A stretch of 64,000 bases of DNA from a virus, in the IMG/VR virus record IMGVR_UViG_3300028393_001967, one strand, 5' to 3'. The position numbers and the translations under genes were made by a program. How positions within the stretch are numbered: position 1 is the first letter of the stretch; every line of letters begins with the position of its first letter. Shown here one piece after another: positions 1 through 64,000 of the stretch. Below the pieces are notes generated by a model. It saw only the letters and a program-made list of their open reading frames with translations. It did no database searches and was not told where the DNA came from.

Positions 1-246
1 AACAGTCTGCAAGATCCTAAACAAGTTCTGGCACACCTATATACTTGGCATATGGGTGATATGTTTGGCGGGCAAATGATCAAGAAGATTATCAACGCTC
101 CACACAGTCATTTAGAATTTGAAAATGCAATGGCACTGATTTCAACTATGCGTCCCTTGTTGACTGATGACCTAGCCGATGAAGCAAACGTGGCCTTTGA
201 TTGGGCAATTAAAATACTAGGCGAATATGACGACAGTTTGGAATAA
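1..246 (+). CDS. Heme oxygenase, 5'-truncated by the window edge
   Basis: Frame 1 is open from base 1: ...LAHLYTWHMGDMFGGQMIKK matches the HO distal helix motif (HxYxxYLGDLSGGQ); DEAxxAF near the C-terminus; adjacent to a bilin reductase. Confidence 0.85.
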   Translation, partial: NSLQDPKQVLAHLYTWHMGDMFGGQMIKKIINAPHSHLEFENAMALISTMRPLLTDDLADEANVAFDWAIKILGEYDDSLE

Positions 247-892
247 AATTTCAGCACTGGCAAAAGATATCGAATCCAAGTTTCAAGCTACAGGCGAGTC
301 ATTACCTGTTGATCACGACTACGGTTGGTATAACGCATTGTACTCTAGTCCTAAATATCGTAGGGCTCACGTGGAAATTGTAGACTTCCGCGACACCCAT
401 AACATTTACATTTTGCACAGTACCATTTTTCCGCATTTCAATGATCCCAGTCCCATTTGGGGATTTGATGCAGTATGCGGCCCAAACAAGATAACAGGCG
501 CATTCCACGATTATAGCATTACTGGAGATCCTACTAATTTTATGTATCTATGGTTTAAAGCACAGGTAAACGGTCTTGAATGGAACAAACCTAGACAACT
601 TCCCGAATGGGCACAACAAATCTTTAGTCCCGCAATAGTTGCCGCAGGAAATCTGCAGGATGAGGCAGAGATTGACCAACTTTGTAATACAGCACTAACT
701 ACCTTAGATTTTTATCTTAAGAATGTAGGATTGGAGCAGCAAGATGTAGCTGATTATCATATGGCACAGAATCGATATTGCCATTATCAAAAACAAAATC
801 CACACGTAATTAAAAGTATGATTTCAATGGGAGTCCCTGAGAAAACAATGACCAATTTTGTTCACAAAGTATTGTTTCCAGAGATTGACTAA
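227..892 (+). CDS. Ferredoxin-dependent bilin reductase (PcyA/PcyX-like)
   Basis: Motifs YRRAHVE, ILHxxIFP, PIWGFD, GAFHDYS, RQLPEWAQQIFS and QNRYCHYQKQNPH are typical of the PcyA family. Confidence 0.85.
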   Translation: MTTVWNKISALAKDIESKFQATGESLPVDHDYGWYNALYSSPKYRRAHVEIVDFRDTHNIYILHSTIFPHFNDPSPIWGFDAVCGPNKITGAFHDYSITGDPTNFMYLWFKAQVNGLEWNKPRQLPEWAQQIFSPAIVAAGNLQDEAEIDQLCNTALTTLDFYLKNVGLEQQDVADYHMAQNRYCHYQKQNPHVIKSMISMGVPEKTMTNFVHKVLFPEID

Positions 893-902
893 ATATTAAA
901 TT

Positions 903-2540
903 ATGCGTATAATTGAATTATTAACAGAAACTGAAGACCCTTTGGATAATACCCAACAACATATACCGCCAGCGCCAGATCAACAAATTGGTGCAGATCC
1001 AGAAACTCAATCAAAAGTTAATAATTCAGTCAAACCTGTGAATAAAAAATTGAAGACGGATGACGGCCCATATAACTTTGATGGCAAAGAATACGCAAAT
1101 ATAATGGCAAGTAAGAAAATTGCCATTGATATTCAAAATGCACTCAAAAAAGATTTTCCAAATATTGTGGTTGGGGTAGATAGTGCCAAAGATGGTAAAC
1201 TAGTTCCATCTATTCGTATTAAAAATGTTTTACCAAAAGATGCAGGTAAAAAAATATTAGCATCTATGTATGCCCTACATCCAGCTGATCCAGTGTCATC
1301 AACGGTTACTGGAACATATCAAACTGATACGTATTCATTCACAGTTGATAATCAAATTTTTACAATCATACTTGCTGGTAAAGGTAGTAAAAGTGGCGGT
1401 GCACAAGTTGGTATCCAACAACTACGTCCTAATAAGTTGGGACTAGTGGGAGACAACACTAAGGCTCAAGTAGTTGAGTTGGTCAAAAAATCATTGGTAA
1501 AAGTAGTAGGCAAGGATCCAAAACTTTTAGAAGCATTGCGTCAATTAGTGGATGTTGCTGCTGGAACACGCGATGTTATTGATCCAGACCTTAACGATCA
1601 TATCAAAGACAGTATCAATCTAATCAGTCAAGATTTTGGTGAAGTATTAACACCAATCAAAATGTCAGTTAATGACAGCGATATCATTAATTTTCCAGAA
1701 CAATCAAATCAACCTTTGATTGACGCAAAAGTTAATGGTAAAATGATTGCTGTTAAAAGTCTTGGCGGCAGTGGCAATAGTTTTTCTGTTATTCAAGAGT
1801 TGATTGACGAATACGAAAAAGAAATGAACAAAGATCCCAAGCAAGTTGCTGGTGAACGAGCACGTATGCTTAAATTAGTGAAAGAATTTAACAAATCTAA
1901 AGGCGATGTCAAGGATAATTTAATTCGCGTAGCACAACTAGCTCCAACTAAGGAAGCATTGGCACTAAACAATTTGGTAGGATTTAAACCTAACAATTAC
2001 GAAGAAATGTTAAAAGCAGCGGACATTATTATGAAATCTATATCTGCTGAGGCAACAAGTAGCGAAGATTTGTACAAAAAATATTTGGAAGCAGTATTAC
2101 CAATTAGTACATCTGGTGCAAGAATGACTGGCGGGAAATCCCCCAAAGTACAAGCCATTGGTATGCCAAGTGATTGGAAACACTACACTGGATTAAAAGA
2201 TATTAAAGATTTAAAAGTCAAGGCTAGTGGAAAGAAATATTTTGATTCCAACTTTGTTAAAGCAGCAGCTGATCAATTAACTTATTTGCTAGGCTGGAGT
2301 TTTAGAATGGATGCAGCCGAAGGTGGGAAAGATTCAGAAGAAATGAGTAAATTAATTACTGATATCATGACCAAGAAAGAAGCTGTTGCTGCAAAAATTT
2401 CAATAACTCCAGAAGGTGGTATTGTGGTCAGAGTTACACCATTCAGTGATTTGAAATTTGGCTATCAATATCATGCAGGAACAAGTCGTCCTTCTCAAAA
2501 TGCTCCTGGTTTTTCAATTCATTTTGTAGATACCAATTGA
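903..2540 (+). CDS. Putative virion-packaged protein with PD-(D/E)XK nuclease-like motif
   Basis: TAAATA box upstream; N-terminus MRIIELLTE; DFGE...FPEQSNQPLID...IAVKS resembles a restriction-endonuclease-fold active site. Confidence 0.45.
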   Translation: MRIIELLTETEDPLDNTQQHIPPAPDQQIGADPETQSKVNNSVKPVNKKLKTDDGPYNFDGKEYANIMASKKIAIDIQNALKKDFPNIVVGVDSAKDGKLVPSIRIKNVLPKDAGKKILASMYALHPADPVSSTVTGTYQTDTYSFTVDNQIFTIILAGKGSKSGGAQVGIQQLRPNKLGLVGDNTKAQVVELVKKSLVKVVGKDPKLLEALRQLVDVAAGTRDVIDPDLNDHIKDSINLISQDFGEVLTPIKMSVNDSDIINFPEQSNQPLIDAKVNGKMIAVKSLGGSGNSFSVIQELIDEYEKEMNKDPKQVAGERARMLKLVKEFNKSKGDVKDNLIRVAQLAPTKEALALNNLVGFKPNNYEEMLKAADIIMKSISAEATSSEDLYKKYLEAVLPISTSGARMTGGKSPKVQAIGMPSDWKHYTGLKDIKDLKVKASGKKYFDSNFVKAAADQLTYLLGWSFRMDAAEGGKDSEEMSKLITDIMTKKEAVAAKISITPEGGIVVRVTPFSDLKFGYQYHAGTSRPSQNAPGFSIHFVDTN

Positions 2541-2565
2541 CACATATTTGATTTTGTGTTATAAT
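2537..2565 (+). promoter_or_regulatory. Sigma70-type promoter, leaderless to the MTase
   Basis: TTGACA-17 nt-TATAAT with ATG 5 nt downstream. Confidence 0.8.
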
Positions 2566-2570
2566 AAGGT

Positions 2571-3536
2571 ATGAACACACTATACCAAGGCAATTTTTTA
2601 GACTTTGATGCTAATATCAAAGATAACTCAATTGATCTACTACTAACAGATCCTCCTTACAATATCAGCGAGAACGGTGCAAAGCCAGTTTGGATTGATA
2701 AGGCTACGGGCAAGAATAAAAGCACTATCCATAATCAACAATTTTCAGAAAAGTTTGATGAAAATTGGGATAGTGTAAGCCACGATGAATTCTTAATTCA
2801 AATTGAAACTTGGGCAAAGTTTTGGTTTAAAAAACTACGCAAGGGTGGCACATTTGCTATCTTTATCAGCGACCAATACATTTCATATCTTTGGAAGATT
2901 ATGGAAGCGGAGGGATTTGAACCCAAACGAATTTGGACTTGGAAAAAACCTGCCGCTGTTCCCTTTAATCGAAAAGTAAATCCAGTGAGTGCGTGTGAGT
3001 ATGTACTATTTGGTATTAAACCAGGTGGCAAACGTACATTCAACTCTGATGCAGAACGGGGCAGTTTGGTTGAACGCTATGCGGCTGCGGACAAAGTCAG
3101 CAGTATTGTGTACAAGTTATTCAAAAACAGTTTACCTAGCGACGATATTAATGAAATTTTTGCACAGGCTGCAAAACAAGCAGAAACGATGCTTAAAGCA
3201 CGTAAAACTACAAATAATGTAGTAGAGTGTGTGATTCCTAATACACTTACATATAGTGGCGGGTTAGGCAAAAATAAGATACATCCTACTGAAAAACCAG
3301 TGGAAATCCTGGAATATTTCATTGAATTGTTGTCTAATAAGGGTGATCTAGTGTTAGATACGTTTGGTGGTAGTGGTAGCACTAGTATTGCCGCAACCAA
3401 TATGGAACGTGATTCAATCGTTTTTGAACAAGATGAGGTAATGTTTGAAAAAATGAAGGCCAGGATTGAAGCACACGAAGGCAATCCATCCGTAGCATTA
3501 TTTGGGAATTCTGATGCCCAAAACCCTGCTATTTAG
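2571..3536 (+). CDS. DNA N6-adenine/N4-cytosine methyltransferase (beta class)
   Basis: DPPY near the N-terminus; HPTEKP; DTFGGSGST SAM-binding motif near the C-terminus. Confidence 0.92.
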   Translation: MNTLYQGNFLDFDANIKDNSIDLLLTDPPYNISENGAKPVWIDKATGKNKSTIHNQQFSEKFDENWDSVSHDEFLIQIETWAKFWFKKLRKGGTFAIFISDQYISYLWKIMEAEGFEPKRIWTWKKPAAVPFNRKVNPVSACEYVLFGIKPGGKRTFNSDAERGSLVERYAAADKVSSIVYKLFKNSLPSDDINEIFAQAAKQAETMLKARKTTNNVVECVIPNTLTYSGGLGKNKIHPTEKPVEILEYFIELLSNKGDLVLDTFGGSGSTSIAATNMERDSIVFEQDEVMFEKMKARIEAHEGNPSVALFGNSDAQNPAI

Positions 3537-3561
3537 GATTAAGTAGATACTAAATAGTAAT

Positions 3562-3930
3562 ATGGATATATTACTATTAATGTTCCTTTTGATTGTCAAG
3601 CATTCGTATGCTGACTTTACTATCCAAACTTATCAGCAAACGGTACGTAAGGGGATTTACCGCGATCCCATTGGTATTAGCCATAGTATGGATCACGTAT
3701 GGACGACACTAATAGCATTACTGATTTTTAGTTTTATCCACCCGCTGAATCCATATACGGCATTGGCAATTGCTGCTGTTGAAGGCATTGTTCACTATCA
3801 TATTGATTGGGTTAAAGTTAGATTTGGAAGTAAAGACCAAACTAAACCTATATTTTGGACACAGTTTGGGTTGGATCAATTAGCCCATTATCTTTGCTAC
3901 TTGGTAATGACTTGGTATATATTAGTATAA
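3562..3930 (+). CDS. Membrane protein, DUF3307-like
   Basis: KHxxADF...H...HYHIDWVK...GLDQLAH pattern and hydrophobic segments. Confidence 0.7.
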   Translation: MDILLLMFLLIVKHSYADFTIQTYQQTVRKGIYRDPIGISHSMDHVWTTLIALLIFSFIHPLNPYTALAIAAVEGIVHYHIDWVKVRFGSKDQTKPIFWTQFGLDQLAHYLCYLVMTWYILV

Positions 3931-3988
3931 CTACATAGTTAATCTAAAATTTTATTCTATTAAATATGAGTATAGAATAGGAATTACG

Positions 3989-4477
3989 ATGAAACTACGT
4001 ATATTAATAGCAGGTTTGACAGTGGCGTTAGTCACGTCATTATCACACGCCGAATTAATTCAACAATTTAAAGACCCAACGTTCAGTGGTAACGGATGGG
4101 CTAGCCAAGTTCTCACAGTAGAACAGATGCGTAATAGTGCACAGAATTCGCTGGATTCTAAAGCAGCATCAGATGCCTCGGCCGCAGCAGCCGCAGCCTC
4201 AAATACACCATTAGCCAAATTTATGGCCCTGTTTACTGGGCAAGTATACAGCCAGTTGGCAACTCAACTGACAAATAACTTGTTCAAAGAATGTACAACA
4301 GGTGCGTGTGCTAACGGTAGTTTTATGGTAACTGATAGTCAACAAATACAATGGACAAAATTAAACGGCCAAGTTACATTGAATGTATACGATGGTAAAA
4401 CGGTTAACGGTTCATTTGTTGCAAACGCAAGTCCTACACAGTCAATTTCTGTGCCAATTTCAAGTTTTAGTTTTTAA
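3989..4477 (+). CDS. csgF: Curli assembly protein CsgF-like
   Basis: Signal peptide then ELIQQFKDPTFSGNG (CsgF N-terminal FxNPxFGG motif); directly upstream of csgG. Confidence 0.75.
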   Translation: MKLRILIAGLTVALVTSLSHAELIQQFKDPTFSGNGWASQVLTVEQMRNSAQNSLDSKAASDASAAAAAASNTPLAKFMALFTGQVYSQLATQLTNNLFKECTTGACANGSFMVTDSQQIQWTKLNGQVTLNVYDGKTVNGSFVANASPTQSISVPISSFSF

Positions 4478-4487
4478 GGAGCAATAG

Positions 4488-5318
4488 ATGAAAACATTTA
4501 AATTAGCTACTATTGCATTAGTATTAGCATCATTATTTGGTTGTTCTACAGTTCGTCCGTTAGGAGAAATTGGTATTAAAGATCAGCCTAAAGAAAGCGC
4601 AAGTATTGTTAAACAGATTGATACATTACCAGCACCATCAGGTCCTAAAGTTGCGGTGGCAGTTTACAGTTTTAAAGATCTAACTGGTCAGCGTAAACCA
4701 AGTGCAACATTGAGTTTGTTTAGCACAGCAGTTACACAAGGCGCAGAAGCCTATTTGATTAAGAGTTTACAGGAAGCAGGCAACCGTCAATGGTTCACTG
4801 TTGTAGAACGTGCCAACTTAGACAATCTTTTAAAAGAGCGTCAAATGATTAAACAAACTCGTGAAATTTACGATGGCGCCAATGCTAAAATTCTCCCACC
4901 GCTTACACTAGCTGGCGTTATTTTAGAAGGCGGTATTGTTGACTATAACAGCAACGTATTAACAGGTGGGACTGGATTTGCTGTTTTGGGAATTGGGCCA
5001 TATACCCAATATACACAAGATCAAGTAGTAATTAGTATGAGATTAGTCAGTGTGCAAACTGGCGAAATTTTAACATCAGTTACTATTGAAAAGAACTTAT
5101 TAAGTACGCAAGATGGTGCGACTGCAATGAAGTTCTATGACCAAGGAACGAAATCGTTTGAATTTGATTCTAGTCAAACATTCAACGAGCCTGGAAACTA
5201 TGCCTTACGATCTGCAATTGAACAAGGAATTGTTGAATTAGTAAAGAAAGGCGAGCAGTTGGGATTGTGGGGCTACAAGACCGCAAATCCTAAAAATGAG
5301 GAAACACTAACCAAATAA
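4488..5318 (+). CDS. csgG: Curli secretion channel CsgG
   Basis: Lipobox LFGC; VAVYSFKDLTGQRK, FSTAVTQG, WFTVVERANLDNLLKERQ and EGGIVDY. Confidence 0.92.
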   Translation: MKTFKLATIALVLASLFGCSTVRPLGEIGIKDQPKESASIVKQIDTLPAPSGPKVAVAVYSFKDLTGQRKPSATLSLFSTAVTQGAEAYLIKSLQEAGNRQWFTVVERANLDNLLKERQMIKQTREIYDGANAKILPPLTLAGVILEGGIVDYNSNVLTGGTGFAVLGIGPYTQYTQDQVVISMRLVSVQTGEILTSVTIEKNLLSTQDGATAMKFYDQGTKSFEFDSSQTFNEPGNYALRSAIEQGIVELVKKGEQLGLWGYKTANPKNEETLTK

Positions 5319-5338
5319 ACACCCTCGGAGCAAACACT

Positions 5339-6151
5339 ATGATTAAAAAATTATTAACAACACTAATCGCAGGTATTTTCGTTAGTTCTGTTTACGCACA
5401 AACTGCGCCAACAGCACCAACACAATCATCTGCACCCACTATTACAACTGAAGCAACTACAAGGTTCGCAGCAGGTGTAACTGCATCTTTAAATGCAAGT
5501 ACAACGAACATTATCTATCTACAGCAAACTGGTATTGCACCTACTATCAGTATTAACCAAGATGGTAACAGCAACCGCGCTGGCACTGATGCCAGCGGAA
5601 CAATTAACAGTATGATATTAAACGGTAATAACCAAGTTGTTACTATTGATCAAACTGGTAACAACAACGTTATCAATACTATGAAGATTACAGGTAACGA
5701 TGCAAATGTTTATTTAGAACAGTTAGGTAACAACAATTCATCAAACGTAAGCTGTGGTTTGGTAATAAGCTGCGCTGGACAGGCAACTTTAAATCAAAAT
5801 GCATTATTAGATTTAAGATTTACTGGCAATAGCAATACTGCAAATTACACAGGTAATGGCACTGCATTACAGGCCGCTGTATATGTTAAAGGCAATGGAA
5901 ATACACTTAATTTAGAGCAATCAAGTTCTACAGGTCAAGGACAACAAATGTTGATCAACTTGACTAATAGCGACAACAATACTGTAAATGTTCTACAATC
6001 TAGCGCAAGTATCAGCAGTTTGGCATTGGCACAAAATGGTACTGGCGGAACAACTTTCAATGTTAGTCAAACTGGAACATATTCTAATGTCTCTAATATC
6101 ACTGCTACATCAGCAGGTGGTAGTTTCAACGTTATTCAACGTAGTCGTTAA
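5339..6151 (+). CDS. Curlin-repeat secreted protein (CsgA/CsgB-like)
   Basis: Signal peptide; repeated (I/L)xQxGxxN units; N/Q/G/S/T-rich. Confidence 0.75.
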   Translation: MIKKLLTTLIAGIFVSSVYAQTAPTAPTQSSAPTITTEATTRFAAGVTASLNASTTNIIYLQQTGIAPTISINQDGNSNRAGTDASGTINSMILNGNNQVVTIDQTGNNNVINTMKITGNDANVYLEQLGNNNSSNVSCGLVISCAGQATLNQNALLDLRFTGNSNTANYTGNGTALQAAVYVKGNGNTLNLEQSSSTGQGQQMLINLTNSDNNTVNVLQSSASISSLALAQNGTGGTTFNVSQTGTYSNVSNITATSAGGSFNVIQRSR

Positions 6152-6163
6152 TAAGGGGAAGGC

Positions 6164-7300
6164 GTGAAACGATGGGCCATATTGTTATGGTTGTTCACTA
6201 CGGCGGCGGTTGCTGATATTGGATCAATTGTTGATCTAACAGGCACCGCTGTAATTAAGCGCGGTAAAGAGGCCATCACAGTTATAAAAGGCACGCCTGT
6301 TGAAATCAACGATCGAGTAGAAACAAAAAATGGTGTTGTCAATATCAAATTTAAAGACGACACCACTGTTAAAGTTACAGAAAATTCCAGCCTCGTAATA
6401 GACGACTTTGTTTACGATCCCAAAAATACCGCTGGTGGCAAACTTGGTCTCAAGGCCGCCGCTGGTACTGTACGCTATGTATCAGGCAACATTGCACATA
6501 ATAATCCCAATAGTGTAAAAATTAATACACCAACTGCTGCTATTGCCGTTCGTGGTACAGACTTCGTTATGGCTGTAGATGAAACTGGTAAAAGTATGAT
6601 TATGCTTATGCCCACTTGTGAAACAGATCAGAGCGTTAACTTAAAAGGCTTAACTTGCGGTAGTGGTAAAATTGATGTAGATAGCGGATCTACAATTATT
6701 CGATTAGATAAACCATATCAAGCCACAGTTGTAGAAACTGCCAGTACTCCACCAAGTCCTCCTGTTATTGTTAATTTGAGTAATACACCAATAGGTAATA
6801 ATTTAATTATTCGTCCTCCGTCAACAATGTCTGGACAAAGCATTCAACAGGCAGCACGAGCGGCCGCACAAAAAACTGGTGATGTTAAGAAAGAAGATGA
6901 TAAGAAAGACACTAAGGAACCCAGTGTGGCCGAATCAAAAGCAACGGACGATCAACGTAAAGATAATCAAGAAAAAACCGCTGCTGCTCAGGCTGCAGAA
7001 GATCGAGCATTGGCCGTACTGACTGAACTAAAAGATAAAAATGTTAAAGTTACTGATAAAGCCTATGAAAACGAACACGTTGTTGGTATATATAAAAACG
7101 ATAATCCTAACTTAAACCAATTAGGATGGGGTTATATGAGTATGAGTCCAAACGGTAATAACTTTACAGCCATAAGTTTAACTAACGATAATAGAGTATT
7201 AGTGGTAGTAACACAAGATCGACAAACAGATGCTTACAACTTTGCAGGCAGTAATAATAAACCGCAGGGTAGCATCATAATTAATCAGAGTTATAAATGA
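6164..7300 (+). CDS. FecR-domain periplasmic protein
   Basis: Signal peptide; D-x-V-x-T...F-x-D-x-T...ENS...TPTAAIAVRGTDF signature. Confidence 0.85.
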   Translation: MKRWAILLWLFTTAAVADIGSIVDLTGTAVIKRGKEAITVIKGTPVEINDRVETKNGVVNIKFKDDTTVKVTENSSLVIDDFVYDPKNTAGGKLGLKAAAGTVRYVSGNIAHNNPNSVKINTPTAAIAVRGTDFVMAVDETGKSMIMLMPTCETDQSVNLKGLTCGSGKIDVDSGSTIIRLDKPYQATVVETASTPPSPPVIVNLSNTPIGNNLIIRPPSTMSGQSIQQAARAAAQKTGDVKKEDDKKDTKEPSVAESKATDDQRKDNQEKTAAAQAAEDRALAVLTELKDKNVKVTDKAYENEHVVGIYKNDNPNLNQLGWGYMSMSPNGNNFTAISLTNDNRVLVVVTQDRQTDAYNFAGSNNKPQGSIIINQSYK

Positions 7301-9336
7301 AAAAGTTGTTATCATTCCTTTTTATGTTAATGATGTGCTTAACTGCGCAGGCAACTGGATTGTCTGACTTAAAATTTGGGCAAGCACAGATTGCTGACAG
7401 TCAATGGAACGTGCAGGCTTGTACACAAACAACAACTTGTCAAATCTATAGTAAGAATCCAGGTACAGCATATAAAATTCCTTGGACAAATGGACAGTTA
7501 AGTTGGGCAGCAGGCGACTATGTTGCCTTTGCGGCAACAGGCAATAGTGCCAATCCATTTAATGCTGTTCAATATGCAGCCAACGGAACACAAAAAGCAG
7601 TGATGGGAACTGGTCATATTGTTAATATGGGCTCTGACTATTTCTTCTTTGTTGGTAACGACAACAATACCGGTCAGTTGTTTAGTATGACTCAGGGGTT
7701 TAATAATACTAGTGGGGTAACGTGGACTGGAACATTAAATCCTACAGTGGCACAAGTTAATGCATATGCTGCTAATGGTAGTACAACCCCACTAGCCGCT
7801 GGGCAGAGGGCCGCGCCGACACCAGCCCCGCCAGTTAACAATACTACACCAGCAGGAACTATGCCTGGCGGATATATTGGAAGAATATTGAACAATGTTC
7901 CAGGACAAAGTCAGAACTATTCATTTACATATACTCCCGGACAAACAGGTAGCCAATATGTACAATTGGCTTTTAGACAAGATCCTGCCTTTTGGACTGT
8001 GACCAATGTTACACTAACCGCCGGCGGTAGTTCAACTAACTTGCTACAAAATGGAAACTTTGCTACAGGCGGTACAATCACAGCGCAGACTAACAATGGG
8101 CCAATGGATGTCAATACTCCAACATATTGGGGTGTAGCATATCAATCAGGTATATATCCTGGCGCAGCAGGCAGTTGGAGTCCAGGCCAGTGGTATGATG
8201 GTGCTGTAGGAAGTTTTGATGCTATATATCAAGGCGTTAATTTAACTGTGGGCGTTACTTATACCGTAACTGTAACTGTGCGTGGAGATAATACCAGCAA
8301 TAACAATTTAAATGGTGAAGTACAATTAGGCGTTTATGCAGCACCTTGTGGCAGTCTTACACTTAGTCCAGATCAATGTACGCTACCAAGTAATAGTGGT
8401 TACACTACATTAGCAACACCAAGTGAAGGTGCAAGTGCAGGTAACACAGCACCAACACCAACAGGAAGCAGTACATCCAATGTTGTTACATCAAGTTCTA
8501 GTATAGGTAGTACGACTACTATATCAAATCCTTATACATTTGGTAATCAAACGTTTACAGTGACTGGTACTGGTACTCCAACAACAACCACAACATCTAC
8601 GACTCCTGTAACAACTACATACTGGAGTGATGGTACTACAACTATATCAAACGGTACCACTACAACTACTAGTAACACTACTTGGAATTATACAGTCACT
8701 GGTCCAAATACTCCGCCTATGAGTCCAAATGTTGGAACAAATAGAAATAGCGTCTATATTACACAAACTAATGCAGGTGCTAATAACAACATAACAACTA
8801 ACCAAAGCGGGCACGGTAATTATGAAAGTGTTAGCCTAGGTGGGTCCAACAATATTGTTAGGTTAGGACAAGGATATACATTTAGTACTTCAGGTGTTGC
8901 CACTGAATCTAATACTGCCAGTAACCACGATCTATCAACCTTAACAGTATCTGGCAATTTTAACGGAATTATCAACTCTCAAGTGGGTGCTAGTAATAGC
9001 GCCATTATCAGTGCTACAGGAAACTATAATTCATTACTAGCCACTCAAACTGGTAACAACAATCAAGTTTATAGTACAATAAGTGGAAATAATAATTCTT
9101 TATCCTTTGGACAAAATGGAAACAGCAATATTGCCGCCGCAAATTTGTACGGAAATAATAATGTGGCCACAGTTACTCAAACTGGTAATAATCACGGCGT
9201 AGTATTAAGTCTTGTTAATGCAGGTGGAGCCAACAATGTAAGTGTTGTTCAAACTGGCATAGGCGATGCTTATAGTTTGCAACAAATTTGCACAAATCCA
9301 GCAGGTTGTTCAGTTTCAGTAATTAGAAACAAATAA
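7297..9336 (+). CDS. Large secreted protein with a carbohydrate-binding-like domain, Thr-rich linker and C-terminal curlin repeats
   Basis: Signal peptide; NLLQNGNF; TTTT tracts; QTGNNN/QNGNSN repeats. Confidence 0.65.
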   Translation: MKKLLSFLFMLMMCLTAQATGLSDLKFGQAQIADSQWNVQACTQTTTCQIYSKNPGTAYKIPWTNGQLSWAAGDYVAFAATGNSANPFNAVQYAANGTQKAVMGTGHIVNMGSDYFFFVGNDNNTGQLFSMTQGFNNTSGVTWTGTLNPTVAQVNAYAANGSTTPLAAGQRAAPTPAPPVNNTTPAGTMPGGYIGRILNNVPGQSQNYSFTYTPGQTGSQYVQLAFRQDPAFWTVTNVTLTAGGSSTNLLQNGNFATGGTITAQTNNGPMDVNTPTYWGVAYQSGIYPGAAGSWSPGQWYDGAVGSFDAIYQGVNLTVGVTYTVTVTVRGDNTSNNNLNGEVQLGVYAAPCGSLTLSPDQCTLPSNSGYTTLATPSEGASAGNTAPTPTGSSTSNVVTSSSSIGSTTTISNPYTFGNQTFTVTGTGTPTTTTTSTTPVTTTYWSDGTTTISNGTTTTTSNTTWNYTVTGPNTPPMSPNVGTNRNSVYITQTNAGANNNITTNQSGHGNYESVSLGGSNNIVRLGQGYTFSTSGVATESNTASNHDLSTLTVSGNFNGIINSQVGASNSAIISATGNYNSLLATQTGNNNQVYSTISGNNNSLSFGQNGNSNIAAANLYGNNNVATVTQTGNNHGVVLSLVNAGGANNVSVVQTGIGDAYSLQQICTNPAGCSVSVIRNK

Positions 9337-9389
9337 AAATCCAACAATAAATATCTGTAGCTATAATAGCAATACATAACGGAGAAAAT

Positions 9390-9971
9390 ATGACAGGAAT
9401 AGATTTGTTAATCAGTGGTAATGCCGAGGCACTAAAGGAAGAAGTTAAAAAGATTAGTTTGGTTAATCAAGCCAAAGAAATGCCCAGTGCTGAATATCGA
9501 GGATACTTGTCTGAAGAAGCAGGGATGGAGCATTATAAATTGTTGGCGTTTATTTCCAGTGCATATGCTGGACAAACAATTTATGAAATTGGTACTGCTA
9601 TGGGAAACAGCTCATTAGCACTAAGTTATAGTCCAACTACAAAAATTATTTCCTATGATATTTTGGATACCAAATGTGTTATTACATTGCCAAAAAATGT
9701 TGAATATAGAATTGGCGATTTTAGATTAGATCCTGAAGTATTGAAGTCACCATTTATTTTTATTGATGTTGATCCGCACGACGGAATCCAAGAACAAGAA
9801 TTCCACGAATTCTTTCTAGATAATAATTATAAAGGTATTGTAATGTGGGATGATATCCTAGCTTGGGGATTAAAAGATTGGTGGCCAACTTTAAATCACC
9901 CATCTGTTACAAAGATTGACATTTCAGCAGCAGGTCATCTTTCTGGTACTGGTTTAACTATCTATAATTAA
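9390..9971 (+). CDS. Class I SAM methyltransferase-like protein
   Basis: YEIGTAMGNS, FIFIDVDPHDG and GIVMWDD. Confidence 0.6.
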   Translation: MTGIDLLISGNAEALKEEVKKISLVNQAKEMPSAEYRGYLSEEAGMEHYKLLAFISSAYAGQTIYEIGTAMGNSSLALSYSPTTKIISYDILDTKCVITLPKNVEYRIGDFRLDPEVLKSPFIFIDVDPHDGIQEQEFHEFFLDNNYKGIVMWDDILAWGLKDWWPTLNHPSVTKIDISAAGHLSGTGLTIYN

Positions 9972-9973
9972 AA

Positions 9974-10633
9974 ATGGCTAAACCAACCATTGCCCTGTTC
10001 TTGAATCATCCAGAATGTTCTAAAGATTGTGTGGATGGAATGACAGTTGCGTTATCTTCCCATTACAAAATAAAAACTTTTGGGGTAAGCGAGTGTAATC
10101 CTAACACATTTGAAAATGTAGACATTGTAGCATTTCCAGGTGGTATTGGTGATGCCAGCAGTTATGATAAGTTTTTCCGTCGTCGAGCACAAAATGCAGT
10201 TGCAGATTATGTTGCTGACGGTGGACGATATTTAGGAATATGTATGGGGGCTTATTGGGCAGGCTCCCATTATTTTGACTTATTAGACGGTGTAGAACCT
10301 GTACAATATATCAAACGCCCCAACAGTGATATCAAACGCAGTTATAGTACAATCGCACCCGTAACTTGGAATGGTGTTGAAGAAAATATATTCTTTTATG
10401 ATGGTTGTGCATTGATTGGTGACAACAAAAAGTTCGATACCGTAGCCACATATGCCAATGGCGATGCTGCCGCAATTATACAGGGTCGCATAGGACTGAT
10501 TGGGCCTCATCCCGAAAGTCTCAAATATTGGTTTGAAAAGCCGCGTCAATACTTAAATCCCTATTGGCACCAAGGCACACATCATTCACTGTTATTAAAA
10601 TTTGTGGATAAATTGATAAAACAGTATAAATAG
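9974..10633 (+). CDS. BPL_N / class I glutamine-amidotransferase-like protein
   Basis: [16 protein letters not shown] nucleophile elbow and GPHPE. Confidence 0.8.
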
Positions 10634-10653
10634 TTATCAAGGAGGATCTAGCC

Positions 10654-10812
10654 ATGAAACAAAAGAAATTAGTTTCCAAATTGTACAGGGCTTGTTTCCG
10701 ACACGATGAAGATGCAATTGCCAAACTACGTAAAGAACAGTTTCGCAAGATACTAAAGCACCGCGCCGAAGGCAAATCATTTGATGCAAAATGGACAATA
10801 GTGCAAATTTAA
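10654..10812 (+). CDS. Small basic late protein (52 aa, absent from the ORF track)
   Basis: TATAAATA at 10625, [30 protein letters not shown]... Confidence 0.7.
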
Positions 10813-10862
10813 CGTAACAGAACTGTAATGTTCTAAAAATGTATAGGGCGATAAATATGGAT

Positions 10863-11657
10863 ATGACAAAAACCAAAACTTATCGCTCTATTTTTGTGAG
10901 TGACGTGCACCTTGGTACCAAAGATTGCCAAGCCGACAAACTCAATAACTTCCTTAAACATAATTCTTGTGATACACTATACCTTGTAGGAGATATAATT
11001 GATGCCTGGAGAATACAACAAAACAAATGGCGCTGGAAACAGAGCCACACTAATGTGGTGCGTCGTGTGCTCGGTCATGCTAAACGTGGCACTCGCGTCG
11101 TGTATATTGCAGGCAATCATGATGAATTCTTGCGTCCAATGATTCCATATGGGTTTAGTTTTGGACTCATTGAAATTCACAACCAAATAGAACATATTGG
11201 TGCCGATGGTAAACATTATCTAGTTACCCACGGTGATCTATTTGATGGTATTACAAGACTAGCACCTTGGCTAGCATTTTTAGGGGACAAGGCATATGAC
11301 ATTATTCTCACTCTTAACAGCAGATTTAATTGGGTGCGCCATCGTTTGGGTTTTGGCTACTGGAGTCTGTCTCAGTATCTTAAGCATCGTGTTAAGAAAG
11401 CCGTGGATTTTATGTTTAAGTTTGAGCTTACTCTTGTTGGATATTGCCGCAAGAGAGGTTTTGATGGTGTCATTTGCGGACATATTCACCACGCTGAAAT
11501 AAAAGAGATTGATGGCATTGCTTATATGAACGACGGTGACTGGGTAGAAAGTTGTACTGCCCTAGTTGAACACCACGACGGCCGTTGGGAGATAATTACA
11601 TGGACTACGGAGAAAGATGATGTGGTTATTGATACTAATAGCAGTACACATAAATAA
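10863..11657 (+). CDS. Metallophosphoesterase, PlcP/LpxH2-like phospholipase C
   Basis: SDVHLG, LVGDIID, GNHDE, HGDLFD, GVICGHIH and NDGDWVESCTALVEH. Confidence 0.85.
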   Translation: MTKTKTYRSIFVSDVHLGTKDCQADKLNNFLKHNSCDTLYLVGDIIDAWRIQQNKWRWKQSHTNVVRRVLGHAKRGTRVVYIAGNHDEFLRPMIPYGFSFGLIEIHNQIEHIGADGKHYLVTHGDLFDGITRLAPWLAFLGDKAYDIILTLNSRFNWVRHRLGFGYWSLSQYLKHRVKKAVDFMFKFELTLVGYCRKRGFDGVICGHIHHAEIKEIDGIAYMNDGDWVESCTALVEHHDGRWEIITWTTEKDDVVIDTNSSTHK

Positions 11658-11793
11658 TCCATCTGATCAACCAGGTCGAATAGAACTTCAATTTTCAGAC
11701 CAGTTGACTTGCGAACGCAGTCTTAGTACAATAAAATGGAACTTAAAGTTCAAAAATTTTAAAATAGAGGGCTCATGCCAAAAACAATCTTAA
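11617..11793 (+). CDS. Small exported protein with two Cys (58 aa, absent from the ORF track)
   Basis: GGAG RBS; MMWLLILIAVH... overlaps both neighbours in operon fashion. Confidence 0.55.
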   Translation: MMWLLILIAVHINNPSDQPGRIELQFSDQLTCERSLSTIKWNLKFKNFKIEGSCQKQS

Positions 11794-12665
11794 TTTTAAC
11801 CAAATTAGATCGTAACGAATACGAATCTAACAAACTAGTAGAAAGTTTTGAATCCAAGGGTATTAATGCTATGATGGCACACCCTGATGATTTTGACATC
11901 ATTGTTGACCGTGATATACACAAGGGTTTAAAATACAAGGGTGAGGATATGGAACTTCCAAGCCTGGCCCTAGTAAGACTGGGTGCTGGCATACTACCAT
12001 TTCAGTTGGCCGTTGTACGTCATTTAGAACAAGCAGGCATTCCTTGTGTTAATGGTAGTGTTGCTATTGAAACAGTTAAAGACAAACTACGCACAAGTCA
12101 AATTCTAAGTCGGCACAGTATTCCCATCCCTAACACTATGATGGTGCGTATGCCTATTGACGACAATCTTGTTAAAGACAACATTGGTTTTCCCTGTGTA
12201 GTCAAAGTTGTTACTGGCAGCTACGGTGAAGGAGTGTACCTTTGTGAGCGACAAAGAGACTACAAAAAACTAATGGAATTTATTGACAATCTAGGTAACA
12301 AGAAAACTATGATTGTACAAGAATATCTAGGAGAACGTGTAGGGGAAGATCTACGAGTACTGGTAATAGGAGGCAAAGTTATTGGTGCTATGAAACGTAC
12401 AGCTCCTGAAGGAGATTTTCGGGCCAACATTACCGGCGGCGGCACTGGGGAAAGTTATCCCGTAACGGAGGAAATTGATTTCCTTGCTAGAGAAACTGCC
12501 AGAGCGCTAAATTTAGATATTGCAGGCATTGATTTGTTGTTTGACAGTAGGGGCTTTAGGGTTTGCGAAGCAAACAGTAATCCTGGGTTCAGTGGTTTTG
12601 AACGTTATTGTGGGGTCAATGTTGCTGACATAATTACAGAATATGTAAAGTTCAAAGTTCAATGA
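11775..12665 (+). CDS. rimK: RimK-family ATP-grasp ligase
   Basis: DKL, GSYGEGV, VQEY, DLRVLVIGG, FRANITGGG, GIDLL and EANSNPGF. Confidence 0.88.
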   Translation: MPKTILILTKLDRNEYESNKLVESFESKGINAMMAHPDDFDIIVDRDIHKGLKYKGEDMELPSLALVRLGAGILPFQLAVVRHLEQAGIPCVNGSVAIETVKDKLRTSQILSRHSIPIPNTMMVRMPIDDNLVKDNIGFPCVVKVVTGSYGEGVYLCERQRDYKKLMEFIDNLGNKKTMIVQEYLGERVGEDLRVLVIGGKVIGAMKRTAPEGDFRANITGGGTGESYPVTEEIDFLARETARALNLDIAGIDLLFDSRGFRVCEANSNPGFSGFERYCGVNVADIITEYVKFKVQ

Positions 12666-13669
12666 AAACAATATTAGTCATCACTGATAACTTACCGGAG
12701 CAAATAAATGGCGTGGTCACGACCTACACGAATATTGAGACACTTGCGGTTTTGGATGGTTATAAGTTTGTGGTGTTGCATCCCGGGTGGTTCCGCTACA
12801 TTGATTGCCCTAAATATCACGAGGTCAAACTTGCCTGGCCACGCCATATGGGGAAGAAGATTAAAGAGATTGCTCCGGATTATATACACATCGCGACAGA
12901 AGGTCCTCTTGGTGTGTGGGCTAGAAAGTATCTTTCATTGGCTGGTATTAGGCACAATACCGCTTATCATACTAAATTTCCTGAAGGTTTAAAAAAGCTG
13001 TTTGGTATCCCTGAAACATTTACTTGGCGTTTTGTTCGTTGGTTTCACAAACATAGTGGTAAAGTATTGACCACCACAGACAGTATGGTTAAAGAATTAG
13101 AAGCACACGGTTTTAAAGGCGAAGTTGTTCCTTGGACACGTGGGGTTGATCGTGAAATCTTTAAACCAGAACTTAGGGAAGATTTTCCTAGCAAATATTT
13201 GTTATGTGTTAGCCGTGTCAGCAAGGAAAAGAATTTAGAAGCGTTCTTGGAATTAGATTATCCTGGCTATCAAAAGATTATGGTAGGTGATGGTCCTATG
13301 TTGGAAACATATAAGAAGCGATATCCTGATGTTACATTTACTGGATTCAAAACTGGAGTGGACCTAGCTCGTTATTATGCCAATGCTGAAGTATTTGTAT
13401 TCCCTAGCAAGTGGGAAACATTTGGTATTGTTATGATTGAAGCAATGGCCTGCGGAACTCCAGTTGCTGCTTATCCCTGTCAAGGTCCAGAAGATGTTGT
13501 TGAGCCTGGCGTTACTGGATTTTTGGAAGAAGATTTGGCCACCGCGGTTTATCGTTGTTTAGGATTGAATAGGGATCGAGTATTACAGGGTAGTCAAATA
13601 TGGTCTTGGCCTCGAGCTTGGGAAATATTTAGAGACAACTTAATAGAAATAAAACCGGCCACAGAATAA
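12662..13669 (+). CDS. GT4 glycosyltransferase (Agt/MgtA-like glycolipid synthase)
   Basis: NGVV, IHIATEGPLG, YHTKFPE, RGVD, FVFPSKWETFGIVMIEAMACGTPV. Confidence 0.88.
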   Translation: MKTILVITDNLPEQINGVVTTYTNIETLAVLDGYKFVVLHPGWFRYIDCPKYHEVKLAWPRHMGKKIKEIAPDYIHIATEGPLGVWARKYLSLAGIRHNTAYHTKFPEGLKKLFGIPETFTWRFVRWFHKHSGKVLTTTDSMVKELEAHGFKGEVVPWTRGVDREIFKPELREDFPSKYLLCVSRVSKEKNLEAFLELDYPGYQKIMVGDGPMLETYKKRYPDVTFTGFKTGVDLARYYANAEVFVFPSKWETFGIVMIEAMACGTPVAAYPCQGPEDVVEPGVTGFLEEDLATAVYRCLGLNRDRVLQGSQIWSWPRAWEIFRDNLIEIKPATE

Positions 13670-13725
13670 GATCTTGTATTTGGTAATAGGATCTTATGAT
13701 CCTATTTTTACGACTAAATATTCCT

Positions 13726-14409
13726 ATGAGAGCCAACGAATTTATTATTGAATTGCATTTACCACCCGACGTCGACGAAGGTTGGAAAGACTGGGTAGCA
13801 GGTGCTGCTATGGGTGCGGCTGCATTAGGTGGTGCACAAGATGCTAATGCTAAACAGCCAGCAAAACAACCACAGGCACAACACCAACAAGTGCAAAAAG
13901 TTGCCGCTAAAAAATTACTACCACCACAACAAATGGATCCGGCAACAAATCCAGAAACTCAAAGAATAGCAAATACCATCAATCAACCAGTTGCTGCTAC
14001 ATTGATTAAGACTGCACAGAAAGCAGGCATTGTTGGATCTGAACTAGCACAGATGGTAGCACAGGCAGCACACGAAACTGCCAATTTTACCACAATGCAT
14101 CAGAAGATTAAAAATCCCCACGACCCTTGGGAAATTGGGCGCGGATACTTTCAACTGACACACAAGTTTATGTACAAGGCCGCAAGTCAAGCAATTTTCA
14201 AAGATGATAGATTGATAAAGAATCCTGAACTTGCCGCTGACCCAAAAGTAGCCGCACAAGTGGCAGTATGGTATTGGAAAACGCAAGTCAAAGCACCAGA
14301 TCCTATGGACACAGCAGCAGTAACTAAAAAAATCAACGGTGGCAATACTGGATTACAAGATAGGCACAATAAGTTTGCTGCCATTATGCGTCTAATGAAA
14401 CGAGCATAA
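13726..14409 (+). CDS. GH19 chitinase/lysozyme-like protein with internal-protein-type N-terminus
   Basis: AQAAHET, GRGYFQLT, AVWYW and TKKINGG; starts MRANEFIIE after CTAAATA. Confidence 0.8.
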   Translation: MRANEFIIELHLPPDVDEGWKDWVAGAAMGAAALGGAQDANAKQPAKQPQAQHQQVQKVAAKKLLPPQQMDPATNPETQRIANTINQPVAATLIKTAQKAGIVGSELAQMVAQAAHETANFTTMHQKIKNPHDPWEIGRGYFQLTHKFMYKAASQAIFKDDRLIKNPELAADPKVAAQVAVWYWKTQVKAPDPMDTAAVTKKINGGNTGLQDRHNKFAAIMRLMKRA

Positions 14410-14410
14410 A

Positions 14411-15220
14411 ATGAAAGCAATAGAATTTATTTTTGAAACTCAGGAAGCAATCGAAAAACTTCCATCTGCTGAATATACCGGTGGTAAAAAGTCATTGTAT
14501 GTACCCACACAGTTCAAATCAGATGTCACTAAAGAGTTACCAGGCGGCAGCGGATTCTTATACACTATAGGGCCTGGACATTATGGTACCGATATACAAA
14601 TATGGGATCCCAAAGGACAAGATTATATCAATGCAACAACACCGCCAGTTAAAAAGCCGAGAGAGTCTGATGGTGCTTATAAAGAACGAGTTCAATATTG
14701 GAATAATGCCAACAAACGAGCGTTGAAAACTCCAGGGCAATTGATTGGTAAACTTTTAATTACACCTGCAGATACAAGGACAAGCCATTTCCCATTACCT
14801 AACGCAGTAAGAGTTGATACTATCACAGTTGATGAAGACTATCGCGGTCGAGGAATTGCCAAGGCATTGTATGGCATTGTGTTAACTATCATGAAATTGC
14901 CGCTGGTTGCGGGCAGTATGCAAACACCTGGTGGTCGTAAAAATTGGGTCAGCCTTGCCAGTATACCTGGTGTTGAAATGAAAGGGTATGTAGGTTTAGA
15001 AACTTATGATCTAAATTCTCGTAATATTGATATAGTCATGGGGCAACTGGGCGGCGAACATATTGGCCGGGCCAAAGATGGAGAAGCGTTTTTTGCGTTT
15101 GATGTACGGCCTACAACAACTGGGCAGGAATTAGAAGCCCACGTTAAGACATCCTTATCTAAGATATATGGCAGTGGTCAATATAATTCTGGACTATACG
15201 CAACTTGGAGCGGGGCATGA
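14411..15220 (+). CDS. GNAT-fold protein, putative virion internal protein
   Basis: VDEDYRGRGIAKALY acetyl-CoA motif; N-terminus MKAIEFIFE. Confidence 0.65.
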   Translation: MKAIEFIFETQEAIEKLPSAEYTGGKKSLYVPTQFKSDVTKELPGGSGFLYTIGPGHYGTDIQIWDPKGQDYINATTPPVKKPRESDGAYKERVQYWNNANKRALKTPGQLIGKLLITPADTRTSHFPLPNAVRVDTITVDEDYRGRGIAKALYGIVLTIMKLPLVAGSMQTPGGRKNWVSLASIPGVEMKGYVGLETYDLNSRNIDIVMGQLGGEHIGRAKDGEAFFAFDVRPTTTGQELEAHVKTSLSKIYGSGQYNSGLYATWSGA

Positions 15221-15624
15221 GAATAAACGAACTATTCACAGGCGGTCACAAATGGCAGTGGGATTACAATAGTCATACGGAAGCCGAGGCCACGTTCGTT
15301 GTAGGTGAAATACAATATAAGTTCTATGCATATACATCTGAACAAGGTGTGTGGGAAGTAGAGTTCAAAGTAATGGAAGGTGGTAATCCGCGTAACAGAT
15401 TTGGTATTACTGGTACCGGTAATGCTGCTATAGTTATGTCCACAGTCACTGATATAATGCGAGAATTTCTGGAAATGCACAAGGGTGATATAACAACACT
15501 TACCTTTACTGCTGATGAAAGTTCTCGTCAAGCATTATATGCTAGAATGGTCAAGCGTTTATTACCATCTTGGACACTTACACAAAAACATAAACAATTT
15601 GTTTTAACTGCTCCGACCGTTTGA
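15217..15624 (+). CDS. Hypothetical protein, putative virion internal protein
   Basis: ATGA overlap with the upstream gene; N-terminus MRINELF. Confidence 0.65.
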   Translation: MRINELFTGGHKWQWDYNSHTEAEATFVVGEIQYKFYAYTSEQGVWEVEFKVMEGGNPRNRFGITGTGNAAIVMSTVTDIMREFLEMHKGDITTLTFTADESSRQALYARMVKRLLPSWTLTQKHKQFVLTAPTV

Positions 15625-15639
15625 AGGTCTTTCCAAAAT

Positions 15640-16180
15640 CTTCATTTGCGACCTTGTTGGTTCTACTGTACACTGTATAGACATATACACATAGTACAGC
15701 GAAACACAAGGTTTGCAGGCCAGTTAACTTTCTGCAGGGTAAGCATCTGATGTGTGTGCCGATGCCCAATTCTTTTCGTTCGCAAAAGACTTCTAACTCA
15801 CTACCTCAAGCCACGATTTGAGATGCCTAATAAACGCCAGTCCCACGACTGTTCACGTTTGAGTTGTCGTAAAAAGGTTGTCAAATAGCAATATTAGAAT
15901 AAGGGTGCGTCAGTGCCTTTAGAATTTCAATACATTATATGCGTCCAATGACACGGAGGACGCTTAAAAATCGCCGCAGGTCTGGTAAGGGTCGAGCCAA
16001 ATAATGTGAAGTTTATAAACACCTGCTGTCTAAATGAACGAAAGCAACTCAGATGAGAACCTTCTTTATGGCACCACTAACCTGGTGTCATACTCACTCT
16101 ACAATCTAGATGAATTTAAATTCAGTTCAATAATTGCCCGAGCGTGAGCGATAGGGCGGTTGAACTTGTTCAACCTTTAT
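15640..16180. other. ~540-nt non-coding, hairpin-rich region (structured RNA or origin)
   Basis: No credible ORF; multiple inverted repeats. Confidence 0.45.
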
Positions 16181-16197
16181 TGATACTAAATATTTGT

Positions 16198-18255
16198 ATG
16201 TTTAAAAAACTCTTACTCAATCCTTGGACTGCTTTAATTACCCTTGCTATAATATTATCCGTTAGATTTTATGATCCTTCCTTTGTAGAATCTGTTAGAT
16301 TACGCTACTTTGATCAGTTGGTGACTAGTCAAGACAAAGTGGATATTCCCGTTAATGTCGTACACATCGATGAATCAGCTTTAGACAAATATGGGCAATG
16401 GCCTTTCCCCCGAGATTATTATGCCAACATCATTAAGGATTTGTATGCCCGTGATGCAGGGCTAGTTGTATTCAATGTACTAATGCCAGAAGCAGACAGA
16501 TTTAAACAAGATTCAGTATTAGCTAGAACTTTACAAACACATCCAACTATATTGCCTACATTGGGCAGTCAAAAACAAAAGAACACAGATCACGGCAGCG
16601 CCATACAAGTGATTGGGTTGGATCCTGCTGGCCGAGTAGTTGAGTACCCAGGACTTATTTCCAATGTTGAACCACTTGAATCATTGGCAGCAGGCGTTGG
16701 TATTGTAAACACATTTCCTGAAGTGGATGGCGTTGTTCGCCGTATGCCGCTTGTTATACTGAGCAATGGATCTTTACATCCTAGCCTAGCATTGGAAACT
16801 ATGCGTGTGGCTGCTGGTGACATTAAGATACAGGCTAAGATTGACGAAGAAGGAATTGCAGCCCTACGTATTCCCAAAGTTGGAAAGATCCCTACAGATG
16901 GATTAAGCCGTGTTTGGGTTGATTGGAGTCAAACTCCTAAAGAATATAGCCTAACTGAATTACCTAAATCATTTAATCACGAAATTGTCATTGTGGGTCT
17001 TAGTGCTGCTGGTCTAGTTAATCCTGTAGCAACATCCAAAGGCGAGATATGGCCACAAAACTTGCAGGCCGCTGCTATTGGAACAATCCTTAGTGGCAAA
17101 ACTATCCTACGTCCAGATTGGGCGGACACTGCGGAATTGGCTGCATTGTTTGTAATCAGTGTTATTTTATTATTTTTAACGAGGTGGACCTATGTCGGAC
17201 TTTCAGCAATGGTTATATTGGCAGTCAGTGGTGCTATTTTACCTTACTATCTTTATAGTCATTGGTTATTCCTTTTCGATGCCACTGCCTTAACAGCAGG
17301 TATCGTATTAGTATCGCTACACGCTTATGGTGTTAAGTTTGTAAGCGAGTTCTTACAAAAACAACAAATTAAGAAACAGTTTGGCAGTTATCTAAGTCCA
17401 GACTTGGTTGCTAAACTGGTTAAAGATCCTAGCCTATTAAAACTGGGTGGAACAGAACAAGATCTTACTATCCAGTTTAGCGACGTTCGCGGCTTTACTA
17501 GCATCAGCGAGCACTATGGCAAGGACGTTCAAGGGCTTACTAAAATTATGAATCGTTATATGACTGTAATGACACGAGTAATTTTAGAAAACGAAGGCAC
17601 ATTGGACAAGTACATTGGTGATGCTACGATGAGTTTTTGGAATGCCCCATTAGACAATCACAAGCACGCCAAAGACAGTGTTAGAGCAGCATTAGAAATG
17701 CTAGATGCAGTAAAGGTGTTTAATGATGAAATTGCTAAAGAAGGTGTACCACCTTTTGGTCTTGGTATTGGTTGCAACACTGGCGTTGTCGTTGTTGGTA
17801 ATATGGGCGGCGAGCAACGTTTTGATTATACTTGTCTCGGCGATGCTGTTAATTTGGCTTCCAGACTTGAAGGCCAAAGCAAGAACTACGGCGTACTCCT
17901 TGTTATCGGACCAGAAACAGCAGCCAGATTAGATGATGAATTCTTTGCTATTGAACTTGACTGTATAGCAGTTAAAGGCAAGACGGAAGGAGTAACAATC
18001 TTTACTGCTTTCCGTAATCCAGATGCTGGTGCAATGGTGGATTATATTTCTTCCCGTGAGCGTCACGAACTAATGTTGGCTCACTATCGTAAACAACAGT
18101 GGGAACAGGCTATCAAACTTTGCAATGAACTACAAGGTGAGTTTGATGGACAGTTGGATCATTACTATGAACTATGGCTAGAGCGTATTGAAGAAATGCG
18201 AGCCAAAGGATTACCAGAAGATTGGGATGGCGTGTTTAGAGCGACGAGCAAATAA
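16198..18255 (+). CDS. CHASE2-domain class III adenylate/guanylate cyclase
   Basis: GQWPFPR and DGVVRR (CHASE2); TM helices; FSDVRGFT, DKYIGDA, GIGCNTG and GDAVNLASRLE. Confidence 0.93.
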   Translation: MFKKLLLNPWTALITLAIILSVRFYDPSFVESVRLRYFDQLVTSQDKVDIPVNVVHIDESALDKYGQWPFPRDYYANIIKDLYARDAGLVVFNVLMPEADRFKQDSVLARTLQTHPTILPTLGSQKQKNTDHGSAIQVIGLDPAGRVVEYPGLISNVEPLESLAAGVGIVNTFPEVDGVVRRMPLVILSNGSLHPSLALETMRVAAGDIKIQAKIDEEGIAALRIPKVGKIPTDGLSRVWVDWSQTPKEYSLTELPKSFNHEIVIVGLSAAGLVNPVATSKGEIWPQNLQAAAIGTILSGKTILRPDWADTAELAALFVISVILLFLTRWTYVGLSAMVILAVSGAILPYYLYSHWLFLFDATALTAGIVLVSLHAYGVKFVSEFLQKQQIKKQFGSYLSPDLVAKLVKDPSLLKLGGTEQDLTIQFSDVRGFTSISEHYGKDVQGLTKIMNRYMTVMTRVILENEGTLDKYIGDATMSFWNAPLDNHKHAKDSVRAALEMLDAVKVFNDEIAKEGVPPFGLGIGCNTGVVVVGNMGGEQRFDYTCLGDAVNLASRLEGQSKNYGVLLVIGPETAARLDDEFFAIELDCIAVKGKTEGVTIFTAFRNPDAGAMVDYISSRERHELMLAHYRKQQWEQAIKLCNELQGEFDGQLDHYYELWLERIEEMRAKGLPEDWDGVFRATSK

Positions 18256-18618
18256 TTAATCGTCGCCGGCAGCTGATTGTATTTCGGTTTTAGTTGCTCG
18301 GCGTTTGCCAATTGGTTGAACAGCAGCATCATCGCGCTTCTTAGTTTGATTAATATCTTTTTCAGCTTCAATACGTTCACGTTCAATGGTCTTACCACGT
18401 AGTTCCATAACAGTTTCTACTTTTTGATTAAGACGTATAAGATCGTTATCCAGCATACGAATACGGTCAATAAGTGCAATAAGAGTTCCGTTGGCTGCAC
18501 CAATAACTGGTTTAATTTCGGTAGTTACCCAAGTCCAAACATAGTAAATCATGTACCCAACACCAAACGCTGCTACAATAGGAAATCCATATTTGTTTAT
18601 TAAATCTACTGGATCCAT
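18256..18618 (-). CDS. Small membrane protein with coiled coil (YvrJ-like)
   Basis: INKYGFPIVAA followed by a TM segment; paralogous to the ORF at 18718. Confidence 0.6.
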   Translation of the reverse strand: MDPVDLINKYGFPIVAAFGVGYMIYYVWTWVTTEIKPVIGAANGTLIALIDRIRMLDNDLIRLNQKVETVMELRGKTIERERIEAEKDINQTKKRDDAAVQPIGKRRATKTEIQSAAGDD

Positions 18619-18717
18619 GATTACCCCTTAAATGTTATGGCAATATACATACCATAGACGGCGACGATCATAGAAATTCCAACTATGATTTGCATAATTA
18701 TACTATCATTAATCATA

Positions 18718-18993
18718 TTAATCCTTCCTTTGATCTGCTTGTTCTGCTCTACTAATTCTATCGTAATCGGGCTGTAAACCTAGTGCGTGGCTTACTTTAA
18801 CGTCAATACGTTGTAGTTGGTTGGTCATTGTATCAACTCGTGCATCAAGCCCTTTGATGATACCGCCCATGCCGTTTACGCTGCTAGTAACACCAGCTAG
18901 AATGAATTTTAGTGTAAGGAAAACGAAATAACCAGCAGCCATTGCGCCAGCAATTGGAAAACCTAATTCTGCTACTAATTTGAAGAAATCCAT
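18718..18993 (-). CDS. Small membrane protein with coiled coil (YvrJ-like)
   Basis: MDFFKLVAELGFPIAGA; GGGAG RBS and TAAATA upstream on the minus strand. Confidence 0.6.
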   Translation of the reverse strand: MDFFKLVAELGFPIAGAMAAGYFVFLTLKFILAGVTSSVNGMGGIIKGLDARVDTMTNQLQRIDVKVSHALGLQPDYDRISRAEQADQRKD

Positions 18994-19092
18994 TAATCTA
19001 CTCCCAGTGTATCTGTATTTACTATGTAGATAATCAAAAAAATATACGCACTTAATTGACAAAATCTTAAATATATGTTATACTTAGACATA

Positions 19093-19167
19093 CTGGCCGT
19101 AGCACAATGGATAGTGCAGTAGCCTTCTAAGCTATTGATCCAGGTTCAATTCCTGGCGGCCGGACCA
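19093..19167 (+). tRNA. tRNA-Arg(UCU)
   Basis: Cloverleaf; loop CTTCTAA; CCA; own TTGACA-17-TATACT promoter. Confidence 0.92.
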
Positions 19168-19173
19168 TACAAA

Positions 19174-20121
19174 ATGAAAATACTAATAATAAGAAATCCC
19201 CAAAACGATCCCCACGCACCCAATTATCCTAATGGATTAAAGGGCGGCGCTTGCTATCAAAGCGATATGTTATTACACGGGCTTAGACAACGTTTTGGGG
19301 ACGAAGTTGTTGAAGTGGAACGTAGTTGGTGGATGTACTCGGAAGATTTTGGTCCTGGCAAATTATCCGAAGATGTACACAAAGGATTTACCATTTATCG
19401 TACACTAGGTGACGATAGCGGAGTAGATAGAACAGATATTGATTCAAAGATTGTCAATCATTATTTTGACGTCGTCATTTTTGGTTATGTGCATTACGGT
19501 ATCAATCCATACTTTTGGAATCTAGTAAAAAATCATTATCAGTCAAACGAAATTTTATATATTGATGGTGATGATAAATGGTCCGCTGTTAGACACGATT
19601 TGTCTAAAGAGTGTGTATACTTTAAACGTGAACTTTTTGAACCATCTGACAACTTATTTCCTATCAGCTTTGCTATGCCTGATGAAAAAATAGACACAGT
19701 TCCCAACGACAACAAAACCTGTATTGTTAGTCATATGGATCCTAGGGATAAAAGCACATACATCTATACTACCGAGCCATCATATTACCAGCAATATGCA
19801 GATGGCTTGTTTGGTATAACAATGAAAAAAGGTGGATGGGATTGTATGCGTCATTATGAAATATTAGCTAATAATTCTATTCCATTATTTTTAGATATTG
19901 AACAATGTCCGTCTCCCAGTGTAATGCATACCTTGCCTAAAGATCAATTGGTAAAGGTGATAGAACTAATTAGGGCAAATGGAATAGATTGGTTTGCAAC
20001 TAGCGACGGTTTTGATTGCTGGCAAGAAATTAACGATAAAGTGCAAACTCATTTTAAACAGTATTGTACTACTAGTGCGTTAGCAGATTACGTGTTAGAC
20101 ACGGTTAGGAAATTGAAATGA
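19174..20121 (+). CDS. Glycosyltransferase-like hypothetical protein
   Basis: IDGDD, YFKREL and GGWDCMRHYEILAN; context of the glycosylation island. Confidence 0.55.
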   Translation: MKILIIRNPQNDPHAPNYPNGLKGGACYQSDMLLHGLRQRFGDEVVEVERSWWMYSEDFGPGKLSEDVHKGFTIYRTLGDDSGVDRTDIDSKIVNHYFDVVIFGYVHYGINPYFWNLVKNHYQSNEILYIDGDDKWSAVRHDLSKECVYFKRELFEPSDNLFPISFAMPDEKIDTVPNDNKTCIVSHMDPRDKSTYIYTTEPSYYQQYADGLFGITMKKGGWDCMRHYEILANNSIPLFLDIEQCPSPSVMHTLPKDQLVKVIELIRANGIDWFATSDGFDCWQEINDKVQTHFKQYCTTSALADYVLDTVRKLK

Positions 20122-20945
20122 AAATTGTTGATACATTTATGTTTTGTAACGAGTATGACTTACTTGAATTACGTTTATCAGAACATTACAATCACGTAGA
20201 CAAGTTTATCATCATTGAATGTGATAGAACATTTACTGGCTTGTATAAAGGATTTAATTTGGAAACACAGTTGGCACGTTATACAACTTGGTGGGATAAA
20301 GTTGAATATATTAAAGTAAGCAATTGCCCCTCCACGCCCAATGCTTGGGCCAACGAAACTTGGCAACGTAGTCATATGAATACAGCGTGGCAAGATTTAG
20401 GTAAAGACGATGTAATTCTAATTAGTGATTTAGATGAAATTTTTAGACCAGAAGCAATTGATTTTATACGCAATAGTGATTACGATTTGTATCTTTTATA
20501 TATGCCTGGATTTTATCTAAAGTTAAACTATATGGACACTGAAGGTCATTATAGTACTTGGGGTCGTGCTATTCGAGGTTATCAAACTGACGGCGAACAG
20601 ATGCGTTATATCAAAGACTTTCCAGGTGCTCGTAAAGTTTCGGTACACCATGCGGGGTGGCATTTTGGTTGGTTAGGCGATGTCAAATGGATTCAGAATA
20701 AAATCAATAGTTTTGCACACGCAGCAGAATTACAAGCAATTGCTCATACTATTGATATTGATGCACATATTCAAAATCACGAAGATCCACAACGTAGATC
20801 AAAGTCGTGGTATCCTGTAAAGTTTGACGGATACTTTCCTAAAACTATTTTAAATAATTTAGAAAAGTATCGTTCTTGGATTTTACCTATTGCTGATAAA
20901 ACTGTACAGGATTATCATACACGCAGTATTTTAGACCTTGATTAA
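20118..20945 (+). CDS. GT17-family glycosyltransferase
   Basis: DTFMFCNEYDLLELRL, ISDLDEI, GWHFGW and KINSFAH. Confidence 0.82.
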   Translation: MKIVDTFMFCNEYDLLELRLSEHYNHVDKFIIIECDRTFTGLYKGFNLETQLARYTTWWDKVEYIKVSNCPSTPNAWANETWQRSHMNTAWQDLGKDDVILISDLDEIFRPEAIDFIRNSDYDLYLLYMPGFYLKLNYMDTEGHYSTWGRAIRGYQTDGEQMRYIKDFPGARKVSVHHAGWHFGWLGDVKWIQNKINSFAHAAELQAIAHTIDIDAHIQNHEDPQRRSKSWYPVKFDGYFPKTILNNLEKYRSWILPIADKTVQDYHTRSILDLD

Positions 20946-21521
20946 TTTAATAAGAACATCGTCTTCACGACCATTCTTTAATAATTTATAAACTTTGATA
21001 CTGGCAATACCTTTTAACACAGGTATAATATCTTCACGTAGCTGATCTGCCACAGTACTACTTGATACATCTTCAATAATATAAATGCCACCAGACTTTA
21101 AACTGTCCCAGGCCAATTTAATTGTTTCAAACTGTGTTACGTGATTATGATCGCCATCATCAATAATAGCATCAAAATCTTTTGGTAAATTGTTGTATGT
21201 ATTAGCATCTGTACTAGAACTGTTCCACAAGCCGTGGATATTGGAATCGGCTTTTAGTTCTTCTACAAATGGCCTGTTATCCCAATAGTCAGGCAAAATG
21301 TCGACTCCCCACAATTCGTAAGAATTAAAAAATCGTCTCCAGGCCCATTGACTACCACCCGAATGAACTCCAATCTCAAGCAACTTAATATGTGAATAAC
21401 CACTAAAGATTTCATCATACAAATTTGCGTAAGAGTGAAATGTATTTTTGTCCGTAAACACACCGCAATAATCACCGTATAGGGATACACCCTCATTTAA
21501 TATTTCATTTAAATCTGCCAT
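20931..21521 (-). CDS. SAM methyltransferase-like protein
   Basis: LLEIGVHSGGS, IIDDGDH and GGIYIIED. Confidence 0.78.
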   Translation of the reverse strand: MADLNEILNEGVSLYGDYCGVFTDKNTFHSYANLYDEIFSGYSHIKLLEIGVHSGGSQWAWRRFFNSYELWGVDILPDYWDNRPFVEELKADSNIHGLWNSSSTDANTYNNLPKDFDAIIDDGDHNHVTQFETIKLAWDSLKSGGIYIIEDVSSSTVADQLREDIIPVLKGIASIKVYKLLKNGREDDVLIKLIKV

Positions 21522-21529
21522 TTTATTTC

Positions 21530-22237
21530 CTAATTAATAGTTCTATTTAACACATCTTGCCAATCAATAATTTTATCCATTGTCCAAGAATCACAATGTG
21601 TAGCATATCCAGGGACAGGTGTAATCAGCCCTCGTTTATTTCCCAGTTCAGTAAATAGTTGCGAATCATGAGTCCAATGGTCATCACCGCCGCACCATTG
21701 ATAAAATATATCTTTGTCCTGCTTTAAGTAGTGCACACTAGAAGCAAATGTCATTGTAGTTGAAGGTGTTGTCCTCCAATGACAACTTTCAGTTTGAATA
21801 AGGTAACAGGCATTATTTGCTTGTTCCTTCCAATATTTGTCTGGATGGTCATATAGGCTTACATAAGCAGCTCGATTGAGACCTTGCTCTAATATTAAAT
21901 CAGCACCCTCGTGATGAATGTAATCATCTTCTACAAAATATACTTGTGCAGCATCTGGTAATTTTAATGCCCGTTCTAAACTATATAAAAACGAACCTGC
22001 ATTGTGACCAAATGAAGTCCTTTGTAGATCTAAATTAGGATATAATGCATTGAGTTGATCCCATACTTGATCGTCCACTCCATCAGCAATAATACTAATA
22101 TCTTGTTCTGCAAACACACTGGTGAAGTTTTTAAGTACTTGCCACTTATCAAACCAATTGGGTCTGCTGGGACTTTTTCTAGGAGTCCCATCGCTGCCCA
22201 ACATATTGTTAAAACTAAATCTATAATATATTTTCAT
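21530..22237 (-). CDS. GT-A fold glycosyltransferase-like protein
   Basis: YFVEDDYIH and YVSLYDHPDKY. Confidence 0.6.
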   Translation of the reverse strand: MKIYYRFSFNNMLGSDGTPRKSPSRPNWFDKWQVLKNFTSVFAEQDISIIADGVDDQVWDQLNALYPNLDLQRTSFGHNAGSFLYSLERALKLPDAAQVYFVEDDYIHHEGADLILEQGLNRAAYVSLYDHPDKYWKEQANNACYLIQTESCHWRTTPSTTMTFASSVHYLKQDKDIFYQWCGGDDHWTHDSQLFTELGNKRGLITPVPGYATHCDSWTMDKIIDWQDVLNRTIN

Positions 22238-22917
22238 TTTTTATATCTTTCTGGAGGATATTCTTGTTGGTAATGGTCTACCCCAGATTCATACATACCA
22301 TAAAATTTTGCACCATTGTGGCCCCACCAGGCTTCCATATCGCACGTATAGTTAAAATTGTTATTAGTTTGTCGTTCGTAGTTTACTGTACTTGGCAAAA
22401 CTAGTGCTTGGCATCGTCTGATAAAACTTGCCTTTGTCCAACCCAAATTGCCACTGAGGTGATGCCACGGATAACTGTGATAGTTACAGCCCACACCGTC
22501 GTACCCTTCATTTAATTTGGCAACACATTCTTGCCAGTGATCAATTGCCCAGTAGTCTAACAACCAGCGCCAATGTTTTGCTCTAATGTCAGTTACTTTA
22601 CCAATATGGGTCACACCTTTTAAATGAAGATAAAGAATGGGGTATTCATCCGTTGTTATATCAACAACTTCTTTCATTAAGATGCCTGTAGGTACGTCAT
22701 GTTCTTTTGGATCAATACCTTCTTTAAAGACCCATACAAATTTTCCTCGATGATTCCATTTTTCTTTTAAGTCATCAAAACTACTTTCATTGTAGTGCAT
22801 ATTCATATAGATTTCAGATTGAGCCATTAATCCACTATCTTCAATTTGTGATAATTGTTCTTCAGCAATGTCTTGCCACCCTGGAAGATCAACTAAATGG
22901 TAAAATATTTTTATCAT
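22234..22917 (-). CDS. Hypothetical protein of the glycosylation island
   Basis: ILYLHLKGVT and HLSGNLGW; coupled stop/start. Confidence 0.55.
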   Translation of the reverse strand: MIKIFYHLVDLPGWQDIAEEQLSQIEDSGLMAQSEIYMNMHYNESSFDDLKEKWNHRGKFVWVFKEGIDPKEHDVPTGILMKEVVDITTDEYPILYLHLKGVTHIGKVTDIRAKHWRWLLDYWAIDHWQECVAKLNEGYDGVGCNYHSYPWHHLSGNLGWTKASFIRRCQALVLPSTVNYERQTNNNFNYTCDMEAWWGHNGAKFYGMYESGVDHYQQEYPPERYKK

Positions 22918-23594
22918 TTTTTAACTTTTGCCAATGCTAGGTAATGTCCATATGCTTCTGAAAAACCTACAGGCTCCATATCAAATTGATAGAATATTTG
23001 CTGTATTAACTGTTCATCAAAAACGTGATGATGCAAACATCTATTTTCTATATTTTTAAGAGACCTATTGACAAAGTTTAAAAATGTACCAGCACCCTGA
23101 TCTTTAGATAAATCGTGCAACTTTAATATTTCTTCTAAATGAGTTAAATCGTCCTCACCTACATCATTATTATAATCATCAATAAGGTGTTGCAATGTAG
23201 TAGTAGGCCTTCGGTGATCAAAACAATGCGCTTTCATTGGCAAAATTAAAAATATAGATCCGCCAGGTTTGACTACACGGATCCATTCTGTTAAGGCTTT
23301 AAAAGGATTGGCAATGTGTTCTAGATTATTTGATGATAAGATTAAATCATAACTATTGTCCTCAATGGGATGAAGATCTGTACCTTCGCAAATATACAAA
23401 TCTCCAGTTTTACCATCTGCGTATTTGTATTGACCCTTTCCTTCAGTTTGAGAATGTTGCCAAACAGTTTCTGCACTAAAGTTTACGCCATCTACAGATC
23501 CAACTGATCTATAAATTCCGTGTGTGCCAAATTCTCCACTTGGACCGCCAATCTCTAATGCTTTCATTCCTTGACAATATTCTTCGTAAGTCAT
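22914..23594 (-). CDS. SAM methyltransferase (type 11-like)
   Basis: LEIGGPS, YDLILSSNNLEHIANP and RVVKPGG. Confidence 0.8.
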   Translation of the reverse strand: MTYEEYCQGMKALEIGGPSGEFGTHGIYRSVGSVDGVNFSAETVWQHSQTEGKGQYKYADGKTGDLYICEGTDLHPIEDNSYDLILSSNNLEHIANPFKALTEWIRVVKPGGSIFLILPMKAHCFDHRRPTTTLQHLIDDYNNDVGEDDLTHLEEILKLHDLSKDQGAGTFLNFVNRSLKNIENRCLHHHVFDEQLIQQIFYQFDMEPVGFSEAYGHYLALAKVKK

Positions 23595-23687
23595 ATATTT
23601 CCTTTATGATATTTAATATTTAGGTTGCGAACCTGAAAAATTTATTGTACACTAATGATAATCATAAGTAAACAAAAGGGTATATAA

Positions 23688-24569
23688 ATGCAAGCATTAT
23701 TTACAGGGGCATTGGGAGATTTCCTCGGTGCCGAAAGTTTTATGACAGAAGCTGAAAAAGATTCGGTTACTACAATTCTATGGGCGACCCGCAATCGTTC
23801 TGAAATTCAAGCAGCAGTTGATTTAAAAGTAATCTTTCCAAATTTACAAGAAGAAAAAATATTGTTTGATGATTGGGGAACTGACCGTCCAACACGACCT
23901 TGGCAAGAGGGTGACAAATTTATGTCTATTGGAATGAAGGGAGATTTAAATCTCAAGTGCAAGTTAAATCTTAGTCAAGAAGAATTGGACGCAATTAACG
24001 ACTATAGTTTGGATGCCACACTACAGAAAATTTTTACAGGACATCGTTGGCAAAGCAGCAGATTTACATCAAGAAGTATCTGGCCAGATGTTGGCAGATT
24101 TAATTTACCAGAACGTTATGTGGTAATACATCCGTGGAGTGATGCTGAAATCTGTGGTCGAGAATTTAACAATGCAGATTGGCAAAATATTTTTACATTT
24201 TTAAATACAATTGGCGCAACTGGCGTTGTAGTGAATCAAAGCAGCACCCCTGCCCCTGTTCATCCATTATTAATTGATCTTACAAATCAAACTTCTTTAA
24301 AAGAAACGTTTAGCATTATTACTCAAGCTGAATCTTGTATTTTATGTTCAAGCAGCCTAGCCTGCTTTGCATCAAAAATATTTCCAAAACATAAAATTTG
24401 GATTAAAGGTGGACATCAATATATTTTTACAGATTGGGCTACATATTTTTATCACGGCCCATTTAACAATCCTTCTGATGTTACTTTCAAAGATTTTGAA
24501 ATTTTAAAAACATATCGAATATCAAATCAATCAGCAATGCTTGATCAGGGACTGCTAACACTTTTATAA
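23688..24569 (+). CDS. GT9 (heptosyltransferase)-like protein
   Basis: GALGD, YVVIHP and IDLTNQTSLKE. Confidence 0.55.
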   Translation: MQALFTGALGDFLGAESFMTEAEKDSVTTILWATRNRSEIQAAVDLKVIFPNLQEEKILFDDWGTDRPTRPWQEGDKFMSIGMKGDLNLKCKLNLSQEELDAINDYSLDATLQKIFTGHRWQSSRFTSRSIWPDVGRFNLPERYVVIHPWSDAEICGREFNNADWQNIFTFLNTIGATGVVVNQSSTPAPVHPLLIDLTNQTSLKETFSIITQAESCILCSSSLACFASKIFPKHKIWIKGGHQYIFTDWATYFYHGPFNNPSDVTFKDFEILKTYRISNQSAMLDQGLLTLL

Positions 24570-24574
24570 TAACT

Positions 24575-25429
24575 ATGAAAAATAATTTAACCATTGCTAT
24601 TATTGATAGCGAATACCACGCATTAGCTTCCAAAGCTATTGATAAAACATTGGAAGTTACTGATGCTAAATCTGTTGTAGTGTTAAGCGATAAAGATTTT
24701 TATCCTGGAAGCACTTTTGTAAAGATTGATGCGCTTTCAGATAAAGCTGGTTATGATCGACTTGTATTAAAAGAACTTGGAAAACATATTACAACTGATC
24801 ATTTTCTTGTTATACAATATGATGGTATGGCCACTGATGCAAGTAAATGGCAAGATGATTTTTTAAAGTACGATTATATTGGTGCTCCTTGGCCTTGGGG
24901 TGATCCAGCATACAGTGTGGGCAATGGTGGCTTTAGTCTACGCAGTAGAAAATTGGCTGAGTTGTGTTTAGATGACCGATTAGTTCACAATCCACCAGAA
25001 GTTGGCCCAGATAATCATATGGAAGATAAACACATTGCCGTTTTTTACAAACAATGGTTGATGAGCGAGGGAATCAATTACGCATCAGTACCATTGGCTC
25101 GACAATTTTCAGCAGAAATTCCAGGAGGCAAATTTGATACCTTTGGATTCCACGGTACACTTTGTTTGCCATTTTATCTAAATGATGAACACTTAGCTTT
25201 TTACATTGATAATCTAACTACAAAGATGCTGACTAATGAAGCTCACATTCGTATTATGTATGGACTATTCCGTGCAGAGCGTTACGAGCATTTAGAACAG
25301 TTTATGGATAAAACTACATCGATCAATCCCAATTTTAAACAAGTCTTGTTAAATCAATTTCCAAGAGATGCCCATCACTATCCAGAAATTTCATTGTCTG
25401 ATATTGAAACTTTGTTGATAAACTACTAA
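24575..25429 (+). CDS. DUF5672-like protein
   Basis: IQYDG, YDYIGAPW, GNGGFSLRS and FGFHG. Confidence 0.8.
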   Translation: MKNNLTIAIIDSEYHALASKAIDKTLEVTDAKSVVVLSDKDFYPGSTFVKIDALSDKAGYDRLVLKELGKHITTDHFLVIQYDGMATDASKWQDDFLKYDYIGAPWPWGDPAYSVGNGGFSLRSRKLAELCLDDRLVHNPPEVGPDNHMEDKHIAVFYKQWLMSEGINYASVPLARQFSAEIPGGKFDTFGFHGTLCLPFYLNDEHLAFYIDNLTTKMLTNEAHIRIMYGLFRAERYEHLEQFMDKTTSINPNFKQVLLNQFPRDAHHYPEISLSDIETLLINY

Positions 25430-25430
25430 T

Positions 25431-26213
25431 ATGAAACGTAAATTACTAATTATTTTAAGAACTTGCCAACGTGTCAATATGGTGCACGACAATGGCAGTG
25501 GCAGATATATCAAAGTCAGCAAACACGAATTGATCAATGTGTGTATGAGCAGTCTTGTAGACAGTATCAATCGAGTAACCGACCACGACATTGAATTGGT
25601 TGTTCTTGATGACCACAGTATTCCTGAAGCAGTTACAGATATCAAAACCATCATGGGCAAGTGTAAGTTTCCATCAGAATTTATTTCACTCGATGTTACC
25701 GGAAATGCCGAATCATTAGCACAAGTATATGGGCTCGTAGAGCAACGTGCAACGGACTTATGGTATCACGTGGAAGATGATTACTTGCACTTTCCCACTG
25801 CTATACAAGATATGATTGACAGTGTGAGCTTGTTCGAAGAAATGACTAACAAGATGATTGCAATCAATCCGCACGACGATGCTTGGCGCTATAAGAAGGA
25901 AATTTATCCCAGTTTTATTTTGCACGGACCCCAAAGGCATTATAGAACTGTTAAACATACTACTTATACTTGTTTAGCTAGTAAACAAATTTACAATAAA
26001 TATCGTCAGCATTTTCAAGATGTTGTAACGCTAACAAGGCAGAGAGCAGATTGGGTAGAAGATAAAACAATTAATTTGGTTTGGAGCAAAGAAGATGTTA
26101 TGTTATTCAGCCCAATACCAGGACTAGCTTTACACATTATGGACGAAAGTGGCATGGATCCGTATATTGATGTAGCATCACTTTGGGACAGTGTTCCAGA
26201 ACTTTGGAGTTAA
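25431..26213 (+). CDS. GT2-like glycosyltransferase
   Basis: VVLDDHS and YHVEDDYLH. Confidence 0.6.
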   Translation: MKRKLLIILRTCQRVNMVHDNGSGRYIKVSKHELINVCMSSLVDSINRVTDHDIELVVLDDHSIPEAVTDIKTIMGKCKFPSEFISLDVTGNAESLAQVYGLVEQRATDLWYHVEDDYLHFPTAIQDMIDSVSLFEEMTNKMIAINPHDDAWRYKKEIYPSFILHGPQRHYRTVKHTTYTCLASKQIYNKYRQHFQDVVTLTRQRADWVEDKTINLVWSKEDVMLFSPIPGLALHIMDESGMDPYIDVASLWDSVPELWS

Positions 26214-26217
26214 AATT

Positions 26218-27051
26218 ATGATTAGTGTTCATTTAGGCGGAAGGATTGGAAATCATTTATGGATGTATGCTGTTGCTAGAACAGTAGCAGAGCATTGTGG
26301 TTTTGATTATCACATTCCTAGAGATTTTTTAGGTAAAGATATTTTTAATGCAGATCTTGGTGTAGAACATTGCCAAGTAGATCGAGTATATACTGAGCGC
26401 AATGGATGGGAGCAGTTTTACGAACCACAAATTTGGAACATTGAAGATAATACAAAACTTCACGGTTGGTGGCAAACTGAAAAATATATTATCAATAACA
26501 AACGCAACATTCAGCAATGGTTTACTCAGAAAGACCCTAACGTAGGGTTATTAGATCAACTTCAAATAGATGACGATACTTGTGTTATTAACTTCCGTGG
26601 AGAAGATTATAAAGGTGTTCATTTCTTATATTTGCCAGAACAGTATTATAGAGATTCAATTAATGAAATGCGTAAGATAAACCCCAATATGAAATTTGTG
26701 GTTATTACCAATGATGTTGCTGAAGCTAATAGACTATTCCCCGAATTCCCTGCATATCATTTTGGTCAAAAGGATGACTTTTATATTGTTAGTCAAGCCA
26801 AATATCTAATTATTGTAAACTCTACATTCAGCTGGTGGGCAGCTTGGCTCAATGATCGCAGTAAATTTACCATTGCTCCCAAATATTGGTTTAGATATAA
26901 TATTGATAACGGCTGGTGGTGCGGTAACGACATAATTACACACGGTTGGCATTATATGCAAAAGAGCGGCAAGTTGCAGTCGTCAAATGAATGTTTGCGT
27001 GAACAGTCCTTGCAGGATCTTAAAGACTTCCCGCACAATCGTGATTACTAA
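26218..27051 (+). CDS. GT11 alpha-1,2-fucosyltransferase-like protein
   Basis: GRIGNHLWMYA, GWWQTEKY, NFRGEDY and NSTFSWWAAWL. Confidence 0.85.
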   Translation: MISVHLGGRIGNHLWMYAVARTVAEHCGFDYHIPRDFLGKDIFNADLGVEHCQVDRVYTERNGWEQFYEPQIWNIEDNTKLHGWWQTEKYIINNKRNIQQWFTQKDPNVGLLDQLQIDDDTCVINFRGEDYKGVHFLYLPEQYYRDSINEMRKINPNMKFVVITNDVAEANRLFPEFPAYHFGQKDDFYIVSQAKYLIIVNSTFSWWAAWLNDRSKFTIAPKYWFRYNIDNGWWCGNDIITHGWHYMQKSGKLQSSNECLREQSLQDLKDFPHNRDY

Positions 27052-27078
27052 ATTGTTGTATTTTTACAACAAAAAGTG

Positions 27079-27220
27079 TTGACAACTGTACAGCACTCAT
27101 ATACAATAGAGACTTGTTAGTTAGAAAACACCAGTTTTTAACCAGTGTTTAGAAAAAAGACTAAATAAATTGTCAAAAACATAAAAAGTGCTTGACAACA
27201 GGCATAAATAAATGTACAAT
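27079..27220 (+). promoter_or_regulatory. Tandem sigma70 promoters of the tRNA operon
   Basis: TTGACA-17-TACAAT at 27079 and 27192, each with an A-tract UP element; TAAATA boxes also present. Confidence 0.8.
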
Positions 27221-27274
27221 TAACACATACACTAGAAACAGTGTATAATTTTTAAAGAGAAAACGGAAACTAAA

Positions 27275-27418
27275 ATGCAATCGCAACAAAGACATTTACA
27301 ACTAGGGACAGCAAAACAGCTGGGCAATTGCCCCGCCGTATTGTGGTCTGCGTTTAATATGTCAAGTTATGATCGCACACCAGAGATTACGATCGGGGTC
27401 CGGGAGGACTTAATGTAA
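27275..27418 (+). CDS. Putative attenuator leader peptide (47 aa, all 20 amino acids)
   Basis: MQSQQRHLQLGTAKQLGNCPAVLWSAFNMSSYDRTPEITIGVREDLM; its 3' codons form the antiterminator strand. Confidence 0.65.
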   Translation: MQSQQRHLQLGTAKQLGNCPAVLWSAFNMSSYDRTPEITIGVREDLM

Positions 27419-27444
27419 ATGTAAGTTTACACTAACTCCACAGG

Positions 27445-27479
27445 ACCCCAGGATTAAGAACCCTGGGGTTTTTTGTTTT
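27445..27479 (+). terminator. Intrinsic terminator (attenuator) upstream of the tRNA cluster
   Basis: ACCCCAGG-loop-CCTGGGGT followed by TTTTTGTTTT. Confidence 0.85.
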
Positions 27480-27593
27480 AGCGTTGGTATAGTGTGAAGA
27501 ACAGGTAACGAGGACCTGGCCCCGCACTTAAAACATGGGGCAAACGGGCGGTGGCGAGGATGGCTTATCTTCTTGTAGATAAAAAAATTCGTC

Positions 27594-27721
27594 ATATTAA
27601 AGCAAATTGTTGCACGGGCATCCCTTTGACGGGTGTTGTCGAAGCATAGCTAAACAGTTTGTTTTAATATACACATTGAGCTGACAGGGGCTGTGATGCC
27701 GCAGACAGTGTGTTTAATTAA
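27594..27721 (+). repeat. Two overlapping conserved-stem hairpin elements (family members A and B)
   Basis: ATATTAAAGCAAATTGTT...AACAGTTTGTTTTAATAT and ATACACATTG...CAGTGTGT. Confidence 0.55.
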
Positions 27722-27729
27722 ATAAGTGT

Positions 27730-27945
27730 ATGTCTAATAAACAAAAAGAATATGCTGGTAGGCTATTAAAAATAGCATCCCAGCAGGCACATCACAAACT
27801 ACCCAATGGTTCAAAAGAAGAACTATTGATTTATCAACTGGGTTTTGTTGTTGGAATTTTGTCTAGATATGCACCCAATGATATTACCATTCATCAAGAC
27901 ATTAAAATTCTTGAAGAATATTTAGGTATCAATATTAAAGAATAA
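27730..27945 (+). CDS. Hypothetical late protein
   Basis: TAAATA upstream; 71-aa ORF. Confidence 0.6.
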   Translation: MSNKQKEYAGRLLKIASQQAHHKLPNGSKEELLIYQLGFVVGILSRYAPNDITIHQDIKILEEYLGINIKE

Positions 27946-27947
27946 TT

Positions 27948-28036
27948 GGAGTGTGTTCCCTGTTGCCGGCTGTAACCCGGTAGCCTTTATTAAGCAGGGT
28001 GGCTGGCAAGTGGTTCGATTCCATCACGCTTCACCA
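27948..28036 (+). ncRNA. tRNA-like RNA with Tyr(GUA) anticodon arm but no D-arm
   Basis: 8-bp acceptor GGAGTGTG/CACGCTTC, ACCA end, T-loop TTCGATT, arm GCCGG-CTGTAAC-CCGGT. Confidence 0.7.
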
Positions 28037-28042
28037 ATTTAC

Positions 28043-28118
28043 ATCGCGGTGGACTTCTGGGTTAGGTCACTAGGCTTTCATCCTAGCTAGGCGGGTTCGA
28101 TTCCCGTCCGCGATACCA
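28043..28118 (+). tRNA. tRNA-Glu(UUC)
   Basis: Cloverleaf; loop CTTTCAT; CCA. Confidence 0.9.
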
Positions 28119-28126
28119 AAGATAAT

Positions 28127-28212
28127 GGATGTGTAGGAAAACTGGTAACCCCAGAAGACTGTAAATCTTCCGCCTTACGGCACTGTTGGTTCGACTCCAA
28201 CCGCATCCACCA
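28127..28212 (+). tRNA. tRNA-Tyr(GUA)
   Basis: Loop CTGTAAA; V-arm; CCA. Confidence 0.92.
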
Positions 28213-28220
28213 AAAGTAAT

Positions 28221-28295
28221 GGGCTGATAGTGATAATGGGAGCACAGGGGCTTTGCAAGCCTTTAGTCGGGGTTCGATCCCCCGTCGGTCCACCA
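28221..28295 (+). tRNA. tRNA-Ala(UGC)
   Basis: Loop TTTGCAA; G3:U70; CCA. Confidence 0.92.
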
Positions 28296-28302
28296 AGTTT
28301 AT

Positions 28303-28387
28303 GGATAGTAGTGTCGCTGGGCGCGAGCTGGTTTGCTAAACCGGTCTACTGGAAACGGTAACAGTTCGATTCTGTTGCTATCCACCA
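28303..28387 (+). tRNA. tRNA-Ser(GCU), 8/4 fold
   Basis: 8-bp acceptor, 4-bp T-stem, V-arm; loop TTGCTAA. Confidence 0.75.
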
Positions 28388-28394
28388 AGTTAAT

Positions 28395-28469
28395 GGTCTC
28401 GTCATATAGTGGTTATTATACCGGCCTGTCTAGTCGGATATCGGGGTTCGATTCCCCGCGGGATCGCCA
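28395..28469 (+). tRNA. tRNA-Asp(GUC)
   Basis: Loop CTGTCTA; GCCA end. Confidence 0.9.
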
Positions 28470-28478
28470 AGTTTTTAT

Positions 28479-28553
28479 TGCCGCGTAACTCAGAGGCAGA
28501 GTAATCGCTTGATAAGCGATAAGTCGACATTTCGAAATTGTCCGTGGCAACCA
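28479..28553 (+). tRNA. tRNA-Ile(GAU)
   Basis: Loop TTGATAA; T-stem with a mismatch; CCA. Confidence 0.85.
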
Positions 28554-28558
28554 ATTAT

Positions 28559-28634
28559 GCTCAGTTCGTCTATCGGTTTAGGACGCTGCCCTTTCAAGGC
28601 GGAAAGACGGGTTCGATTCCCGTACTGAGCACCA
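28559..28634 (+). tRNA. tRNA-Glu(UUC)
   Basis: Loop CTTTCAA; CCA. Confidence 0.92.
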
Positions 28635-28644
28635 TGTTTTTTGT

Positions 28645-28718
28645 TGGCGCATTGTGTAATGGTAGCACAACAGACTTTGACTCTGTTAGTCTAGGTTCGA
28701 TCCCTAGTGCGCCTGCCA
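28645..28718 (+). tRNA. tRNA-Gln(UUG)
   Basis: Loop CTTTGAC; GCCA end. Confidence 0.92.
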
Positions 28719-28725
28719 AGTTTAT

Positions 28726-28800
28726 ATCGCGTTCGTATAGTGGAAAATACACGATCCTACGAAGTTCGGAACGGTGGTTCGATTCCATCACGCGATACCA
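28726..28800 (+). tRNA. tRNA-Arg(ACG)
   Basis: Loop CTACGAA; CCA. Confidence 0.9.
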
Positions 28801-28809
28801 AAAATTTAT

Positions 28810-28885
28810 TCCATCTTAGTATTCTCGGTGAGTACCCCCGGCTGTTAACCGGAAGAGGTTGGTTCGAATCCAACAGATGGAGCCA
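28810..28885 (+). tRNA. tRNA-Asn(GUU)
   Basis: Loop CTGTTAA; GCCA end. Confidence 0.9.
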
Positions 28886-28987
28886 ATATCGAAATACACT
28901 GATTGTTTAGGAGTGGGGGATACGAACCACGTTAAACAAATAAGTCTACAAAAGCCTAAGCAATAGCGCAACAGTATATTTCAATAT
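28886..28987 (+). repeat. Conserved-stem hairpin element C
   Basis: ATATCGAAATACACTG...CAGTATATTTCAATAT. Confidence 0.6.
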
Positions 28988-28988
28988 T

Positions 28989-29063
28989 GGGGGCAGCAGT
29001 GGGCTGCGGCGTTCCCTTGCAAGGATCGTGACTAGAAGGATTCGATTTCCTCGGCCTCCACCA
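28989..29063 (+). tRNA. Atypical tRNA-Ala(UGC)
   Basis: G3:U70; loop CTTGCAA; minimal D-loop; extended anticodon stem; CCA. Confidence 0.7.
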
Positions 29064-29072
29064 AAGATAAAT

Positions 29073-29149
29073 GCACTGGTACCAGAGAGGCCTAATGGCA
29101 TGGATTGCAAATCCGTTGTTCGGGGGTTCGAATCCCTCCCAGTGCTCCA
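29073..29149 (+). tRNA. tRNA-Cys(GCA)
   Basis: Loop TTGCAAA; U73; CCA. Confidence 0.92.
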
Positions 29150-29156
29150 AGTTTAT

Positions 29157-29230
29157 GCGGGTATGATGTAATGGTAACCTGAAACCTTGCCAAGGTTTAT
29201 TCGCGAGTTCGATTCTCGCTATCCGCTCCA
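29157..29230 (+). tRNA. tRNA-Gly(GCC)
   Basis: Loop TTGCCAA; TCCA end. Confidence 0.92.
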
Positions 29231-29232
29231 AT

Positions 29233-29382
29233 TTTTGAGATAGACGATGGGATTGAGTCCCTTGTATTCTAGCGCATTGTGCTGATGCGTGACACACCAG
29301 TAGAACTGTACAAGGTCAATATAAACTCTCCCATTCGAGACAAGCCAATGAGTCCTTCAGAAAGATAGTTGGTCTCTCAAAA
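29233..29382 (+). ncRNA. ~150-nt structured RNA of unknown class
   Basis: Closing stem TTTTGAGA/TCTCAAAA; inner stems ATGGGA/TCCCAT and CCTTGTA/TACAAGG. Confidence 0.5.
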
Positions 29383-29391
29383 ACCTATAAT

Positions 29392-29467
29392 GCAACCTTA
29401 GCAAATGTGGTCATTGCGGTCGCCTGAAGAGCGATGGAAGCAGGTTCGATCCCTGCAGGTTGCACCA
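29392..29467 (+). tRNA. tRNA-Phe(GAA)
   Basis: Loop CTGAAGA; CCA. Confidence 0.9.
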
Positions 29468-29472
29468 ATTAT

Positions 29473-29547
29473 GTATCCCTAGTGTTAACGGCAGCACGAC
29501 AGTCTCCAAAACTGCTAGTCAAGGTTCGAATCCTTGGGGGTATGCCA
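29473..29547 (+). tRNA. tRNA-Trp(CCA)
   Basis: Loop CTCCAAA; GCCA end. Confidence 0.9.
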
Positions 29548-29554
29548 ATTTTAT

Positions 29555-29633
29555 CTGTGTGTAATGTCAGCCAGGTCAGACGGCTCGCCTTGGAAGTGAG
29601 AGGTCGCAGGTTCGAATCCTGCCACACAGACCA
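29555..29633 (+). tRNA. tRNA-Pro(UGG)
   Basis: Loop CTTGGAA; CCA. Confidence 0.9.
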
Positions 29634-29637
29634 ATTC

Positions 29638-29712
29638 GCCCTTTTATCCTTAATGGTAGAGGTCCTGTTTTGTAAGCAGGGTGTGTGGGTTCGATTCCTG
29701 CAAGGGGCACCA
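29638..29712 (+). tRNA. tRNA-Thr(UGU)
   Basis: Loop TTTGTAA; CCA. Confidence 0.9.
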
Positions 29713-29719
29713 AACAAAT

Positions 29720-29806
29720 GGAAGATAGGGACGCTGGGCGTCAACCGGTTTCGAAGTCCGGCCCACTCTGCAAAGGGTGACTGTTCGATTCAGTTATCTT
29801 CCTCCA
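29720..29806 (+). tRNA. tRNA-Ser(CGA), 8/4 fold
   Basis: GGAAGATA/TATCTTCC acceptor; ACTG/CAGT T-stem; V-arm with GCAA loop. Confidence 0.75.
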
Positions 29807-29815
29807 ACAGTTTAT

Positions 29816-29905
29816 GGAAGCGTGGCAGAGCCCGGTTTATTGTACCTGACTTGAAATCAGACGTGTCGTAAGGCACCGTGAGTTCGAATCTCACCGCTTC
29901 CGCCA
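29816..29905 (+). tRNA. tRNA-Ser(UGA)
   Basis: Canonical class II; loop CTTGAAA; GCCA end. Confidence 0.92.
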
Positions 29906-29910
29906 TATAT

Positions 29911-30000
29911 GGAAAATAGAAGTGCTGGGCACTAAGCAACTTGGAAAGTTGTTCCACTTGTGATGAGCAGGTGACAGTTCGATTCTGTTATTTTCCTCCA
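29911..30000 (+). tRNA. tRNA-Ser(GGA), 8/4 fold
   Basis: GGAAAATA/TATTTTCC acceptor; ACAG/CTGT T-stem; loop TTGGAAA. Confidence 0.75.
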
Positions 30001-30012
30001 CTAAATAAGTGT

Positions 30013-30756
30013 ATGAGAATACAGGAACTATTGGTTGAAACTGCCGAAGATGATCGAGCTATCTTGAGTCTTGCAGACGCCATTTACAATTATCTTCAGT
30101 CCTACGCTGATACAGAGTTGGACTATGATGAAACTGGCGTGATACACATAGGACGTATAGGTGATCTTTTTGATACTCCTATTGAGATACTGAATAGTGT
30201 GAGACTGGAAATAACACCAGATGAAGCTATAGTGGATTTGGCACGTAGACTATACGGTCGTGCTACTCCAGCAGATAGTCATTTTGGACAATGGGACCCT
30301 ATGAACAAGGCCATAAGCCTAAATGCTGATTATTTGAGTTCTAAACGTATGCGTAATGTTATTGCACACGAACTAAGACACGCTATGGATGATGCTAAAA
30401 GTCTAAATAGGGCTAATCAAAGTACACGTTATCGTACAGCAAGAAGTGTTCAGCATCAAGCAGATCAAGATGGCGCTTATCAAGCACAGCCTGCGGAGAT
30501 CAACGCTAGATTCGTTGAAGCATTAAATTTACTAGTGCCCGTGATTGCCAAACTGAGCACATTGGATTCTACTAGTTTTAGAACTAAGATGACTGCATAT
30601 CTAAACCGTGCATTTGAACTTAAAGACATTGCAGATTATTATCCAGAAAAAACAGCAAATGCTCACTATAGAAGACTGCTTCAAAGAGCTTGGGACTTTA
30701 TCAACAAAGAACTGGCTCACGTGAAATCCCAGTCCTCTGATACTGCTGACACATAA
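30013..30756 (+). CDS. HExxH zincin-like protein, putative virion internal protein
   Basis: CTAAATA upstream; MRIQELLVE; VIAHELRH...PAEINAR. Confidence 0.65.
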   Translation: MRIQELLVETAEDDRAILSLADAIYNYLQSYADTELDYDETGVIHIGRIGDLFDTPIEILNSVRLEITPDEAIVDLARRLYGRATPADSHFGQWDPMNKAISLNADYLSSKRMRNVIAHELRHAMDDAKSLNRANQSTRYRTARSVQHQADQDGAYQAQPAEINARFVEALNLLVPVIAKLSTLDSTSFRTKMTAYLNRAFELKDIADYYPEKTANAHYRRLLQRAWDFINKELAHVKSQSSDTADT

Positions 30757-30761
30757 TTTTT

Positions 30762-30835
30762 AGGTCCTTAGTTTAATGGCAGAACACTGCTTTGACTTGG
30801 CGAAGATGAAAGTTCGATTCTTTCAGGACCTACCA
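30762..30835 (+). tRNA. tRNA-Val(GAC)
   Basis: Loop TTGACTT; weak anticodon stem; CCA. Confidence 0.8.
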
Positions 30836-30891
30836 AACTCTCCCTTACATACGGAGTACAATAGGACAAGTAGTATGTAAACTAATACAGG

Positions 30892-30920
30892 TTGACAACT
30901 GACCATGATAGTTGTATAAT
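30892..30920 (+). promoter_or_regulatory. Sigma70 promoter of the tRNA-Lys unit
   Basis: TTGACA-17-TATAAT. Confidence 0.85.
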
Positions 30921-30951
30921 AGATACTTAAACAAACAAAAGAGGTAACACA

Positions 30952-30981
30952 ATGAAACGTACTAAAGGTGCTAAAATGTAG
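30952..30981 (+). CDS. Lys-rich leader peptide MKRTKGAKM
   Basis: AAGAGG RBS; 3 AAA codons in 9; followed by a switchable hairpin and two tRNA-Lys genes. Confidence 0.6.
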   Translation: MKRTKGAKM

Positions 30982-31046
30982 TGTCAACCGTTGACCCCGT
31001 ATATGGTCTAAGGTTGGCACTTTAAAGACAATTTAATATGCACAAC

Positions 31047-31121
31047 CCACTCTAAACTTTGAAGGTGAAGTCCTGCCTCTTAAGCAGAGAGAACTGAGTT
31101 CGAGTCTCAGAGAGTGGACCA
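31047..31121 (+). tRNA. tRNA-Lys(CUU)
   Basis: Loop CTCTTAA; CCA. Confidence 0.85.
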
Positions 31122-31125
31122 TATA

Positions 31126-31200
31126 CGGGGTATAATTCAATGGCTAGAATAACCGGCTTTTACCCGGTCTATCAGGGTTCGAGTCCCTGTGCCCCGACCA
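31126..31200 (+). tRNA. tRNA-Lys(UUU)
   Basis: Loop CTTTTAC; CCA. Confidence 0.92.
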
Positions 31201-31276
31201 TATAAAAACACATTATACCAACTGACAATACCGTAACTGGGAAACTAAGGTTGTGTTTTAGTGTGTTTCTATATGG
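31198..31276 (+). repeat. Conserved-stem hairpin element D
   Basis: CCATATAAAAACACATTA...TAGTGTGTTTCTATATGG. Confidence 0.7.
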
Positions 31277-31326
31277 TCTTAACAGGAGTAATTACCCTGA
31301 TCCATAATCGGGAGTCATGACCCGAT

Positions 31327-31429
31327 GAACTCGTAGTGATGGAATGGTCAAACATAGGCCTCTTATAGGGCCGGTGGAGTTAAATGCCCACTTGCAGGTT
31401 TCGAAATCCTGCCTACAATGAGTTCGCCA
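31327..31429 (+). ncRNA. tRNA-like RNA with extended bulged acceptor stem and abnormal anticodon loop
   Basis: GAACTC-GTAG/CTAC-AAT-GAGTTC-GCCA; D-loop with GG; V-arm; 9-nt T-loop. Confidence 0.6.
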
Positions 31430-31522
31430 TATATAAACATACTAAAAATACCGTTATATCACAGTTGGTGCGTAGTGCCAACCAAGCGGACAGTTGAGTG
31501 ATAGTAGTATGTTTATATATGG
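31427..31522 (+). repeat. Conserved-stem hairpin element E
   Basis: CCATATATAAACATACTA...TAGTATGTTTATATATGG, a perfect 18-bp inverted repeat. Confidence 0.75.
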
Positions 31523-31596
31523 TGATGTAGCATAGCGGCCAATGCAGCTCCTTCATACGGAAAAGATCGTGAGTTCGAGTCTCACCATCACCACCA
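31521..31596 (+). tRNA. tRNA-Met/Ile2(CAU)
   Basis: Loop TTCATAC; mismatched anticodon stem; CCA. Confidence 0.85.
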
Positions 31597-31654
31597 AGTT
31601 TCATAATGGTTTGAACTCTAAATAGATAAGTACAGTTATAACTCCAAGGCTAAT

Positions 31655-32095
31655 ATGCTGCACCTAATTACTTCTGACACAGATAATTTTTTCAACTTCT
31701 TAAATGAAGATCCTGTTCGACCTTCTATTCCTACAATGAGTAGAATTGGTGCTAATCGAGATATCTTTGTATATCGTGACGAAGAAGGTAGTGTTAAGGC
31801 AATCACTTGTGTAAGTTATCAAGACTTTGTTCCAACAACGGAACAAGAATTGTTTACAGTAAATACTGAACCCAGTGTTGCAGTGTTTTACACCATTTGG
31901 AGTTATGCTCCTGGTGCTGGCCGTTCGTTGATTTTTAAAGCAGTTGAACACATTAAGGAAAACAAGCCATCAATAAAAAGGTTTGTTACATTGAGTCCAC
32001 CAACTGATATGGCACGTAAGTTTCATATTAAAAATGGTGCAAATGTTTTCCGTAGTAATGAAGAAACTGTTAACTACGAATACATTACTGTTTAA
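31655..32095 (+). CDS. GNAT-fold hypothetical protein (malonyl-CoA decarboxylase-like motifs)
   Basis: AVFYTIWS..GAGR.LI...RFVTLSP; TAAATA upstream. Confidence 0.5.
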   Translation: MLHLITSDTDNFFNFLNEDPVRPSIPTMSRIGANRDIFVYRDEEGSVKAITCVSYQDFVPTTEQELFTVNTEPSVAVFYTIWSYAPGAGRSLIFKAVEHIKENKPSIKRFVTLSPPTDMARKFHIKNGANVFRSNEETVNYEYITV

Positions 32096-32096
32096 T

Positions 32097-32171
32097 GGGC
32101 TTTTGGTGAAATGGATATCATAGCGGTCTTCGAAACCGTTGGTGGGAGTTCGATCCTCTCAAGGCCCGCCA
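32097..32171 (+). tRNA. tRNA-Arg(UCG)
   Basis: Loop CTTCGAA; GCCA end. Confidence 0.9.
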
Positions 32172-32174
32172 CAA

Positions 32175-32339
32175 TTAAAGATTGTTGATCCAACGTAGTG
32201 CAGAATTTACGTTGGTAAAGTATTTCATTTCGAAATATGTAGAATCATATGTGTCCTTAACAACGATGCAACATACCCCGTCTAACAAGCATAGATGAAA
32301 TTGTAGACCACTTGGAGTAACGTTGTCATATGTTCTCAT
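32175..32339 (-). CDS. Small hypothetical late protein antisense to the tRNA operon
   Basis: GATAAATA late box just upstream on the minus strand; MRTYDNV... Confidence 0.55.
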   Translation of the reverse strand: MRTYDNVTPSGLQFHLCLLDGVCCIVVKDTYDSTYFEMKYFTNVNSALRWINNL

Positions 32340-32351
32340 AAAAATATTTAT

Positions 32352-32426
32352 CTCGCTGTAGTACAATGGATAGTACCACTCACTCCTAACGAGTTAATAG
32401 GGGTTCGATTCCCTTCGGCGAGACCA
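32352..32426 (+). tRNA. tRNA-Arg(CCU)
   Basis: Loop CTCCTAA; CCA. Confidence 0.88.
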
Positions 32427-32448
32427 AATCAAATTAGACTTTTTAGGT

Positions 32449-32519
32449 GTGACTATGTTGTAATGGTAGCAACCTAGACTGTGACTCTGGTAGTACGGGT
32501 TCGAATCCCGTTAGTCACC
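32449..32519 (+). tRNA. tRNA-His(GUG) without encoded G-1 or CCA
   Basis: Loop CTGTGAC; C73; flanked by ACTTTTTAGG/CCTAAAAAGT. Confidence 0.88.
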
Positions 32520-32533
32520 CCTAAAAAGTTTAT

Positions 32534-32610
32534 GCCCCGTTACGCTAATTGGTAGTGCGGATTCTCTCAAAAGGAGTTGGATGTCTGTTCGAATCAGACA
32601 CGGGGTACCA
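32534..32610 (+). tRNA. tRNA-Leu(CAA), short variable region
   Basis: Loop CTCAAAA; A73; CCA; no V-arm. Confidence 0.8.
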
Positions 32611-32622
32611 TATAAATACACA

Positions 32623-33126
32623 ATGAAACTGCTAGACTTATTACTCGAATCCAATATAGATTCCCTATTAGAAGAATTTTGGGCACAATGTACACCTGTG
32701 CAATTACAATATTATTTTGTACAGGACAACTGCTATGGTGCTAGCCAGGACCTAATGCAGTTTTTAGATAAACAAAAAGGTATTCGTAATGCAGAGATTG
32801 TTCCTATTGGTAGAATAGTAAATGGTAAAAAGTCTATGGGCTGGTTTAGGGCCGATGTAGCAGATACAAGCCTAGATGCATTTACACGAGATGATGTTGC
32901 CAAACTACGTAGTCAAGGTTTAGATCCACGTAAATCTCAAGATCGAGTTGCCTATATAACTAACAACAACCTAACTGAAGAGTTTTGTTGGATTCCACAT
33001 AGTTGGGTAGAAATACGTGGACGTATACTAGATCCCAGCGGTTTCTACAAAGATGGCAAGAGCGGACAGTTTGATCGTATGGTCAAAGATAAAACTAATC
33101 TCACATCTAGATATCAATATTTCTAA
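32623..33126 (+). CDS. Hypothetical protein, putative virion internal protein
   Basis: TATAAATA at 32611; MKLLDLLLE; NCY...HSWVE...ILDP suggests a transglutaminase-like C/H/D triad. Confidence 0.6.
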   Translation: MKLLDLLLESNIDSLLEEFWAQCTPVQLQYYFVQDNCYGASQDLMQFLDKQKGIRNAEIVPIGRIVNGKKSMGWFRADVADTSLDAFTRDDVAKLRSQGLDPRKSQDRVAYITNNNLTEEFCWIPHSWVEIRGRILDPSGFYKDGKSGQFDRMVKDKTNLTSRYQYF

Positions 33127-33127
33127 T

Positions 33128-33202
33128 CTGGCGTTCGTATAGTGGAAAATACAGGAAGCTTCTACCTTCTAAACAGCGGTTCGATTCCGTTACGCCAGAC
33201 CA
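33128..33202 (+). tRNA. tRNA-Arg(UCU), second copy
   Basis: Loop CTTCTAC; CCA. Confidence 0.9.
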
Positions 33203-33212
33203 TATAACCTTA

Positions 33213-33297
33213 GCCCTGGTGGTGGAATTGGTAGACACGCAGCGTTGAGGTCGCTGTGCCGAAAGGCTTGGGAGTTCGAGTCTCCCCCAGGGCACCA
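33213..33297 (+). tRNA. tRNA-Leu(GAG)
   Basis: Class II; loop TTGAGGT; CCA. Confidence 0.93.
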
Positions 33298-33354
33298 AAA
33301 TTAATGATACAAAAAGACATTGACATTCATAGTTAAATACGTATAATAATATAT

Positions 33355-33467
33355 GCGGCTGTGAGTGGAATATAGCAGACCTCCCGCTTGACCCATAGTC
33401 AAGAATGGGGACGGGGCAAGGACATAGTCATTTGCTTTTGCGGGTGCAAGACCTGCCAGCCGTACCA
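33355..33467 (+). ncRNA. tRNA-Leu-like RNA whose anticodon loop is replaced by a hairpin/pseudoknot
   Basis: GCGGCTG/CAGCCGT-ACCA; insert CTTGAC-CCATA-GTCAAG-AATGGG; own promoter at 33320. Confidence 0.7.
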
Positions 33468-33520
33468 GATTTTAAATACTTGTTGACAAGGTGCAATAAG
33501 TAGTGTATAGTAAGTATTAA

Positions 33521-33610
33521 GGAACGGTCCCATAATGGTATTGGAGCGGATTGCTAATCCGTCGAGTGATGAAAGTCGCTTTCTGAGTTCGAGTCTCAGT
33601 CGTTCCGCCA
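33521..33610 (+). tRNA. tRNA-Ser(GCU)
   Basis: Class II; loop TTGCTAA; GCCA end. Confidence 0.9.
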
Positions 33611-33631
33611 TAAAATTTATAAAGAGAAAAA

Positions 33632-33856
33632 ATGAAACCTAATAAGACTTTCAAAATGCGTAGTACAACAAAGACATTAATGGGTTCAATCGTTGATCCA
33701 GTGCAACGTAATCAATTCAAGAATATGATGATCCAAGCACAATTGGCAAGTGAAGTTGTTGTTAAACGTGAACCACGTAATGATAACAAACCTCGTGGTA
33801 ATGCAGGTTATGTAACAAATGATACTGGCACTGCCAGTACTTCATCAGAAGAATAA
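33632..33856 (+). CDS. Small basic hypothetical protein
   Basis: AGAGA RBS; phage-like codon usage. Confidence 0.65.
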   Translation: MKPNKTFKMRSTTKTLMGSIVDPVQRNQFKNMMIQAQLASEVVVKREPRNDNKPRGNAGYVTNDTGTASTSSEE

Positions 33857-33863
33857 AGAATAT

Positions 33864-33936
33864 TGGCATATAGCTCAGTTGGTAGAGCAACGGACTGTTA
33901 ATCCGTGGGTCCCTGGTTCGAGCCCAGGTTTGCCAG
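33864..33936 (+). tRNA. tRNA-Asn(GUU), second copy, no encoded CCA
   Basis: Host-like body TAGCTCAGTTGGTAGAGC; loop CTGTTAA. Confidence 0.9.
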
Positions 33937-33945
33937 CCCTACATC

Positions 33946-34019
33946 GCTCTTATAGTTTAATGGAAGAACACTGTCTTGGTATGACAGGAATTGCAGTTCG
34001 ATTCTGCATTAGAGCACCA
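33946..34019 (+). tRNA. tRNA-Thr(GGU)
   Basis: Loop TTGGTAT; CCA. Confidence 0.88.
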
Positions 34020-34030
34020 TACTTAAACAT

Positions 34031-34507
34031 ATGAACAAATTTACAGACTTTCCAGAACAACCTCGCATTATGACCAATGATGAAGGTGAAAAATACTTTA
34101 ACAATATGGTCAGTCAAATTAATGATTTCAAACCTAATGAAATTATTGCTGTGGCACGTAGCGGATTTAGTTATGCTATGTGGACAGCGCAAATTCTTAA
34201 ATTACCACTAGGTGCATATTGGTCAGAACGTGGTGAATTGATTACTGGCTCTGATCCAGAACGTATTGTGTTTGTTGATGACAACATTTTGTCAGGTACA
34301 ACATACAAGGACACTAAACTGTTTATGAGTCGTTACTATCCCAATACTGAATGGCGTTGGGCAGTACTGTTTAGTGATTGGCTTACACCTGAACTTGTTC
34401 GCAATGAAATTATTCAAGGTGTTCGTTTACCTTACTTTGCTGAAGAACCCATGTGGGGCAGTAAGAAAGTAAGTGTTGATTACGGAGTAAGATTCCGAGA
34501 TGAGTAA
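34031..34507 (+). CDS. Type I phosphoribosyltransferase
   Basis: IIAVARSG and PRPP loop IVFVDDNILSGTT. Confidence 0.8.
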   Translation: MNKFTDFPEQPRIMTNDEGEKYFNNMVSQINDFKPNEIIAVARSGFSYAMWTAQILKLPLGAYWSERGELITGSDPERIVFVDDNILSGTTYKDTKLFMSRYYPNTEWRWAVLFSDWLTPELVRNEIIQGVRLPYFAEEPMWGSKKVSVDYGVRFRDE

Positions 34508-34916
34508 AATTGCTTTTGATTTGGATGGCGTATTAGTTCCAGACTATCACCATATTCCCAACTTAACAATGCAAGAGTTTTATCTACAGACTTTGTATGC
34601 CAAACCCCTGTTTAGTCCAGTTGGCGAGTTTGATATTGTAACTGCACGTTCAGCAGAATATAGGCCCATTACTGAAAAGTGGATTGAACAGTTGGCCACA
34701 CGACCACAAACTGTTATAATGAAAACTGACGATGCTGAAACAGCCGCAGATTTTAAATATCGTATCTGTGTAGAACAAGGTTACACATTGTACATTGAAA
34801 GTGATCCGGCAATTGTTGAAGCAATGCGTAAATTAATTTATGATAATGATTATGCCAATCTTGTAAATTGTAATGTAGTACATTTTGCAGGATTTATTGC
34901 GAGTAGCTTAAAATGA
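34500..34916 (+). CDS. HAD-superfamily phosphatase
   Basis: IAFDLDGVL, IVTAR, K and YIESD. Confidence 0.75.
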   Translation: MSKIAFDLDGVLVPDYHHIPNLTMQEFYLQTLYAKPLFSPVGEFDIVTARSAEYRPITEKWIEQLATRPQTVIMKTDDAETAADFKYRICVEQGYTLYIESDPAIVEAMRKLIYDNDYANLVNCNVVHFAGFIASSLK

Positions 34917-36319
34917 TTATTGATTGCTTTATGTTTTTCAACGAGTTTGATATGCTAGAAGGTCGACTTGAATATCTGTTTGACACTGTTGACTATTTTG
35001 TTATTGTAGAAAACGATCTCACTCATAGCGGAAATAAAAAGCCAATGAATTATGCAAATAATACAGAGCGTTATCGAAAATTTCAAAAGAAGATTATATA
35101 TCTTCCATTGAGTACTGATCATAGTAAGTATGACTGGAAAAGAGTGCCGCCGGTTGGTAGTTTGGATGTAACATCGTATTATGCATCTATGGCAATGGAT
35201 GTTGATCAACGTAATTATATTGCACAAGGTTTAAAACAGTTTAAACCCACTGATATTATTATGATCAGTGACTTGGACGAAATCCCAACCAAGAAAGCCA
35301 TTAAACAAGCAATACAACATATTAACAGTGGCGTGGAAGCGGTTGCATTTGTGCAAGATATGTTTTATTACAATCTTAAACAGAAGCAAACTAATCCTTG
35401 GGCAGGAACAATACTGACTACTAATAAATCAGTTGCTGAAAAAAGCCCGCAATGGTTTAGAAGAAAACGATGGGAGTTGCCTAAAATAATGGATGCTGGA
35501 TGGCATCTAAGTTATTGGATGACTCCTGAGCAAATACAACATAAGATTATGAACTTTGCTCATCAAGAATATAATATTCCTGATATTATTAATCTTGGAA
35601 ATATTGCAGAACGCATCAGAACTGGCAAAGATTTATTTGGTAGAGAAACGTCTACAACATCATACACTGAATTTATTCCTGTAGATAGAAGTAGTTTGAA
35701 TCCTGATTTGCTTTCAGTATTTGCTAAGTTTGAACCTAACCTGAATTATATTCCTCATTACTATGAAAATGTAGAAGGGTGGTTTAATCCTGGAGACATT
35801 GCGTTCTATAAAGAGATAATTGACAAGTTCAGTGGTCCTGCTCACTTTGTTGAGATTGGAAGTTACAAGGGAAAAAGTTCTAGCTTCATGGCTGTGGAAA
35901 TTGCCAACAGTGGCAAGAATATTAATTTTGACTGTGTTGATACTTGGGCAGGCAGTCCTGAACATCAAGCTGGTGGCAATCTAGAAGATCCAGATGTTGT
36001 TAACGACAAAATGTTTGACATCTTCAAACAGAATATGGAGCCTGTAAAAAGTTATTATAAAGCCAAACGTATGTCCAGTTTGGAAGCTGCTACTACTTAT
36101 TTGGATAAAAGTTTAGACTTTGTATTCATTGATGCAGATCACAGTTACGAAGCAGTTAGAGCAGATATCATAGCTTGGTGGCCAAAGGTAAAAAATGGCG
36201 GCATCATTAGTGGCCACGACTATCATATGGGTGCGCCAGGTGTTATGAACGCATCAAACGAACTGTTTGGTTATGTAAGAGTTACTGGCAGTTGTTGGTG
36301 GGTTGAGAAAAAAGTATGA
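34913..36319 (+). CDS. GT17 glycosyltransferase fused to a SAM methyltransferase
   Basis: FNEFDMLEGRL, ISDLDEIP and GWHLSY; then VEIGSYKGKSS, FVFIDADHSY and GGIISGHDY. Confidence 0.85.
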   Translation: MIIDCFMFFNEFDMLEGRLEYLFDTVDYFVIVENDLTHSGNKKPMNYANNTERYRKFQKKIIYLPLSTDHSKYDWKRVPPVGSLDVTSYYASMAMDVDQRNYIAQGLKQFKPTDIIMISDLDEIPTKKAIKQAIQHINSGVEAVAFVQDMFYYNLKQKQTNPWAGTILTTNKSVAEKSPQWFRRKRWELPKIMDAGWHLSYWMTPEQIQHKIMNFAHQEYNIPDIINLGNIAERIRTGKDLFGRETSTTSYTEFIPVDRSSLNPDLLSVFAKFEPNLNYIPHYYENVEGWFNPGDIAFYKEIIDKFSGPAHFVEIGSYKGKSSSFMAVEIANSGKNINFDCVDTWAGSPEHQAGGNLEDPDVVNDKMFDIFKQNMEPVKSYYKAKRMSSLEAATTYLDKSLDFVFIDADHSYEAVRADIIAWWPKVKNGGIISGHDYHMGAPGVMNASNELFGYVRVTGSCWWVEKKV

Positions 36320-37860
36320 CAACTATTCAATTAAAGAAGAAACTTAATTTTGGTGGCCGTCGGGTGGGACTAATCATCCCGCCTAGTCCCTTTCTGCTTG
36401 ACGAACGTGTCTTTGTAAGTCTAGGAATTTTGCGAGTTGCTGCTAGCCTTGAACAACAAGGAGTTGATGTTGGTGTTGTAGATCTCAGTGGTGTAAGTAA
36501 CTATTTGGAAGCACTTGATAGTTACGTTGAAACAGCAGACATCGAGTGGATTGGTATTACCTGCACTACTCCACAATTGCCAGCAGCAGTAAGGGTAGCT
36601 ACCCGTATTAGAAAAATACGGCCTAATCTACGTATTGTGCTTGGAGGCCCGCACGTTACACTAACTTACAGCGCAGTTAAGGTAGAAGAAAAAGCCGGAG
36701 TAATTGATGGTCGTGCTCGTAAAGCAGCGAGATTACTTGAAAGTTATTTTGATGTATTGGTATCAGGAGATGGAGAACTAGCAGTATTCGAATGTTTCAA
36801 ATCTGATTGTCCTAAAATGGTAGACGGTGACGATATGCGTGGTGATTTCTTTATGTCTAATGAACAGTATGAAGAACTTCCCCGCCCTGCAAGACATTTG
36901 GTTGATTTGAATACGTATCATTACAGCATTGAAGGGTTCCCCGCAACAAGTTTGATTGCACAGTTGGGATGTCCATTTAACTGCGGTTTTTGTGGAGGAC
37001 GAAATAGTAGAAGCCTACGTATTATTCGCACCCGCAGTGAATGGAGCATTGTTGACGAAGTGCGTTGGTTATATGAAACATATGGTTATACTGGTTTTAT
37101 GTTTTATGATGATGAACTAAACGTCAATAAAAGTTTTGTCAAATTGATGAACGACATTTATGACTTGCAACAGGAATTAGGTGTCGAGTTTAGACTACGT
37201 GGATTTATTAAAGCAGAATTGTTTACTGAAGAACAAGCGGAAGCAATGTACAGAGCTGGTTTCCGATGGATACTGAGCGGATTTGAATCCGCTGACCCTC
37301 GTATGCTGATCAACATTGACAAGATGGCCACACTGGAAGACAATACTCGTGTTGTTGAAATTGCTCACAAGTATGGACTAAAAGTCAAAGCATTGATGAG
37401 TGTTGGTCATCCTGGTGAAAGCGAAGAAAGTATTATGTGTATTCGTGACTGGCTGATCAAAATGAAAATTGATGACTTTGATTGTACAGTGATCACTACA
37501 TATCCAGGCACCCCATACTATGACCTAGCAGTACCTGATCCAGTAGAAAAAGGTGTTTGGACATACACGCATCGTAAAACAGGCGACAAGTTACACTCTT
37601 ATGAATTAGATCATACTGTAACGGCCGATTACTACAAAGGCGACCCTAATGGTGGTTACACTGCCTATGTGTTTACTGACAATTTGAGTGCCAAAAAGAT
37701 TGTGGAACTTCGCGACCTAGTAGAAAAAGACGTTCGAGCAGCATTAAACATTCCTTTTAATCCAGGTGGTGTAGCAGTAAAGTTTGAGCATAGTATGGGA
37801 CAGGGATTACCAGATTCCATATATCGCGAGTCTTTGGCTCTTGACATAGCAACTAAATGA
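36316..37860 (+). CDS. B12-binding radical SAM protein
   Basis: N-terminal cobalamin-binding-like domain (LGGPHVT); CPFNCGFC; FYDDE. Confidence 0.9.
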   Translation: MTTIQLKKKLNFGGRRVGLIIPPSPFLLDERVFVSLGILRVAASLEQQGVDVGVVDLSGVSNYLEALDSYVETADIEWIGITCTTPQLPAAVRVATRIRKIRPNLRIVLGGPHVTLTYSAVKVEEKAGVIDGRARKAARLLESYFDVLVSGDGELAVFECFKSDCPKMVDGDDMRGDFFMSNEQYEELPRPARHLVDLNTYHYSIEGFPATSLIAQLGCPFNCGFCGGRNSRSLRIIRTRSEWSIVDEVRWLYETYGYTGFMFYDDELNVNKSFVKLMNDIYDLQQELGVEFRLRGFIKAELFTEEQAEAMYRAGFRWILSGFESADPRMLINIDKMATLEDNTRVVEIAHKYGLKVKALMSVGHPGESEESIMCIRDWLIKMKIDDFDCTVITTYPGTPYYDLAVPDPVEKGVWTYTHRKTGDKLHSYELDHTVTADYYKGDPNGGYTAYVFTDNLSAKKIVELRDLVEKDVRAALNIPFNPGGVAVKFEHSMGQGLPDSIYRESLALDIATK

Positions 37861-37920
37861 TGCTATAATTAATACATAGCAGCAAATGATGGAGTTGGCT
37901 GCTAACAAGTTCTTTAAAAA
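37841..37920 (+). promoter_or_regulatory. Sigma70 promoter plus boxB-like hairpin and rrn-type boxA
   Basis: TTGACA-17-TATAAT; TAGCAGC...GCTGCTA; GTTCTTTAAAAA at 37909. Confidence 0.7.
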
Positions 37921-37935
37921 GATATAGTAAATTTT

Positions 37936-38019
37936 GCGAGAGTGGTGGAATGGTATACACAGCAGACTTAAAATCTGCCGCTGAAAGGCATACGGGTTCG
38001 AGTCCCGTCTCTCGCACCA
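37936..38019 (+). tRNA. tRNA-Leu(UAA)
   Basis: Class II; loop CTTAAAA; CCA. Confidence 0.93.
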
Positions 38020-38096
38020 TATATAAACACATTAAAACACGCCCCTAGTAGCAGTAGCGAATCAAGGGTGGAAGGTTGAGTGTGTTTATATATGGT
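38016..38096 (+). repeat. Conserved-stem hairpin element F
   Basis: ACCATATATAAACACATT...AGTGTGTTTATATATGGT. Confidence 0.75.
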
Positions 38097-38100
38097 TTTA

Positions 38101-38225
38101 GTTAGGAAGGTGGGATTAAAGGTGTCCATCCTCTAAGGAGTAGGGCCTGTATGTAATACAGGAAGTATTAGGTACCCCGTAACTGGTAAGGCCGACATCC
38201 CTTTTAGCGTAAAAGCACACCTAAC
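38101..38225 (+). ncRNA. ~125-nt structured RNA of unknown class
   Basis: Closing GTTAGG/CCTAAC; GGGAT/ATCCC; CCTGTAT-GTA-ATACAGG. Confidence 0.45.
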
Positions 38226-38234
38226 ATTTTATTT

Positions 38235-38311
38235 GTCCCGTTCATCTAGTGGCCAAGGATAGTATCCTTTTCGGGATATTCACAGAGGTTCGACTCCTCT
38301 ACGGGACGCCA
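38235..38311 (+). tRNA. tRNA-Glu-like gene with an 8-nt anticodon loop
   Basis: Glu-type body; arm GTATC-CTTTTCGG-GATAT; GCCA end. Confidence 0.7.
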
Positions 38312-38324
38312 TATAGTTTTTATT

Positions 38325-38416
38325 GCCAGCGAGACTTGGAAGTCAGAGAGGTCTTATAAGCCTTTTAGCGCCAGATTAGCGTTCTTGAGTGGGTCCGATT
38401 CCCACCGCTGGTACCA
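38325..38416 (+). tRNA. Atypical tRNA with UAU anticodon (Ile-like), long V-arm
   Basis: 1-nt acceptor/D linker; 4-nt D-loop; 6-bp anticodon stem; loop CTTATAA; CCA. Confidence 0.7.
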
Positions 38417-38418
38417 AG

Positions 38419-38651
38419 TTTTGTAGTGTTAGCAAGAGAATGTCACGCTATACGGTATTCTTCGAAGGTACTGTATAGTAGAAGGCAAGCGGGTTCGATG
38501 CCCGGCTGGTCGCTTGAGTGGGACCGGCGATAGATGGAATCCACGCTGGACCGGTATCCCAAGTAACAAGTCCTGGAAGAACTCGACGTAAGGAAGTCCG
38601 GCTCTGTACGTCTAAACACTAGTGATAAACCTGAGGACACTAGACTACAAA
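38419..38651 (+). ncRNA. ~230-nt structured RNA of unknown class
   Basis: Closing stem TTTGTAGT/ACTACAAA; long UUCG hairpin; T-loop-like CGGG-TTCGATG-CCCG. Confidence 0.55.
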
Positions 38652-38720
38652 TTCATTATTTCGTTCTTGCTATTGACGCACAATAAATATTGTGTTATAA
38701 TAGTTTTTTAGTTAGTATTT

Positions 38721-38803
38721 GCGCTGGTGGTGGAATGGTAGACACGCTGGTCTTAGAAGCCAGTGCCTAGTGCGTGAGAGTTCGAGTCTCTCCCGGCGCA
38801 CCA
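38721..38803 (+). tRNA. tRNA-Leu(UAG)
   Basis: Class II; loop CTTAGAA; CCA. Confidence 0.93.
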
Positions 38804-38834
38804 CAATTTTGTTTAACATTTATAGAAAGTACTT

Positions 38835-39062
38835 ATGATTCAACCTAAATTGGTCCGCACAATGAACGACACTGAAAAATGTGTTGAGATGATTGGTAAT
38901 CGTTTTGATCTTGTTCTTGTTGCGGCAATTCGCACTCGTGAATTGAAACGTGGCAGTCGTCCTCTAGTGGACAATAACAACAACAGTTCCGCTATTGTTA
39001 CTGCTCTTAAGGAAATTGAAAATGGCAAAGTTGGTATTGAATATTTGAGGAAAGTACGATGA
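38835..39062 (+). CDS. rpoZ: RNA polymerase omega subunit homologue
   Basis: CVEMIGNRFDLVLVAAIRTREL...IVTALKEIENGKV matches the omega consensus NRFxLVxxAAxRARQL...ALxEI. Confidence 0.85.
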   Translation: MIQPKLVRTMNDTEKCVEMIGNRFDLVLVAAIRTRELKRGSRPLVDNNNNSSAIVTALKEIENGKVGIEYLRKVR

Positions 39063-39244
39063 GTAAGGGCAGTCGACCACGACCATTTAGTGTTAGCCAA
39101 GAAGAACTTGGTAATAAGTTTGATGCAATTTTTGGAGAGAAACTTAAGAAACCACAATATGTTCCTCCCCCATTGCCAGAAATTGAAAAACAAGAAAGTA
39201 AAATTAGTTGGGTAACATCAACTAATGATAGCAATAAGGAATAA
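39059..39244 (+). CDS. Hypothetical protein
   Basis: ATGA overlap; MSKGSRPRPFSV. Confidence 0.6.
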   Translation: MSKGSRPRPFSVSQEELGNKFDAIFGEKLKKPQYVPPPLPEIEKQESKISWVTSTNDSNKE

Positions 39245-39245
39245 T

Positions 39246-39416
39246 ATGTCAGAAGAAATTCAAGTAGAACAGGTAGAACCCACTGCTAAAAAGTGTGGTT
39301 GCGGTCGTAGCCCATTGGGCGTATGCATTGGTTGGCACGCACTAGGTGAAGACGAATTCCGTCAAGCACTTGCTGTATATGAATCTAATGTTATTCCTAA
39401 GAATGATTTGATTTAA
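39246..39416 (+). CDS. CDGSH-type Fe-S/Zn-finger-like small protein
   Basis: CGCGRSPLGVCIGWH resembles CxCxxS...CDGSH; AAGGA RBS. Confidence 0.65.
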   Translation: MSEEIQVEQVEPTAKKCGCGRSPLGVCIGWHALGEDEFRQALAVYESNVIPKNDLI

Positions 39417-39421
39417 ACACG

Positions 39422-39495
39422 GCCCTACTAGTACAATGGTAGTACACTGGTTTTGTAATCCTGTGATGGCAGTTCGATTCTGTCGTGGGGCACCA
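39422..39495 (+). tRNA. tRNA-Thr(UGU), second copy
   Basis: Loop TTTGTAA; two mismatches in the anticodon stem; CCA. Confidence 0.8.
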
Positions 39496-39496
39496 A

Positions 39497-39705
39497 GGGA
39501 AACCCGGTTTACACTTTTACCGTTATAAAAGTGGGTGGGGCAGTCACCATAGAGAGCGCCGGGTGTGCAGTGCATTGACCATTAGTTCCCCATTTAAGGG
39601 ATACTAGAACGCATTGGGTGAGGACTAACGCCTTTCCAGAAGAAGAAATGTTATGGACGGGGCAACCACCCAGTTCAGGGCTCTTGTGGTGAGAGTAGCT
39701 GGACA
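39497..39705 (+). ncRNA. ~200-nt GC-rich structured RNA of unknown class
   Basis: Hairpins CACTTTTA/TAAAAGTG, CAGTGC/GCATTG and TAGTTCCC/GGGATACTA; no ORF. Confidence 0.45.
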
Positions 39706-39839
39706 CTTTATTATAATGCATTGACTATGCGGACTTCATCCCAGTAGTAGCAATACTGCCCAAATCGTCTTTAAAGGTGCCTGTGGGTCGACTTAGTCAA
39801 AGCAGGTGAACATTTGTCGTTAGTGTGTTATAATAAAGT
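39705..39839 (+). repeat. Conserved-stem hairpin element G
   Basis: ACTTTATTATAATGCATTGAC...GTTAGTGTGTTATAATAAAGT with G:U pairs. Confidence 0.7.
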
Positions 39840-39841
39840 AT

Positions 39842-39915
39842 GCGGGATTAGTTTAATGGTAAAACAGCAGATTTCCAATCTTCGGTCAAGAGTTCGATTC
39901 TCTTATCCCGCTCCA
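39842..39915 (+). tRNA. tRNA-Gly(UCC)
   Basis: Loop TTTCCAA; TCCA end. Confidence 0.9.
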
Positions 39916-39930
39916 AGATTAAGATAGGTA

Positions 39931-40443
39931 ATGATGAAAGAAAAGTTTAAGCAAGCATTCATGGATACAGCCCGGCGGTTCGCAGAACTTAGCCACGCTC
40001 GTAGACTAAAAGTTGGTGCTATTGTAGTCAAAGATGATCGCATCATTAGCATTGGTTACAATGGTATGCCCGCAGGTTGGGATAACAACTGTGAAGACCA
40101 AGTATGGGATAGTGGTGCAGGTGGCTGGTTAGATCCAGAAGAGTTTGATGCCAAGTATCCATATGAAGGTTGGCACGAAGGTGCTCAACGTGATGTACGT
40201 TACGGATTAAAAACTAAACCAGAGGTATTACATGCTGAATCAAACGCGATTGCGAAATTGGCTAAGTGTGGTGAGTCCGGATTGGGGGCAACCTTATTCG
40301 TTACTCACAGTCCTTGTATTCAGTGTGCTAAACTTATTTTACAGTCTGGCATTAGTAACGTTTATTATAATGAAAATTATAGAGATGATTCAGGCTTGAC
40401 ATTCCTTGAGAAGTCAGGTATAATAGTAGAACAAGTTAAGTAA
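39931..40443 (+). CDS. dCMP deaminase
   Basis: KVGA, GYNG, HAESNAI and SPCIQC. Confidence 0.92.
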   Translation: MMKEKFKQAFMDTARRFAELSHARRLKVGAIVVKDDRIISIGYNGMPAGWDNNCEDQVWDSGAGGWLDPEEFDAKYPYEGWHEGAQRDVRYGLKTKPEVLHAESNAIAKLAKCGESGLGATLFVTHSPCIQCAKLILQSGISNVYYNENYRDDSGLTFLEKSGIIVEQVK

Positions 40444-40450
40444 GATTTTT

Positions 40451-40525
40451 GCGTCGTTAGTTCAGCGGTAGAACTCCATCCTTACACGGTGGCTGTCGGC
40501 GGTTCGATCCCGTCACGACGTACCA
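40451..40525 (+). tRNA. tRNA-Val(UAC)
   Basis: Loop CTTACAC; CCA. Confidence 0.9.
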
Positions 40526-40532
40526 GTTTATT

Positions 40533-40609
40533 CGGAGTGTAGCTCAGTCTGGTAGAGCACTGCGTTTGGGACGCAGGGGCCCAAGGTTCGAATCCTTGTA
40601 CTCCGACCA
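40533..40609 (+). tRNA. tRNA-Pro(UGG), second copy
   Basis: Loop TTTGGGA; CCA. Confidence 0.93.
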
Positions 40610-40611
40610 AG

Positions 40612-40804
40612 AACGTTCTGTCTAATCAGCAGATAGTATGACCCGTACGATGAGAAGTGCTGTGATAAGCAAGGGTGGTAGTCTTCTTACCAAAAGGCCG
40701 CTAGCAATGCGAGAACGGTCCCTGTCGGGGAGCGGGTGGAAGGTACGTGTGATGACTCCAAAGGTCTGATGTACTATAATTACCGCCGGGGGATGCAGAG
40801 CATT
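40612..40804 (+). ncRNA. ~190-nt structured RNA of unknown class
   Basis: Closing GTTCTGT/GCAGAGC; ACCCGT/GCGGGT; GC-rich; no ORF. Confidence 0.45.
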
Positions 40805-40830
40805 TATTTTAAAATATTTTTAAAAAAGTG

Positions 40831-40901
40831 TTGACAAACAGTAAGAAGTTTGCTACAATATATACATACACTAAGCAATTAGCGTATACGTTCTTTAAAA
40901 A
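40831..40901 (+). promoter_or_regulatory. rRNA-like promoter plus boxB-like hairpin and boxA
   Basis: A-tract, TTGACA-17-TACAAT, TACACTAA-GCAA-TTAGCGTA, then GTTCTTTAAAAA at 40890. Confidence 0.75.
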
Positions 40902-40916
40902 ATCGAGTATAAGAAG

Positions 40917-41031
40917 TTCTTATACAACTGCCCACTAAGGCGTAGGCCACGCTGATATGGTTAGAGCATAGCATTGTCTATTGGCAATGTCCACAGGTTC
41001 AAATCCTGTAGGTGTGCAGTTGTATAAGAAT
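40917..41031 (+). ncRNA. tRNA-like cloverleaf without CCA, mounted on a 15-bp stem
   Basis: TTCTTATACAACTGC/GCAGTTGTATAAGAA; T-arm ACAGG-TTCAAAT-CCTGT; D-loop with GG. Confidence 0.55.
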
Positions 41032-41032
41032 T

Positions 41033-41926
41033 TAAGGGTAGTTTAATATCCTGTAGGCGGTTCGCCGTCGACGAAGAATAACTGTGGTGACACAGCCAAA
41101 GGAGGTATGCCTACATAACTCCGCTAGTAATAGTTCGTTTAGACAAGCCTGCTCACTGTCGCGAGACAGCGATCACTGATAAGACCGGTGGTTGTAACAA
41201 TGACGCTGGATGTTGTGGAAAGAACCTTTGCTTACAAGCCCGCAAGGGGAACTTGAGTAGATGGAAAGTAACAGGTGGTGCTGACTTCACAACTAAACCA
41301 GTCCAGTTAATTAGTATGAGAAAGGGTAGTGTATTTGTCCGAAGGGTTGCACCTAAGGGCTTGTATGCAGTTTGAGTGGTTAGTGGAGGCTGTCAGCAAT
41401 GGCGGGGTCGACACAGATCGCAAAAGACGACTGAGTAGTTCGCAAGACAAAAGGTACGTGGTGTGTTGTATTATGTAGTCCAAAAGATTATGTAGCAACT
41501 GAGTCAGCACATCGCAGTAGGTTTACAGTAGCACAATGGTAGTGCAATTCCCTTTTAAGGAATAGGCTGTTGGTTCAAATCCAACCTTATATAAAATGCA
41601 AAGACTGACTCGGTCGTATGTGAAAGACATCTAATACTTGGCTCGTAAGAGAACTAAGTCTAATTAAACTCGCAAGGTGAGATTAGTTTATACAGGATGT
41701 TTCGTAAGGTGTTAGCGCACTTGAATGGCTCGCAAGGTCAACGGAATGGAAAGTGTAGAATAGCATACGGCGACGTGACTACTGCCTGTCACTAAAAACG
41801 GCGATGTTGACAACAGACTAGGATACCTAGCAATAGGGCTTAGTGGAAGTCGGAAGAAAGTAGACTCGCAAGGTTTACAATAATGTCCGAGGTGTTGTTC
41901 GGTAAGGATGTATTCTCAGTCCTCCA
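41033..41926 (+). ncRNA. Giant (~900-nt) structured ncRNA, GOLLD-like, with embedded tRNA-Lys-like domain
   Basis: No + strand ORF; raised GC; many GNRA tetraloop hairpins (CGCAAG x5, GCGAGA, TAGCAATA); tRNA-cluster context. Confidence 0.7.
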
Positions 41927-42019
41927 TTATATTAAAGTACATTTAATTTATACATAGTGTAGATATTAAGGCAGTGACACCGCTGTGATTAGAAACGTCA
42001 TAAGTGTGCTTCAATATAA
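41927..42019 (+). repeat. Conserved-stem hairpin element H
   Basis: TTATATTAAAGTACATTTA...TAAGTGTGCTTCAATATAA. Confidence 0.65.
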
Positions 42020-42049
42020 ATTCGTTTTGCAAGTTTTCTCAAAACTTGA

Positions 42050-42288
42050 CTGTGAGTGTGTGGAGATGAGAGATTGCCTATCAATCTACTCTTAAAAAGT
42101 ATATTGGAAACAACTCCGCGATTTAGTGTACCGAGATGAATTGGCTTAATTGCTTTGTTTATTGATGCTCGGAAATATTAGATCCACTGTTTATTGTTTT
42201 TTGCTTTAGTAAAGGTTGCCTTAAAACCAACTTGGTCTAATGTCAATTGCACATTGTCCTGCAATTAACTTGCCATACGCTCACTGTA
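42050..42288 (+). ncRNA. ~240-nt RNA with closing stem and dispersed (A/U)UUG repeats
   Basis: GTGAGTGT/ACGCTCAC ends; more than 10 WTTG units. Confidence 0.5.
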
Positions 42289-42316
42289 TTTTAAATCAAA
42301 TGAAAGGAACTCGATT

Positions 42317-42883
42317 ATGAAATTAACACTTCGCAAAGCAAACGCTCTACAAAACACAATCCAAGAACACATCAAGACTATCGAAGTCACTGCCACAGTT
42401 TCATTGAACGAGTTTCAAACTCCTTCTGTTGAGTTGGTAACCGCCCGTAACACATTAGTTACTAATGATGGTAAACGTGCTGCCTTGACCAAGACCCTGT
42501 ATGGCATTCGTGCTCAAGTTGGTCGTGCCAATGTTGAGTCTGGTGTTAGCGATTTGCTGGCAGATGCCGCATACGTTGACAAGCGTTTGGTACAATTGAA
42601 GGTGTTGACTGACAGCAAGGTAGTTGAGACTGATGCAGTTATCGACGGCAAGTTGGAAAAGATCCGCACACAAGAAAAGACTAGCCGTATGTATGGCTAT
42701 GCTGACACTGTTGATACTGGTGTTCTAACAGCAGAACAAATTGAAGGTTACAAGGCAGCAATGCGTGACTTGAAGAAACAAAAGCAAACAATCAACGACA
42801 AGGTGTTGGAACTTAATGTTCGCACTGAAATTGAATTGAGTGCTGAAACTGTTGCACTGCTACAAGCAGAACAGTTGGTATAA
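42317..42883 (+). CDS. Coiled-coil protein, DIP1984/septicolysin-like
   Basis: MKLTLRKANALQ...GRAN...LELNVRTEIEL pattern; AAAGGA RBS; strongly biased codons. Confidence 0.5.
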   Translation: MKLTLRKANALQNTIQEHIKTIEVTATVSLNEFQTPSVELVTARNTLVTNDGKRAALTKTLYGIRAQVGRANVESGVSDLLADAAYVDKRLVQLKVLTDSKVVETDAVIDGKLEKIRTQEKTSRMYGYADTVDTGVLTAEQIEGYKAAMRDLKKQKQTINDKVLELNVRTEIELSAETVALLQAEQLV

Positions 42884-42889
42884 ATATAC

Positions 42890-42963
42890 AGCGGGTAGGG
42901 TGGTCACCACACCGGTCTCATAAGCCAGGTGCATCGGCAGTTCGAATCTGTCACCCGCATCCA
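42890..42963 (+). tRNA. Atypical initiator-like tRNA-Met(CAU) with 3-nt D-loop
   Basis: 1:72 mismatch; GCGGGT/ACCCGC; loop CTCATAA; CCA; TATAAATA box just upstream. Confidence 0.7.
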
Positions 42964-42982
42964 TTAACATCTACCAGATGCT

Positions 42983-43738
42983 ATGTTTTTAGATGATTTT
43001 TATTCTTCAATCACTCCTGAAATGGCCAAAACTGTGTTTGGCGAAAAAGCCCACTTTCATTGGGGAGCTCAAAGTCAGTCGGCTAATCCTTTTGATCAAG
43101 CAGTAATTGATATATTTCCTTATATTAAAAAAGGATCAAAGGTATTAGATTGTGGTTGTGGGTGGGGAGGTCCGGGAAGAATGTTCCAGGAACAATTAAA
43201 TTGTGATGTAACTGGAGTAACTATTTCCAAAGTCCAAGCAGACTACTCTAATCAATTTTTTCCTACATATCACGCTGATCTACACAATTTTAAATCTGAT
43301 CAGCATTACGACGTGGCTATATTTTTCGAAAGCTATTTTCACTTGGAACACGGTGATCAAGTTTTGAAAAACTTACAAAATAATGTTGATCAAATTATAA
43401 TCAAAGATTTTACTGTAGATGTTGATGGGAGTAGGGCATTGCCAGCTTGGTACGGGAAATGTAGAAGTAAGGATCAATTTTTTTCAGAAATTGAATCAGC
43501 AGGTTTTACAGTAAAAGAATTTAAAAATCCACTGATTGAAAACTATTATCAAGATACGATGGATCATTGGATTGAAGGTTTAAAAAAACTTAATCTATCT
43601 AGATTGCCTATGTTAATGAACACCGTTCAAAATTTATGCATTCATTATCAAACCATGAAAAATTTAGATGACTATACCAGTAATCACAAAGATTGTCGGT
43701 ATGCTTGTACCATACACGCAATAAAGAATGTATCATAA
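42983..43738 (+). CDS. SAM methyltransferase (sterol/tocopherol MT-like)
   Basis: HFHWG, VLDCGCGWGG and VTGVTISKVQ. Confidence 0.82.
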   Translation: MFLDDFYSSITPEMAKTVFGEKAHFHWGAQSQSANPFDQAVIDIFPYIKKGSKVLDCGCGWGGPGRMFQEQLNCDVTGVTISKVQADYSNQFFPTYHADLHNFKSDQHYDVAIFFESYFHLEHGDQVLKNLQNNVDQIIIKDFTVDVDGSRALPAWYGKCRSKDQFFSEIESAGFTVKEFKNPLIENYYQDTMDHWIEGLKKLNLSRLPMLMNTVQNLCIHYQTMKNLDDYTSNHKDCRYACTIHAIKNVS

Positions 43739-43756
43739 TTTTTGATACCAATTTGA

Positions 43757-43785
43757 TTGACATAGATATTAAATAAATATATACT
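43757..43785 (+). promoter_or_regulatory. Sigma70 promoter of the tmRNA (with embedded TAAATA)
   Basis: TTGACA-17-TATACT. Confidence 0.8.
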
Positions 43786-43791
43786 GTAAGT

Positions 43792-44262
43792 TAAGACTGT
43801 ATGAAGTCGATTGAAAAGGATTCTGGACGCGGGTTCGACTCCCGCCAGGTCCACCATAAGGAAGTTTGATGATTTTACAAGATTTAGAATATATTTTCAA
43901 GCCGCAAGTTGACGAAGGTACAACCAAGTTGTACTTTATGTTGATAGATGGTGAGCATACGATGATGGAACGACACAATGCTAGTGATATTGAATCATTA
44001 GTTCCAATGTTAGATTCATTTCAATATGCTGGTACAGAAATTCGTATTCCTCGTTTTATAAAGTAAGTTTTCTTATGATGGGCCTGCCATGGTTTCGACA
44101 GGGTCAAGAGTAATGAAATGGACAGTCCGGCAATGTAGAAGCCGTTAGGGTTGGGGTTTCCCGGCCGAAGACACAAAACCTATAAATGCAAACGATTCAG
44201 TTTACGCATTGGCCGCCTAAACGCAGCCTGGGGTAAGACATACCTCGCAACAGAAACTCAAA
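43792..44262 (+). ncRNA. ssrA: Circularly permuted (two-piece) tmRNA, tag (A)ANDSVYALAA
   Basis: Acceptor piece ends ...GGTTCGACTCCCGCCAGGTCCACCA (43856); coding piece starts GGGCCTG (44080; G3:U70); tag at 44188-44220. Confidence 0.92.
43869..44066 (+). CDS. Small acidic protein encoded inside the tmRNA intervening segment
   Basis: AAGGAAG RBS; 65-codon ORF filling the spacer. Confidence 0.6.
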   Translation: MILQDLEYIFKPQVDEGTTKLYFMLIDGEHTMMERHNASDIESLVPMLDSFQYAGTEIRIPRFIK

Positions 44263-44263
44263 G

Positions 44264-44287
44264 TAGGCTCTCCGGAGCCTATTTTTA
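44264..44287 (+). terminator. Intrinsic terminator after ssrA
   Basis: TAGGCTC-TCCG-GAGCCTA-TTTTT. Confidence 0.85.
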
Positions 44288-44386
44288 TGACTATAGAAGT
44301 CATAGGAATTTTCAATTGAAAAATGCTATTTTTAGGTTGATTCCTATAGTAAATAAAAGTACAATATTATTTTACAAGGAGACTGT

Positions 44387-44836
44387 ATGTCTATTACAAT
44401 TAAAAATCTTGAAAGCGCATTGGCGGGTGAGAGTCAAGCACACATCAAGTATCGTTACTTTGCAAAGATTGCAAGGGAAGAAGGTTACGAAGATGTTGCA
44501 CGACATTTTGAGCATACTGCTGACCAAGAGTTGCTACACGCTTGGGGTCATTTGGAATTACTAATTGGTAAACCAAATACTCGAGAATGTTTGGAAAAAG
44601 CCATTGAAGGTGAAACATATGAGTTTACTACAATGTATCCAGACTTCAAACGTGCAGCAGAACTTGAAGGCAATACCAAAGCCGCTTTTGAAGCCAATCA
44701 CCAAATTGAAGAAAGTAAAGAACACGCTGAACAATTTGCTGCTGTATTGGCCAAAGCTGAAAAACGCTTTGCAGCATTGCAAAAAGTTGAGCAACGTCAC
44801 GCCGCCGCATATCAATCTGTATTGGAGAAACTATAA
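44387..44836 (+). CDS. Rubrerythrin
   Basis: NLESALAGESQA, ELLHA, GETYEFTTMYP and ESKEHA diiron motifs. Confidence 0.92.
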   Translation: MSITIKNLESALAGESQAHIKYRYFAKIAREEGYEDVARHFEHTADQELLHAWGHLELLIGKPNTRECLEKAIEGETYEFTTMYPDFKRAAELEGNTKAAFEANHQIEESKEHAEQFAAVLAKAEKRFAALQKVEQRHAAAYQSVLEKL

Positions 44837-44970
44837 TGGAACACGTTTGCATTGTCTGTGGTCACATTCACGATGAGGAAACTGAAGGCGTTTGGGATAC
44901 ACTTCCAGATGATTTTACCTGCCCAGAGTGTGGTGTAGGTAAAGAAGACTACGAAGATATAGTAGTATAA
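44836..44970 (+). CDS. Rubredoxin (44 aa, absent from the ORF track)
   Basis: MEHVCIVCGHIHDE...LPDDFTCPECGVGKEDY. Confidence 0.9.
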   Translation: MEHVCIVCGHIHDEETEGVWDTLPDDFTCPECGVGKEDYEDIVV

Positions 44971-45069
44971 AAATAACCAAATCACTTTACAGGAGATAAT
45001 TTCTCCTGTATAATAAATACATACAGCAAAGAGATAGACTCCGAGCGACATTATTCAAAGGATTTTTGA

Positions 45070-46089
45070 ATGTCTAAACAATATGATACCCTTGTCCTAA
45101 TCGGACGTTTTCAACCGTTTCACACAGCACATTTGATGCTGGCACATAGAGCCACTGCTAAATGTAAACAATTGATCTTTATTTGCGGCAGCGCTAATCA
45201 GCCACGCACTTACAAGAATCCCTTTACCTTTCACGAACGTAGCGTAATGATCAAGTACGCAACTAGTGGACTTGACTTGCAGGTTCAAGTTGAACCCAAT
45301 CCAGATACAATTTACAATGACCAAGCGTGGGCAGTTCGTGTTCAAGCATTGGTTGCTAAACATACCAAACCGGGTGATAACATTGGTATTATTGGGCACA
45401 AGAAAGATCCAAGTTCGTTTTACTTAGATATGTTCCCGCAATGGGGTTTTGAAGAAGTAGAACTGCTTGAACCACTTGATGCTACTGACATTCGCGAGTT
45501 GTATTTCAAACGTGATGTCAATATGAACTTTATTAAGAATGTTGTACCGCCGAGTACTTTTGATTTCTTAATGGCGTTTTCACTTACCGCAGAGTACGAA
45601 CAAGTGATCCGTGAACGTGAATTCATTATTGAACACAAAAAGCAATATGCTGGATTGAAGTATCCTCCAATCTTTAGTACTGCCGACGCTGTGGTCATTT
45701 GCAGTGGTCACGTACTAATGATCAAACGCCGTGCTGAACCAGGTCGCGGCCTTTGGGCACTGCCTGGCGGTTATGTCAATGCTAATACAGACAAAAGTGT
45801 TGAGGCCGCTATGTTGCGTGAACTACGTGAAGAAACACAGATCAAGGTTCCTGCTCCAGTACTTAAAGGTAGTATTGTTCGTAGCAGAGTATTTGATGCA
45901 ATTGACCGTAGTCCACGAGGTCGTATAATTACACACGCTTTCCACATTGTTCTACCTGATGGCGAACTTCCAAAAGTCAAAGGTAGTGATGATGCAGAAA
46001 AGGCTAGATGGGTGCCTATTGCAGAGGTCCGGTCGGATCAATGCTTTGAAGACCATTACGAAATCCTACAGCATTTTGTAGGTGCATAA
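45070..46089 (+). CDS. nadM: Bifunctional NMN adenylyltransferase / Nudix ADP-ribose hydrolase
   Basis: GRFQPFHTAH; KNPFT; Nudix box GG...AMLRELREET; GSDDA. Confidence 0.93.
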   Translation: MSKQYDTLVLIGRFQPFHTAHLMLAHRATAKCKQLIFICGSANQPRTYKNPFTFHERSVMIKYATSGLDLQVQVEPNPDTIYNDQAWAVRVQALVAKHTKPGDNIGIIGHKKDPSSFYLDMFPQWGFEEVELLEPLDATDIRELYFKRDVNMNFIKNVVPPSTFDFLMAFSLTAEYEQVIREREFIIEHKKQYAGLKYPPIFSTADAVVICSGHVLMIKRRAEPGRGLWALPGGYVNANTDKSVEAAMLRELREETQIKVPAPVLKGSIVRSRVFDAIDRSPRGRIITHAFHIVLPDGELPKVKGSDDAEKARWVPIAEVRSDQCFEDHYEILQHFVGA

Positions 46090-46130
46090 GCGATAGACGC
46101 GAATGCTTTTAACTTTAAAGGAACTTTAAA

Positions 46131-47525
46131 ATGAAATTATCTAAAAATCTTATCCTGAACACAGACAGTTATAAAGTGTCAATGTTCAAACAATACCCAC
46201 TAGGAACCACCAATGTATATTCGTACATTGAGTCACGAGGCGGCCGTTATGATAGAACTGTATTCTTCGGACTACAGGCTTTTATCAAGGAATACCTACT
46301 CAGCCCAATTACCCAGGCTGACATCGACATCGCTGACGAAATCCTCACCGCTCACGGCGAGCCCTTTAACAGGGAAGGATGGGAGTACATTCTTACCGCT
46401 CACAACGGATATTTGCCAGTTGTTATCAGAGCGGTACCCGAAGGCACTGTTGTTCCAGTCTCAAACGTACTTGCGACAATTGAAAACACCGATCCTAAAT
46501 GTTTCTGGTTGACTACTTGGTTGGAAACTGCTTTGCTTCGTGCTATTTGGTACGGTACTACTGTGTCAACGCAAAGTAAGTACATCAAAAACATTATTAC
46601 AGACTATTTGGAGAAATCTGGTGATCCTACATCTATTAGTTTTAAGCTCCATGATTTTGGTGCTCGTGGCGTTAGCAGCATGGAATCCGCTGGCATCGGC
46701 GGAGCCGCCCACCTTGTCAACTTCATGGGCACTGATACTATCACTGGCATTTTGTATGCTCGTGAGTATTACGGCGCTGAAATCGCTGGATTTAGTATCC
46801 CTGCCGCAGAGCACAGCACTGTCACAAGTTGGGGTCGTCCAGACGAAGTAAAAGCCTATAGCAATATGGTTCAACAATTTGGCAAGCCTGGTGCATTGTT
46901 GGCAGTGGTGTCGGACAGTTACGACATTTACCAAGCCTGCCGCTTGTGGGGCACTGAGTTGAAACAACAGGTAATTGACAGCGGTGCTACTGTCGTTATT
47001 CGTCCTGACAGTGGCGATCCTGTTGAAGTACTGCCAAAGATGTTTCAAATCCTAGGCGAAACATTTGGATATACCACAAACGCCAAAGGCTACAAAGTAC
47101 TGAACAATGTTCGTGTACTTTGGGGTGACGGTATCAACCAGTTGAGCATTCGCAGTATTCTTACAAAGATTGTTGACTTTGGTGGCTGGAGTGCAGACAA
47201 CATTGCTTTTGGTATGGGTGGTGCATTGCTACAGCAATTGGATCGTGATACACAAAAGTTTGCGATGAAATGTAGCGCGGCACTGATTAAAGGTGAATGG
47301 GTTGATGTGTTCAAAGACCCCGTTACTGACAAGGTCAAAGCGTCCAAGAAAGGTCGTGTAACTTTGTGGACCAGCGGTGGTGAATTCCAAACCAGTGTTG
47401 AACAACCAAAAGGTTGGACAGATCGGGGCACTGTATGGACTGAAGCATTGGGAGAAGTTTACCGTGATGGTCGACTGATCAAAGAAATTACCTTTGACGA
47501 AGTTCGAGCAAATAGTATGAAGTAA
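46131..47525 (+). CDS. nadV: Nicotinamide phosphoribosyltransferase
   Basis: TDSYK, LHDFGARG, PAAEHS, VSDSYD, IRPDSGDP and FGMGG. Confidence 0.95.
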   Translation: MKLSKNLILNTDSYKVSMFKQYPLGTTNVYSYIESRGGRYDRTVFFGLQAFIKEYLLSPITQADIDIADEILTAHGEPFNREGWEYILTAHNGYLPVVIRAVPEGTVVPVSNVLATIENTDPKCFWLTTWLETALLRAIWYGTTVSTQSKYIKNIITDYLEKSGDPTSISFKLHDFGARGVSSMESAGIGGAAHLVNFMGTDTITGILYAREYYGAEIAGFSIPAAEHSTVTSWGRPDEVKAYSNMVQQFGKPGALLAVVSDSYDIYQACRLWGTELKQQVIDSGATVVIRPDSGDPVEVLPKMFQILGETFGYTTNAKGYKVLNNVRVLWGDGINQLSIRSILTKIVDFGGWSADNIAFGMGGALLQQLDRDTQKFAMKCSAALIKGEWVDVFKDPVTDKVKASKKGRVTLWTSGGEFQTSVEQPKGWTDRGTVWTEALGEVYRDGRLIKEITFDEVRANSMK

Positions 47526-47531
47526 ACTATA

Positions 47532-47558
47532 CAAGGGACTAGACAGTCCCTTGTTTTT
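47532..47558 (+). terminator. Intrinsic terminator
   Basis: CAAGGGACT-AGAC-AGTCCCTTG-TTTTT. Confidence 0.8.
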
Positions 47559-47602
47559 AACGTATAATTTTATATATCAACAACACACATAGAAAGTCAC
47601 AG

Positions 47603-48682
47603 ATGCCATATTTTCTAAAAAGCGGTAATACATTCCGAGTATCTTCGAAAGAAGCGTTGGATCTTCATGATCAACTACCTGCTGGTAACTATACCATCAA
47701 AGCAGATATGCAGGGAAATTTGTTCCTTGAAACTATTGATTCTTTTGAAATCAAAGGCAAGCGTTACGGCGACTTGAATAGTAACTGTGACCGCATCATC
47801 AATACTTTTATGAGCCGTAGTGCAAGTACTGGCGTGATGCTTACTGGCGAGAAAGGTTCTGGTAAGAGCCTACTGGCCAAGGCATTGAGTATTCAAACTG
47901 CTACACAAGGTATTCCAACCATTGTTATCAATCAGCCTTGGACTGGTGACAAGTTCAATCAACTTATTCAAAACATCGAACAACCTTGTATGGTATTGTT
48001 TGATGAGTTTGAAAAAGTCTATGACACCAATGATCAAGAAGCAATGCTGACCCTGCTGGATGGCGTATTCCCCAGCAAGAAATTGTTTGTTATTACCTGT
48101 AACGACAAATGGCGTGTTGATAGCCATATGCGTAATCGTCCAGGTCGCATCTTCTATATGTTGGACTACAAAGGTCTGACACAGGACTTTATCATTGAAT
48201 ACTGCGAAGATAACTTGAATGACAAGAGCCACATTCAGCGCATCTGTTCTATCACAAGTCTGTTCAGTCAATTCAACTTTGATATGTTGAAGGCCTTGGT
48301 TGAAGAAATGAATCGCTACAATGAGCCTCCAGAAGCGGCCCTGCGTATGCTTAACGTCAAGCCAGAGTTTGACAGTGGTAACAAGTACGATGTTTCGCTG
48401 ACTGTCAAAGGTGTGCTGGTAGAGAACGACAACATTGATAACAAACAATGGAAAGGCAATCCACTACAGGCCGATGTTGATATCACTTTCAAAGTGATCA
48501 CTCCAGCAGTGAGCCCAGATGAGGATGATTACTACGAGTGGGAACAGGCTGAGTTCAAGCCCAGTGATCTGCAAAAGATTGATCCACAAAAAGGTACATT
48601 CATCTTTATGAACAAAGATGGTGAAGCGTTGACATTGGTTAAGGTGCAAGAAAAACATCACTACTATATGGATGCTTTTTAA
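47603..48682 (+). CDS. AAA+ ATPase
   Basis: GEKGSGKS, VLFDEFEK and NRPGRI. Confidence 0.88.
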   Translation: MPYFLKSGNTFRVSSKEALDLHDQLPAGNYTIKADMQGNLFLETIDSFEIKGKRYGDLNSNCDRIINTFMSRSASTGVMLTGEKGSGKSLLAKALSIQTATQGIPTIVINQPWTGDKFNQLIQNIEQPCMVLFDEFEKVYDTNDQEAMLTLLDGVFPSKKLFVITCNDKWRVDSHMRNRPGRIFYMLDYKGLTQDFIIEYCEDNLNDKSHIQRICSITSLFSQFNFDMLKALVEEMNRYNEPPEAALRMLNVKPEFDSGNKYDVSLTVKGVLVENDNIDNKQWKGNPLQADVDITFKVITPAVSPDEDDYYEWEQAEFKPSDLQKIDPQKGTFIFMNKDGEALTLVKVQEKHHYYMDAF

Positions 48683-48845
48683 TAGAACAGCGAGCAACCC
48701 ACAAATCTCAGTATGAGTCGCAAGGTACCGCGGTAAATCCTTGGGCAAGTAATAGTACAACTCTTAGTGGTGACACTCCGGAACAGACGGAGCGTAGATT
48801 AAAATATCTCTTGACTGGAGAGGCAATTTTTGTTATAATACACTT

Positions 48846-49127
48846 ATGAAAATTGTTAAACTTAATCGCAGATACACAGCATACAAGAGTGGTTTTACCC
48901 ACGCCTTACGTTTCACTACCTGGGGCAAAAGTGCTGGTGAAATTGAACAGTTTTTAACAAAACGTTACGGGCATCAATATTCATGGCAACGAGAGCGAGG
49001 CCAGTGGAGTTCAAATTTTGGATCTCCACCACGTGGTGAAACTGTACGACCATATTGGATCAACCTCAAGAATGAAGCGGATATTTCAATGATTCTTTTG
49101 AGCGGAAATTATAAGGTCAACCGTTGA
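48846..49127 (+). CDS. Hypothetical early protein
   Basis: TTGACT-17-TATAAT immediately upstream. Confidence 0.6.
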   Translation: MKIVKLNRRYTAYKSGFTHALRFTTWGKSAGEIEQFLTKRYGHQYSWQRERGQWSSNFGSPPRGETVRPYWINLKNEADISMILLSGNYKVNR

Positions 49128-49184
49128 CAACAGTTTTATTTCTTGTTATAATACACACATACTAAACAACTTAGGAGTTTTTAA

Positions 49185-50057
49185 ATGGCAAAAGCAAACA
49201 CTAAACCGTCAGCAGTTTCTAACATTCTCGAGTTTGATACAGAAGCTATCAAAGCTCGTGAAGCAGAAGTTGCACAGGAAACAGATGAACAAATTATGGA
49301 TCGTCTGCGTGAACGGTTTGAGATCTTGGACAGTATGACACGTGCCGTGAAAGAAGGCAATGTTCGTGCTATGATTGTTAGTGGCCCTCCAGGCGTTGGT
49401 AAGTCGTTTGGTGTTGAAACTGTGCTGGAAAAAGCAGACTTGTTTAATAAGTTGGCTGAAAAGAAACCCAAGTACGAAGTTGTTAAAGGTGCAATGAGTG
49501 CAATTGGTCTGTATGCTAAACTGTACGAATTCAGCGCACACGGTAACGTGGTCGTGTTTGATGACTGTGACAGCATTTTGCAAGAAGACCTTAGTTTGAA
49601 TATTTTGAAAGGTGCATTGGACTCTAGTTCACGTCGCTTTATTAGTTGGAATACTGACAGCCGTATTTTGCGTAGCGAAGGTATTCCAGATCGCTTTGAG
49701 TTTAAAGGTGCGGCAATTTTCATTACCAACATTAAGTTTGAACACGTTCGCTCCAAGAAACTACGTGACCACTTGGACGCACTTGAGTCACGTTGCCACT
49801 ACATTGATTTGCAGATGGATACTACCCGTGAAAAGATCCTGCGTATCAAACAAATTATCTCCGATGGTATGTTGGAAAAATATGATTTTGATAACATCGA
49901 CATTGTGCGTGATGAACTGGTTGATTTCATTGTAACTAACCAAACTAAATTGCGTGAACTTAGTTTGCGTATGGTTCTTAAGTTGGCAGATTTGCGTAAG
50001 AGCTTTCCCAGCAATTGGCAGGCAATGGCCCGTACAACTTGTATGAAACGAGGCTAA
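49185..50057 (+). CDS. P-loop ATPase (AAA-like)
   Basis: GPPGVGKS, VVFDDCD, FITN and ALESR; sigma70 promoter and AGGAG RBS. Confidence 0.82.
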   Translation: MAKANTKPSAVSNILEFDTEAIKAREAEVAQETDEQIMDRLRERFEILDSMTRAVKEGNVRAMIVSGPPGVGKSFGVETVLEKADLFNKLAEKKPKYEVVKGAMSAIGLYAKLYEFSAHGNVVVFDDCDSILQEDLSLNILKGALDSSSRRFISWNTDSRILRSEGIPDRFEFKGAAIFITNIKFEHVRSKKLRDHLDALESRCHYIDLQMDTTREKILRIKQIISDGMLEKYDFDNIDIVRDELVDFIVTNQTKLRELSLRMVLKLADLRKSFPSNWQAMARTTCMKRG

Positions 50058-50058
50058 T

Positions 50059-50367
50059 ATGTGGGACTTACTAACTGGTCGAACAATGCAAAGACTGGTG
50101 GTACTTTCCACTATCTTTTGGATATTGACTACCTTAGATTTGCATTGGGACGATACTCGCTGGTGGGCAGTATTTGTACTACTGTTAGTATTTGAATACA
50201 TTTCAGGTGTGGAAGGCGAAATGCGTGGTACTAACAATATGCTCAGTATGTCACGTGATAAATTGATAAGTCTTAAAGACTTTATGGATTCCGTGGGTGC
50301 AGGCAATGTTCATTCTATCGATGAACTTAATAAAATTTTAAAGAAAGATGATACCGAAAATGAATGA
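50059..50367 (+). CDS. Hypothetical membrane protein
   Basis: Two hydrophobic segments. Confidence 0.6.
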   Translation: MWDLLTGRTMQRLVVLSTIFWILTTLDLHWDDTRWWAVFVLLLVFEYISGVEGEMRGTNNMLSMSRDKLISLKDFMDSVGAGNVHSIDELNKILKKDDTENE

Positions 50368-50608
50368 TACTGAAATTACCCAATGCACTTGGCTTGGCAA
50401 TAGTACTAAAATGGCCTCGGCCTGTTGCAAGCCAACAGTTGAAGGTCGTAGTTATTGTGAAGAACACGTTTGGCTTGTTTATCAACAAGGTACTGCTGTT
50501 CGTAAACGCAAGAAGGATATCGAACGTGCAGAAGCATATTGGGATATTGAAAGTGAATTCAATGATGCCGTAAATGAATTAGTTGCATCTGGTGAGATTG
50601 AACTATGA
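50360..50608 (+). CDS. GcrA-like Cys/His domain protein
   Basis: CTWLG...CCKPTVEGRSYCEEH..VYQ resembles the GcrA C-terminal CxWPxG...CG...YCxxH motif. Confidence 0.5.
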   Translation: MNDTEITQCTWLGNSTKMASACCKPTVEGRSYCEEHVWLVYQQGTAVRKRKKDIERAEAYWDIESEFNDAVNELVASGEIEL

Positions 50609-50844
50609 ACGAACGAATTCGACAACTTGCTCTACAGGCTGGATTCAACCCGCCTAATAATTTAGTTGAAGGTCAAAATGGTCCGGGTGTTGTAACAGAA
50701 AAAGATAAGTTGGCAAAGTTCGCCGAGTTGATTGTCAGGGAATGTGCCCGTGTATGTTTATCTCAGCGTGATCCTGCCAATCTTAACTACAAACCCAGTG
50801 AACGATTCGCAGAAGCAGTGAAACAACATTTTGGAGTACAGTAA
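50605..50844 (+). CDS. Hypothetical protein (MNERI...KFAELIVREC...HFG family)
   Basis: Paralogous to 58606-58920. Confidence 0.65.
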   Translation: MNERIRQLALQAGFNPPNNLVEGQNGPGVVTEKDKLAKFAELIVRECARVCLSQRDPANLNYKPSERFAEAVKQHFGVQ

Positions 50845-51026
50845 TGAAACTATCGGTTGTGGTTGAGCAAGATGGAAAAAGTAAAACAATCTGCACTTGG
50901 GAACACGAACATTGTGTTCTAACAGGCGAGGTTAAAGATGTTACTGAAGAAGTATTAACAGAGATTAACCGTAGAATTAAAGAACATTTTGGAGTTGAAG
51001 AATGAAACAAATTAAGGATTTAGAAA

Positions 51027-51491
51027 ATGCCTAAGTGTTATCAATTGATTGGTGTGCCAGGTGCAGGTAAAAGCACTTGGGTTGCTAATCAAGAATGGGC
51101 TAAAGATTGTGCATACATTTCTACTGACCATCACGTGGAACGACAAGCTGAACTTGAAGGTAAGACCTATAACGAAGTGTTCAAAGACTTTATGCCCATT
51201 GCTGTAAAGTTGATGGCAGACGATGTTGTCAAGGCCCGTGAAGCAGGCAAGGATATCATCTGGGACCAAACTAGCACTAGCATTGCTAGTCGTACTCGCA
51301 AGTTTAATATGTTGCCTGACTATGAACATATTGCAGTGGTGTTTAAAACACCTGATGAAGAAGAATTGAATCGTCGTTTGGCAAGCCGCCCGGGTAAGAA
51401 TATCCCCAAGCACGTTATGCAATCAATGATTGCAGGTTGGGACGAACCTGAATTAGATGAAGGCTTCAAAGAAATTTGGTATGCATCATGA
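51027..51491 (+). CDS. Polynucleotide-kinase-like P-loop protein (AAA_33)
   Basis: GVPGAGKST, ISTD, IIWDQT and RxxxR lid. Confidence 0.8.
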   Translation: MPKCYQLIGVPGAGKSTWVANQEWAKDCAYISTDHHVERQAELEGKTYNEVFKDFMPIAVKLMADDVVKAREAGKDIIWDQTSTSIASRTRKFNMLPDYEHIAVVFKTPDEEELNRRLASRPGKNIPKHVMQSMIAGWDEPELDEGFKEIWYAS

Positions 51492-51633
51492 TTCGGTATA
51501 TTACCAATTATGATGAATCAGTAAATCTTCCCTACGAACCAGGCTTGTTGGAATGGTTGGTGGTACAATATCCATATTCAAAATATCATATTGTAGAAGT
51601 AAAGTTTGAAACTGACTCAAGGGAAACTGCTGT

Positions 51634-51903
51634 ATGAGCACTGCTAAAACTGTAAAAGCACCAATTGAACATAAGGACAAATTGGGCCGTATTATCAAGG
51701 TTGGTGATGCTGTTTGCTATCCTTACCACAATAATTTGGAGTTTGGTACCATTAAAAAACTTAATAACAAAATGGTTAAAGTTTGGGAAGTTGGTGCTCA
51801 CAGTAAATGGTATACTGGTGCCAACAAATATCCACAAGATGTGGTCATTGTAGAAGGTCCTGAAGTAACTCTTTACTTGCTTAAAATGAATATGAAGTCT
51901 TGA
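51634..51903 (+). CDS. Hypothetical protein (SH3/KOW-like)
   Basis: DKLGRIIKVGDAV; similar to 56915-57151. Confidence 0.6.
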   Translation: MSTAKTVKAPIEHKDKLGRIIKVGDAVCYPYHNNLEFGTIKKLNNKMVKVWEVGAHSKWYTGANKYPQDVVIVEGPEVTLYLLKMNMKS

Positions 51904-51956
51904 CATTTGTTCAAGATTACTGTATAATTAGTTTATCTTAACTTAATGAGGTTTTT

Positions 51957-52658
51957 ATGAAAAAGTTTCTTGCAGTATTGGCAATTAGTTTGGCTTTTGC
52001 CTGTGCAGTCGATGCCAAGCCAGGTGGAGGAGGTGGAGGAGGTGGCCACGCTAGTTCAGGCGGTGGACATAGTTCAGTTAGTTCAGGCGGATCTAAAGGT
52101 AGTTTCAGTGCTCCTTCAGCCGCGCCCCGGCCAGTTGCGCCACCTACTGCCAATAAAGGCAGTTTTAGTGCGCCCCCTGCCGCTGCTCCAAGGCAGACTA
52201 CTACAACTACATCAACTACCACAATGACACGTAGGACTACTGGCGGTGGTTATGCAGGTGCACCTATGATGTACGGCGGTATGGGTATGGGGTTTGGCTA
52301 CAGTAACGGACTATTGACTGGTTTGATTATTGGTAATATGATGCATCCTCATAACACTGTTGTTTATTCAGGTGGTGGTTATAATGGTAATGCATTGCTT
52401 TACCCAGATGGTCGAGTAGTTAACCAGCAAGGTTATCAAGTTGGCACATACCAAAATGGACAATTTGTTCCTATGCAAAATGGTGCTATGGTAGCACAGG
52501 CTGCTCCTGCAGATGCTTTGCAGTATCAAAGTTCACAACCCGCTCAACAAGTTGTCTATGTTGAAAAACCTGGTCCTAGTGTTGGCGAAATCGTGCTTAT
52601 GATTTTCCTTGGTATTGGTTGTGTTTTGCTGTTTATTTTTATTATTGGAGTTCTATAA
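51957..52658 (+). CDS. Gly-rich exported/membrane protein
   Basis: Signal peptide, poly-G/S/T tracts, C-terminal TM segment; sigma70 promoter at 51900. Confidence 0.7.
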   Translation: MKKFLAVLAISLAFACAVDAKPGGGGGGGGHASSGGGHSSVSSGGSKGSFSAPSAAPRPVAPPTANKGSFSAPPAAAPRQTTTTTSTTTMTRRTTGGGYAGAPMMYGGMGMGFGYSNGLLTGLIIGNMMHPHNTVVYSGGGYNGNALLYPDGRVVNQQGYQVGTYQNGQFVPMQNGAMVAQAAPADALQYQSSQPAQQVVYVEKPGPSVGEIVLMIFLGIGCVLLFIFIIGVL

Positions 52659-52973
52659 ATGAGTTTTCTTATTGTTTTGTTTTTCTTATTGTTTTTTGTG
52701 GCTATTATTGTGGCCGTTATTCGAAGGAGTGAGCCTGTGATGTATAATGATTTTGACGATGAAGAAGTAACGCATACTACCGTTACAACTACTACCACAA
52801 CTACTGAGCAACCTGCTCCGTTGGTTGCCACAGTTGGTGTTATTAATTCTTATCAAAAGTCGGGTAGTGCACAATGGTATGTAATTGATCCAGTGGACAA
52901 AGAAGAAACCGCCGTGGATGCTAACGACGACTATTACCGTGATGCTGGTGGAAAGATTTGGGATTTGCAGTAA
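52659..52973 (+). CDS. Membrane-anchored hypothetical protein
   Basis: N-terminal TM segment and Thr tract. Confidence 0.6.
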   Translation: MSFLIVLFFLLFFVAIIVAVIRRSEPVMYNDFDDEEVTHTTVTTTTTTTEQPAPLVATVGVINSYQKSGSAQWYVIDPVDKEETAVDANDDYYRDAGGKIWDLQ

Positions 52974-53533
52974 TGCCGTGGATACAAAATGTTGCACTGA
53001 GCGACATTAAACGAGGGTTACATATTAACCCAGGTGAGAACTCTATGTTGATCCAGATATGCGATCCAGATATGGAATATCCCGCCCCCTTGTATACCTT
53101 TAAGGAAGTCCATCAATTTAAATTTTTGGACATTGAAGAAAATGACAAATGCTTGGATGAGTCAATGCGATGCAGTCACAAACAGGCTGCTGAGTTGGCT
53201 CAACTGTTGCAACACGCATTGGCTAACCATATGAACGTTATCGTTCATTGCCACGCAGGTGTTTGTCGTAGTGGTGCAGTTTGTGAAGTTGGTGTTATGA
53301 TGGGCTTTGATGACACTGAAGTTTTCCGTAGCCCTAACCTGTGTGTCAAACATCGTATGATGAAGCACTTGGGTTGGACCTATGATGAGAATGAGCCCCA
53401 CACTATCAACGGTGTAACAACTGAGTTTGGGATCATTCTCCCTAAGGAAATCGACTGGGCCAATGATAATGAAAAAGTTTTCACATTGGCCAAAGAAAGA
53501 AAAGCTCGTAGAGAACGAGAAGGCGATATCTAA
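52973..53533 (+). CDS. Tyrosine/dual-specificity phosphatase-like protein
   Basis: VHCHAGVCRS (CX5R). Confidence 0.82.
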   Translation: MPWIQNVALSDIKRGLHINPGENSMLIQICDPDMEYPAPLYTFKEVHQFKFLDIEENDKCLDESMRCSHKQAAELAQLLQHALANHMNVIVHCHAGVCRSGAVCEVGVMMGFDDTEVFRSPNLCVKHRMMKHLGWTYDENEPHTINGVTTEFGIILPKEIDWANDNEKVFTLAKERKARREREGDI

Positions 53534-54417
53534 TGAGTATCTCATTGATGAGTGTTAGCAATATCAATCACGAGCTTACAGAGTTTTCTATCAATAAAAG
53601 CTGTGAGGCAAAGAAGTTTGATGAAGTGTTGGTATTTTCAGATCGGGTCCTGCCCAATTTGAAGTATCAACACACCTATCACGATATTGCAACTTCCATC
53701 GCACCGTATGATACGACTACGATGAAGCCAGTACCGCTAACATTGGATATATACTGTGACTTCTTGTTTAAGCATATGGGCCCATATATCAACACTGAAC
53801 ACGTGATCAGTATTCAGTATGATGGGTTTTGCGTCAATCAAGATGAATGGACTGACGAGTTCTTGGATTATGACTACATTGGATCTCCTACTCATAAAAA
53901 GTGGTATCCATTGGCCAATAGTTTGATACAACACGAAGTCTATGATAGTTCGCCCAATGGATGGTACAATGGTGGTGGTGGCTGTAGTCTGCGTAGTAAG
54001 AAACTTATTACTGCACTACAGGATCCTGAGATCAGTGTATTCATTTCAGATAAGAATTATCAACGTTGTGAAGATTGGAGTATCTCTGTTCGATACAGGG
54101 AGTATTTGGAAAAAGCACACGGTATTAAATTTGCCCCGCTTGATCTGTCATTGAAGTTTAGTACTGAATTACTTACAGGATTGAACTTTAGTTTTGGATT
54201 TCACGGTTGGGAAAACATACCCTTGTTTTTTACAGAAGAAGAATGTATTTGGTATATTGAGAATTTACAAAAAGAAAATCTCAAACGTGGTCATTATATG
54301 ACACGCAGATTTGCGGCAATGTGTTGGATCCAAAACTATCACCAAGCGTTGGCACATTTAGATCACGTATTAAATGAAATAGATCAAAATATTAGGAATA
54401 ATAATTATTCAAGATGA
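53533..54417 (+). CDS. DUF5672-like protein
   Basis: IQYDG, YDYIG, NGGGGCSLRS and FGFHG; paralogue of 24575. Confidence 0.78.
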   Translation: MSISLMSVSNINHELTEFSINKSCEAKKFDEVLVFSDRVLPNLKYQHTYHDIATSIAPYDTTTMKPVPLTLDIYCDFLFKHMGPYINTEHVISIQYDGFCVNQDEWTDEFLDYDYIGSPTHKKWYPLANSLIQHEVYDSSPNGWYNGGGGCSLRSKKLITALQDPEISVFISDKNYQRCEDWSISVRYREYLEKAHGIKFAPLDLSLKFSTELLTGLNFSFGFHGWENIPLFFTEEECIWYIENLQKENLKRGHYMTRRFAAMCWIQNYHQALAHLDHVLNEIDQNIRNNNYSR

Positions 54418-54426
54418 AAGTAATAA

Positions 54427-54678
54427 ATGTTTGAAGTGATTGGTAAAGAAGAAACATTCAAAGTTTTAACACTGACTGAGGCGATGAATCTTGCCAAGCA
54501 CATGAATGAGTTTGTGACTATCAAAGGTCAAGACTTTGAAATTGTAGGTATGTTTGGTGTAGACAGTATTCGTGATGGTGTTTGTCCAGATGGTGTTAAA
54601 TACGATTGGAACAAAACCAGCCGAATAGGCGCATCAAAAAGAAATGAAAGGGTAATTGAAAATGAAGAAGATTATTGA
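54427..54678 (+). CDS. Hypothetical protein
   Basis: 83-aa ORF in operon context. Confidence 0.6.
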   Translation: MFEVIGKEETFKVLTLTEAMNLAKHMNEFVTIKGQDFEIVGMFGVDSIRDGVCPDGVKYDWNKTSRIGASKRNERVIENEEDY

Positions 54679-55336
54679 GATTAGAGCTGCCGAAGGTGGC
54701 GAAGATAGTAAACTGTTTGTACGAGATCTGGCACAAGCCTATATCAAGTTTGCACAAAGCCGGGGCTGAACTACCCGCCTGATAGGTGAGTACCAAGGCG
54801 AACTTCATTTAGAAGTACAGGGCACTGACCTATCCGGCTTAAAGAATGAACCTGGAGGACATCGCATACAGCGTGTTCCACCCACCGAAAGGAAAGGACG
54901 TGTTCATACCAGCACAGTGACCGTGGCCATCATAGATGACACTGATCGTCCAAGAGTTGTGGCTATACCAGAAACTGATTTAAAAATCGAGTGGTACAGC
55001 GGCACTGGTGCTGGAGGTCAGCACCGTAACAAGCACCAAAATTCCTGCCGAATAACTCATATTCCCACTGGAGAAGTGGCCACTGCACAGTGCCGTAGTC
55101 GTCAAAACAGTTTGGATCAAGCTAGGACAGATATACAGCAAAGAGTTGACAAACTGACTAAAACCAGTTATAATACACACATAGCAAGTGATAGGCGGCA
55201 ACAGGTTGGGTCGGGTATGCGTGGTGATAAAATTCGTACTTACCGTTTCCAAGATGATGTTGTCAAGGATCACTTAACAGATCGTACAGCCAGTGTTAAA
55301 AAGGTATTGGCTGGTAATTTTGATTTACTTTGGTAA
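54662..55336 (+). CDS. Class I peptide release factor homologue (RF1-type PxT, lacks domain 1) with in-frame TGA at codon 36
   Basis: MKKIIEIRAAEGGEDSKLF...SRG*TTR...EPGGHRIQRVPPTERKGRVHTSTVTVA...GAGGQHRNK...RSRQ...KIRTY all in one frame. Confidence 0.88.
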
Positions 55337-55348
55337 AAGGAGTTTAAA

Positions 55349-56368
55349 ATGACTCGTAAAATGGCAACTATCCGTAAGATTGATGCACTGCGTCCTATTG
55401 AAGGCGCTGATGCAATTGAATGCGCTATCGTAGGTGGATGGACCTGCGTGGTAAAGAAGGGTGAATACACTGCTGGTGATCTGGCTGTGTACTGCGAAAT
55501 TGATTCTTGGATTCCACATAACATTGCACCATTTCTATCAAAAGGAAACTTTCCACGTGTTTTCAATGAAGTCAAGGGTGAACGTCTGCGTACTGTAAAG
55601 TTGCGTGGTCAACTGTCACAGGGCCTTCTATTGGACCGATACACTGTTCTAGACAAGGTTGGTGAGATTTACGAAGGTATGGATGTTTCTGAACTGCTTG
55701 GCATCACCAAGTATGAAGCACCCATCCCCGCAGAACTTGCAGGTGAAGTCAAAGGTATGTTCCCTTCAGTGATTCCGAAGACTGACCAAGAGCGTATTCA
55801 AAACTTGTCAGCAGAGTTGGCGGAGTGGAAGACTGAAAATCTATCTTGGGAAATTACAGAGAAACTCGATGGGTCTTCAATGACTGTTTATGTTATTGAT
55901 GGTGAAGTTGGTGTTTGCTCACGCAACCTTGACCTCAAGCGTAATGTTGATAATTCATTGTGGCGTGCCGCTATCCGGCACGACTTAGAAGAAAAGTTGA
56001 AGATTGCAGGTGGTAACATTGCAGTCCAAGGTGAACTGATTGGAAACGGCATTCAAGGTAACAAGTACCAAATGCGTGATCAAGACTTTTATGTTTACGA
56101 CATTTATGACATTGATGCAGGTCGTTACTACACTCCTGCTGAACGAGTGGCGTTTGTAACTGAACACAAGTTGAATCACTGCCCTATTTTGATCTCTAAT
56201 GATCGTTTGGGCGGCGGCGAAACTATTGAAAATCTGTTGAAGTACGCTGAAGGTAATTCAGAATTGAATCCCAAGCAAGAGCGTGAAGGACTGGTGTTCA
56301 AGTGTAACGAAAAGTCTGTGAGCTTCAAGGCAATTTCTAACAAATTTTTATTAAAGAGTGGTGAATAA
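55349..56368 (+). CDS. RNA ligase, DRB0094/Rnl2-like family
   Basis: PIEGADAIE, KLRGQLSQGL, PKTDQERIQN, EKLDGSS, QGEL, EGLVFK and FKAISN. Confidence 0.9.
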   Translation: MTRKMATIRKIDALRPIEGADAIECAIVGGWTCVVKKGEYTAGDLAVYCEIDSWIPHNIAPFLSKGNFPRVFNEVKGERLRTVKLRGQLSQGLLLDRYTVLDKVGEIYEGMDVSELLGITKYEAPIPAELAGEVKGMFPSVIPKTDQERIQNLSAELAEWKTENLSWEITEKLDGSSMTVYVIDGEVGVCSRNLDLKRNVDNSLWRAAIRHDLEEKLKIAGGNIAVQGELIGNGIQGNKYQMRDQDFYVYDIYDIDAGRYYTPAERVAFVTEHKLNHCPILISNDRLGGGETIENLLKYAEGNSELNPKQEREGLVFKCNEKSVSFKAISNKFLLKSGE

Positions 56369-56913
56369 TGAATACTTGGGTAACAAGTGATTTACATTTT
56401 GGACATAAGAACATTATGTCCTTTTGTCCTGTATCGCGGGCAAGGTTTCGTAATGACGTAGACTATATGAACGAGCAAATGGTCAAGGAATGGAACGACC
56501 TGATTGCTCCTGAAGATACAGTGTACATATTGGGTGATGTGGCATTCTTGCCTGCTCAAAAGGCAGCAGAATTTATGAACCGCTGTAACGGCACTAAGAT
56601 CTTAGTTGAAGGTAATCACGACCGTAAGACACTGAACGATCCCACATTCCGCAAGTGTTTTAAGGAAGTACACCAATACCTGCGATTGGTCTATGATGGC
56701 ACTGTTGTATGTATGTTTCATTATCCAATTCAGGAATTTGATCAACAACATCGTGGCTCTGTTCACTTACACGGTCATCTTCATGGAGGTGTTAGTGGAA
56801 TCGAGCACTACAGAGTCCTTGATGTAGGTATGGATGCAACTGGTATGATTGCGATCTCGATGGATGATGCTGTTGCACAGGCCCTAAAAGGCCAAATCAA
56901 AGGGCATCACTAA
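56368..56913 (+). CDS. Calcineurin-like phosphoesterase
   Basis: SDLHFGH, LGD, GNHD, HYP and HGHLH. Confidence 0.88.
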   Translation: MNTWVTSDLHFGHKNIMSFCPVSRARFRNDVDYMNEQMVKEWNDLIAPEDTVYILGDVAFLPAQKAAEFMNRCNGTKILVEGNHDRKTLNDPTFRKCFKEVHQYLRLVYDGTVVCMFHYPIQEFDQQHRGSVHLHGHLHGGVSGIEHYRVLDVGMDATGMIAISMDDAVAQALKGQIKGHH

Positions 56914-56914
56914 T

Positions 56915-57151
56915 ATGATCACTGATATGATCGACCGTGAGATCAAGGTAGATGACTTTGTTGTATTTTACAGCAACATCTACCGTGTCAAAAGTTTGGG
57001 AAAAGAGTATCCCGCCAATTCCGGACGAGGTCGAATTAAGATAAAGATTTGGAATGGCGGTGCTACCAGTCGCCCAGTTGAAAAACATTCCAAAGATGTA
57101 GCTCTTTTGGACCAAAATCAAGTATTGGTTTGGATGCTAAAACAAGGTTGA
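56915..57151 (+). CDS. Hypothetical protein
   Basis: DMIDREIKVDDFV; similar to 51634. Confidence 0.6.
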   Translation: MITDMIDREIKVDDFVVFYSNIYRVKSLGKEYPANSGRGRIKIKIWNGGATSRPVEKHSKDVALLDQNQVLVWMLKQG

Positions 57152-57209
57152 CACTCCATTAAAACTCTGCTATAATACACTCATAGCAAGTAACTAATTG
57201 GAGTAGTAT

Positions 57210-57407
57210 ATGATGATTGTAGCAAAATTCAAAGATAAGATTGTACAAATTGTCAAGGTACAAGAATCAGTTATGTTCTCCGAGGACAAGGGCTGGATCT
57301 TTATCTGCTTTGACTTTGACAAGATCAACCGTCGTCGTGAACAATTTAAATGGGTCAAGGCCAGCAAAACTCGTTTTGAGTGGGTTCGCGAATTTGTAGG
57401 AGAATAA
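57210..57407 (+). CDS. Hypothetical early protein
   Basis: TTGACA-17-TATAAT at ~57148; GGAG RBS. Confidence 0.65.
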   Translation: MMIVAKFKDKIVQIVKVQESVMFSEDKGWIFICFDFDKINRRREQFKWVKASKTRFEWVREFVGE

Positions 57408-57408
57408 T

Positions 57409-57696
57409 ATGCGTGGAAAATACAGCCCAACCGTAAACCGTGCGTACATGAATGATCAGGAATGGTGGACAAAATATTCAGGATCAGACAAACCATCTGA
57501 AGAATATGTCCAGTATGATCCTGAAGGTTACGACAGTTACGGTTACAATAAAGACGATAAGGATCGTGCTGGTAACTATGAGCACGAGTATTACAAAAAC
57601 GACAGTGCTCATCCAGGATATGCAGATTACAATATCGCATACGATGACGCAGACAGTGAATGGGGTTTTGATGGCGTGAAGCCAGTAAGGATTTAA
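57409..57696 (+). CDS. Hypothetical protein with YDxxGY repeats
   Basis: YDPEGYDSYGYNKDDKDRAG; AGGAG RBS. Confidence 0.65.
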   Translation: MRGKYSPTVNRAYMNDQEWWTKYSGSDKPSEEYVQYDPEGYDSYGYNKDDKDRAGNYEHEYYKNDSAHPGYADYNIAYDDADSEWGFDGVKPVRI

Positions 57697-57697
57697 A

Positions 57698-58609
57698 ATG
57701 AACAAAGATGAATTGAAAGAGTTTGTATTGGCTAACCCACGGTTGGTCAGTATGAAGCCTGCTGGCGATGGTATCTATGTGCTAAAGTATTCCAAGCGAG
57801 TCTTCTACGATGACTTGTGGAATGACTTTCTTGAAGAATGTCGCGGCACAATTGTGGATGCTGACTTCAATGTAGTATCACGGCCATTTACAAAGATCTA
57901 TAATTTCCGCGTAGAAGCCAATGCTCCTGTGTTGACTGATGATACTCCTGTAACTGCTTATCGTAAGGTCAACGGATTTATGGTGGCAATGACTTGGCAT
58001 AACAACGATATCCTAGTGAGCACCACTGGTTCCACTGCTAACGACTATGTTGACTATGCTAAAGAAATGATGCTGAAGCACTCCTGCTGGGCTGACTGGC
58101 AAATGGCAGTGCTGGGTGCTCGAGGTCATACTTTGATGTTTGAATGTGTGCATCCAAGCGACCCACATATCATTGTAGAAAAGACTGGGATGTATTTCTT
58201 AGGCTGGCGTGAAAATGCCTGGAACTCTCGAGTTCACGGCTTTGGTTGTGATGAGGTGTGGCGGATATTTGCTGAAGATACGTTAAAGTGTTATGCAGTA
58301 GAATCTTATCACATGACTGTGGGTGAGTTGGTAGCAGAGTCTAAAAAGGTTCGCCACGAAGGATTTGTGGCCTATACTGTGAACGGTCAAGCGTTTAAGA
58401 TCAAGAGTCCATACTACTTGACCAGCAAGTGGGTTGCTCGTAATCCTCGCACTGACAAGTTAGTGAATATGGAAGCCGACATCAAGAAAAACCTCGATGA
58501 AGAATACTATCCACTAGTTGACGCGATACGTGCTAATATAGTAGAATATACTGCAATGGATGAACAAGCACGCCTAGCCTGGGTGCGTAACTATTTGGAG
58601 ATGGTATGA
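57698..58609 (+). CDS. T4 Rnl1-like RNA ligase
   Basis: ECRG, RPFTKIYN, KVNG motif I, FE, EGFV and KIKSPYY. Confidence 0.8.
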   Translation: MNKDELKEFVLANPRLVSMKPAGDGIYVLKYSKRVFYDDLWNDFLEECRGTIVDADFNVVSRPFTKIYNFRVEANAPVLTDDTPVTAYRKVNGFMVAMTWHNNDILVSTTGSTANDYVDYAKEMMLKHSCWADWQMAVLGARGHTLMFECVHPSDPHIIVEKTGMYFLGWRENAWNSRVHGFGCDEVWRIFAEDTLKCYAVESYHMTVGELVAESKKVRHEGFVAYTVNGQAFKIKSPYYLTSKWVARNPRTDKLVNMEADIKKNLDEEYYPLVDAIRANIVEYTAMDEQARLAWVRNYLEMV

Positions 58610-58920
58610 ACGAACGAATTAAAAAACTTGCTGAACAGGCAGGCGTAAGTATTTTACTAGGTGACTTGACGGATGAAGATACCGGCAAAGTAGAGCGATC
58701 TAGACTAGAAATATTCGCCGAGTTGTTGATTAGTGAATGCTGTGCGGCATTGTGGACTGAAGAATGCCGCACAAGTGATTTGGCATTTGAAGAAGTTAAA
58801 CGCAACGAGGCCAAGATTAAACAACATTTTGGAATTGATCCAGACAAGATTACAATAGAGATGTTGGACAGAACGATTGCTTGGTGTGAGCAACAACAAG
58901 CGGAGAAACGGGATGAGTGA
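58606..58920 (+). CDS. Hypothetical protein (MNERI family)
   Basis: Paralogue of 50605. Confidence 0.65.
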   Translation: MNERIKKLAEQAGVSILLGDLTDEDTGKVERSRLEIFAELLISECCAALWTEECRTSDLAFEEVKRNEAKIKQHFGIDPDKITIEMLDRTIAWCEQQQAEKRDE

Positions 58921-59103
58921 AGAACCGGAACTAATTGGCTATACAGAGCGTGAACAAGTATTTGAACCCTTGTATGCTCCACCACGAGGGTATATAGTTA
59001 CACAAGCATTTATACTTTGTAAGTATTGCCGTGGTGCTATCTATCCCTGTATGGGACCAAAGTATGATGCAGTGTGTTTCGCCTGTTATGATGAGAAAAC
59101 GAA

Positions 59104-59412
59104 ATGATTAAGTGTGAAAAATGTGGATACAGTGATAATGGCACTGGCGACTGGGCTCACGTGTGCGGTCCAGTAAAGATAAAGACACCCGAACTTCACG
59201 AAGAATTTGATCGTTTTGAGGAACTTATGGTTAAAGATGAAAGTCATTTGCCCGTAAGTGAACAAAGTCTAGTGTTTCGTTTGAGAAAACGGGCAGAAAT
59301 TCGTAGACAAATTCCTGGCAGAAAAAGCGTAGAAGAGGGAAAATCAGATCGTATTGCTGATTTATTGGAAGAAGCAGCAGATGAAATTGAGAGACTCCTA
59401 TTGAAAAGTTAG
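59104..59412 (+). CDS. Hypothetical protein
   Basis: CxxC...HVC; RLRKRAEIRRQI...ADLLEEAADEIERL. Confidence 0.65.
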   Translation: MIKCEKCGYSDNGTGDWAHVCGPVKIKTPELHEEFDRFEELMVKDESHLPVSEQSLVFRLRKRAEIRRQIPGRKSVEEGKSDRIADLLEEAADEIERLLLKS

Positions 59413-59479
59413 TCGCTCCATTTGACATCACAATCATTTATAGTTTATTATAATAAATACTAATGTTAAAGGGGAGACT

Positions 59480-60196
59480 ATGTTTGATTGGAGTAACCTA
59501 GAACGTGCTAAAATTATAGAAGGGCTATACAGTCTTGCACCACGCATTACTGATAAGACAATTTCGGCTTACGAATTCCACAAAACAGTTACCAACTATC
59601 TCAAAAGAACATATCCCGTTAAAACTTCTATAAGTTGGGATGAGAAAATTAAATCTCATATCACATTTGTGGGCGGCGCATATTATAGCGACTACGATGA
59701 AGAAGATAAGAAATGTATAGAAATAACATTTGTCTATCATCCCATTCACGATGATTTCAAAATAACCAAAAAACGATTTAAAGGTATTTGTGGCACCATT
59801 GCTGACACACTACTACACGAAATCATCCATATGAGACAATATCGTCGTCGTGGATTTAAATCTTTGCCCAATTATGCTAGTACAGCGGCATCTACTAAAC
59901 TGCGTGAAGAACAAGCCTATTTAGGTTGTACGGATGAGATTGATGCATATGGATTTAACATTGCTTGCGAACTTTTGGAAAAGTATAAAAGTGATCAAAG
60001 ACTTGTGATCAAACATTTAGATTTGGATTTGAGCAAATGCAGAAAAAATGGCGGCAGTTGGAAAATGTATTTGAAAGCATTTGGGCACGACCACAATCAC
60101 GAAATTATAAAAAGAGTAAAGAAAAAAGTAATACGCTATCTTCCCCGAGCAATAGAGGGAAAGCCTTTCAAGAGTCGCGACTGGATCTGTCATTGA
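59480..60196 (+). CDS. HExxH zincin-like protein
   Basis: LLHEIIHMRQ...YLGCTDEIDAY. Confidence 0.65.
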   Translation: MFDWSNLERAKIIEGLYSLAPRITDKTISAYEFHKTVTNYLKRTYPVKTSISWDEKIKSHITFVGGAYYSDYDEEDKKCIEITFVYHPIHDDFKITKKRFKGICGTIADTLLHEIIHMRQYRRRGFKSLPNYASTAASTKLREEQAYLGCTDEIDAYGFNIACELLEKYKSDQRLVIKHLDLDLSKCRKNGGSWKMYLKAFGHDHNHEIIKRVKKKVIRYLPRAIEGKPFKSRDWICH

Positions 60197-60227
60197 CCTT
60201 TAAATAACACTATGCTATAATAGTGTT

Positions 60228-60464
60228 ATGACATTTATATCTAAACGAAGCACTATTCGAAGCCTTAAACCAGGTGACAGGAATTTCCGTATCAGTGACG
60301 GATTAATTACTGCTCCCCGAGCAGGATTTGAAATAAGTCAGCGATGTCCAGAAAATTATCGAGATATATTACAAGAATGCATTGGGCATGGTTGGATAAA
60401 ACCAGTTGCATATATTACAGAACGTGAATTGCTGTTTATGGGATTGAGTAAAGATGATGTTTAA
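60228..60464 (+). CDS. Hypothetical early protein
   Basis: TTGACC-17-TATAAT directly upstream. Confidence 0.6.
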   Translation: MTFISKRSTIRSLKPGDRNFRISDGLITAPRAGFEISQRCPENYRDILQECIGHGWIKPVAYITERELLFMGLSKDDV

Positions 60465-60515
60465 TTGCTTGACAAAACCTAAATAATACTATATTATAAA
60501 CTATAGGAATAATAT

Positions 60516-61235
60516 ATGACCCAGCTCTATTATAGAAAAGAAGACGGAAGACCTCTTGCCCAGGTTATCCGAGAAAGAATGAAACGTGATAATAAACGTT
60601 TCTGGGCAGGTGATAACATTAGTGAATATGTTAGCGATGTTGAAAAAGATGAACTGATCAAAGAAGCGACAGTAGCATTTGAACAAGTATTAGATACATT
60701 GTTAATTGATCGAGAAAACGATCCTAACTCGCGTGGTACTGCGAAGCGTCTTGCTAAAATGTACTATAACGAAATAATGGCAGGACGATATGAATCAGGA
60801 CCAGATTGTACAGCATTTCCTAACGACAGCGAAGATCGCTATGAAGGTATGTTGGTGGTTAGGAGTGAGCTTCGTAGTATGTGCAGTCACCATCATCAGC
60901 CTGTTACTGGTGTGGCCTACATCGGAATACTCGCCGCCCAGAAACTCATTGGATTGTCCAAATACACAAGAATCGCCCAATGGTGTGCCCGAAGAGGCAC
61001 CCTCCAAGAAGAACTATGTAATGACATTGCTAAAGAAATCTCACAAGCAACTGACAGTGAAGACGTAGCAGTCTACATACAGGCTACTCATGGCTGCTGT
61101 GAGAATAGAGGAATTATGGCACATTCTAGTTTAACACAGACAACAGTGCTCAAAGGTGCATTTAAAAATGACCAAGGCACTAAAAAAGAGTTTTTTGATA
61201 ATATCAAACTACAACAAGAGTTTGCACCACGATAA
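60516..61235 (+). CDS. folE: GTP cyclohydrolase I
   Basis: SMCSHHHQP, IGLSK, RR..LQE, HGC..RG and TTVLKGAF. Confidence 0.92.
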   Translation: MTQLYYRKEDGRPLAQVIRERMKRDNKRFWAGDNISEYVSDVEKDELIKEATVAFEQVLDTLLIDRENDPNSRGTAKRLAKMYYNEIMAGRYESGPDCTAFPNDSEDRYEGMLVVRSELRSMCSHHHQPVTGVAYIGILAAQKLIGLSKYTRIAQWCARRGTLQEELCNDIAKEISQATDSEDVAVYIQATHGCCENRGIMAHSSLTQTTVLKGAFKNDQGTKKEFFDNIKLQQEFAPR

Positions 61236-61250
61236 CACAAGGAAATTAAA

Positions 61251-61445
61251 ATGGCAAAACAACTAGGTAAACTAACTAAGGTAAATGAATCATTTACTGT
61301 CAATCGTTACGACAATGGCTTTATGATTGAAGTCGGCGGCCGCGATAGTGAAAATGATTGGAAGAACTGTAAAGTCCTTTGCAGTACTGAGGAAGAACTA
61401 TTTGCAGTGATTAAAGAAGCACTTGCAATGGATTTGGACAATTAA
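61251..61445 (+). CDS. Hypothetical protein
   Basis: AAGGA RBS; 64 aa. Confidence 0.65.
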   Translation: MAKQLGKLTKVNESFTVNRYDNGFMIEVGGRDSENDWKNCKVLCSTEEELFAVIKEALAMDLDN

Positions 61446-61455
61446 AAGGTAAAAC

Positions 61456-62178
61456 ATGAAAAAAACAAAACTTAATATTCCCCAACGGCCGTCGATGGTT
61501 CCAAAAACCACCTCACCGTTGACGCCTATGACTGCAAAACAACCAGGAGGTAAACCGCCAAGTGTTATGATTGCAGTTCCAGCAATGGAAATGGTCAATG
61601 CTGAATTTGCGCAACATCTAGCAATGGCCGCAGCCAATATGGTTGCTAATGGTATTAAAATCAATTGTGCATTTAACATTGGCTCAGTTATTACCATTGC
61701 CCGTCGTAACTTAGTTGATATCTTTTTAAAGAGTGACTTTGACCATATTTTCTGGGTAGACAGTGATATGAAATTCCCCATTGATGCGCCTATGCGTTTG
61801 TTGGCTCGTAACAAGCCAATCGTTGGTGCTAACTATCGTCGTCGTCGTTTCCCCAATCCTAACTTTACAGGTATGATGGGATCAAGTGGTCAGTTCACAG
61901 AATTTCAAACAACTGACAACAGTCCTGCAATGGAACTGATTGATGTATTACCCCACGGACTAGTAATGTGCAAACGTGAAGTTTACGAAAAGATTCCTCA
62001 ACCGCATTATCTACAAGAATATGTGCCAGCACTTAATCTTGAAATTGGTGAGGACATATTCTTCTGCCAACAGGCACAAAAGGCAGGATATGAAATTTGG
62101 TGCGATCAAGAGCTGAGCAGAGAAGTAGCACACATTGGTATTTTCCACTTTAACTACAATTTATCAGTTCCAAAATAA
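61456..62178 (+). CDS. GT2-like glycosyltransferase
   Basis: ITIARRNLV, FWVDSDM, GEDIFFC and HIG. Confidence 0.7.
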   Translation: MKKTKLNIPQRPSMVPKTTSPLTPMTAKQPGGKPPSVMIAVPAMEMVNAEFAQHLAMAAANMVANGIKINCAFNIGSVITIARRNLVDIFLKSDFDHIFWVDSDMKFPIDAPMRLLARNKPIVGANYRRRRFPNPNFTGMMGSSGQFTEFQTTDNSPAMELIDVLPHGLVMCKREVYEKIPQPHYLQEYVPALNLEIGEDIFFCQQAQKAGYEIWCDQELSREVAHIGIFHFNYNLSVPK

Positions 62179-62371
62179 ACGAAAGGGACACATAATGTTG
62201 TTCGAAAGCATAGAGATTCGTAAAGTGAAGAATGGCGTAATCGTCACTCTTCGAACTGACGAGGACGAAGATCAAGAATATGTCTATGACCGAGATAGCA
62301 AAGCTATCAAATTTGTCAAAGACCTTCTTGAAAACAAAGGTAAGGTCTCTGTATCAGAGGCCGATTAAAAT

Positions 62372-62824
62372 ATGACAGTTAAAAAATCCTACAAAGTGGG
62401 CGATAACGTTTGGATATACGGTATCAATAGAAGCAATTTAAAACCTAGTAAAGGCCGCGTAATCAAAGTCGTGGATTTAACTGATGCTGGTTATACAGTT
62501 GGCAATCACTATGTTATCGAAATTCCCTCGCATATCGAACCTCTATTGGAAATTAGAACTTGGCATAATATTAGTCAAGATGAACTTGGTCCAGTTGGCT
62601 CTTTGAGAAATATTGGCAGCATTGAGTCCACTATCAAATTTGCTAGTACTGTGGGTTTTGTATTTGATGACGATCCCGTACTTGACACAGATGCGGAAGA
62701 CGATGGAATTAGTGACGATGACATTCACGCCGCTCTTGAAAAATCAAAACAAAGTACTGAACACACTCCGTTGGTAATGGATAAACCCAAGCGCAGACAT
62801 TATCCACGGAAGAAGAAACTTTGA
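62372..62824 (+). CDS. Hypothetical protein
   Basis: 150-aa ORF in operon context. Confidence 0.6.
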   Translation: MTVKKSYKVGDNVWIYGINRSNLKPSKGRVIKVVDLTDAGYTVGNHYVIEIPSHIEPLLEIRTWHNISQDELGPVGSLRNIGSIESTIKFASTVGFVFDDDPVLDTDAEDDGISDDDIHAALEKSKQSTEHTPLVMDKPKRRHYPRKKKL

Positions 62825-63104
62825 TTGCAGCCTTTGACGATTTAGATAAAGTAGTTCGAAGTTGGACATACAGGGAATCGGTGATTAAACCTACACTACA
62901 CCAACGTGCCACGGGTTATCGTTTACAATTTGTAGAAGAGTCCGATGATGATACCACTTGGACTACTACTAAACTTAATGACATAGTTGAGTGGGCTGCT
63001 GAAAAATTAAAGAGTTGGCCTGATGTTAATCGAATGAGTTTTGATATATGGGATTTTAAACATAGTAAAGATGCTGAAAAGTTTATAACATTGTTTCATT
63101 TGTC

Positions 63105-63401
63105 ATGGGATCAGTAAGGTATACAGTTGATGACAACCATAATGTGAAAGAAATTCATAAAGTTGTCGTCCATCGTTTTCGATTAAGTGATGTAGAAGAT
63201 CCAGATCTGTATGCTGCCGAACCTTTGCACAAATGGGAAAAGAGTGAACAGGGTCAGTTTGTCATGCAACACGCTATTGATAAACCCGAATGGCATAGGA
63301 ACGTGGATCATTTGACATACGGTTATCAGTATGCTATTGTAGCAGAATTAGAAAAGAAAAAGTTAAGTGAGTTTTATCTAAAATGGGGACAAGTTAAATG
63401 A
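63105..63401 (+). CDS. Hypothetical protein
   Basis: DVEDPDLYAAEPL...FYLKW. Confidence 0.6.
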   Translation: MGSVRYTVDDNHNVKEIHKVVVHRFRLSDVEDPDLYAAEPLHKWEKSEQGQFVMQHAIDKPEWHRNVDHLTYGYQYAIVAELEKKKLSEFYLKWGQVK

Positions 63402-64000
63402 AAGTTTTATTTCATAACAACCAACTTGATACTCGTGGCACCACAGTAGCAACTGTTGCATACGCTCGATATAATCAAGAAATATTAGGAAATGAAAGTA
63501 TTATTTGTTATGATGCTACACAACGTCCTGATGGATATTTAGGAACTGATCTCGGTGTTCGTGAGCGATTAGAATCAGAGTTCCAAATTATTGGACATCA
63601 GGGTGTTGAAGATTTGCAACGTATAATTGAAAAAGAAGCAGTTGATTTTTCTTATTTTTTAAGAAGTGGAAACATTGAGTTTTTGCCTAATAATTGTAAA
63701 ACTGGAGTACACTCTGTATTTCAAAATTACGAACCGCACGGAGACAAATATGCGTATGTATCCGAATGGTTGGCCAAAACCATGACACAACGGTCAGGCG
63801 TTGCATCACTGCCTTGGGTACCGCATATTGTAGACTTGCCAGAACCAAACGACAACTATCGTGAACAATTAGGTATTAGACCTGACCAATTTATTTTTGG
63901 AAGGCATGGCGGAAAAAATACTTTTGATTTACCATTTGTTAAAAAAGCCATTGCTGATCTAGTAAATGCTACTGATAAGTTTGTATTTTTATTTGTTGGA
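63398..64000 (+). CDS. GT-B glycosyltransferase-like protein, 3'-truncated
   Basis: MKVLFHNNQLDTRGTTVA...YNQEILGNES...GRHGG; open to the window end. Confidence 0.6.
   Translation, partial: MKVLFHNNQLDTRGTTVATVAYARYNQEILGNESIICYDATQRPDGYLGTDLGVRERLESEFQIIGHQGVEDLQRIIEKEAVDFSYFLRSGNIEFLPNNCKTGVHSVFQNYEPHGDKYAYVSEWLAKTMTQRSGVASLPWVPHIVDLPEPNDNYREQLGIRPDQFIFGRHGGKNTFDLPFVKKAIADLVNATDKFVFLFVG

Follow-up and report, generated by a model that had tools for sequence, protein, structure and literature searches.

The DNA analysed here, referred to as the window, is a 64,000-nt stretch from an uncultured large phage (IMG/VR record IMGVR_UViG_3300028393_001967). Its G+C content is 40%, and a megablast search of 21.7 kb of it against a phage collection returned no close named phage relative. 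The window carries a stable-RNA island in which ARAGORN called 44 tRNAs and one permuted tmRNA, and within this island lies the gene for a large non-coding RNA, preceded by a promoter and a stem-enclosed tRNA-like element and followed by a 188-aa open reading frame (Table 1).

Table 1 Features of the large-RNA locus, with positions counted from the first base of the window.
Feature	Position	Strand	Remarks
Near-consensus sigma-70 promoter, TTGACA-17 nt-TACAAT	40831–40859	+	11 of 12 positions match; TG before the -10; A/T-rich tract upstream
12-mer GTTCTTTAAAAA, candidate boxA-like leader element	40890–40901	+	Identical copy at 37909–37920, behind another strong promoter
18-bp stem around a tRNA-like element	40914–41032	+	Fold z-score -4.9; abuts the GOLLD 5′ end
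GOLLD 5′ domain	41036–41457	+	About 20 helices; outside the Rfam model; from the 28-sequence alignment, RNAalifold and pair counts
Predicted long-range helix, 5′ strand AGCCUGCU	41146–41153	+	RNAalifold; pairs with 41516–41523
GOLLD 3′ domain including the linker	41458–41922	+	Rfam RF02032 match
Linker-closing pseudoknot, 5′ strand CUGAGUCAG	41499–41507	+	In the bulge of the first 3′-domain hairpin; pairs with 41605–41613
Predicted long-range helix, 3′ strand AGUAGGUU	41516–41523	+	Last three bases are nominal positions 1–3 of the nested tRNA
Nested tRNA-Lys(UUU)-shaped module	41521–41593	+	ARAGORN tRNA-Lys(ttt), without CCA; Rfam tRNA 57.2 bits at 41522–41593
A-rich 3′ tether AAAUGCAAAGA, from module to pseudoknot strand	41594–41604	+	Invariant or near-invariant columns; matches the Rfam consensus AAAGCAAAAG
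Linker-closing pseudoknot, 3′ strand CUGACUCGG	41605–41613	+	Pairs with 41499–41507
188-aa ORF, syntenic neighbour	42317–42883	+	Retained next to GOLLD, on its 3′ side, by 11 of 12 related phage contigs

Identity and extent of the RNA

The original prediction had described the region as a GOLLD-like RNA of about 900 nt, and had suggested a comparison with the Rfam models of GOLLD and ROOL. When the whole window was searched with the Rfam covariance models (cmscan), the 3′ half of the region matched GOLLD (RF02032) over model positions 1–416 of 416, with a score of 201.8 bits (gathering score, 150 bits) and an E-value of 1.7e-55, while ROOL was without a match in the window. No other Rfam family fits the GOLLD region, where the remaining matches were at chance level. 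The assignment to GOLLD is thus supported by a score above the cut-off and also by the covariation described below.

The Rfam model spans only the 3′ domain and the linker. In our alignment of relatives, conservation sets in at ~41036, just 3′ of the 18-bp stem, and stops at ~41926, which gives an RNA of ~890 nt (41036–41926) and places the predicted ends correctly to within a few bases. This extent is right because the 5′ half (41036–41457) is itself conserved and covarying in 27 relatives. The region had also been characterised as free of open reading frames and rich in GNRA tetraloops, and both descriptions hold: the longest ORF overlapping it has at most 67 aa, and the motif C-GNRA-G occurs nine times, compared with a mean of 2.0 in shuffled sequences.

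Upstream of the RNA, the promoter that had been proposed is present at the sequence level, and it is likely the start of a transcript that would carry both the stem-enclosed cassette and the GOLLD RNA. The 12-mer GTTCTTTAAAAA, previously read as a boxA, is likewise present as a sequence at 40890 and recurs at 37909. These are its only two exact copies on the plus strand, and 8 of 100 shuffles reached three matches at one mismatch or fewer, so that the recurrence may be due to chance; a boxA role is conceivable from the sequence. Within the 18-bp stem, ARAGORN called a tRNA-Leu(tag) at 40930–41018 that was not reported at the Rfam gathering score, and we infer that the cassette as a whole (40914–41032) is a possible processing site. 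The protein encoded by the 188-aa ORF had no Pfam match above the cut-off and belonged to no PHROG family.

Relatives of the RNA were gathered in three ways, namely by blastn against named phages, from IMG/VR contigs that share the downstream gene, and by two pattern scans of IMG/VR. GOLLD scored above the cut-off in five named phages (Sinorhizobium phage Phosso, Mesorhizobium phage Cp1R7A-A1, Caulobacter phage CcrMagneto, Phaeobacter phage MD18, and Xanthomonas phage BUDD). A tRNA occupies the same linker site in four of them (Phosso, Cp1R7A-A1, CcrMagneto, and MD18), and no nested tRNA was seen within the GOLLD of BUDD. Among 12 IMG/VR contigs sharing the 188-aa gene, 11 contained GOLLD together with a nested tRNA, and a full-length RNA profile recovered ~45 full-length homologues of roughly 900 nt each. 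For the GOLLD RNAs of the named phages, alignment to this profile starts only near position 300, as would be expected of a 5′ part that varies more.

Our main alignment comprised the window copy and 27 non-redundant relatives from uncultured large phages (28 sequences; mean column identity, 79%). RNAalifold predicted 238 pairs from it, 153 of which showed compensatory changes. The 5′ domain accounted for 107 pairs in 20 helices, with 98.4% of the alignment cells paired and 67 pairs compensated; none of 500 shuffles came as high, and sliding the partners by one to three columns left 36–42% paired. As judged from these alignments, the whole ~890 nt (41036–41926) is a structured RNA.

Architecture of the linker and its tRNA-shaped module

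The linker is closed by a pseudoknot of nine pairs, which were paired in 98.8% of cells and included three compensated pairs within the clade; this pseudoknot covaries in the named phages too. RNAalifold further predicted a long-range helix between the 5′ domain and the bases that lead into the nested tRNA (Table 1), which is probably P13 of the published GOLLD scheme. Its placement agrees with the published layout, where P13 is followed at once by J13/15 with the linker tRNA (PMC12990946). Neither strand varies among the 28 sequences (GGUU is identical in all 28), and for this reason covariation offers the helix no support. A candidate for the matching pairing, 10 bp long and good, was found in Cp1R7A-A1, and candidates were ambiguous in the other three distant relatives. 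The first three bases of the tRNA-shaped module probably belong to this predicted helix. The RNA has the layout of its family, with a structured and more variable 5′ domain, the predicted long-range helix, a linker closed by the pseudoknot, and the conserved 3′ domain.

The insert itself had been identified as tRNA-Lys(UUU)-like, and this is borne out by both ARAGORN and the Rfam tRNA model (Table 1). The arms quoted at the time are all found as described: the D arm (GCAC/AATGGTA/GTGC) at 41531–41545, the anticodon arm (ATTCC/CTTTTAA/GGAAT) at 41547–41563, and the T arm (GTTGG/TTCAAAT/CCAAC) at 41569–41585. The anticodon UUU occupies 41554–41556 within the loop CUUUUAA (41552–41558), and the module forms a complete cloverleaf with canonical D and T loops, U33, A37, and G18G19. 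The discriminator is followed by AAAT, in agreement with the earlier statement that no CCA is present. The acceptor stem had been called broken, which is correct insofar as only four of the seven positions pair in the ARAGORN register; however, an inner 4-bp stem persists and covaries, formed by 41524, 41525, 41527, and 41528 with 41586–41589, with C41526 bulged.

Covariation is seen in each of the D, anticodon, and T stems of the module and also in its four inner acceptor pairs. Together with the pseudoknot they comprise 27 pairs, of which 18 are compensated, and 98.9% of cells are paired. Because its stems covary, the module is under selection and not decaying. The outer acceptor positions behave differently: their three 5′ bases are invariant GUU (within GGUU) and are paired with the 3′ strand in only 42–79% of modules.

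To place the module among ordinary tRNAs, we compared nested modules (n = 43) with free tRNAs (n = 593), using distinct sequences from the same phage loci. CCA was encoded in 0 of 43 modules vs. 87% of the free tRNAs, the mean number of acceptor pairs was 5.0 vs. 6.64 of 7, and a full 7/7 acceptor stem was present in 12% vs. 81%. Among the 42 free tRNAs of the window itself, CCA is encoded by 39, and a complete acceptor stem of seven pairs is present in 36. No close paralogue of the module was found among the free tRNAs of these loci, which gave generic arm matches of ~20 nt only, and the free tRNAs that ARAGORN called in this phage already include tRNA-Lys(UUU) and tRNA-Lys(CUU). From its sequence, then, the nested module is not a normal tRNA gene, in that it encodes no CCA and retains only the inner four acceptor pairs.

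Anticodon repertoire and possible roles of the module

A scan of IMG/VR that was anchored on 3′-domain motifs, and was thus independent of any tRNA, yielded 61 distinct linkers, all 84–92 nt long. Of these, 53 received a tRNA call from ARAGORN, while clear anticodon arms are still visible in the remaining eight. The anticodons were Asn GUU in 29 modules, Lys UUU in 13, Lys CUU in seven, Arg UCU in five, Thr UGU in three, and Ile GAU and CUA in one each, with 8-nt loops in the other two. ANN-reading anticodons therefore made up 58 of 61 modules vs. 35% of 587 free tRNAs, although these counts do not represent independent events because the module sequences are related. It is possible that the narrow set reflects a common ancestor together with a constraint on U36-A37-A38.

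The anticodon label changed at least ten times on a 28-tip scaffold tree that was built without the tRNA. Modules can be 100% identical between scaffolds that are only 65–79% identical, and one pair of modules (L122 and L062), when aligned from the D arm through the T arm, shows a single difference, at the wobble base. Meanwhile, the loop is kept as C-U-N-U/C-U-A-A while the module stems turn over. Among the scaffold columns, none paired Watson-Crick with the wobble base throughout (the best did so in 21 of 28 sequences and already lies in a hairpin); no column covaries with the wobble base, and therefore an internal pairing partner is not evident.

With regard to the host, the 17-nt anticodon arm of the module is identical to that of tRNA-Lys(UUU) in Pelagibacteraceae and in Campylobacterota. 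A 22-mer covering the D stem and anticodon arm had no exact match in a genome collection with one genome per species (185,579 species). The arms of Pelagibacter tRNA-Asn and tRNA-Arg(UCU) differ from those of the sister Asn and Arg modules, and the window, at 40% G+C, seems poorly matched to SAR11 bacteria as hosts. We regard the arm match as probably coincidental, and because the sister Asn and Arg modules differ from the Pelagibacter tRNAs, general host mimicry does not follow from it. The original prediction had further contrasted a host-type loop CUUUUAA in the module with a phage-type CUUUUAC in the free tRNA-Lys (A38 vs. C38). This contrast does not generalise, as it concerns one base in one phage, and 14 of 17 free tRNA-Lys(UUU) of related phages carry CUUUUAA.

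Our preferred reading, to which we assign a probability of roughly 0.87, is that 41036–41926 on the plus strand is a GOLLD gene within the tRNA/tmRNA island that this uncultured large phage carries, and that its linker holds a tRNA-shaped module which stays tethered and is displayed rather than decoding. The RNA has all the GOLLD features that are within reach of sequence analysis. In the two GOLLD RNAs solved by cryo-EM, env-38 forms a 14-mer and the Streptococcus agalactiae RNA a 12-mer, each a cage with the linker inside, and tRNAs are sometimes found in the linker of the family (PMC12286853, PMC12990946). By homology with these distant relatives, we infer that the RNA described here would assemble into an RNA-only cage of 12–14 subunits with the linker facing the interior. 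Selection keeps the module as a folded tRNA body, most likely one that remains covalently attached. Tethering is favoured because the module has no CCA and a weak acceptor stem, has no close paralogue among the free tRNAs of these loci, and belongs to a phage that already has free tRNA-Lys, and because the nested pseudo-tRNA of Mycobacterium aubagnense gave no separate signal on Northern blots (PMC6582537). Against tethering, a CCA-adding enzyme and RNase P/Z could in principle mature a CCA-less precursor, and some sister modules have 6–7 acceptor pairs.

The latter points belong to a different explanation, in which GOLLD carries the tRNA or stores it for timed use: after excision by RNase P together with a 3′ nuclease and completion by the host CCA-adding enzyme, the tRNA would decode AAA/AAG. 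An inhibited storage of the linker tRNA has indeed been proposed (PMC12990946). The cloverleaf is complete, with a canonical U33, A37, G18G19, and T loop, and the acceptor stem is nearly or fully paired in some sister modules (6–7 pairs). The identity of Asn and Lys tRNAs is set mainly by the anticodon (class IIb synthetases), and given this, a switch of the wobble base would still yield usable tRNAs. Nonetheless, we consider release for decoding distinctly unlikely, given that none of the 43 modules encodes the CCA found in 87% of free tRNAs, that the outer acceptor positions are paired in only 42–79% of modules, and that the window copy has four of seven acceptor pairs and a bulge. The phage, moreover, already has free tRNA-Lys(UUU) and tRNA-Lys(CUU), and in M. 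aubagnense the pseudo-tRNA was not seen as a species of its own (PMC6582537). Still harder to sustain is the idea of a decaying pseudogene, i.e., of a tRNA gene once inserted into the variable linker and drifting since. In a few sister modules, the T loop is indeed damaged or the anticodon loop has 8 nt, and the acceptor stem of the window copy is bulged and mismatched, but all four stems covary with 98.9% pairing and the loop is kept as CU-N-U/C-U-AA. Modules are also 95–100% identical where scaffolds are 65–82% identical; since the scaffolds have diverged, these relatives are not recent copies of one another. We regard decay as hardly credible.

The module could be a purely architectural insert with no external reader, either a compact filler or an inter-subunit contact inside the cage, e.g., a kissing interaction of the Asn and Lys loops, in which UUAA is self-complementary. 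The linker length is held at 84–92 nt in 61 distinct linkers, and 49 of the 61 loops contain UUAA. However, the BUDD GOLLD has no nested tRNA and the env-38 linker is only 42 nt long and disordered (PMC12286853), so that the module is dispensable for the cage; UUAA is missing from loops of the Arg UCU, Thr UGU, and Ile GAU types; and the wobble base covaries with no scaffold column. A purely architectural role thus seems to us very unlikely. A speculative alternative, developed from the decoy idea of the original prediction, is that the module serves as bait: the tethered anticodon arm, displayed 12–14 times per cage, would titrate or trigger host anticodon readers while the free phage tRNAs sustain translation. 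The leading candidates for such readers are the defence anticodon nucleases PrrC, RloC, and PARIS AriB. In this reading, the module would be no stray tRNA; selection would maintain it to display an anticodon arm although it cannot be charged, and the repeated switching of its wobble base between Asn, Lys, Arg, and Thr types would come from its engagement with defence nucleases or with some other anticodon reader; we hold this explanation tentatively and consider it unlikely as it stands.

Several observations are consistent with such a bait. The module is kept by selection and yet is not chargeable as encoded; every one of the 61 clade linkers holds a tRNA-shaped module, 58 of them ANN-reading; the anticodon changed at least ten times on the 28-tip tree, with L122 and L062 differing at the wobble base only; and 100% identical modules sit on scaffolds that are 65–79% identical. 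The tRNAs cut by AriB are precisely Lys UUU, Thr UGU, and Asn GUU; the enzyme accepts unmodified transcripts, and its recognition involves both the anticodon arm and the D loop (PMC12409363). The overlap of these targets with the module repertoire is suggestive. On the other hand, the modules are related, so their narrow set may partly reflect ancestry and single-base steps, and the E. coli AriB requires U39 where the module has G39. Free access to the module is argued against because the published structures place the linker inside the cage (PMC12286853), where proteins may not reach it. Neither the loop difference from the free tRNA-Lys of this phage, which is one base and not general, nor general host mimicry, which the sister Asn and Arg modules do not support, adds to the case. 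If true, an anticodon display would be the first functional handle on GOLLD. The clade data, for their part, narrow the field to hypotheses in which the tRNA body is tethered and has some reader.

Comparison with known systems

GOLLD RNAs are among the largest bacterial and phage non-coding RNAs, and their cage structure was solved in 2025. ROOL, an RNA of phages and prophages, is likewise large, ornate, and found near tRNA islands, and the cage that it forms has a disordered linker inside (PMC12286853), but its sequence and fold are unrelated to GOLLD. A tRNA-shaped body within a larger non-coding RNA is also known from tmRNA and from the YrlA-type Y RNAs of bacteria and phages (RF02553), both of which are recognised as tRNA-like without decoding. 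The tRNA-like domain of tmRNA has a CCA acceptor end and is charged, whereas the GOLLD module is without an acceptor end; YrlA, in turn, mimics the acceptor, T, and D parts and has no anticodon arm, while the anticodon arm of the GOLLD module is intact.

The tRNA variants with which phage T5 defeats AriB of PARIS concern the same tRNA species, the targets of AriB being Lys UUU, Thr UGU, and Asn GUU (PMC12409363). They share with our system the theme of phage tRNA bodies set against anticodon nucleases, although any connection of GOLLD with nucleases is conjectural. The tRNAs of T5 are free replacements that can be charged and that resist cleavage (PMC12409363), in contrast to the GOLLD module, which would be tethered, lacks CCA, and has a canonical loop.

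A close parallel is the mycobacterial GOLLD with a nested pseudo-tRNA or tRNA-Phe (PMC6582537; Morgado et al. 2020 as cited in PMC12990946). There, the RNA belongs to a tRNA array acquired by horizontal transfer, and the tRNA-like gene occupies its single-stranded joiner J13/15; in M. aubagnense, the nested element was judged to be a pseudo-tRNA. Both there and here, a tRNA-like gene is nested in the GOLLD linker within a tRNA array; the nested type is Phe in mycobacteria vs. Lys, Asn, Arg, or Thr in the clade of the window, and the setting is an actinobacterial chromosome vs. a free phage genome.

With respect to the GOLLD family itself (Weinberg et al. 2009, as cited in PMC6582537), the window copy has the full-length model match, the conserved 3′ and variable 5′ domains, the variable linker, the phage origin in a tRNA island, and the linker tRNA of some members. 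The statement in the original prediction that GOLLD RNAs occur near tRNA genes and may carry tRNA inserts agrees with the literature, and tRNAs or pseudo-tRNAs in the GOLLD linker are already known (PMC12286853, PMC6582537, PMC12990946). Because this arrangement has been published, the RNA at 41036–41926 is mostly an ordinary family member, and we found no defining difference from RF02032. The clade of the window copy, on contigs of up to ~420 kb, always carries the CCA-less module, and our modest addition is this clade-wide picture of a module that is always present, encodes no CCA, retains only inner acceptor pairs, and has ANN anticodons with a toggling wobble base.

Anticodon arms of the nested modules

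The anticodon arm of the tRNA-Lys(UUU)-shaped module nested in GOLLD (AUUCC-CUUUUAA-GGAAU) was exactly that of Pelagibacteraceae tRNA-Lys(UUU), in a comparison that covered L173, L192 and about 70 other loci (L138-L256), and the same arm was also present in tRNA-Lys(UUU) of Helicobacter and Sulfurovum. Its T stem (GUUGG/CCAAC) also occurs in some Pelagibacter tRNA-Lys(UUU) variants. The arm identity with tRNA-Lys(UUU) of these cellular groups is probably a coincidence, and it could alternatively be a clue to the phage host.

Some sister modules in GOLLD linkers of related phages (L304, L335, and L348) had a damaged T loop, in which CTTCAAAA or CTTCATAA replaced GTTCAAAT, while their anticodon arm, of the Asn or Lys type, was still perfect. 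The strongest constraint on these modules may be on the anticodon arm. The anticodon loop had 8 nt in the nested modules of L050 and L344, and a CUA (amber-reading) anticodon was carried by the module of L029 (IMGVR_UViG_3300012036_000005; about 6491-6565), whose GOLLD is a more distant one.

Leader repeats and flanking stems

The two identical copies of the 12-mer GTTCTTTAAAAA each sit behind a strong sigma-70-like promoter and before an untranslated RNA array. This 12-mer may be a boxA-like antitermination signal, but a copy number of 2 exceeds chance only weakly. ARAGORN reported two unusual tRNA-like genes (38235-38416), as well as a tRNA-Leu(tag) as the element enclosed by the 5' flanking stem, for which Rfam gave no report at gathering score. 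This stem resembles an RNase III-type processing stem.

Features around GOLLD (window coordinates)
Feature	Position	Remark
GTTCTTTAAAAA, copy 1	37909-37920	
tRNA-like gene, 2-nt 'anticodon'	38235-38311	ARAGORN
tRNA-Ile(tat), 92 nt	38325-38416	ARAGORN
GTTCTTTAAAAA, copy 2	40890-40901	
18-bp A/U-rich stem around tRNA-like element	40914-41032	abuts GOLLD 5' end
Weaker stem-loop	about 41927-42019	after GOLLD 3' end
188-aa ORF	42317-42883	directly downstream of GOLLD
Permuted (two-piece) tmRNA, tag ANDSVYALAA	43753-44311	1.8 kb downstream of GOLLD

Downstream neighbours of GOLLD

The 188-aa ORF, which matched no Pfam or PHROG family, was conserved immediately downstream of GOLLD in 11 of 12 related contigs (62-77% identity). 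Contig L136 (IMGVR_UViG_3300020045_006153) kept the 188-aa gene with no GOLLD at Rfam's cut-off, and ordinary tRNA genes filled the space upstream of it (about 2900-3750). Loss or replacement of GOLLD is thus possible in this phage group.

As in the window, a permuted tmRNA is a neighbour of GOLLD in Phaeobacter phage MD18 and Caulobacter phage CcrMagneto.

Follow-up and report, generated by a model that had tools for sequence, protein, structure and literature searches.

A short RF1-type release factor gene of tRNA gene arrays carries a conserved in-frame UGA at a tryptophan codon

How can a release factor be made from a gene that is interrupted, early in its own frame, by a stop codon? The gene in question lies in a 64-kb stretch of DNA from a giant phage, which was analyzed over its full length and is referred to here as the window. 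It begins with the ATG at 54662, continues for 35 sense codons up to a TGA at 54767-54769 and, in translation, runs on in the same frame to a TAA at 55334-55336. A first-pass annotation of the window had placed the motifs of release factor domains 2 to 4 (EIRAAEGG, GHRIQRVPPT, HTS, GGQ, and IRTY) within this single frame, with one TGA at the position of a conserved tryptophan, and we confirmed both the coordinates and the motifs. The features of the gene are as follows.

54662..55336, + strand: short RF1-type release factor gene, 224 codons, domains 2 to 4, one in-frame TGA
54662..54766, + strand: N-terminal 35 codons of the factor, first strand and helix with the tip GGE, aligning to "EIRxGxGGxE..." of RF1
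54767..54769, + strand: in-frame TGA, codon 36, at a conserved Trp codon; recoding site, as judged from its conservation in relatives

Identity of the factor and conservation of its in-frame stop

Pfam models identified the PCRF and RF-1 domains in the translated factor, and the two NCBIfam models of RF1 aligned to it over positions 107-333 of 347 (NF001859) and 115-341 of 361 (TIGR00019). Since these models align only from position 107 or 115, domain 1 is absent from the factor, whose sequence opens with the first strand of domain 2, and the reading frame cannot extend upstream because the upstream open reading frame (ORF) is in another frame. The scores of 199 and 196 bits do not reach the respective family cutoffs of 400 and 423. 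The decoding residues of RF1 are all present, namely, the helix-tip GxxE, Q-R-V-P, H-T-S, and PxT (the factor reads IQRVPPTE...RVHTS); the tip GGE is the element that in RF1 reads U1 of the stop codons. PPT and GGQ are invariant among 92 sequences, and in alignments with solved RF1 structures, the TGA falls on their Trp. An AlphaFold model of the factor (pLDDT of 86) found its best matches in ribosome-bound RF1, with a TM score of 0.88. By sequence and modeled fold, the factor is RF1-like, with the domain 2-4 fold and the GGQ motif present, and its motifs predict that it reads UAA and UAG. It looks like a domain-1-less, RF1-type class I release factor that acts as a stop-codon-dependent terminator rather than on damaged ribosomes. 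The RF1-type PxT motif and the missing domain 1, both already noted from the window sequence, are borne out by the motif alignment and by the coverage of the RF1 models.

To see what became of the stop in other members of the family, we compared 171 distinct near-complete relatives (47 to 85% identity) from phages, metagenomes, and bacterial genomes. Codon 36 is TGA in 168 of them. The remaining three, referred to here as the TAG clade, have TGG at codon 36 and an in-frame TAG four codons later (codon 40), at a site occupied by Gln or Arg in their relatives. Trp at the one position and Gln or Arg at the other are what near-cognate decoding would be expected to insert at UGA and UAG, respectively. 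An uninterrupted frame was found in none of the 171 relatives, and TAA never occurs at codon 36. The megaplasmid copies of Variovorax and Bosea, checked separately, both have TGA at the Trp codon, and the chromosomal copies of Jiella and Kiloniella, which are located among housekeeping genes, retain it as well.

Purifying selection acts on both sides of the stop, with a dN/dS of ∼0.1 before it (0.10 across 92 distinct sequences; pN 0.20 versus pS 0.72) and of ∼0.2 after it (pN 0.24 versus pS 0.64), and synonymous sites are saturated among the relatives that keep TGA at codon 36. The ATG start is present in 89 of the 92 distinct sequences, and no ATG, GTG, or TTG is kept 3' of the stop in the alignment of relatives as a conserved restart codon. 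A conserved in-frame stop, purifying selection on both sides of it, and the lack of a restart codon are the hallmarks of read-through. Judged from these alignments, the retention of TGA is far beyond chance, and since the codon is kept in 168 of 171 relatives with selection on both sides, we regard it as a conserved, selected stop rather than an error or a sign of decay. The first-pass annotation had suggested looking for conservation of the TGA in homologs with dN/dS below 1 on either side, which is what we found; TGG in all relatives, which it had named as the contrary outcome, is confined to three genes, each with a nearby in-frame TAG. Its proposal that the full-length factor is gated by read-through fits a UGA that is conserved and under selection, because with such a codon in frame the full-length factor can arise only by read-through. 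All examined members of the family, over 47 to 85% identity, need read-through of a stop.

When a single sequence shows one in-frame stop, the first suspicion is usually an error of sequencing, a pseudogene of recent origin, insertion of selenocysteine, or a code in which TGA means Trp, and a gene that is nonfunctional as a whole. The comparative sequence data already refute this explanation. Sequencing error and pseudogene formation are ruled out by the same stop in 168 independent assemblies and by the dN/dS values on both sides. Selenocysteine insertion was rejected, as no conserved SECIS-like structure follows the UGA. A genome-wide TGA=Trp code is ruled out by the abundance of TGA stops and a negligible gain in coding density under code 4: TGA ends 17 of 60 long + strand ORFs in the window, including the ORF directly upstream of the factor, and 30 to 54% of the ORFs of at least 100 codons in seven complete relatives, and the coding density of one relative (G002) rises only from 0.889 to 0.896 when TGA is read as sense. 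The earlier statement that TGA is a normal stop elsewhere in the window is therefore correct. Where the window could be aligned with G002, we found no other conserved genes with an in-frame TGA, only frame-shadow artifacts. A stretch at 46204-46851 was considered as a second gene of this kind and rejected, being an off-frame stretch within a NAMPT gene.

Sequence context and possible decoding of the UGA

Two features lie directly 3' of the stop.

54770..54787, + strand: candidate read-through context of six codons (ACT ACC CGC CTG ATA GGT) with low synonymous variation in the main phage clade
54776..54788, + strand: hairpin CGCCT-GAT-AGGTG, present in the window but not conserved

In the main phage clade, the relative synonymous entropy of codons +1 to +6 is between 0 and 0.52 (≤0.26 in five of the six), compared to a gene mean of 0.75, and the interval from +1 to +8 is in the lowest 1.5% of sliding windows for this measure. 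A U never directly follows the TGA. The 3' constraint is limited to the main phage clade; distant and bacterial members differ in the sequence after the TGA, which counts against the read-through gate proposed below. The small hairpin that had been described just 3' of the stop is indeed present in the window but is not conserved: among 86 distinct relatives, only 17 can form all five pairs, and 45 retain only three. RNAalifold, applied to all sequences and to the main clade, found no consensus structure 3' of the UGA (83 or 86 sequences), yielding only a 3-bp GGC/GCC pairing of −2.8 kcal/mol.

These data bear on the idea that the stop involves no sensing and does no more than keep a factor that may be harmful, and that is independent of RF3, at a constant and very low level. 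A stop as early as codon 36 wastes little synthesis, and the occurrence of UGA at codon 36 and UAG at codon 40 suggests that any leaky early stop serves. However, a weak ribosome-binding site would do the same, and a UGA that sits strictly at the Trp codon over 47 to 85% identity and is never TAA, combined with the local 3' constraint, points to a tuned competition site. We consider such a fixed, low level of synthesis improbable as the whole purpose of the stop.

The question of what would decode the UGA led us to the tRNA genes, which were predicted with ARAGORN.

19093..42963, + strand: tRNA genes, a tRNA-Arg at 19093-19167 followed by an array at 28043-42963
29473..29547, + strand: phage tRNA-Trp (CCA), candidate near-cognate decoder of the UGA

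There are 44 tRNA calls in the window, one of which is a tRNA-like gene with a nonstandard anticodon loop, and none in the 64 kb, array included, has a UCA or CUA anticodon. All seven complete relatives encode a tRNA-Trp(CCA). A tRNA(UCA) is found in one of the seven and a tRNA(CUA) in five, with neither of the two in one genome; a general suppressor tRNA is absent. As a separate observation, amber-suppressor-type tRNAs thus co-occur with the RF1-type factor in five of seven complete relatives, which counts against the view of a read-through gate.

Several ideas on the decoder were rejected. The tRNA-Trp of the window has an A27:C43 mismatch and a U11:A24 pair, neither of which is found in the copies of the relatives, and no special feature is common to them, so that there is no sign of a special phage tRNA-Trp. 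Nor is tRNA-Trp linked to the factor gene, since just 2 of 107 loci have it as the closest tRNA. Both observations count against the read-through gate proposed below. The tRNA-like genes with anticodon loops of 6 or 8 nt do not qualify as UCA decoders, since their loops contain UUUUC and look Glu-like.

If suppression were cognate, a phage opal suppressor tRNA (UCA) would decode the UGA and act as a timer, with the factor appearing after expression of this tRNA has begun, within a stepwise shift in how stop codons are read. A relative with a 343-kb genome and a factor of 67% identity (G003) fits this idea, as it carries two tRNA(UCA) genes beside a tmRNA gene, and the window is only part of a phage genome, of which ∼300 kb lie outside it and may encode a UCA tRNA. 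Nevertheless, six of the seven complete relatives have the same TGA without a UCA tRNA, none of the 44 tRNA genes in the window is of this type, and the Jiella and Kiloniella copies are chromosomal and surrounded by housekeeping genes. An efficient suppressor would also be costly where TGA ends 30 to 54% of the ORFs. Taken together, we regard a suppressor-driven timer as unlikely.

Genomic setting and a proposed read-through gate

The conserved setting of the factor gene is that of tRNA gene arrays. At least one tRNA gene was found in its fetched flanks (up to 4 kb) in 107 of 160 unique loci, and the same setting is seen for the copies on a Gemmobacter island and on the Variovorax megaplasmid. 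The family ranges over phages of 235 to 424 kb, megaplasmids of ∼700 to 800 kb, and some alphaproteobacterial chromosomes, with Gemmobacter caeni DSM 21823, Variovorax sp. WDL1, Bosea sp. RAC05, and Thalassospira xianhensis as cultured carriers. Among 301 genomes sampled from the class that contains Jiella, the short factor was found only in Jiella, the rest matching canonical RF1 and RF2; two of the genomes counted (G053 and G253) are unpublished and gave canonical matches only. Close relatives among cultured phages were absent from a collection of 50,697 phage records (best match, 41% identical), and a DNA-level search of this collection returned short ligase matches only. Gene callers mishandle the family: in RefSeq, the Variovorax copy is annotated as two separate proteins, a "hypothetical protein" and a "peptide chain release factor-like protein," and many database proteins of the family are translations under code 4 or with TAG read as Gln.

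In the window, the factor gene has the following neighbors.

51027..51491, + strand: P-loop kinase (Pfam AAA_33, 68.8 bits), possibly the polynucleotide kinase of a local RNA-repair gene set
52958..53533, + strand: dual-specificity or tyrosine-phosphatase-like protein (Pfam DSPc, 27 bits, below the cutoff)
54427..54678, + strand: 83-codon ORF upstream of the factor, no Pfam family, its TGA stop overlapping the factor start by 17 nt
55349..56368, + strand: DRB0094 (DraRnl)-type ATP-dependent RNA ligase (TIGR02306, 195 bits; cutoff, 151; Pfam RNA_ligase and PHA02142 OB domain)
56368..56913, + strand: calcineurin-type metallophosphoesterase-like protein (weak NCBIfam matches to PdeM and YfcE; DxH, GD, GNHD, and GHxH motifs)
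57698..58609, + strand: T4 Rnl1-like RNA ligase (Pfam RNA_lig_T4_1, 50.5 bits; cutoff, 28.3)

From these neighbors, the first-pass annotation had derived a repair module of factor, ligase, and phosphoesterase, by analogy to PrfH. The factor would then rescue damaged ribosomes independently of the codon, and its synthesis would be restricted to conditions of failed decoding. Like PrfH, it has no domain 1, and it is flanked in the window by the P-loop kinase, phosphatases, and two RNA ligases; in Gemmobacter, it lies between PTH2 and a Thg1-like gene, and release factor paralogs have been tied to RNA repair in the literature (PMC6514570, PMC7824862). The ligase is not a conserved neighbor, however. 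Among 75 loci with enough downstream flank, the DRB0094-type ligase is directly 3' of the factor in only two (the window and L001) and 2.7 to 3.9 kb downstream in four more, and a phosphoesterase homolog is found within 3.5 kb downstream in 37. Among 92 loci, the T4 Rnl1-like ligase is near the factor in 19, a tyrosine-phosphatase-like homolog in 66, and the 83-codon ORF in 60, mostly directly upstream (about −330 to −100 nt). More distant relatives have none of the ligase, phosphoesterase, and phosphatase-like genes in their surroundings. The analogy itself fared no better: the PrfH model TIGR03072 scores 41.1 bits against a cutoff of 166.65 and covers the GGQ domain only, compared to 199 bits for RF1; a solved PrfH (9mor) matches the factor at only 30 bits; and the RF1 decoding motifs are all kept and invariant. 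No RtcB gene was identified among the neighboring ORFs scanned, the ligases there being of the DraRnl and Rnl1 types. A PrfH-like role in rescue is therefore improbable.

Instead, we favor, with a probability of roughly 60%, an RF1-type factor of tRNA arrays whose synthesis is gated by programmed UGA read-through at Trp codon 36 and whose output tracks the ratio of tRNA to RF2. The gene would belong to the accessory genes that accompany tRNA arrays on huge phages, megaplasmids, and genomic islands. Most ribosomes would be halted at codon 36 by host RF2, releasing a 35-residue peptide, and a minority would insert Trp at the UGA and yield the active full-length factor. The Trp would most likely come from a near-cognate Trp-tRNA(CCA), encoded by either the host or the phage, which would restore the native residue. 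With RF2 as the putative competitor, factor output would scale with tRNA activity relative to that of RF2, and a shortage of termination capacity (e.g., under a flood of array tRNAs and phage mRNAs) would lead to more RF1-type factor, for a presumably homeostatic purpose, i.e., relieving RF2 of UAA duty. Counting against this gate, an RF1-type factor should not recognize UGA, so that the gate would not be self-regulating as it is in prfB.

Generalizing to the family is more tentative, and we put the odds at somewhat below even that there is a widespread, unrecognized circuit in which an RF3-independent RF1 paralog on tRNA arrays is produced via read-through of UGA (UAG in the second clade) and the balance of tRNA and release factor sets the supply of termination factor. 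If true, this circuit would do by read-through what prfB does by frameshifting and would act as a natural sensor of termination capacity. Should the gate respond to RF2 or tRNA balance, it would reveal how mobile elements rich in tRNAs match termination to their own tRNA supply, and it would provide a natural, tunable UGA read-through cassette. To our knowledge, regulatory stop-codon read-through has rarely been documented in bacteria and phages, and we found no description of an in-frame stop in a short RF1-type factor in the full-text literature searched.

Comparison with known systems

With bacterial RF1 (prfA), the factor shares domains 2 to 4, PxT, GGQ, the helix-tip GGE, and QRVP...HTS at 33 to 36% identity, but it differs in the lack of domain 1 (the region contacting RF3 and the L11 stalk), in shorter domain 2 loops, in its in-frame stop, and in a score of 199 bits against a cutoff of 400. 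PrfH, which forms a ribosome repair pair with RtcB2 (PMC6514570), is likewise a domain-1-less release factor paralog that is sporadic, horizontally spread, and sometimes located beside RNA-repair genes. However, PrfH has a diverged codon recognition region and a conserved RtcB partner, whereas the factor keeps the RF1 decoding motifs and has no conserved ligase partner.

Class I release factors beside tRNAs and suppressor tRNAs are also known from phages: TGA-recoded "Jade" phages carry RF1 genes, and huge phages carry RF1 or RF2 genes (10.1101/2021.08.26.457843; PMC7162821). Those genes were described as standard-code genes in phages that reassign a stop codon genome-wide, whereas here TGA terminates genes as usual and an in-frame UGA is confined to the release factor gene. 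The tRNA-array setting is shared with RF-1, Pth, and tmRNA genes found inside bacterial and phage tRNA arrays (PMC5966550), a report that does not mention a truncated factor or an in-frame stop.

Like prfB, the factor gene is a class I release factor gene with an early UGA recognized by RF2 (codon 26 in prfB, codon 36 here), and in both the full-length factor depends on failed termination at this codon. prfB, the textbook example of a release factor whose gene contains the stop codon that gates it (the UGA at codon 26), works by frameshifting. Unlike in prfB, no frameshift is needed here, as the zero frame continues with homology; a CUU UGA C site is absent, with GGN preceding the stop, and so is a conserved Shine-Dalgarno-like stimulator. 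The autoregulatory recoding of prfB (RF2) at its in-frame UGA has been reviewed (PMC5009743). Because the factor is of the RF1 type, its motifs predict that regulation in the UGA clade would be exerted by RF2 and not by the factor itself, and that self-regulation in the manner of prfB would be possible only in the small UAG clade of three genes.

An RF1-like gene with a conserved in-frame stop

Genes of the RNA-repair type surround the factor gene in the window.

Factor gene and neighboring genes in the window
51027-51491, P-loop kinase
52958-53533, tyrosine-phosphatase-like gene
54662-55336 (+), factor gene: ATG at 54662, 35 sense codons, TGA at 54767-54769, 188 sense codons, TAA at 55334-55336
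55349-56368, DraRnl-type ligase
56368-56913, metallophosphoesterase-like gene
57698-58609, Rnl1-like ligase

The first-pass annotation had described a complete release factor frame with one TGA at a conserved Trp, and translation and alignment to RF1 bear this out for the frame, the motifs, and the Trp position. Pfam assigns PCRF (its second half only) and RF-1 to the 224-residue product that results when the TGA is read as Trp. Its top NCBIfam matches are two RF1 models (199 and 196 bits), whose alignments start only at model position 107 or 115, while the RF2 model (122 bits) and the PrfH model (41 bits, cut-off 166.65) score lower; the factor is therefore RF1-like and begins at domain 2. 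This agrees with the missing domain 1 and the RF1-type PxT motif noted earlier, whereas these scores do not support the proposed likeness to PrfH, and we consider a PrfH-like rescue role improbable. Alignment to solved RF1 chains places the TGA exactly at the Trp of “...RKGW” or “...ARRW” and recovers the helix-tip GGE, the Q-R-V-P-x-T-E segment (here PPT), H-T-S, GGQ, and the switch-loop region. An AlphaFold model that drew on 41 members of the family reaches a pLDDT of 86; the structures it resembles most closely are those of ribosome-bound RF1 (TM 0.88, rmsd 3.0 Å).

In IMG/VR, the 80 best-matching relatives (67-85% identity) all carry TGA at the Trp codon. A wider set of 171 distinct, near-complete genes, which share 47-85% identity with that of the window, was drawn from IMG/VR, JGI metagenomes, species-representative genomes, and a protein collection; 168 of them have a single TGA at this codon, and none has an uninterrupted frame. 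TGG, which the first-pass annotation would have taken for an error or a recent pseudogene had all relatives shared it, is found in only three, each with a single TAG four codons on, at a position held by Gln or Arg in relatives. These three form a small sister clade, for which only three protein clusters were found in a collection of 5.8 billion proteins.

Factor genes of the TAG clade (in-frame TAG at codon 40)
L081, 374-1054
L164, 404-1081
L165, 1466-2143

Database “full-length” proteins with W at the TGA position are translations using TGA=W or TAG=Q. A comparison of 92 distinct sequences shows saturation at synonymous sites (pS of 0.64-0.78 versus pN of 0.20-0.24), and dN/dS is below 1 on both sides of the stop, the outcome for which the earlier annotation had proposed to test (∼0.10 before it, ∼0.2 just after it). 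Among these sequences, the start ATG, PPT, and GGQ show essentially no variation, and no conserved restart codon was found 3′ of the stop. Conservation of the stop, purifying selection on both sides, and the lack of such a restart codon rule out sequencing error, decay, and a split gene. The full-length factor is under selection, with read-through as its sole possible route.

TGA is a stop in the window's phage, as had been stated at first reading. It terminates 17 of 60 long plus-strand open reading frames (ORFs) in the window, including the ORF directly upstream, whose TGA overlaps the factor's start. In seven relatives with complete or nearly complete genomes (235-364 kb), 30-54% of ORFs with 100 codons or more end in TGA. 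Reading TGA as sense changes the coding density of one of these, G002, from 0.889 to 0.896. When all TGA-containing frames of the window were compared with G002, no second conserved in-frame TGA was found in a true coding frame.

Genomic setting in phages, bacteria, and megaplasmids

Gene order around the factor gene varies among relatives. The adjacent ligase and phosphoesterase, put forward earlier as a repair module, are indeed neighbors in the window, but the ligase lies immediately 3′ of the factor gene only there and at one other locus (L001), and a phosphoesterase is nearby at 37 of 75 loci. A phosphatase is near at 66 of 92 loci; around distant relatives, no phosphatase, ligase, or phosphoesterase neighbors were found. 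The recurring setting, in phages and outside, is proximity to tRNA genes, present in the fetched flanks (up to 4 kb) of 107 of 160 unique loci. Also in this part of the window, a Gly/Ser/Pro-rich ORF (51957-52658, +) with a signal-like N terminus and a C-terminal hydrophobic segment is directly followed by a small membrane-like ORF with a poly-Thr tract (52659-52973).

Copies outside phages
Gemmobacter caeni DSM 21823 island, contig NZ_QBKP01000002.1, 364-404 kb (L366+L367); also L349
Variovorax sp. WDL1 plasmid 2, L389 6959-7663, same TGA as the window
Bosea sp. RAC05 pBSY19_1, L390 about 6990-7690, same TGA as the window

The Gemmobacter island, possibly a prophage or else a tRNA-array island, spans 30 kb with 37 tRNA genes and YqeY; PTH2 and a Thg1-like gene flank its TGA-containing factor gene. 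The Variovorax megaplasmid copy, annotated by RefSeq as two separate ORFs, lies amid an array of 15 tRNA genes with an HNH endonuclease. In the Bosea megaplasmid copy, PxT is replaced by PAN; this gene adjoins CRISPR-associated and HipA genes and is annotated on the wrong strand. Copies in Jiella and Kiloniella are surrounded by housekeeping genes. Only 1 of 301 sampled genomes of the class containing Jiella has the short factor; the others, among them the unpublished genomes G053 and G253, yielded canonical RF1/RF2 only.

The phage tRNA array contains a GOLLD RNA (window 41458-41922, +; Rfam RF02032, 201.8 bits) that has a tRNA-Lys gene (41521-41593) embedded in it. The permuted (two-piece) tmRNA gene (43753-44311, +) encodes the tag peptide ANDSVYALAA; a tmRNA is likewise encoded by each of the seven complete relatives. 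ARAGORN makes no assignment for two tRNA-like genes, one in the window (38235-38311, +) with a 6-nt anticodon loop (UUUUCG) and one in G002 (227532-227606, −) with an 8-nt loop (AUUUUCAA). An NMN adenylyltransferase/NUDIX fusion (45070-46089, +) precedes a nicotinamide phosphoribosyltransferase (46131-47525, +) in the window, the two making up a phage NAD-salvage pair.

Decoding of the stop and a proposed read-through gate

Of 86 relatives, only 17 can form the complete hairpin pointed out 3′ of the TGA at first reading, and RNAalifold detects no consensus structure between −60 and +93 around the stop; a SECIS-type element or stimulatory hairpin is therefore unlikely. The six codons 3′ of the stop have a relative synonymous entropy of 0-0.52 (five of six at most 0.26; gene mean, 0.75), and in synonymous variation the +1 to +8 window ranks within the bottom 1.5% of sliding windows. 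This constraint is clade specific, since the sequence after the stop is different in distant and bacterial members. The next base is A, G, or C but never U, compared with U after 29% of genuine TGA stops in these phages, which is weak evidence.

A suppressor tRNA could decode the UGA and act as a timer, as two UCA tRNA genes in G003 might suggest, but neither the 44 tRNA genes that accompany the tmRNA in the window nor the other six complete relatives include one, making this unlikely. CUA (amber-type) tRNAs occur in five of the seven relatives, and one has neither type. Suppressor-type tRNAs lie near the tmRNA gene (e.g., G002 363408-363482 and G003 199793-200005). In most relatives, amber-type tRNAs lie beside the tmRNA gene, and their coexistence with an RF1-type factor is puzzling; TAG is the least used stop in these genomes.

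All seven relatives encode tRNA-Trp(CCA). In the window's own (29473-29547, +), A27 and C43 are mismatched at the top of the anticodon stem, and U11 pairs with A24. Features of this kind favor UGA reading in other, known cases; they are not common to the relatives' tRNA-Trp genes. The simplest reading is that near-cognate decoding of the UGA by Trp-tRNA, in competition with RF2, would restore the native Trp, both the inserted residue and the competitor being inferred from established decoding rules. In the TAG clade, the stop sits where near-cognate reading would yield Gln, by the same logic. The factor's motifs point to UAA/UAG specificity, which would put the UGA gate under the control of RF2 and not of the gene's own product; in the small UAG clade, true self-regulation would be possible. 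Output of the factor would then be proportional to an RF2 shortfall or tRNA excess, and the factor could take over termination at UAA and UAG. That the stop simply attenuates expression seems doubtful to us.

The gene belongs to a mobile family of domain 1-less RF1 paralogues, in which a leaky stop probably gates expression. The literature searched by full text makes no mention of an in-frame stop in release factor genes of phages or tRNA arrays. Release factors themselves have already been reported in huge or recoded phages (PMC7162821; 10.1101/2021.08.26.457843), and an earlier report linked RF-1, Pth, and tmRNA genes with tRNA arrays (PMC5966550).
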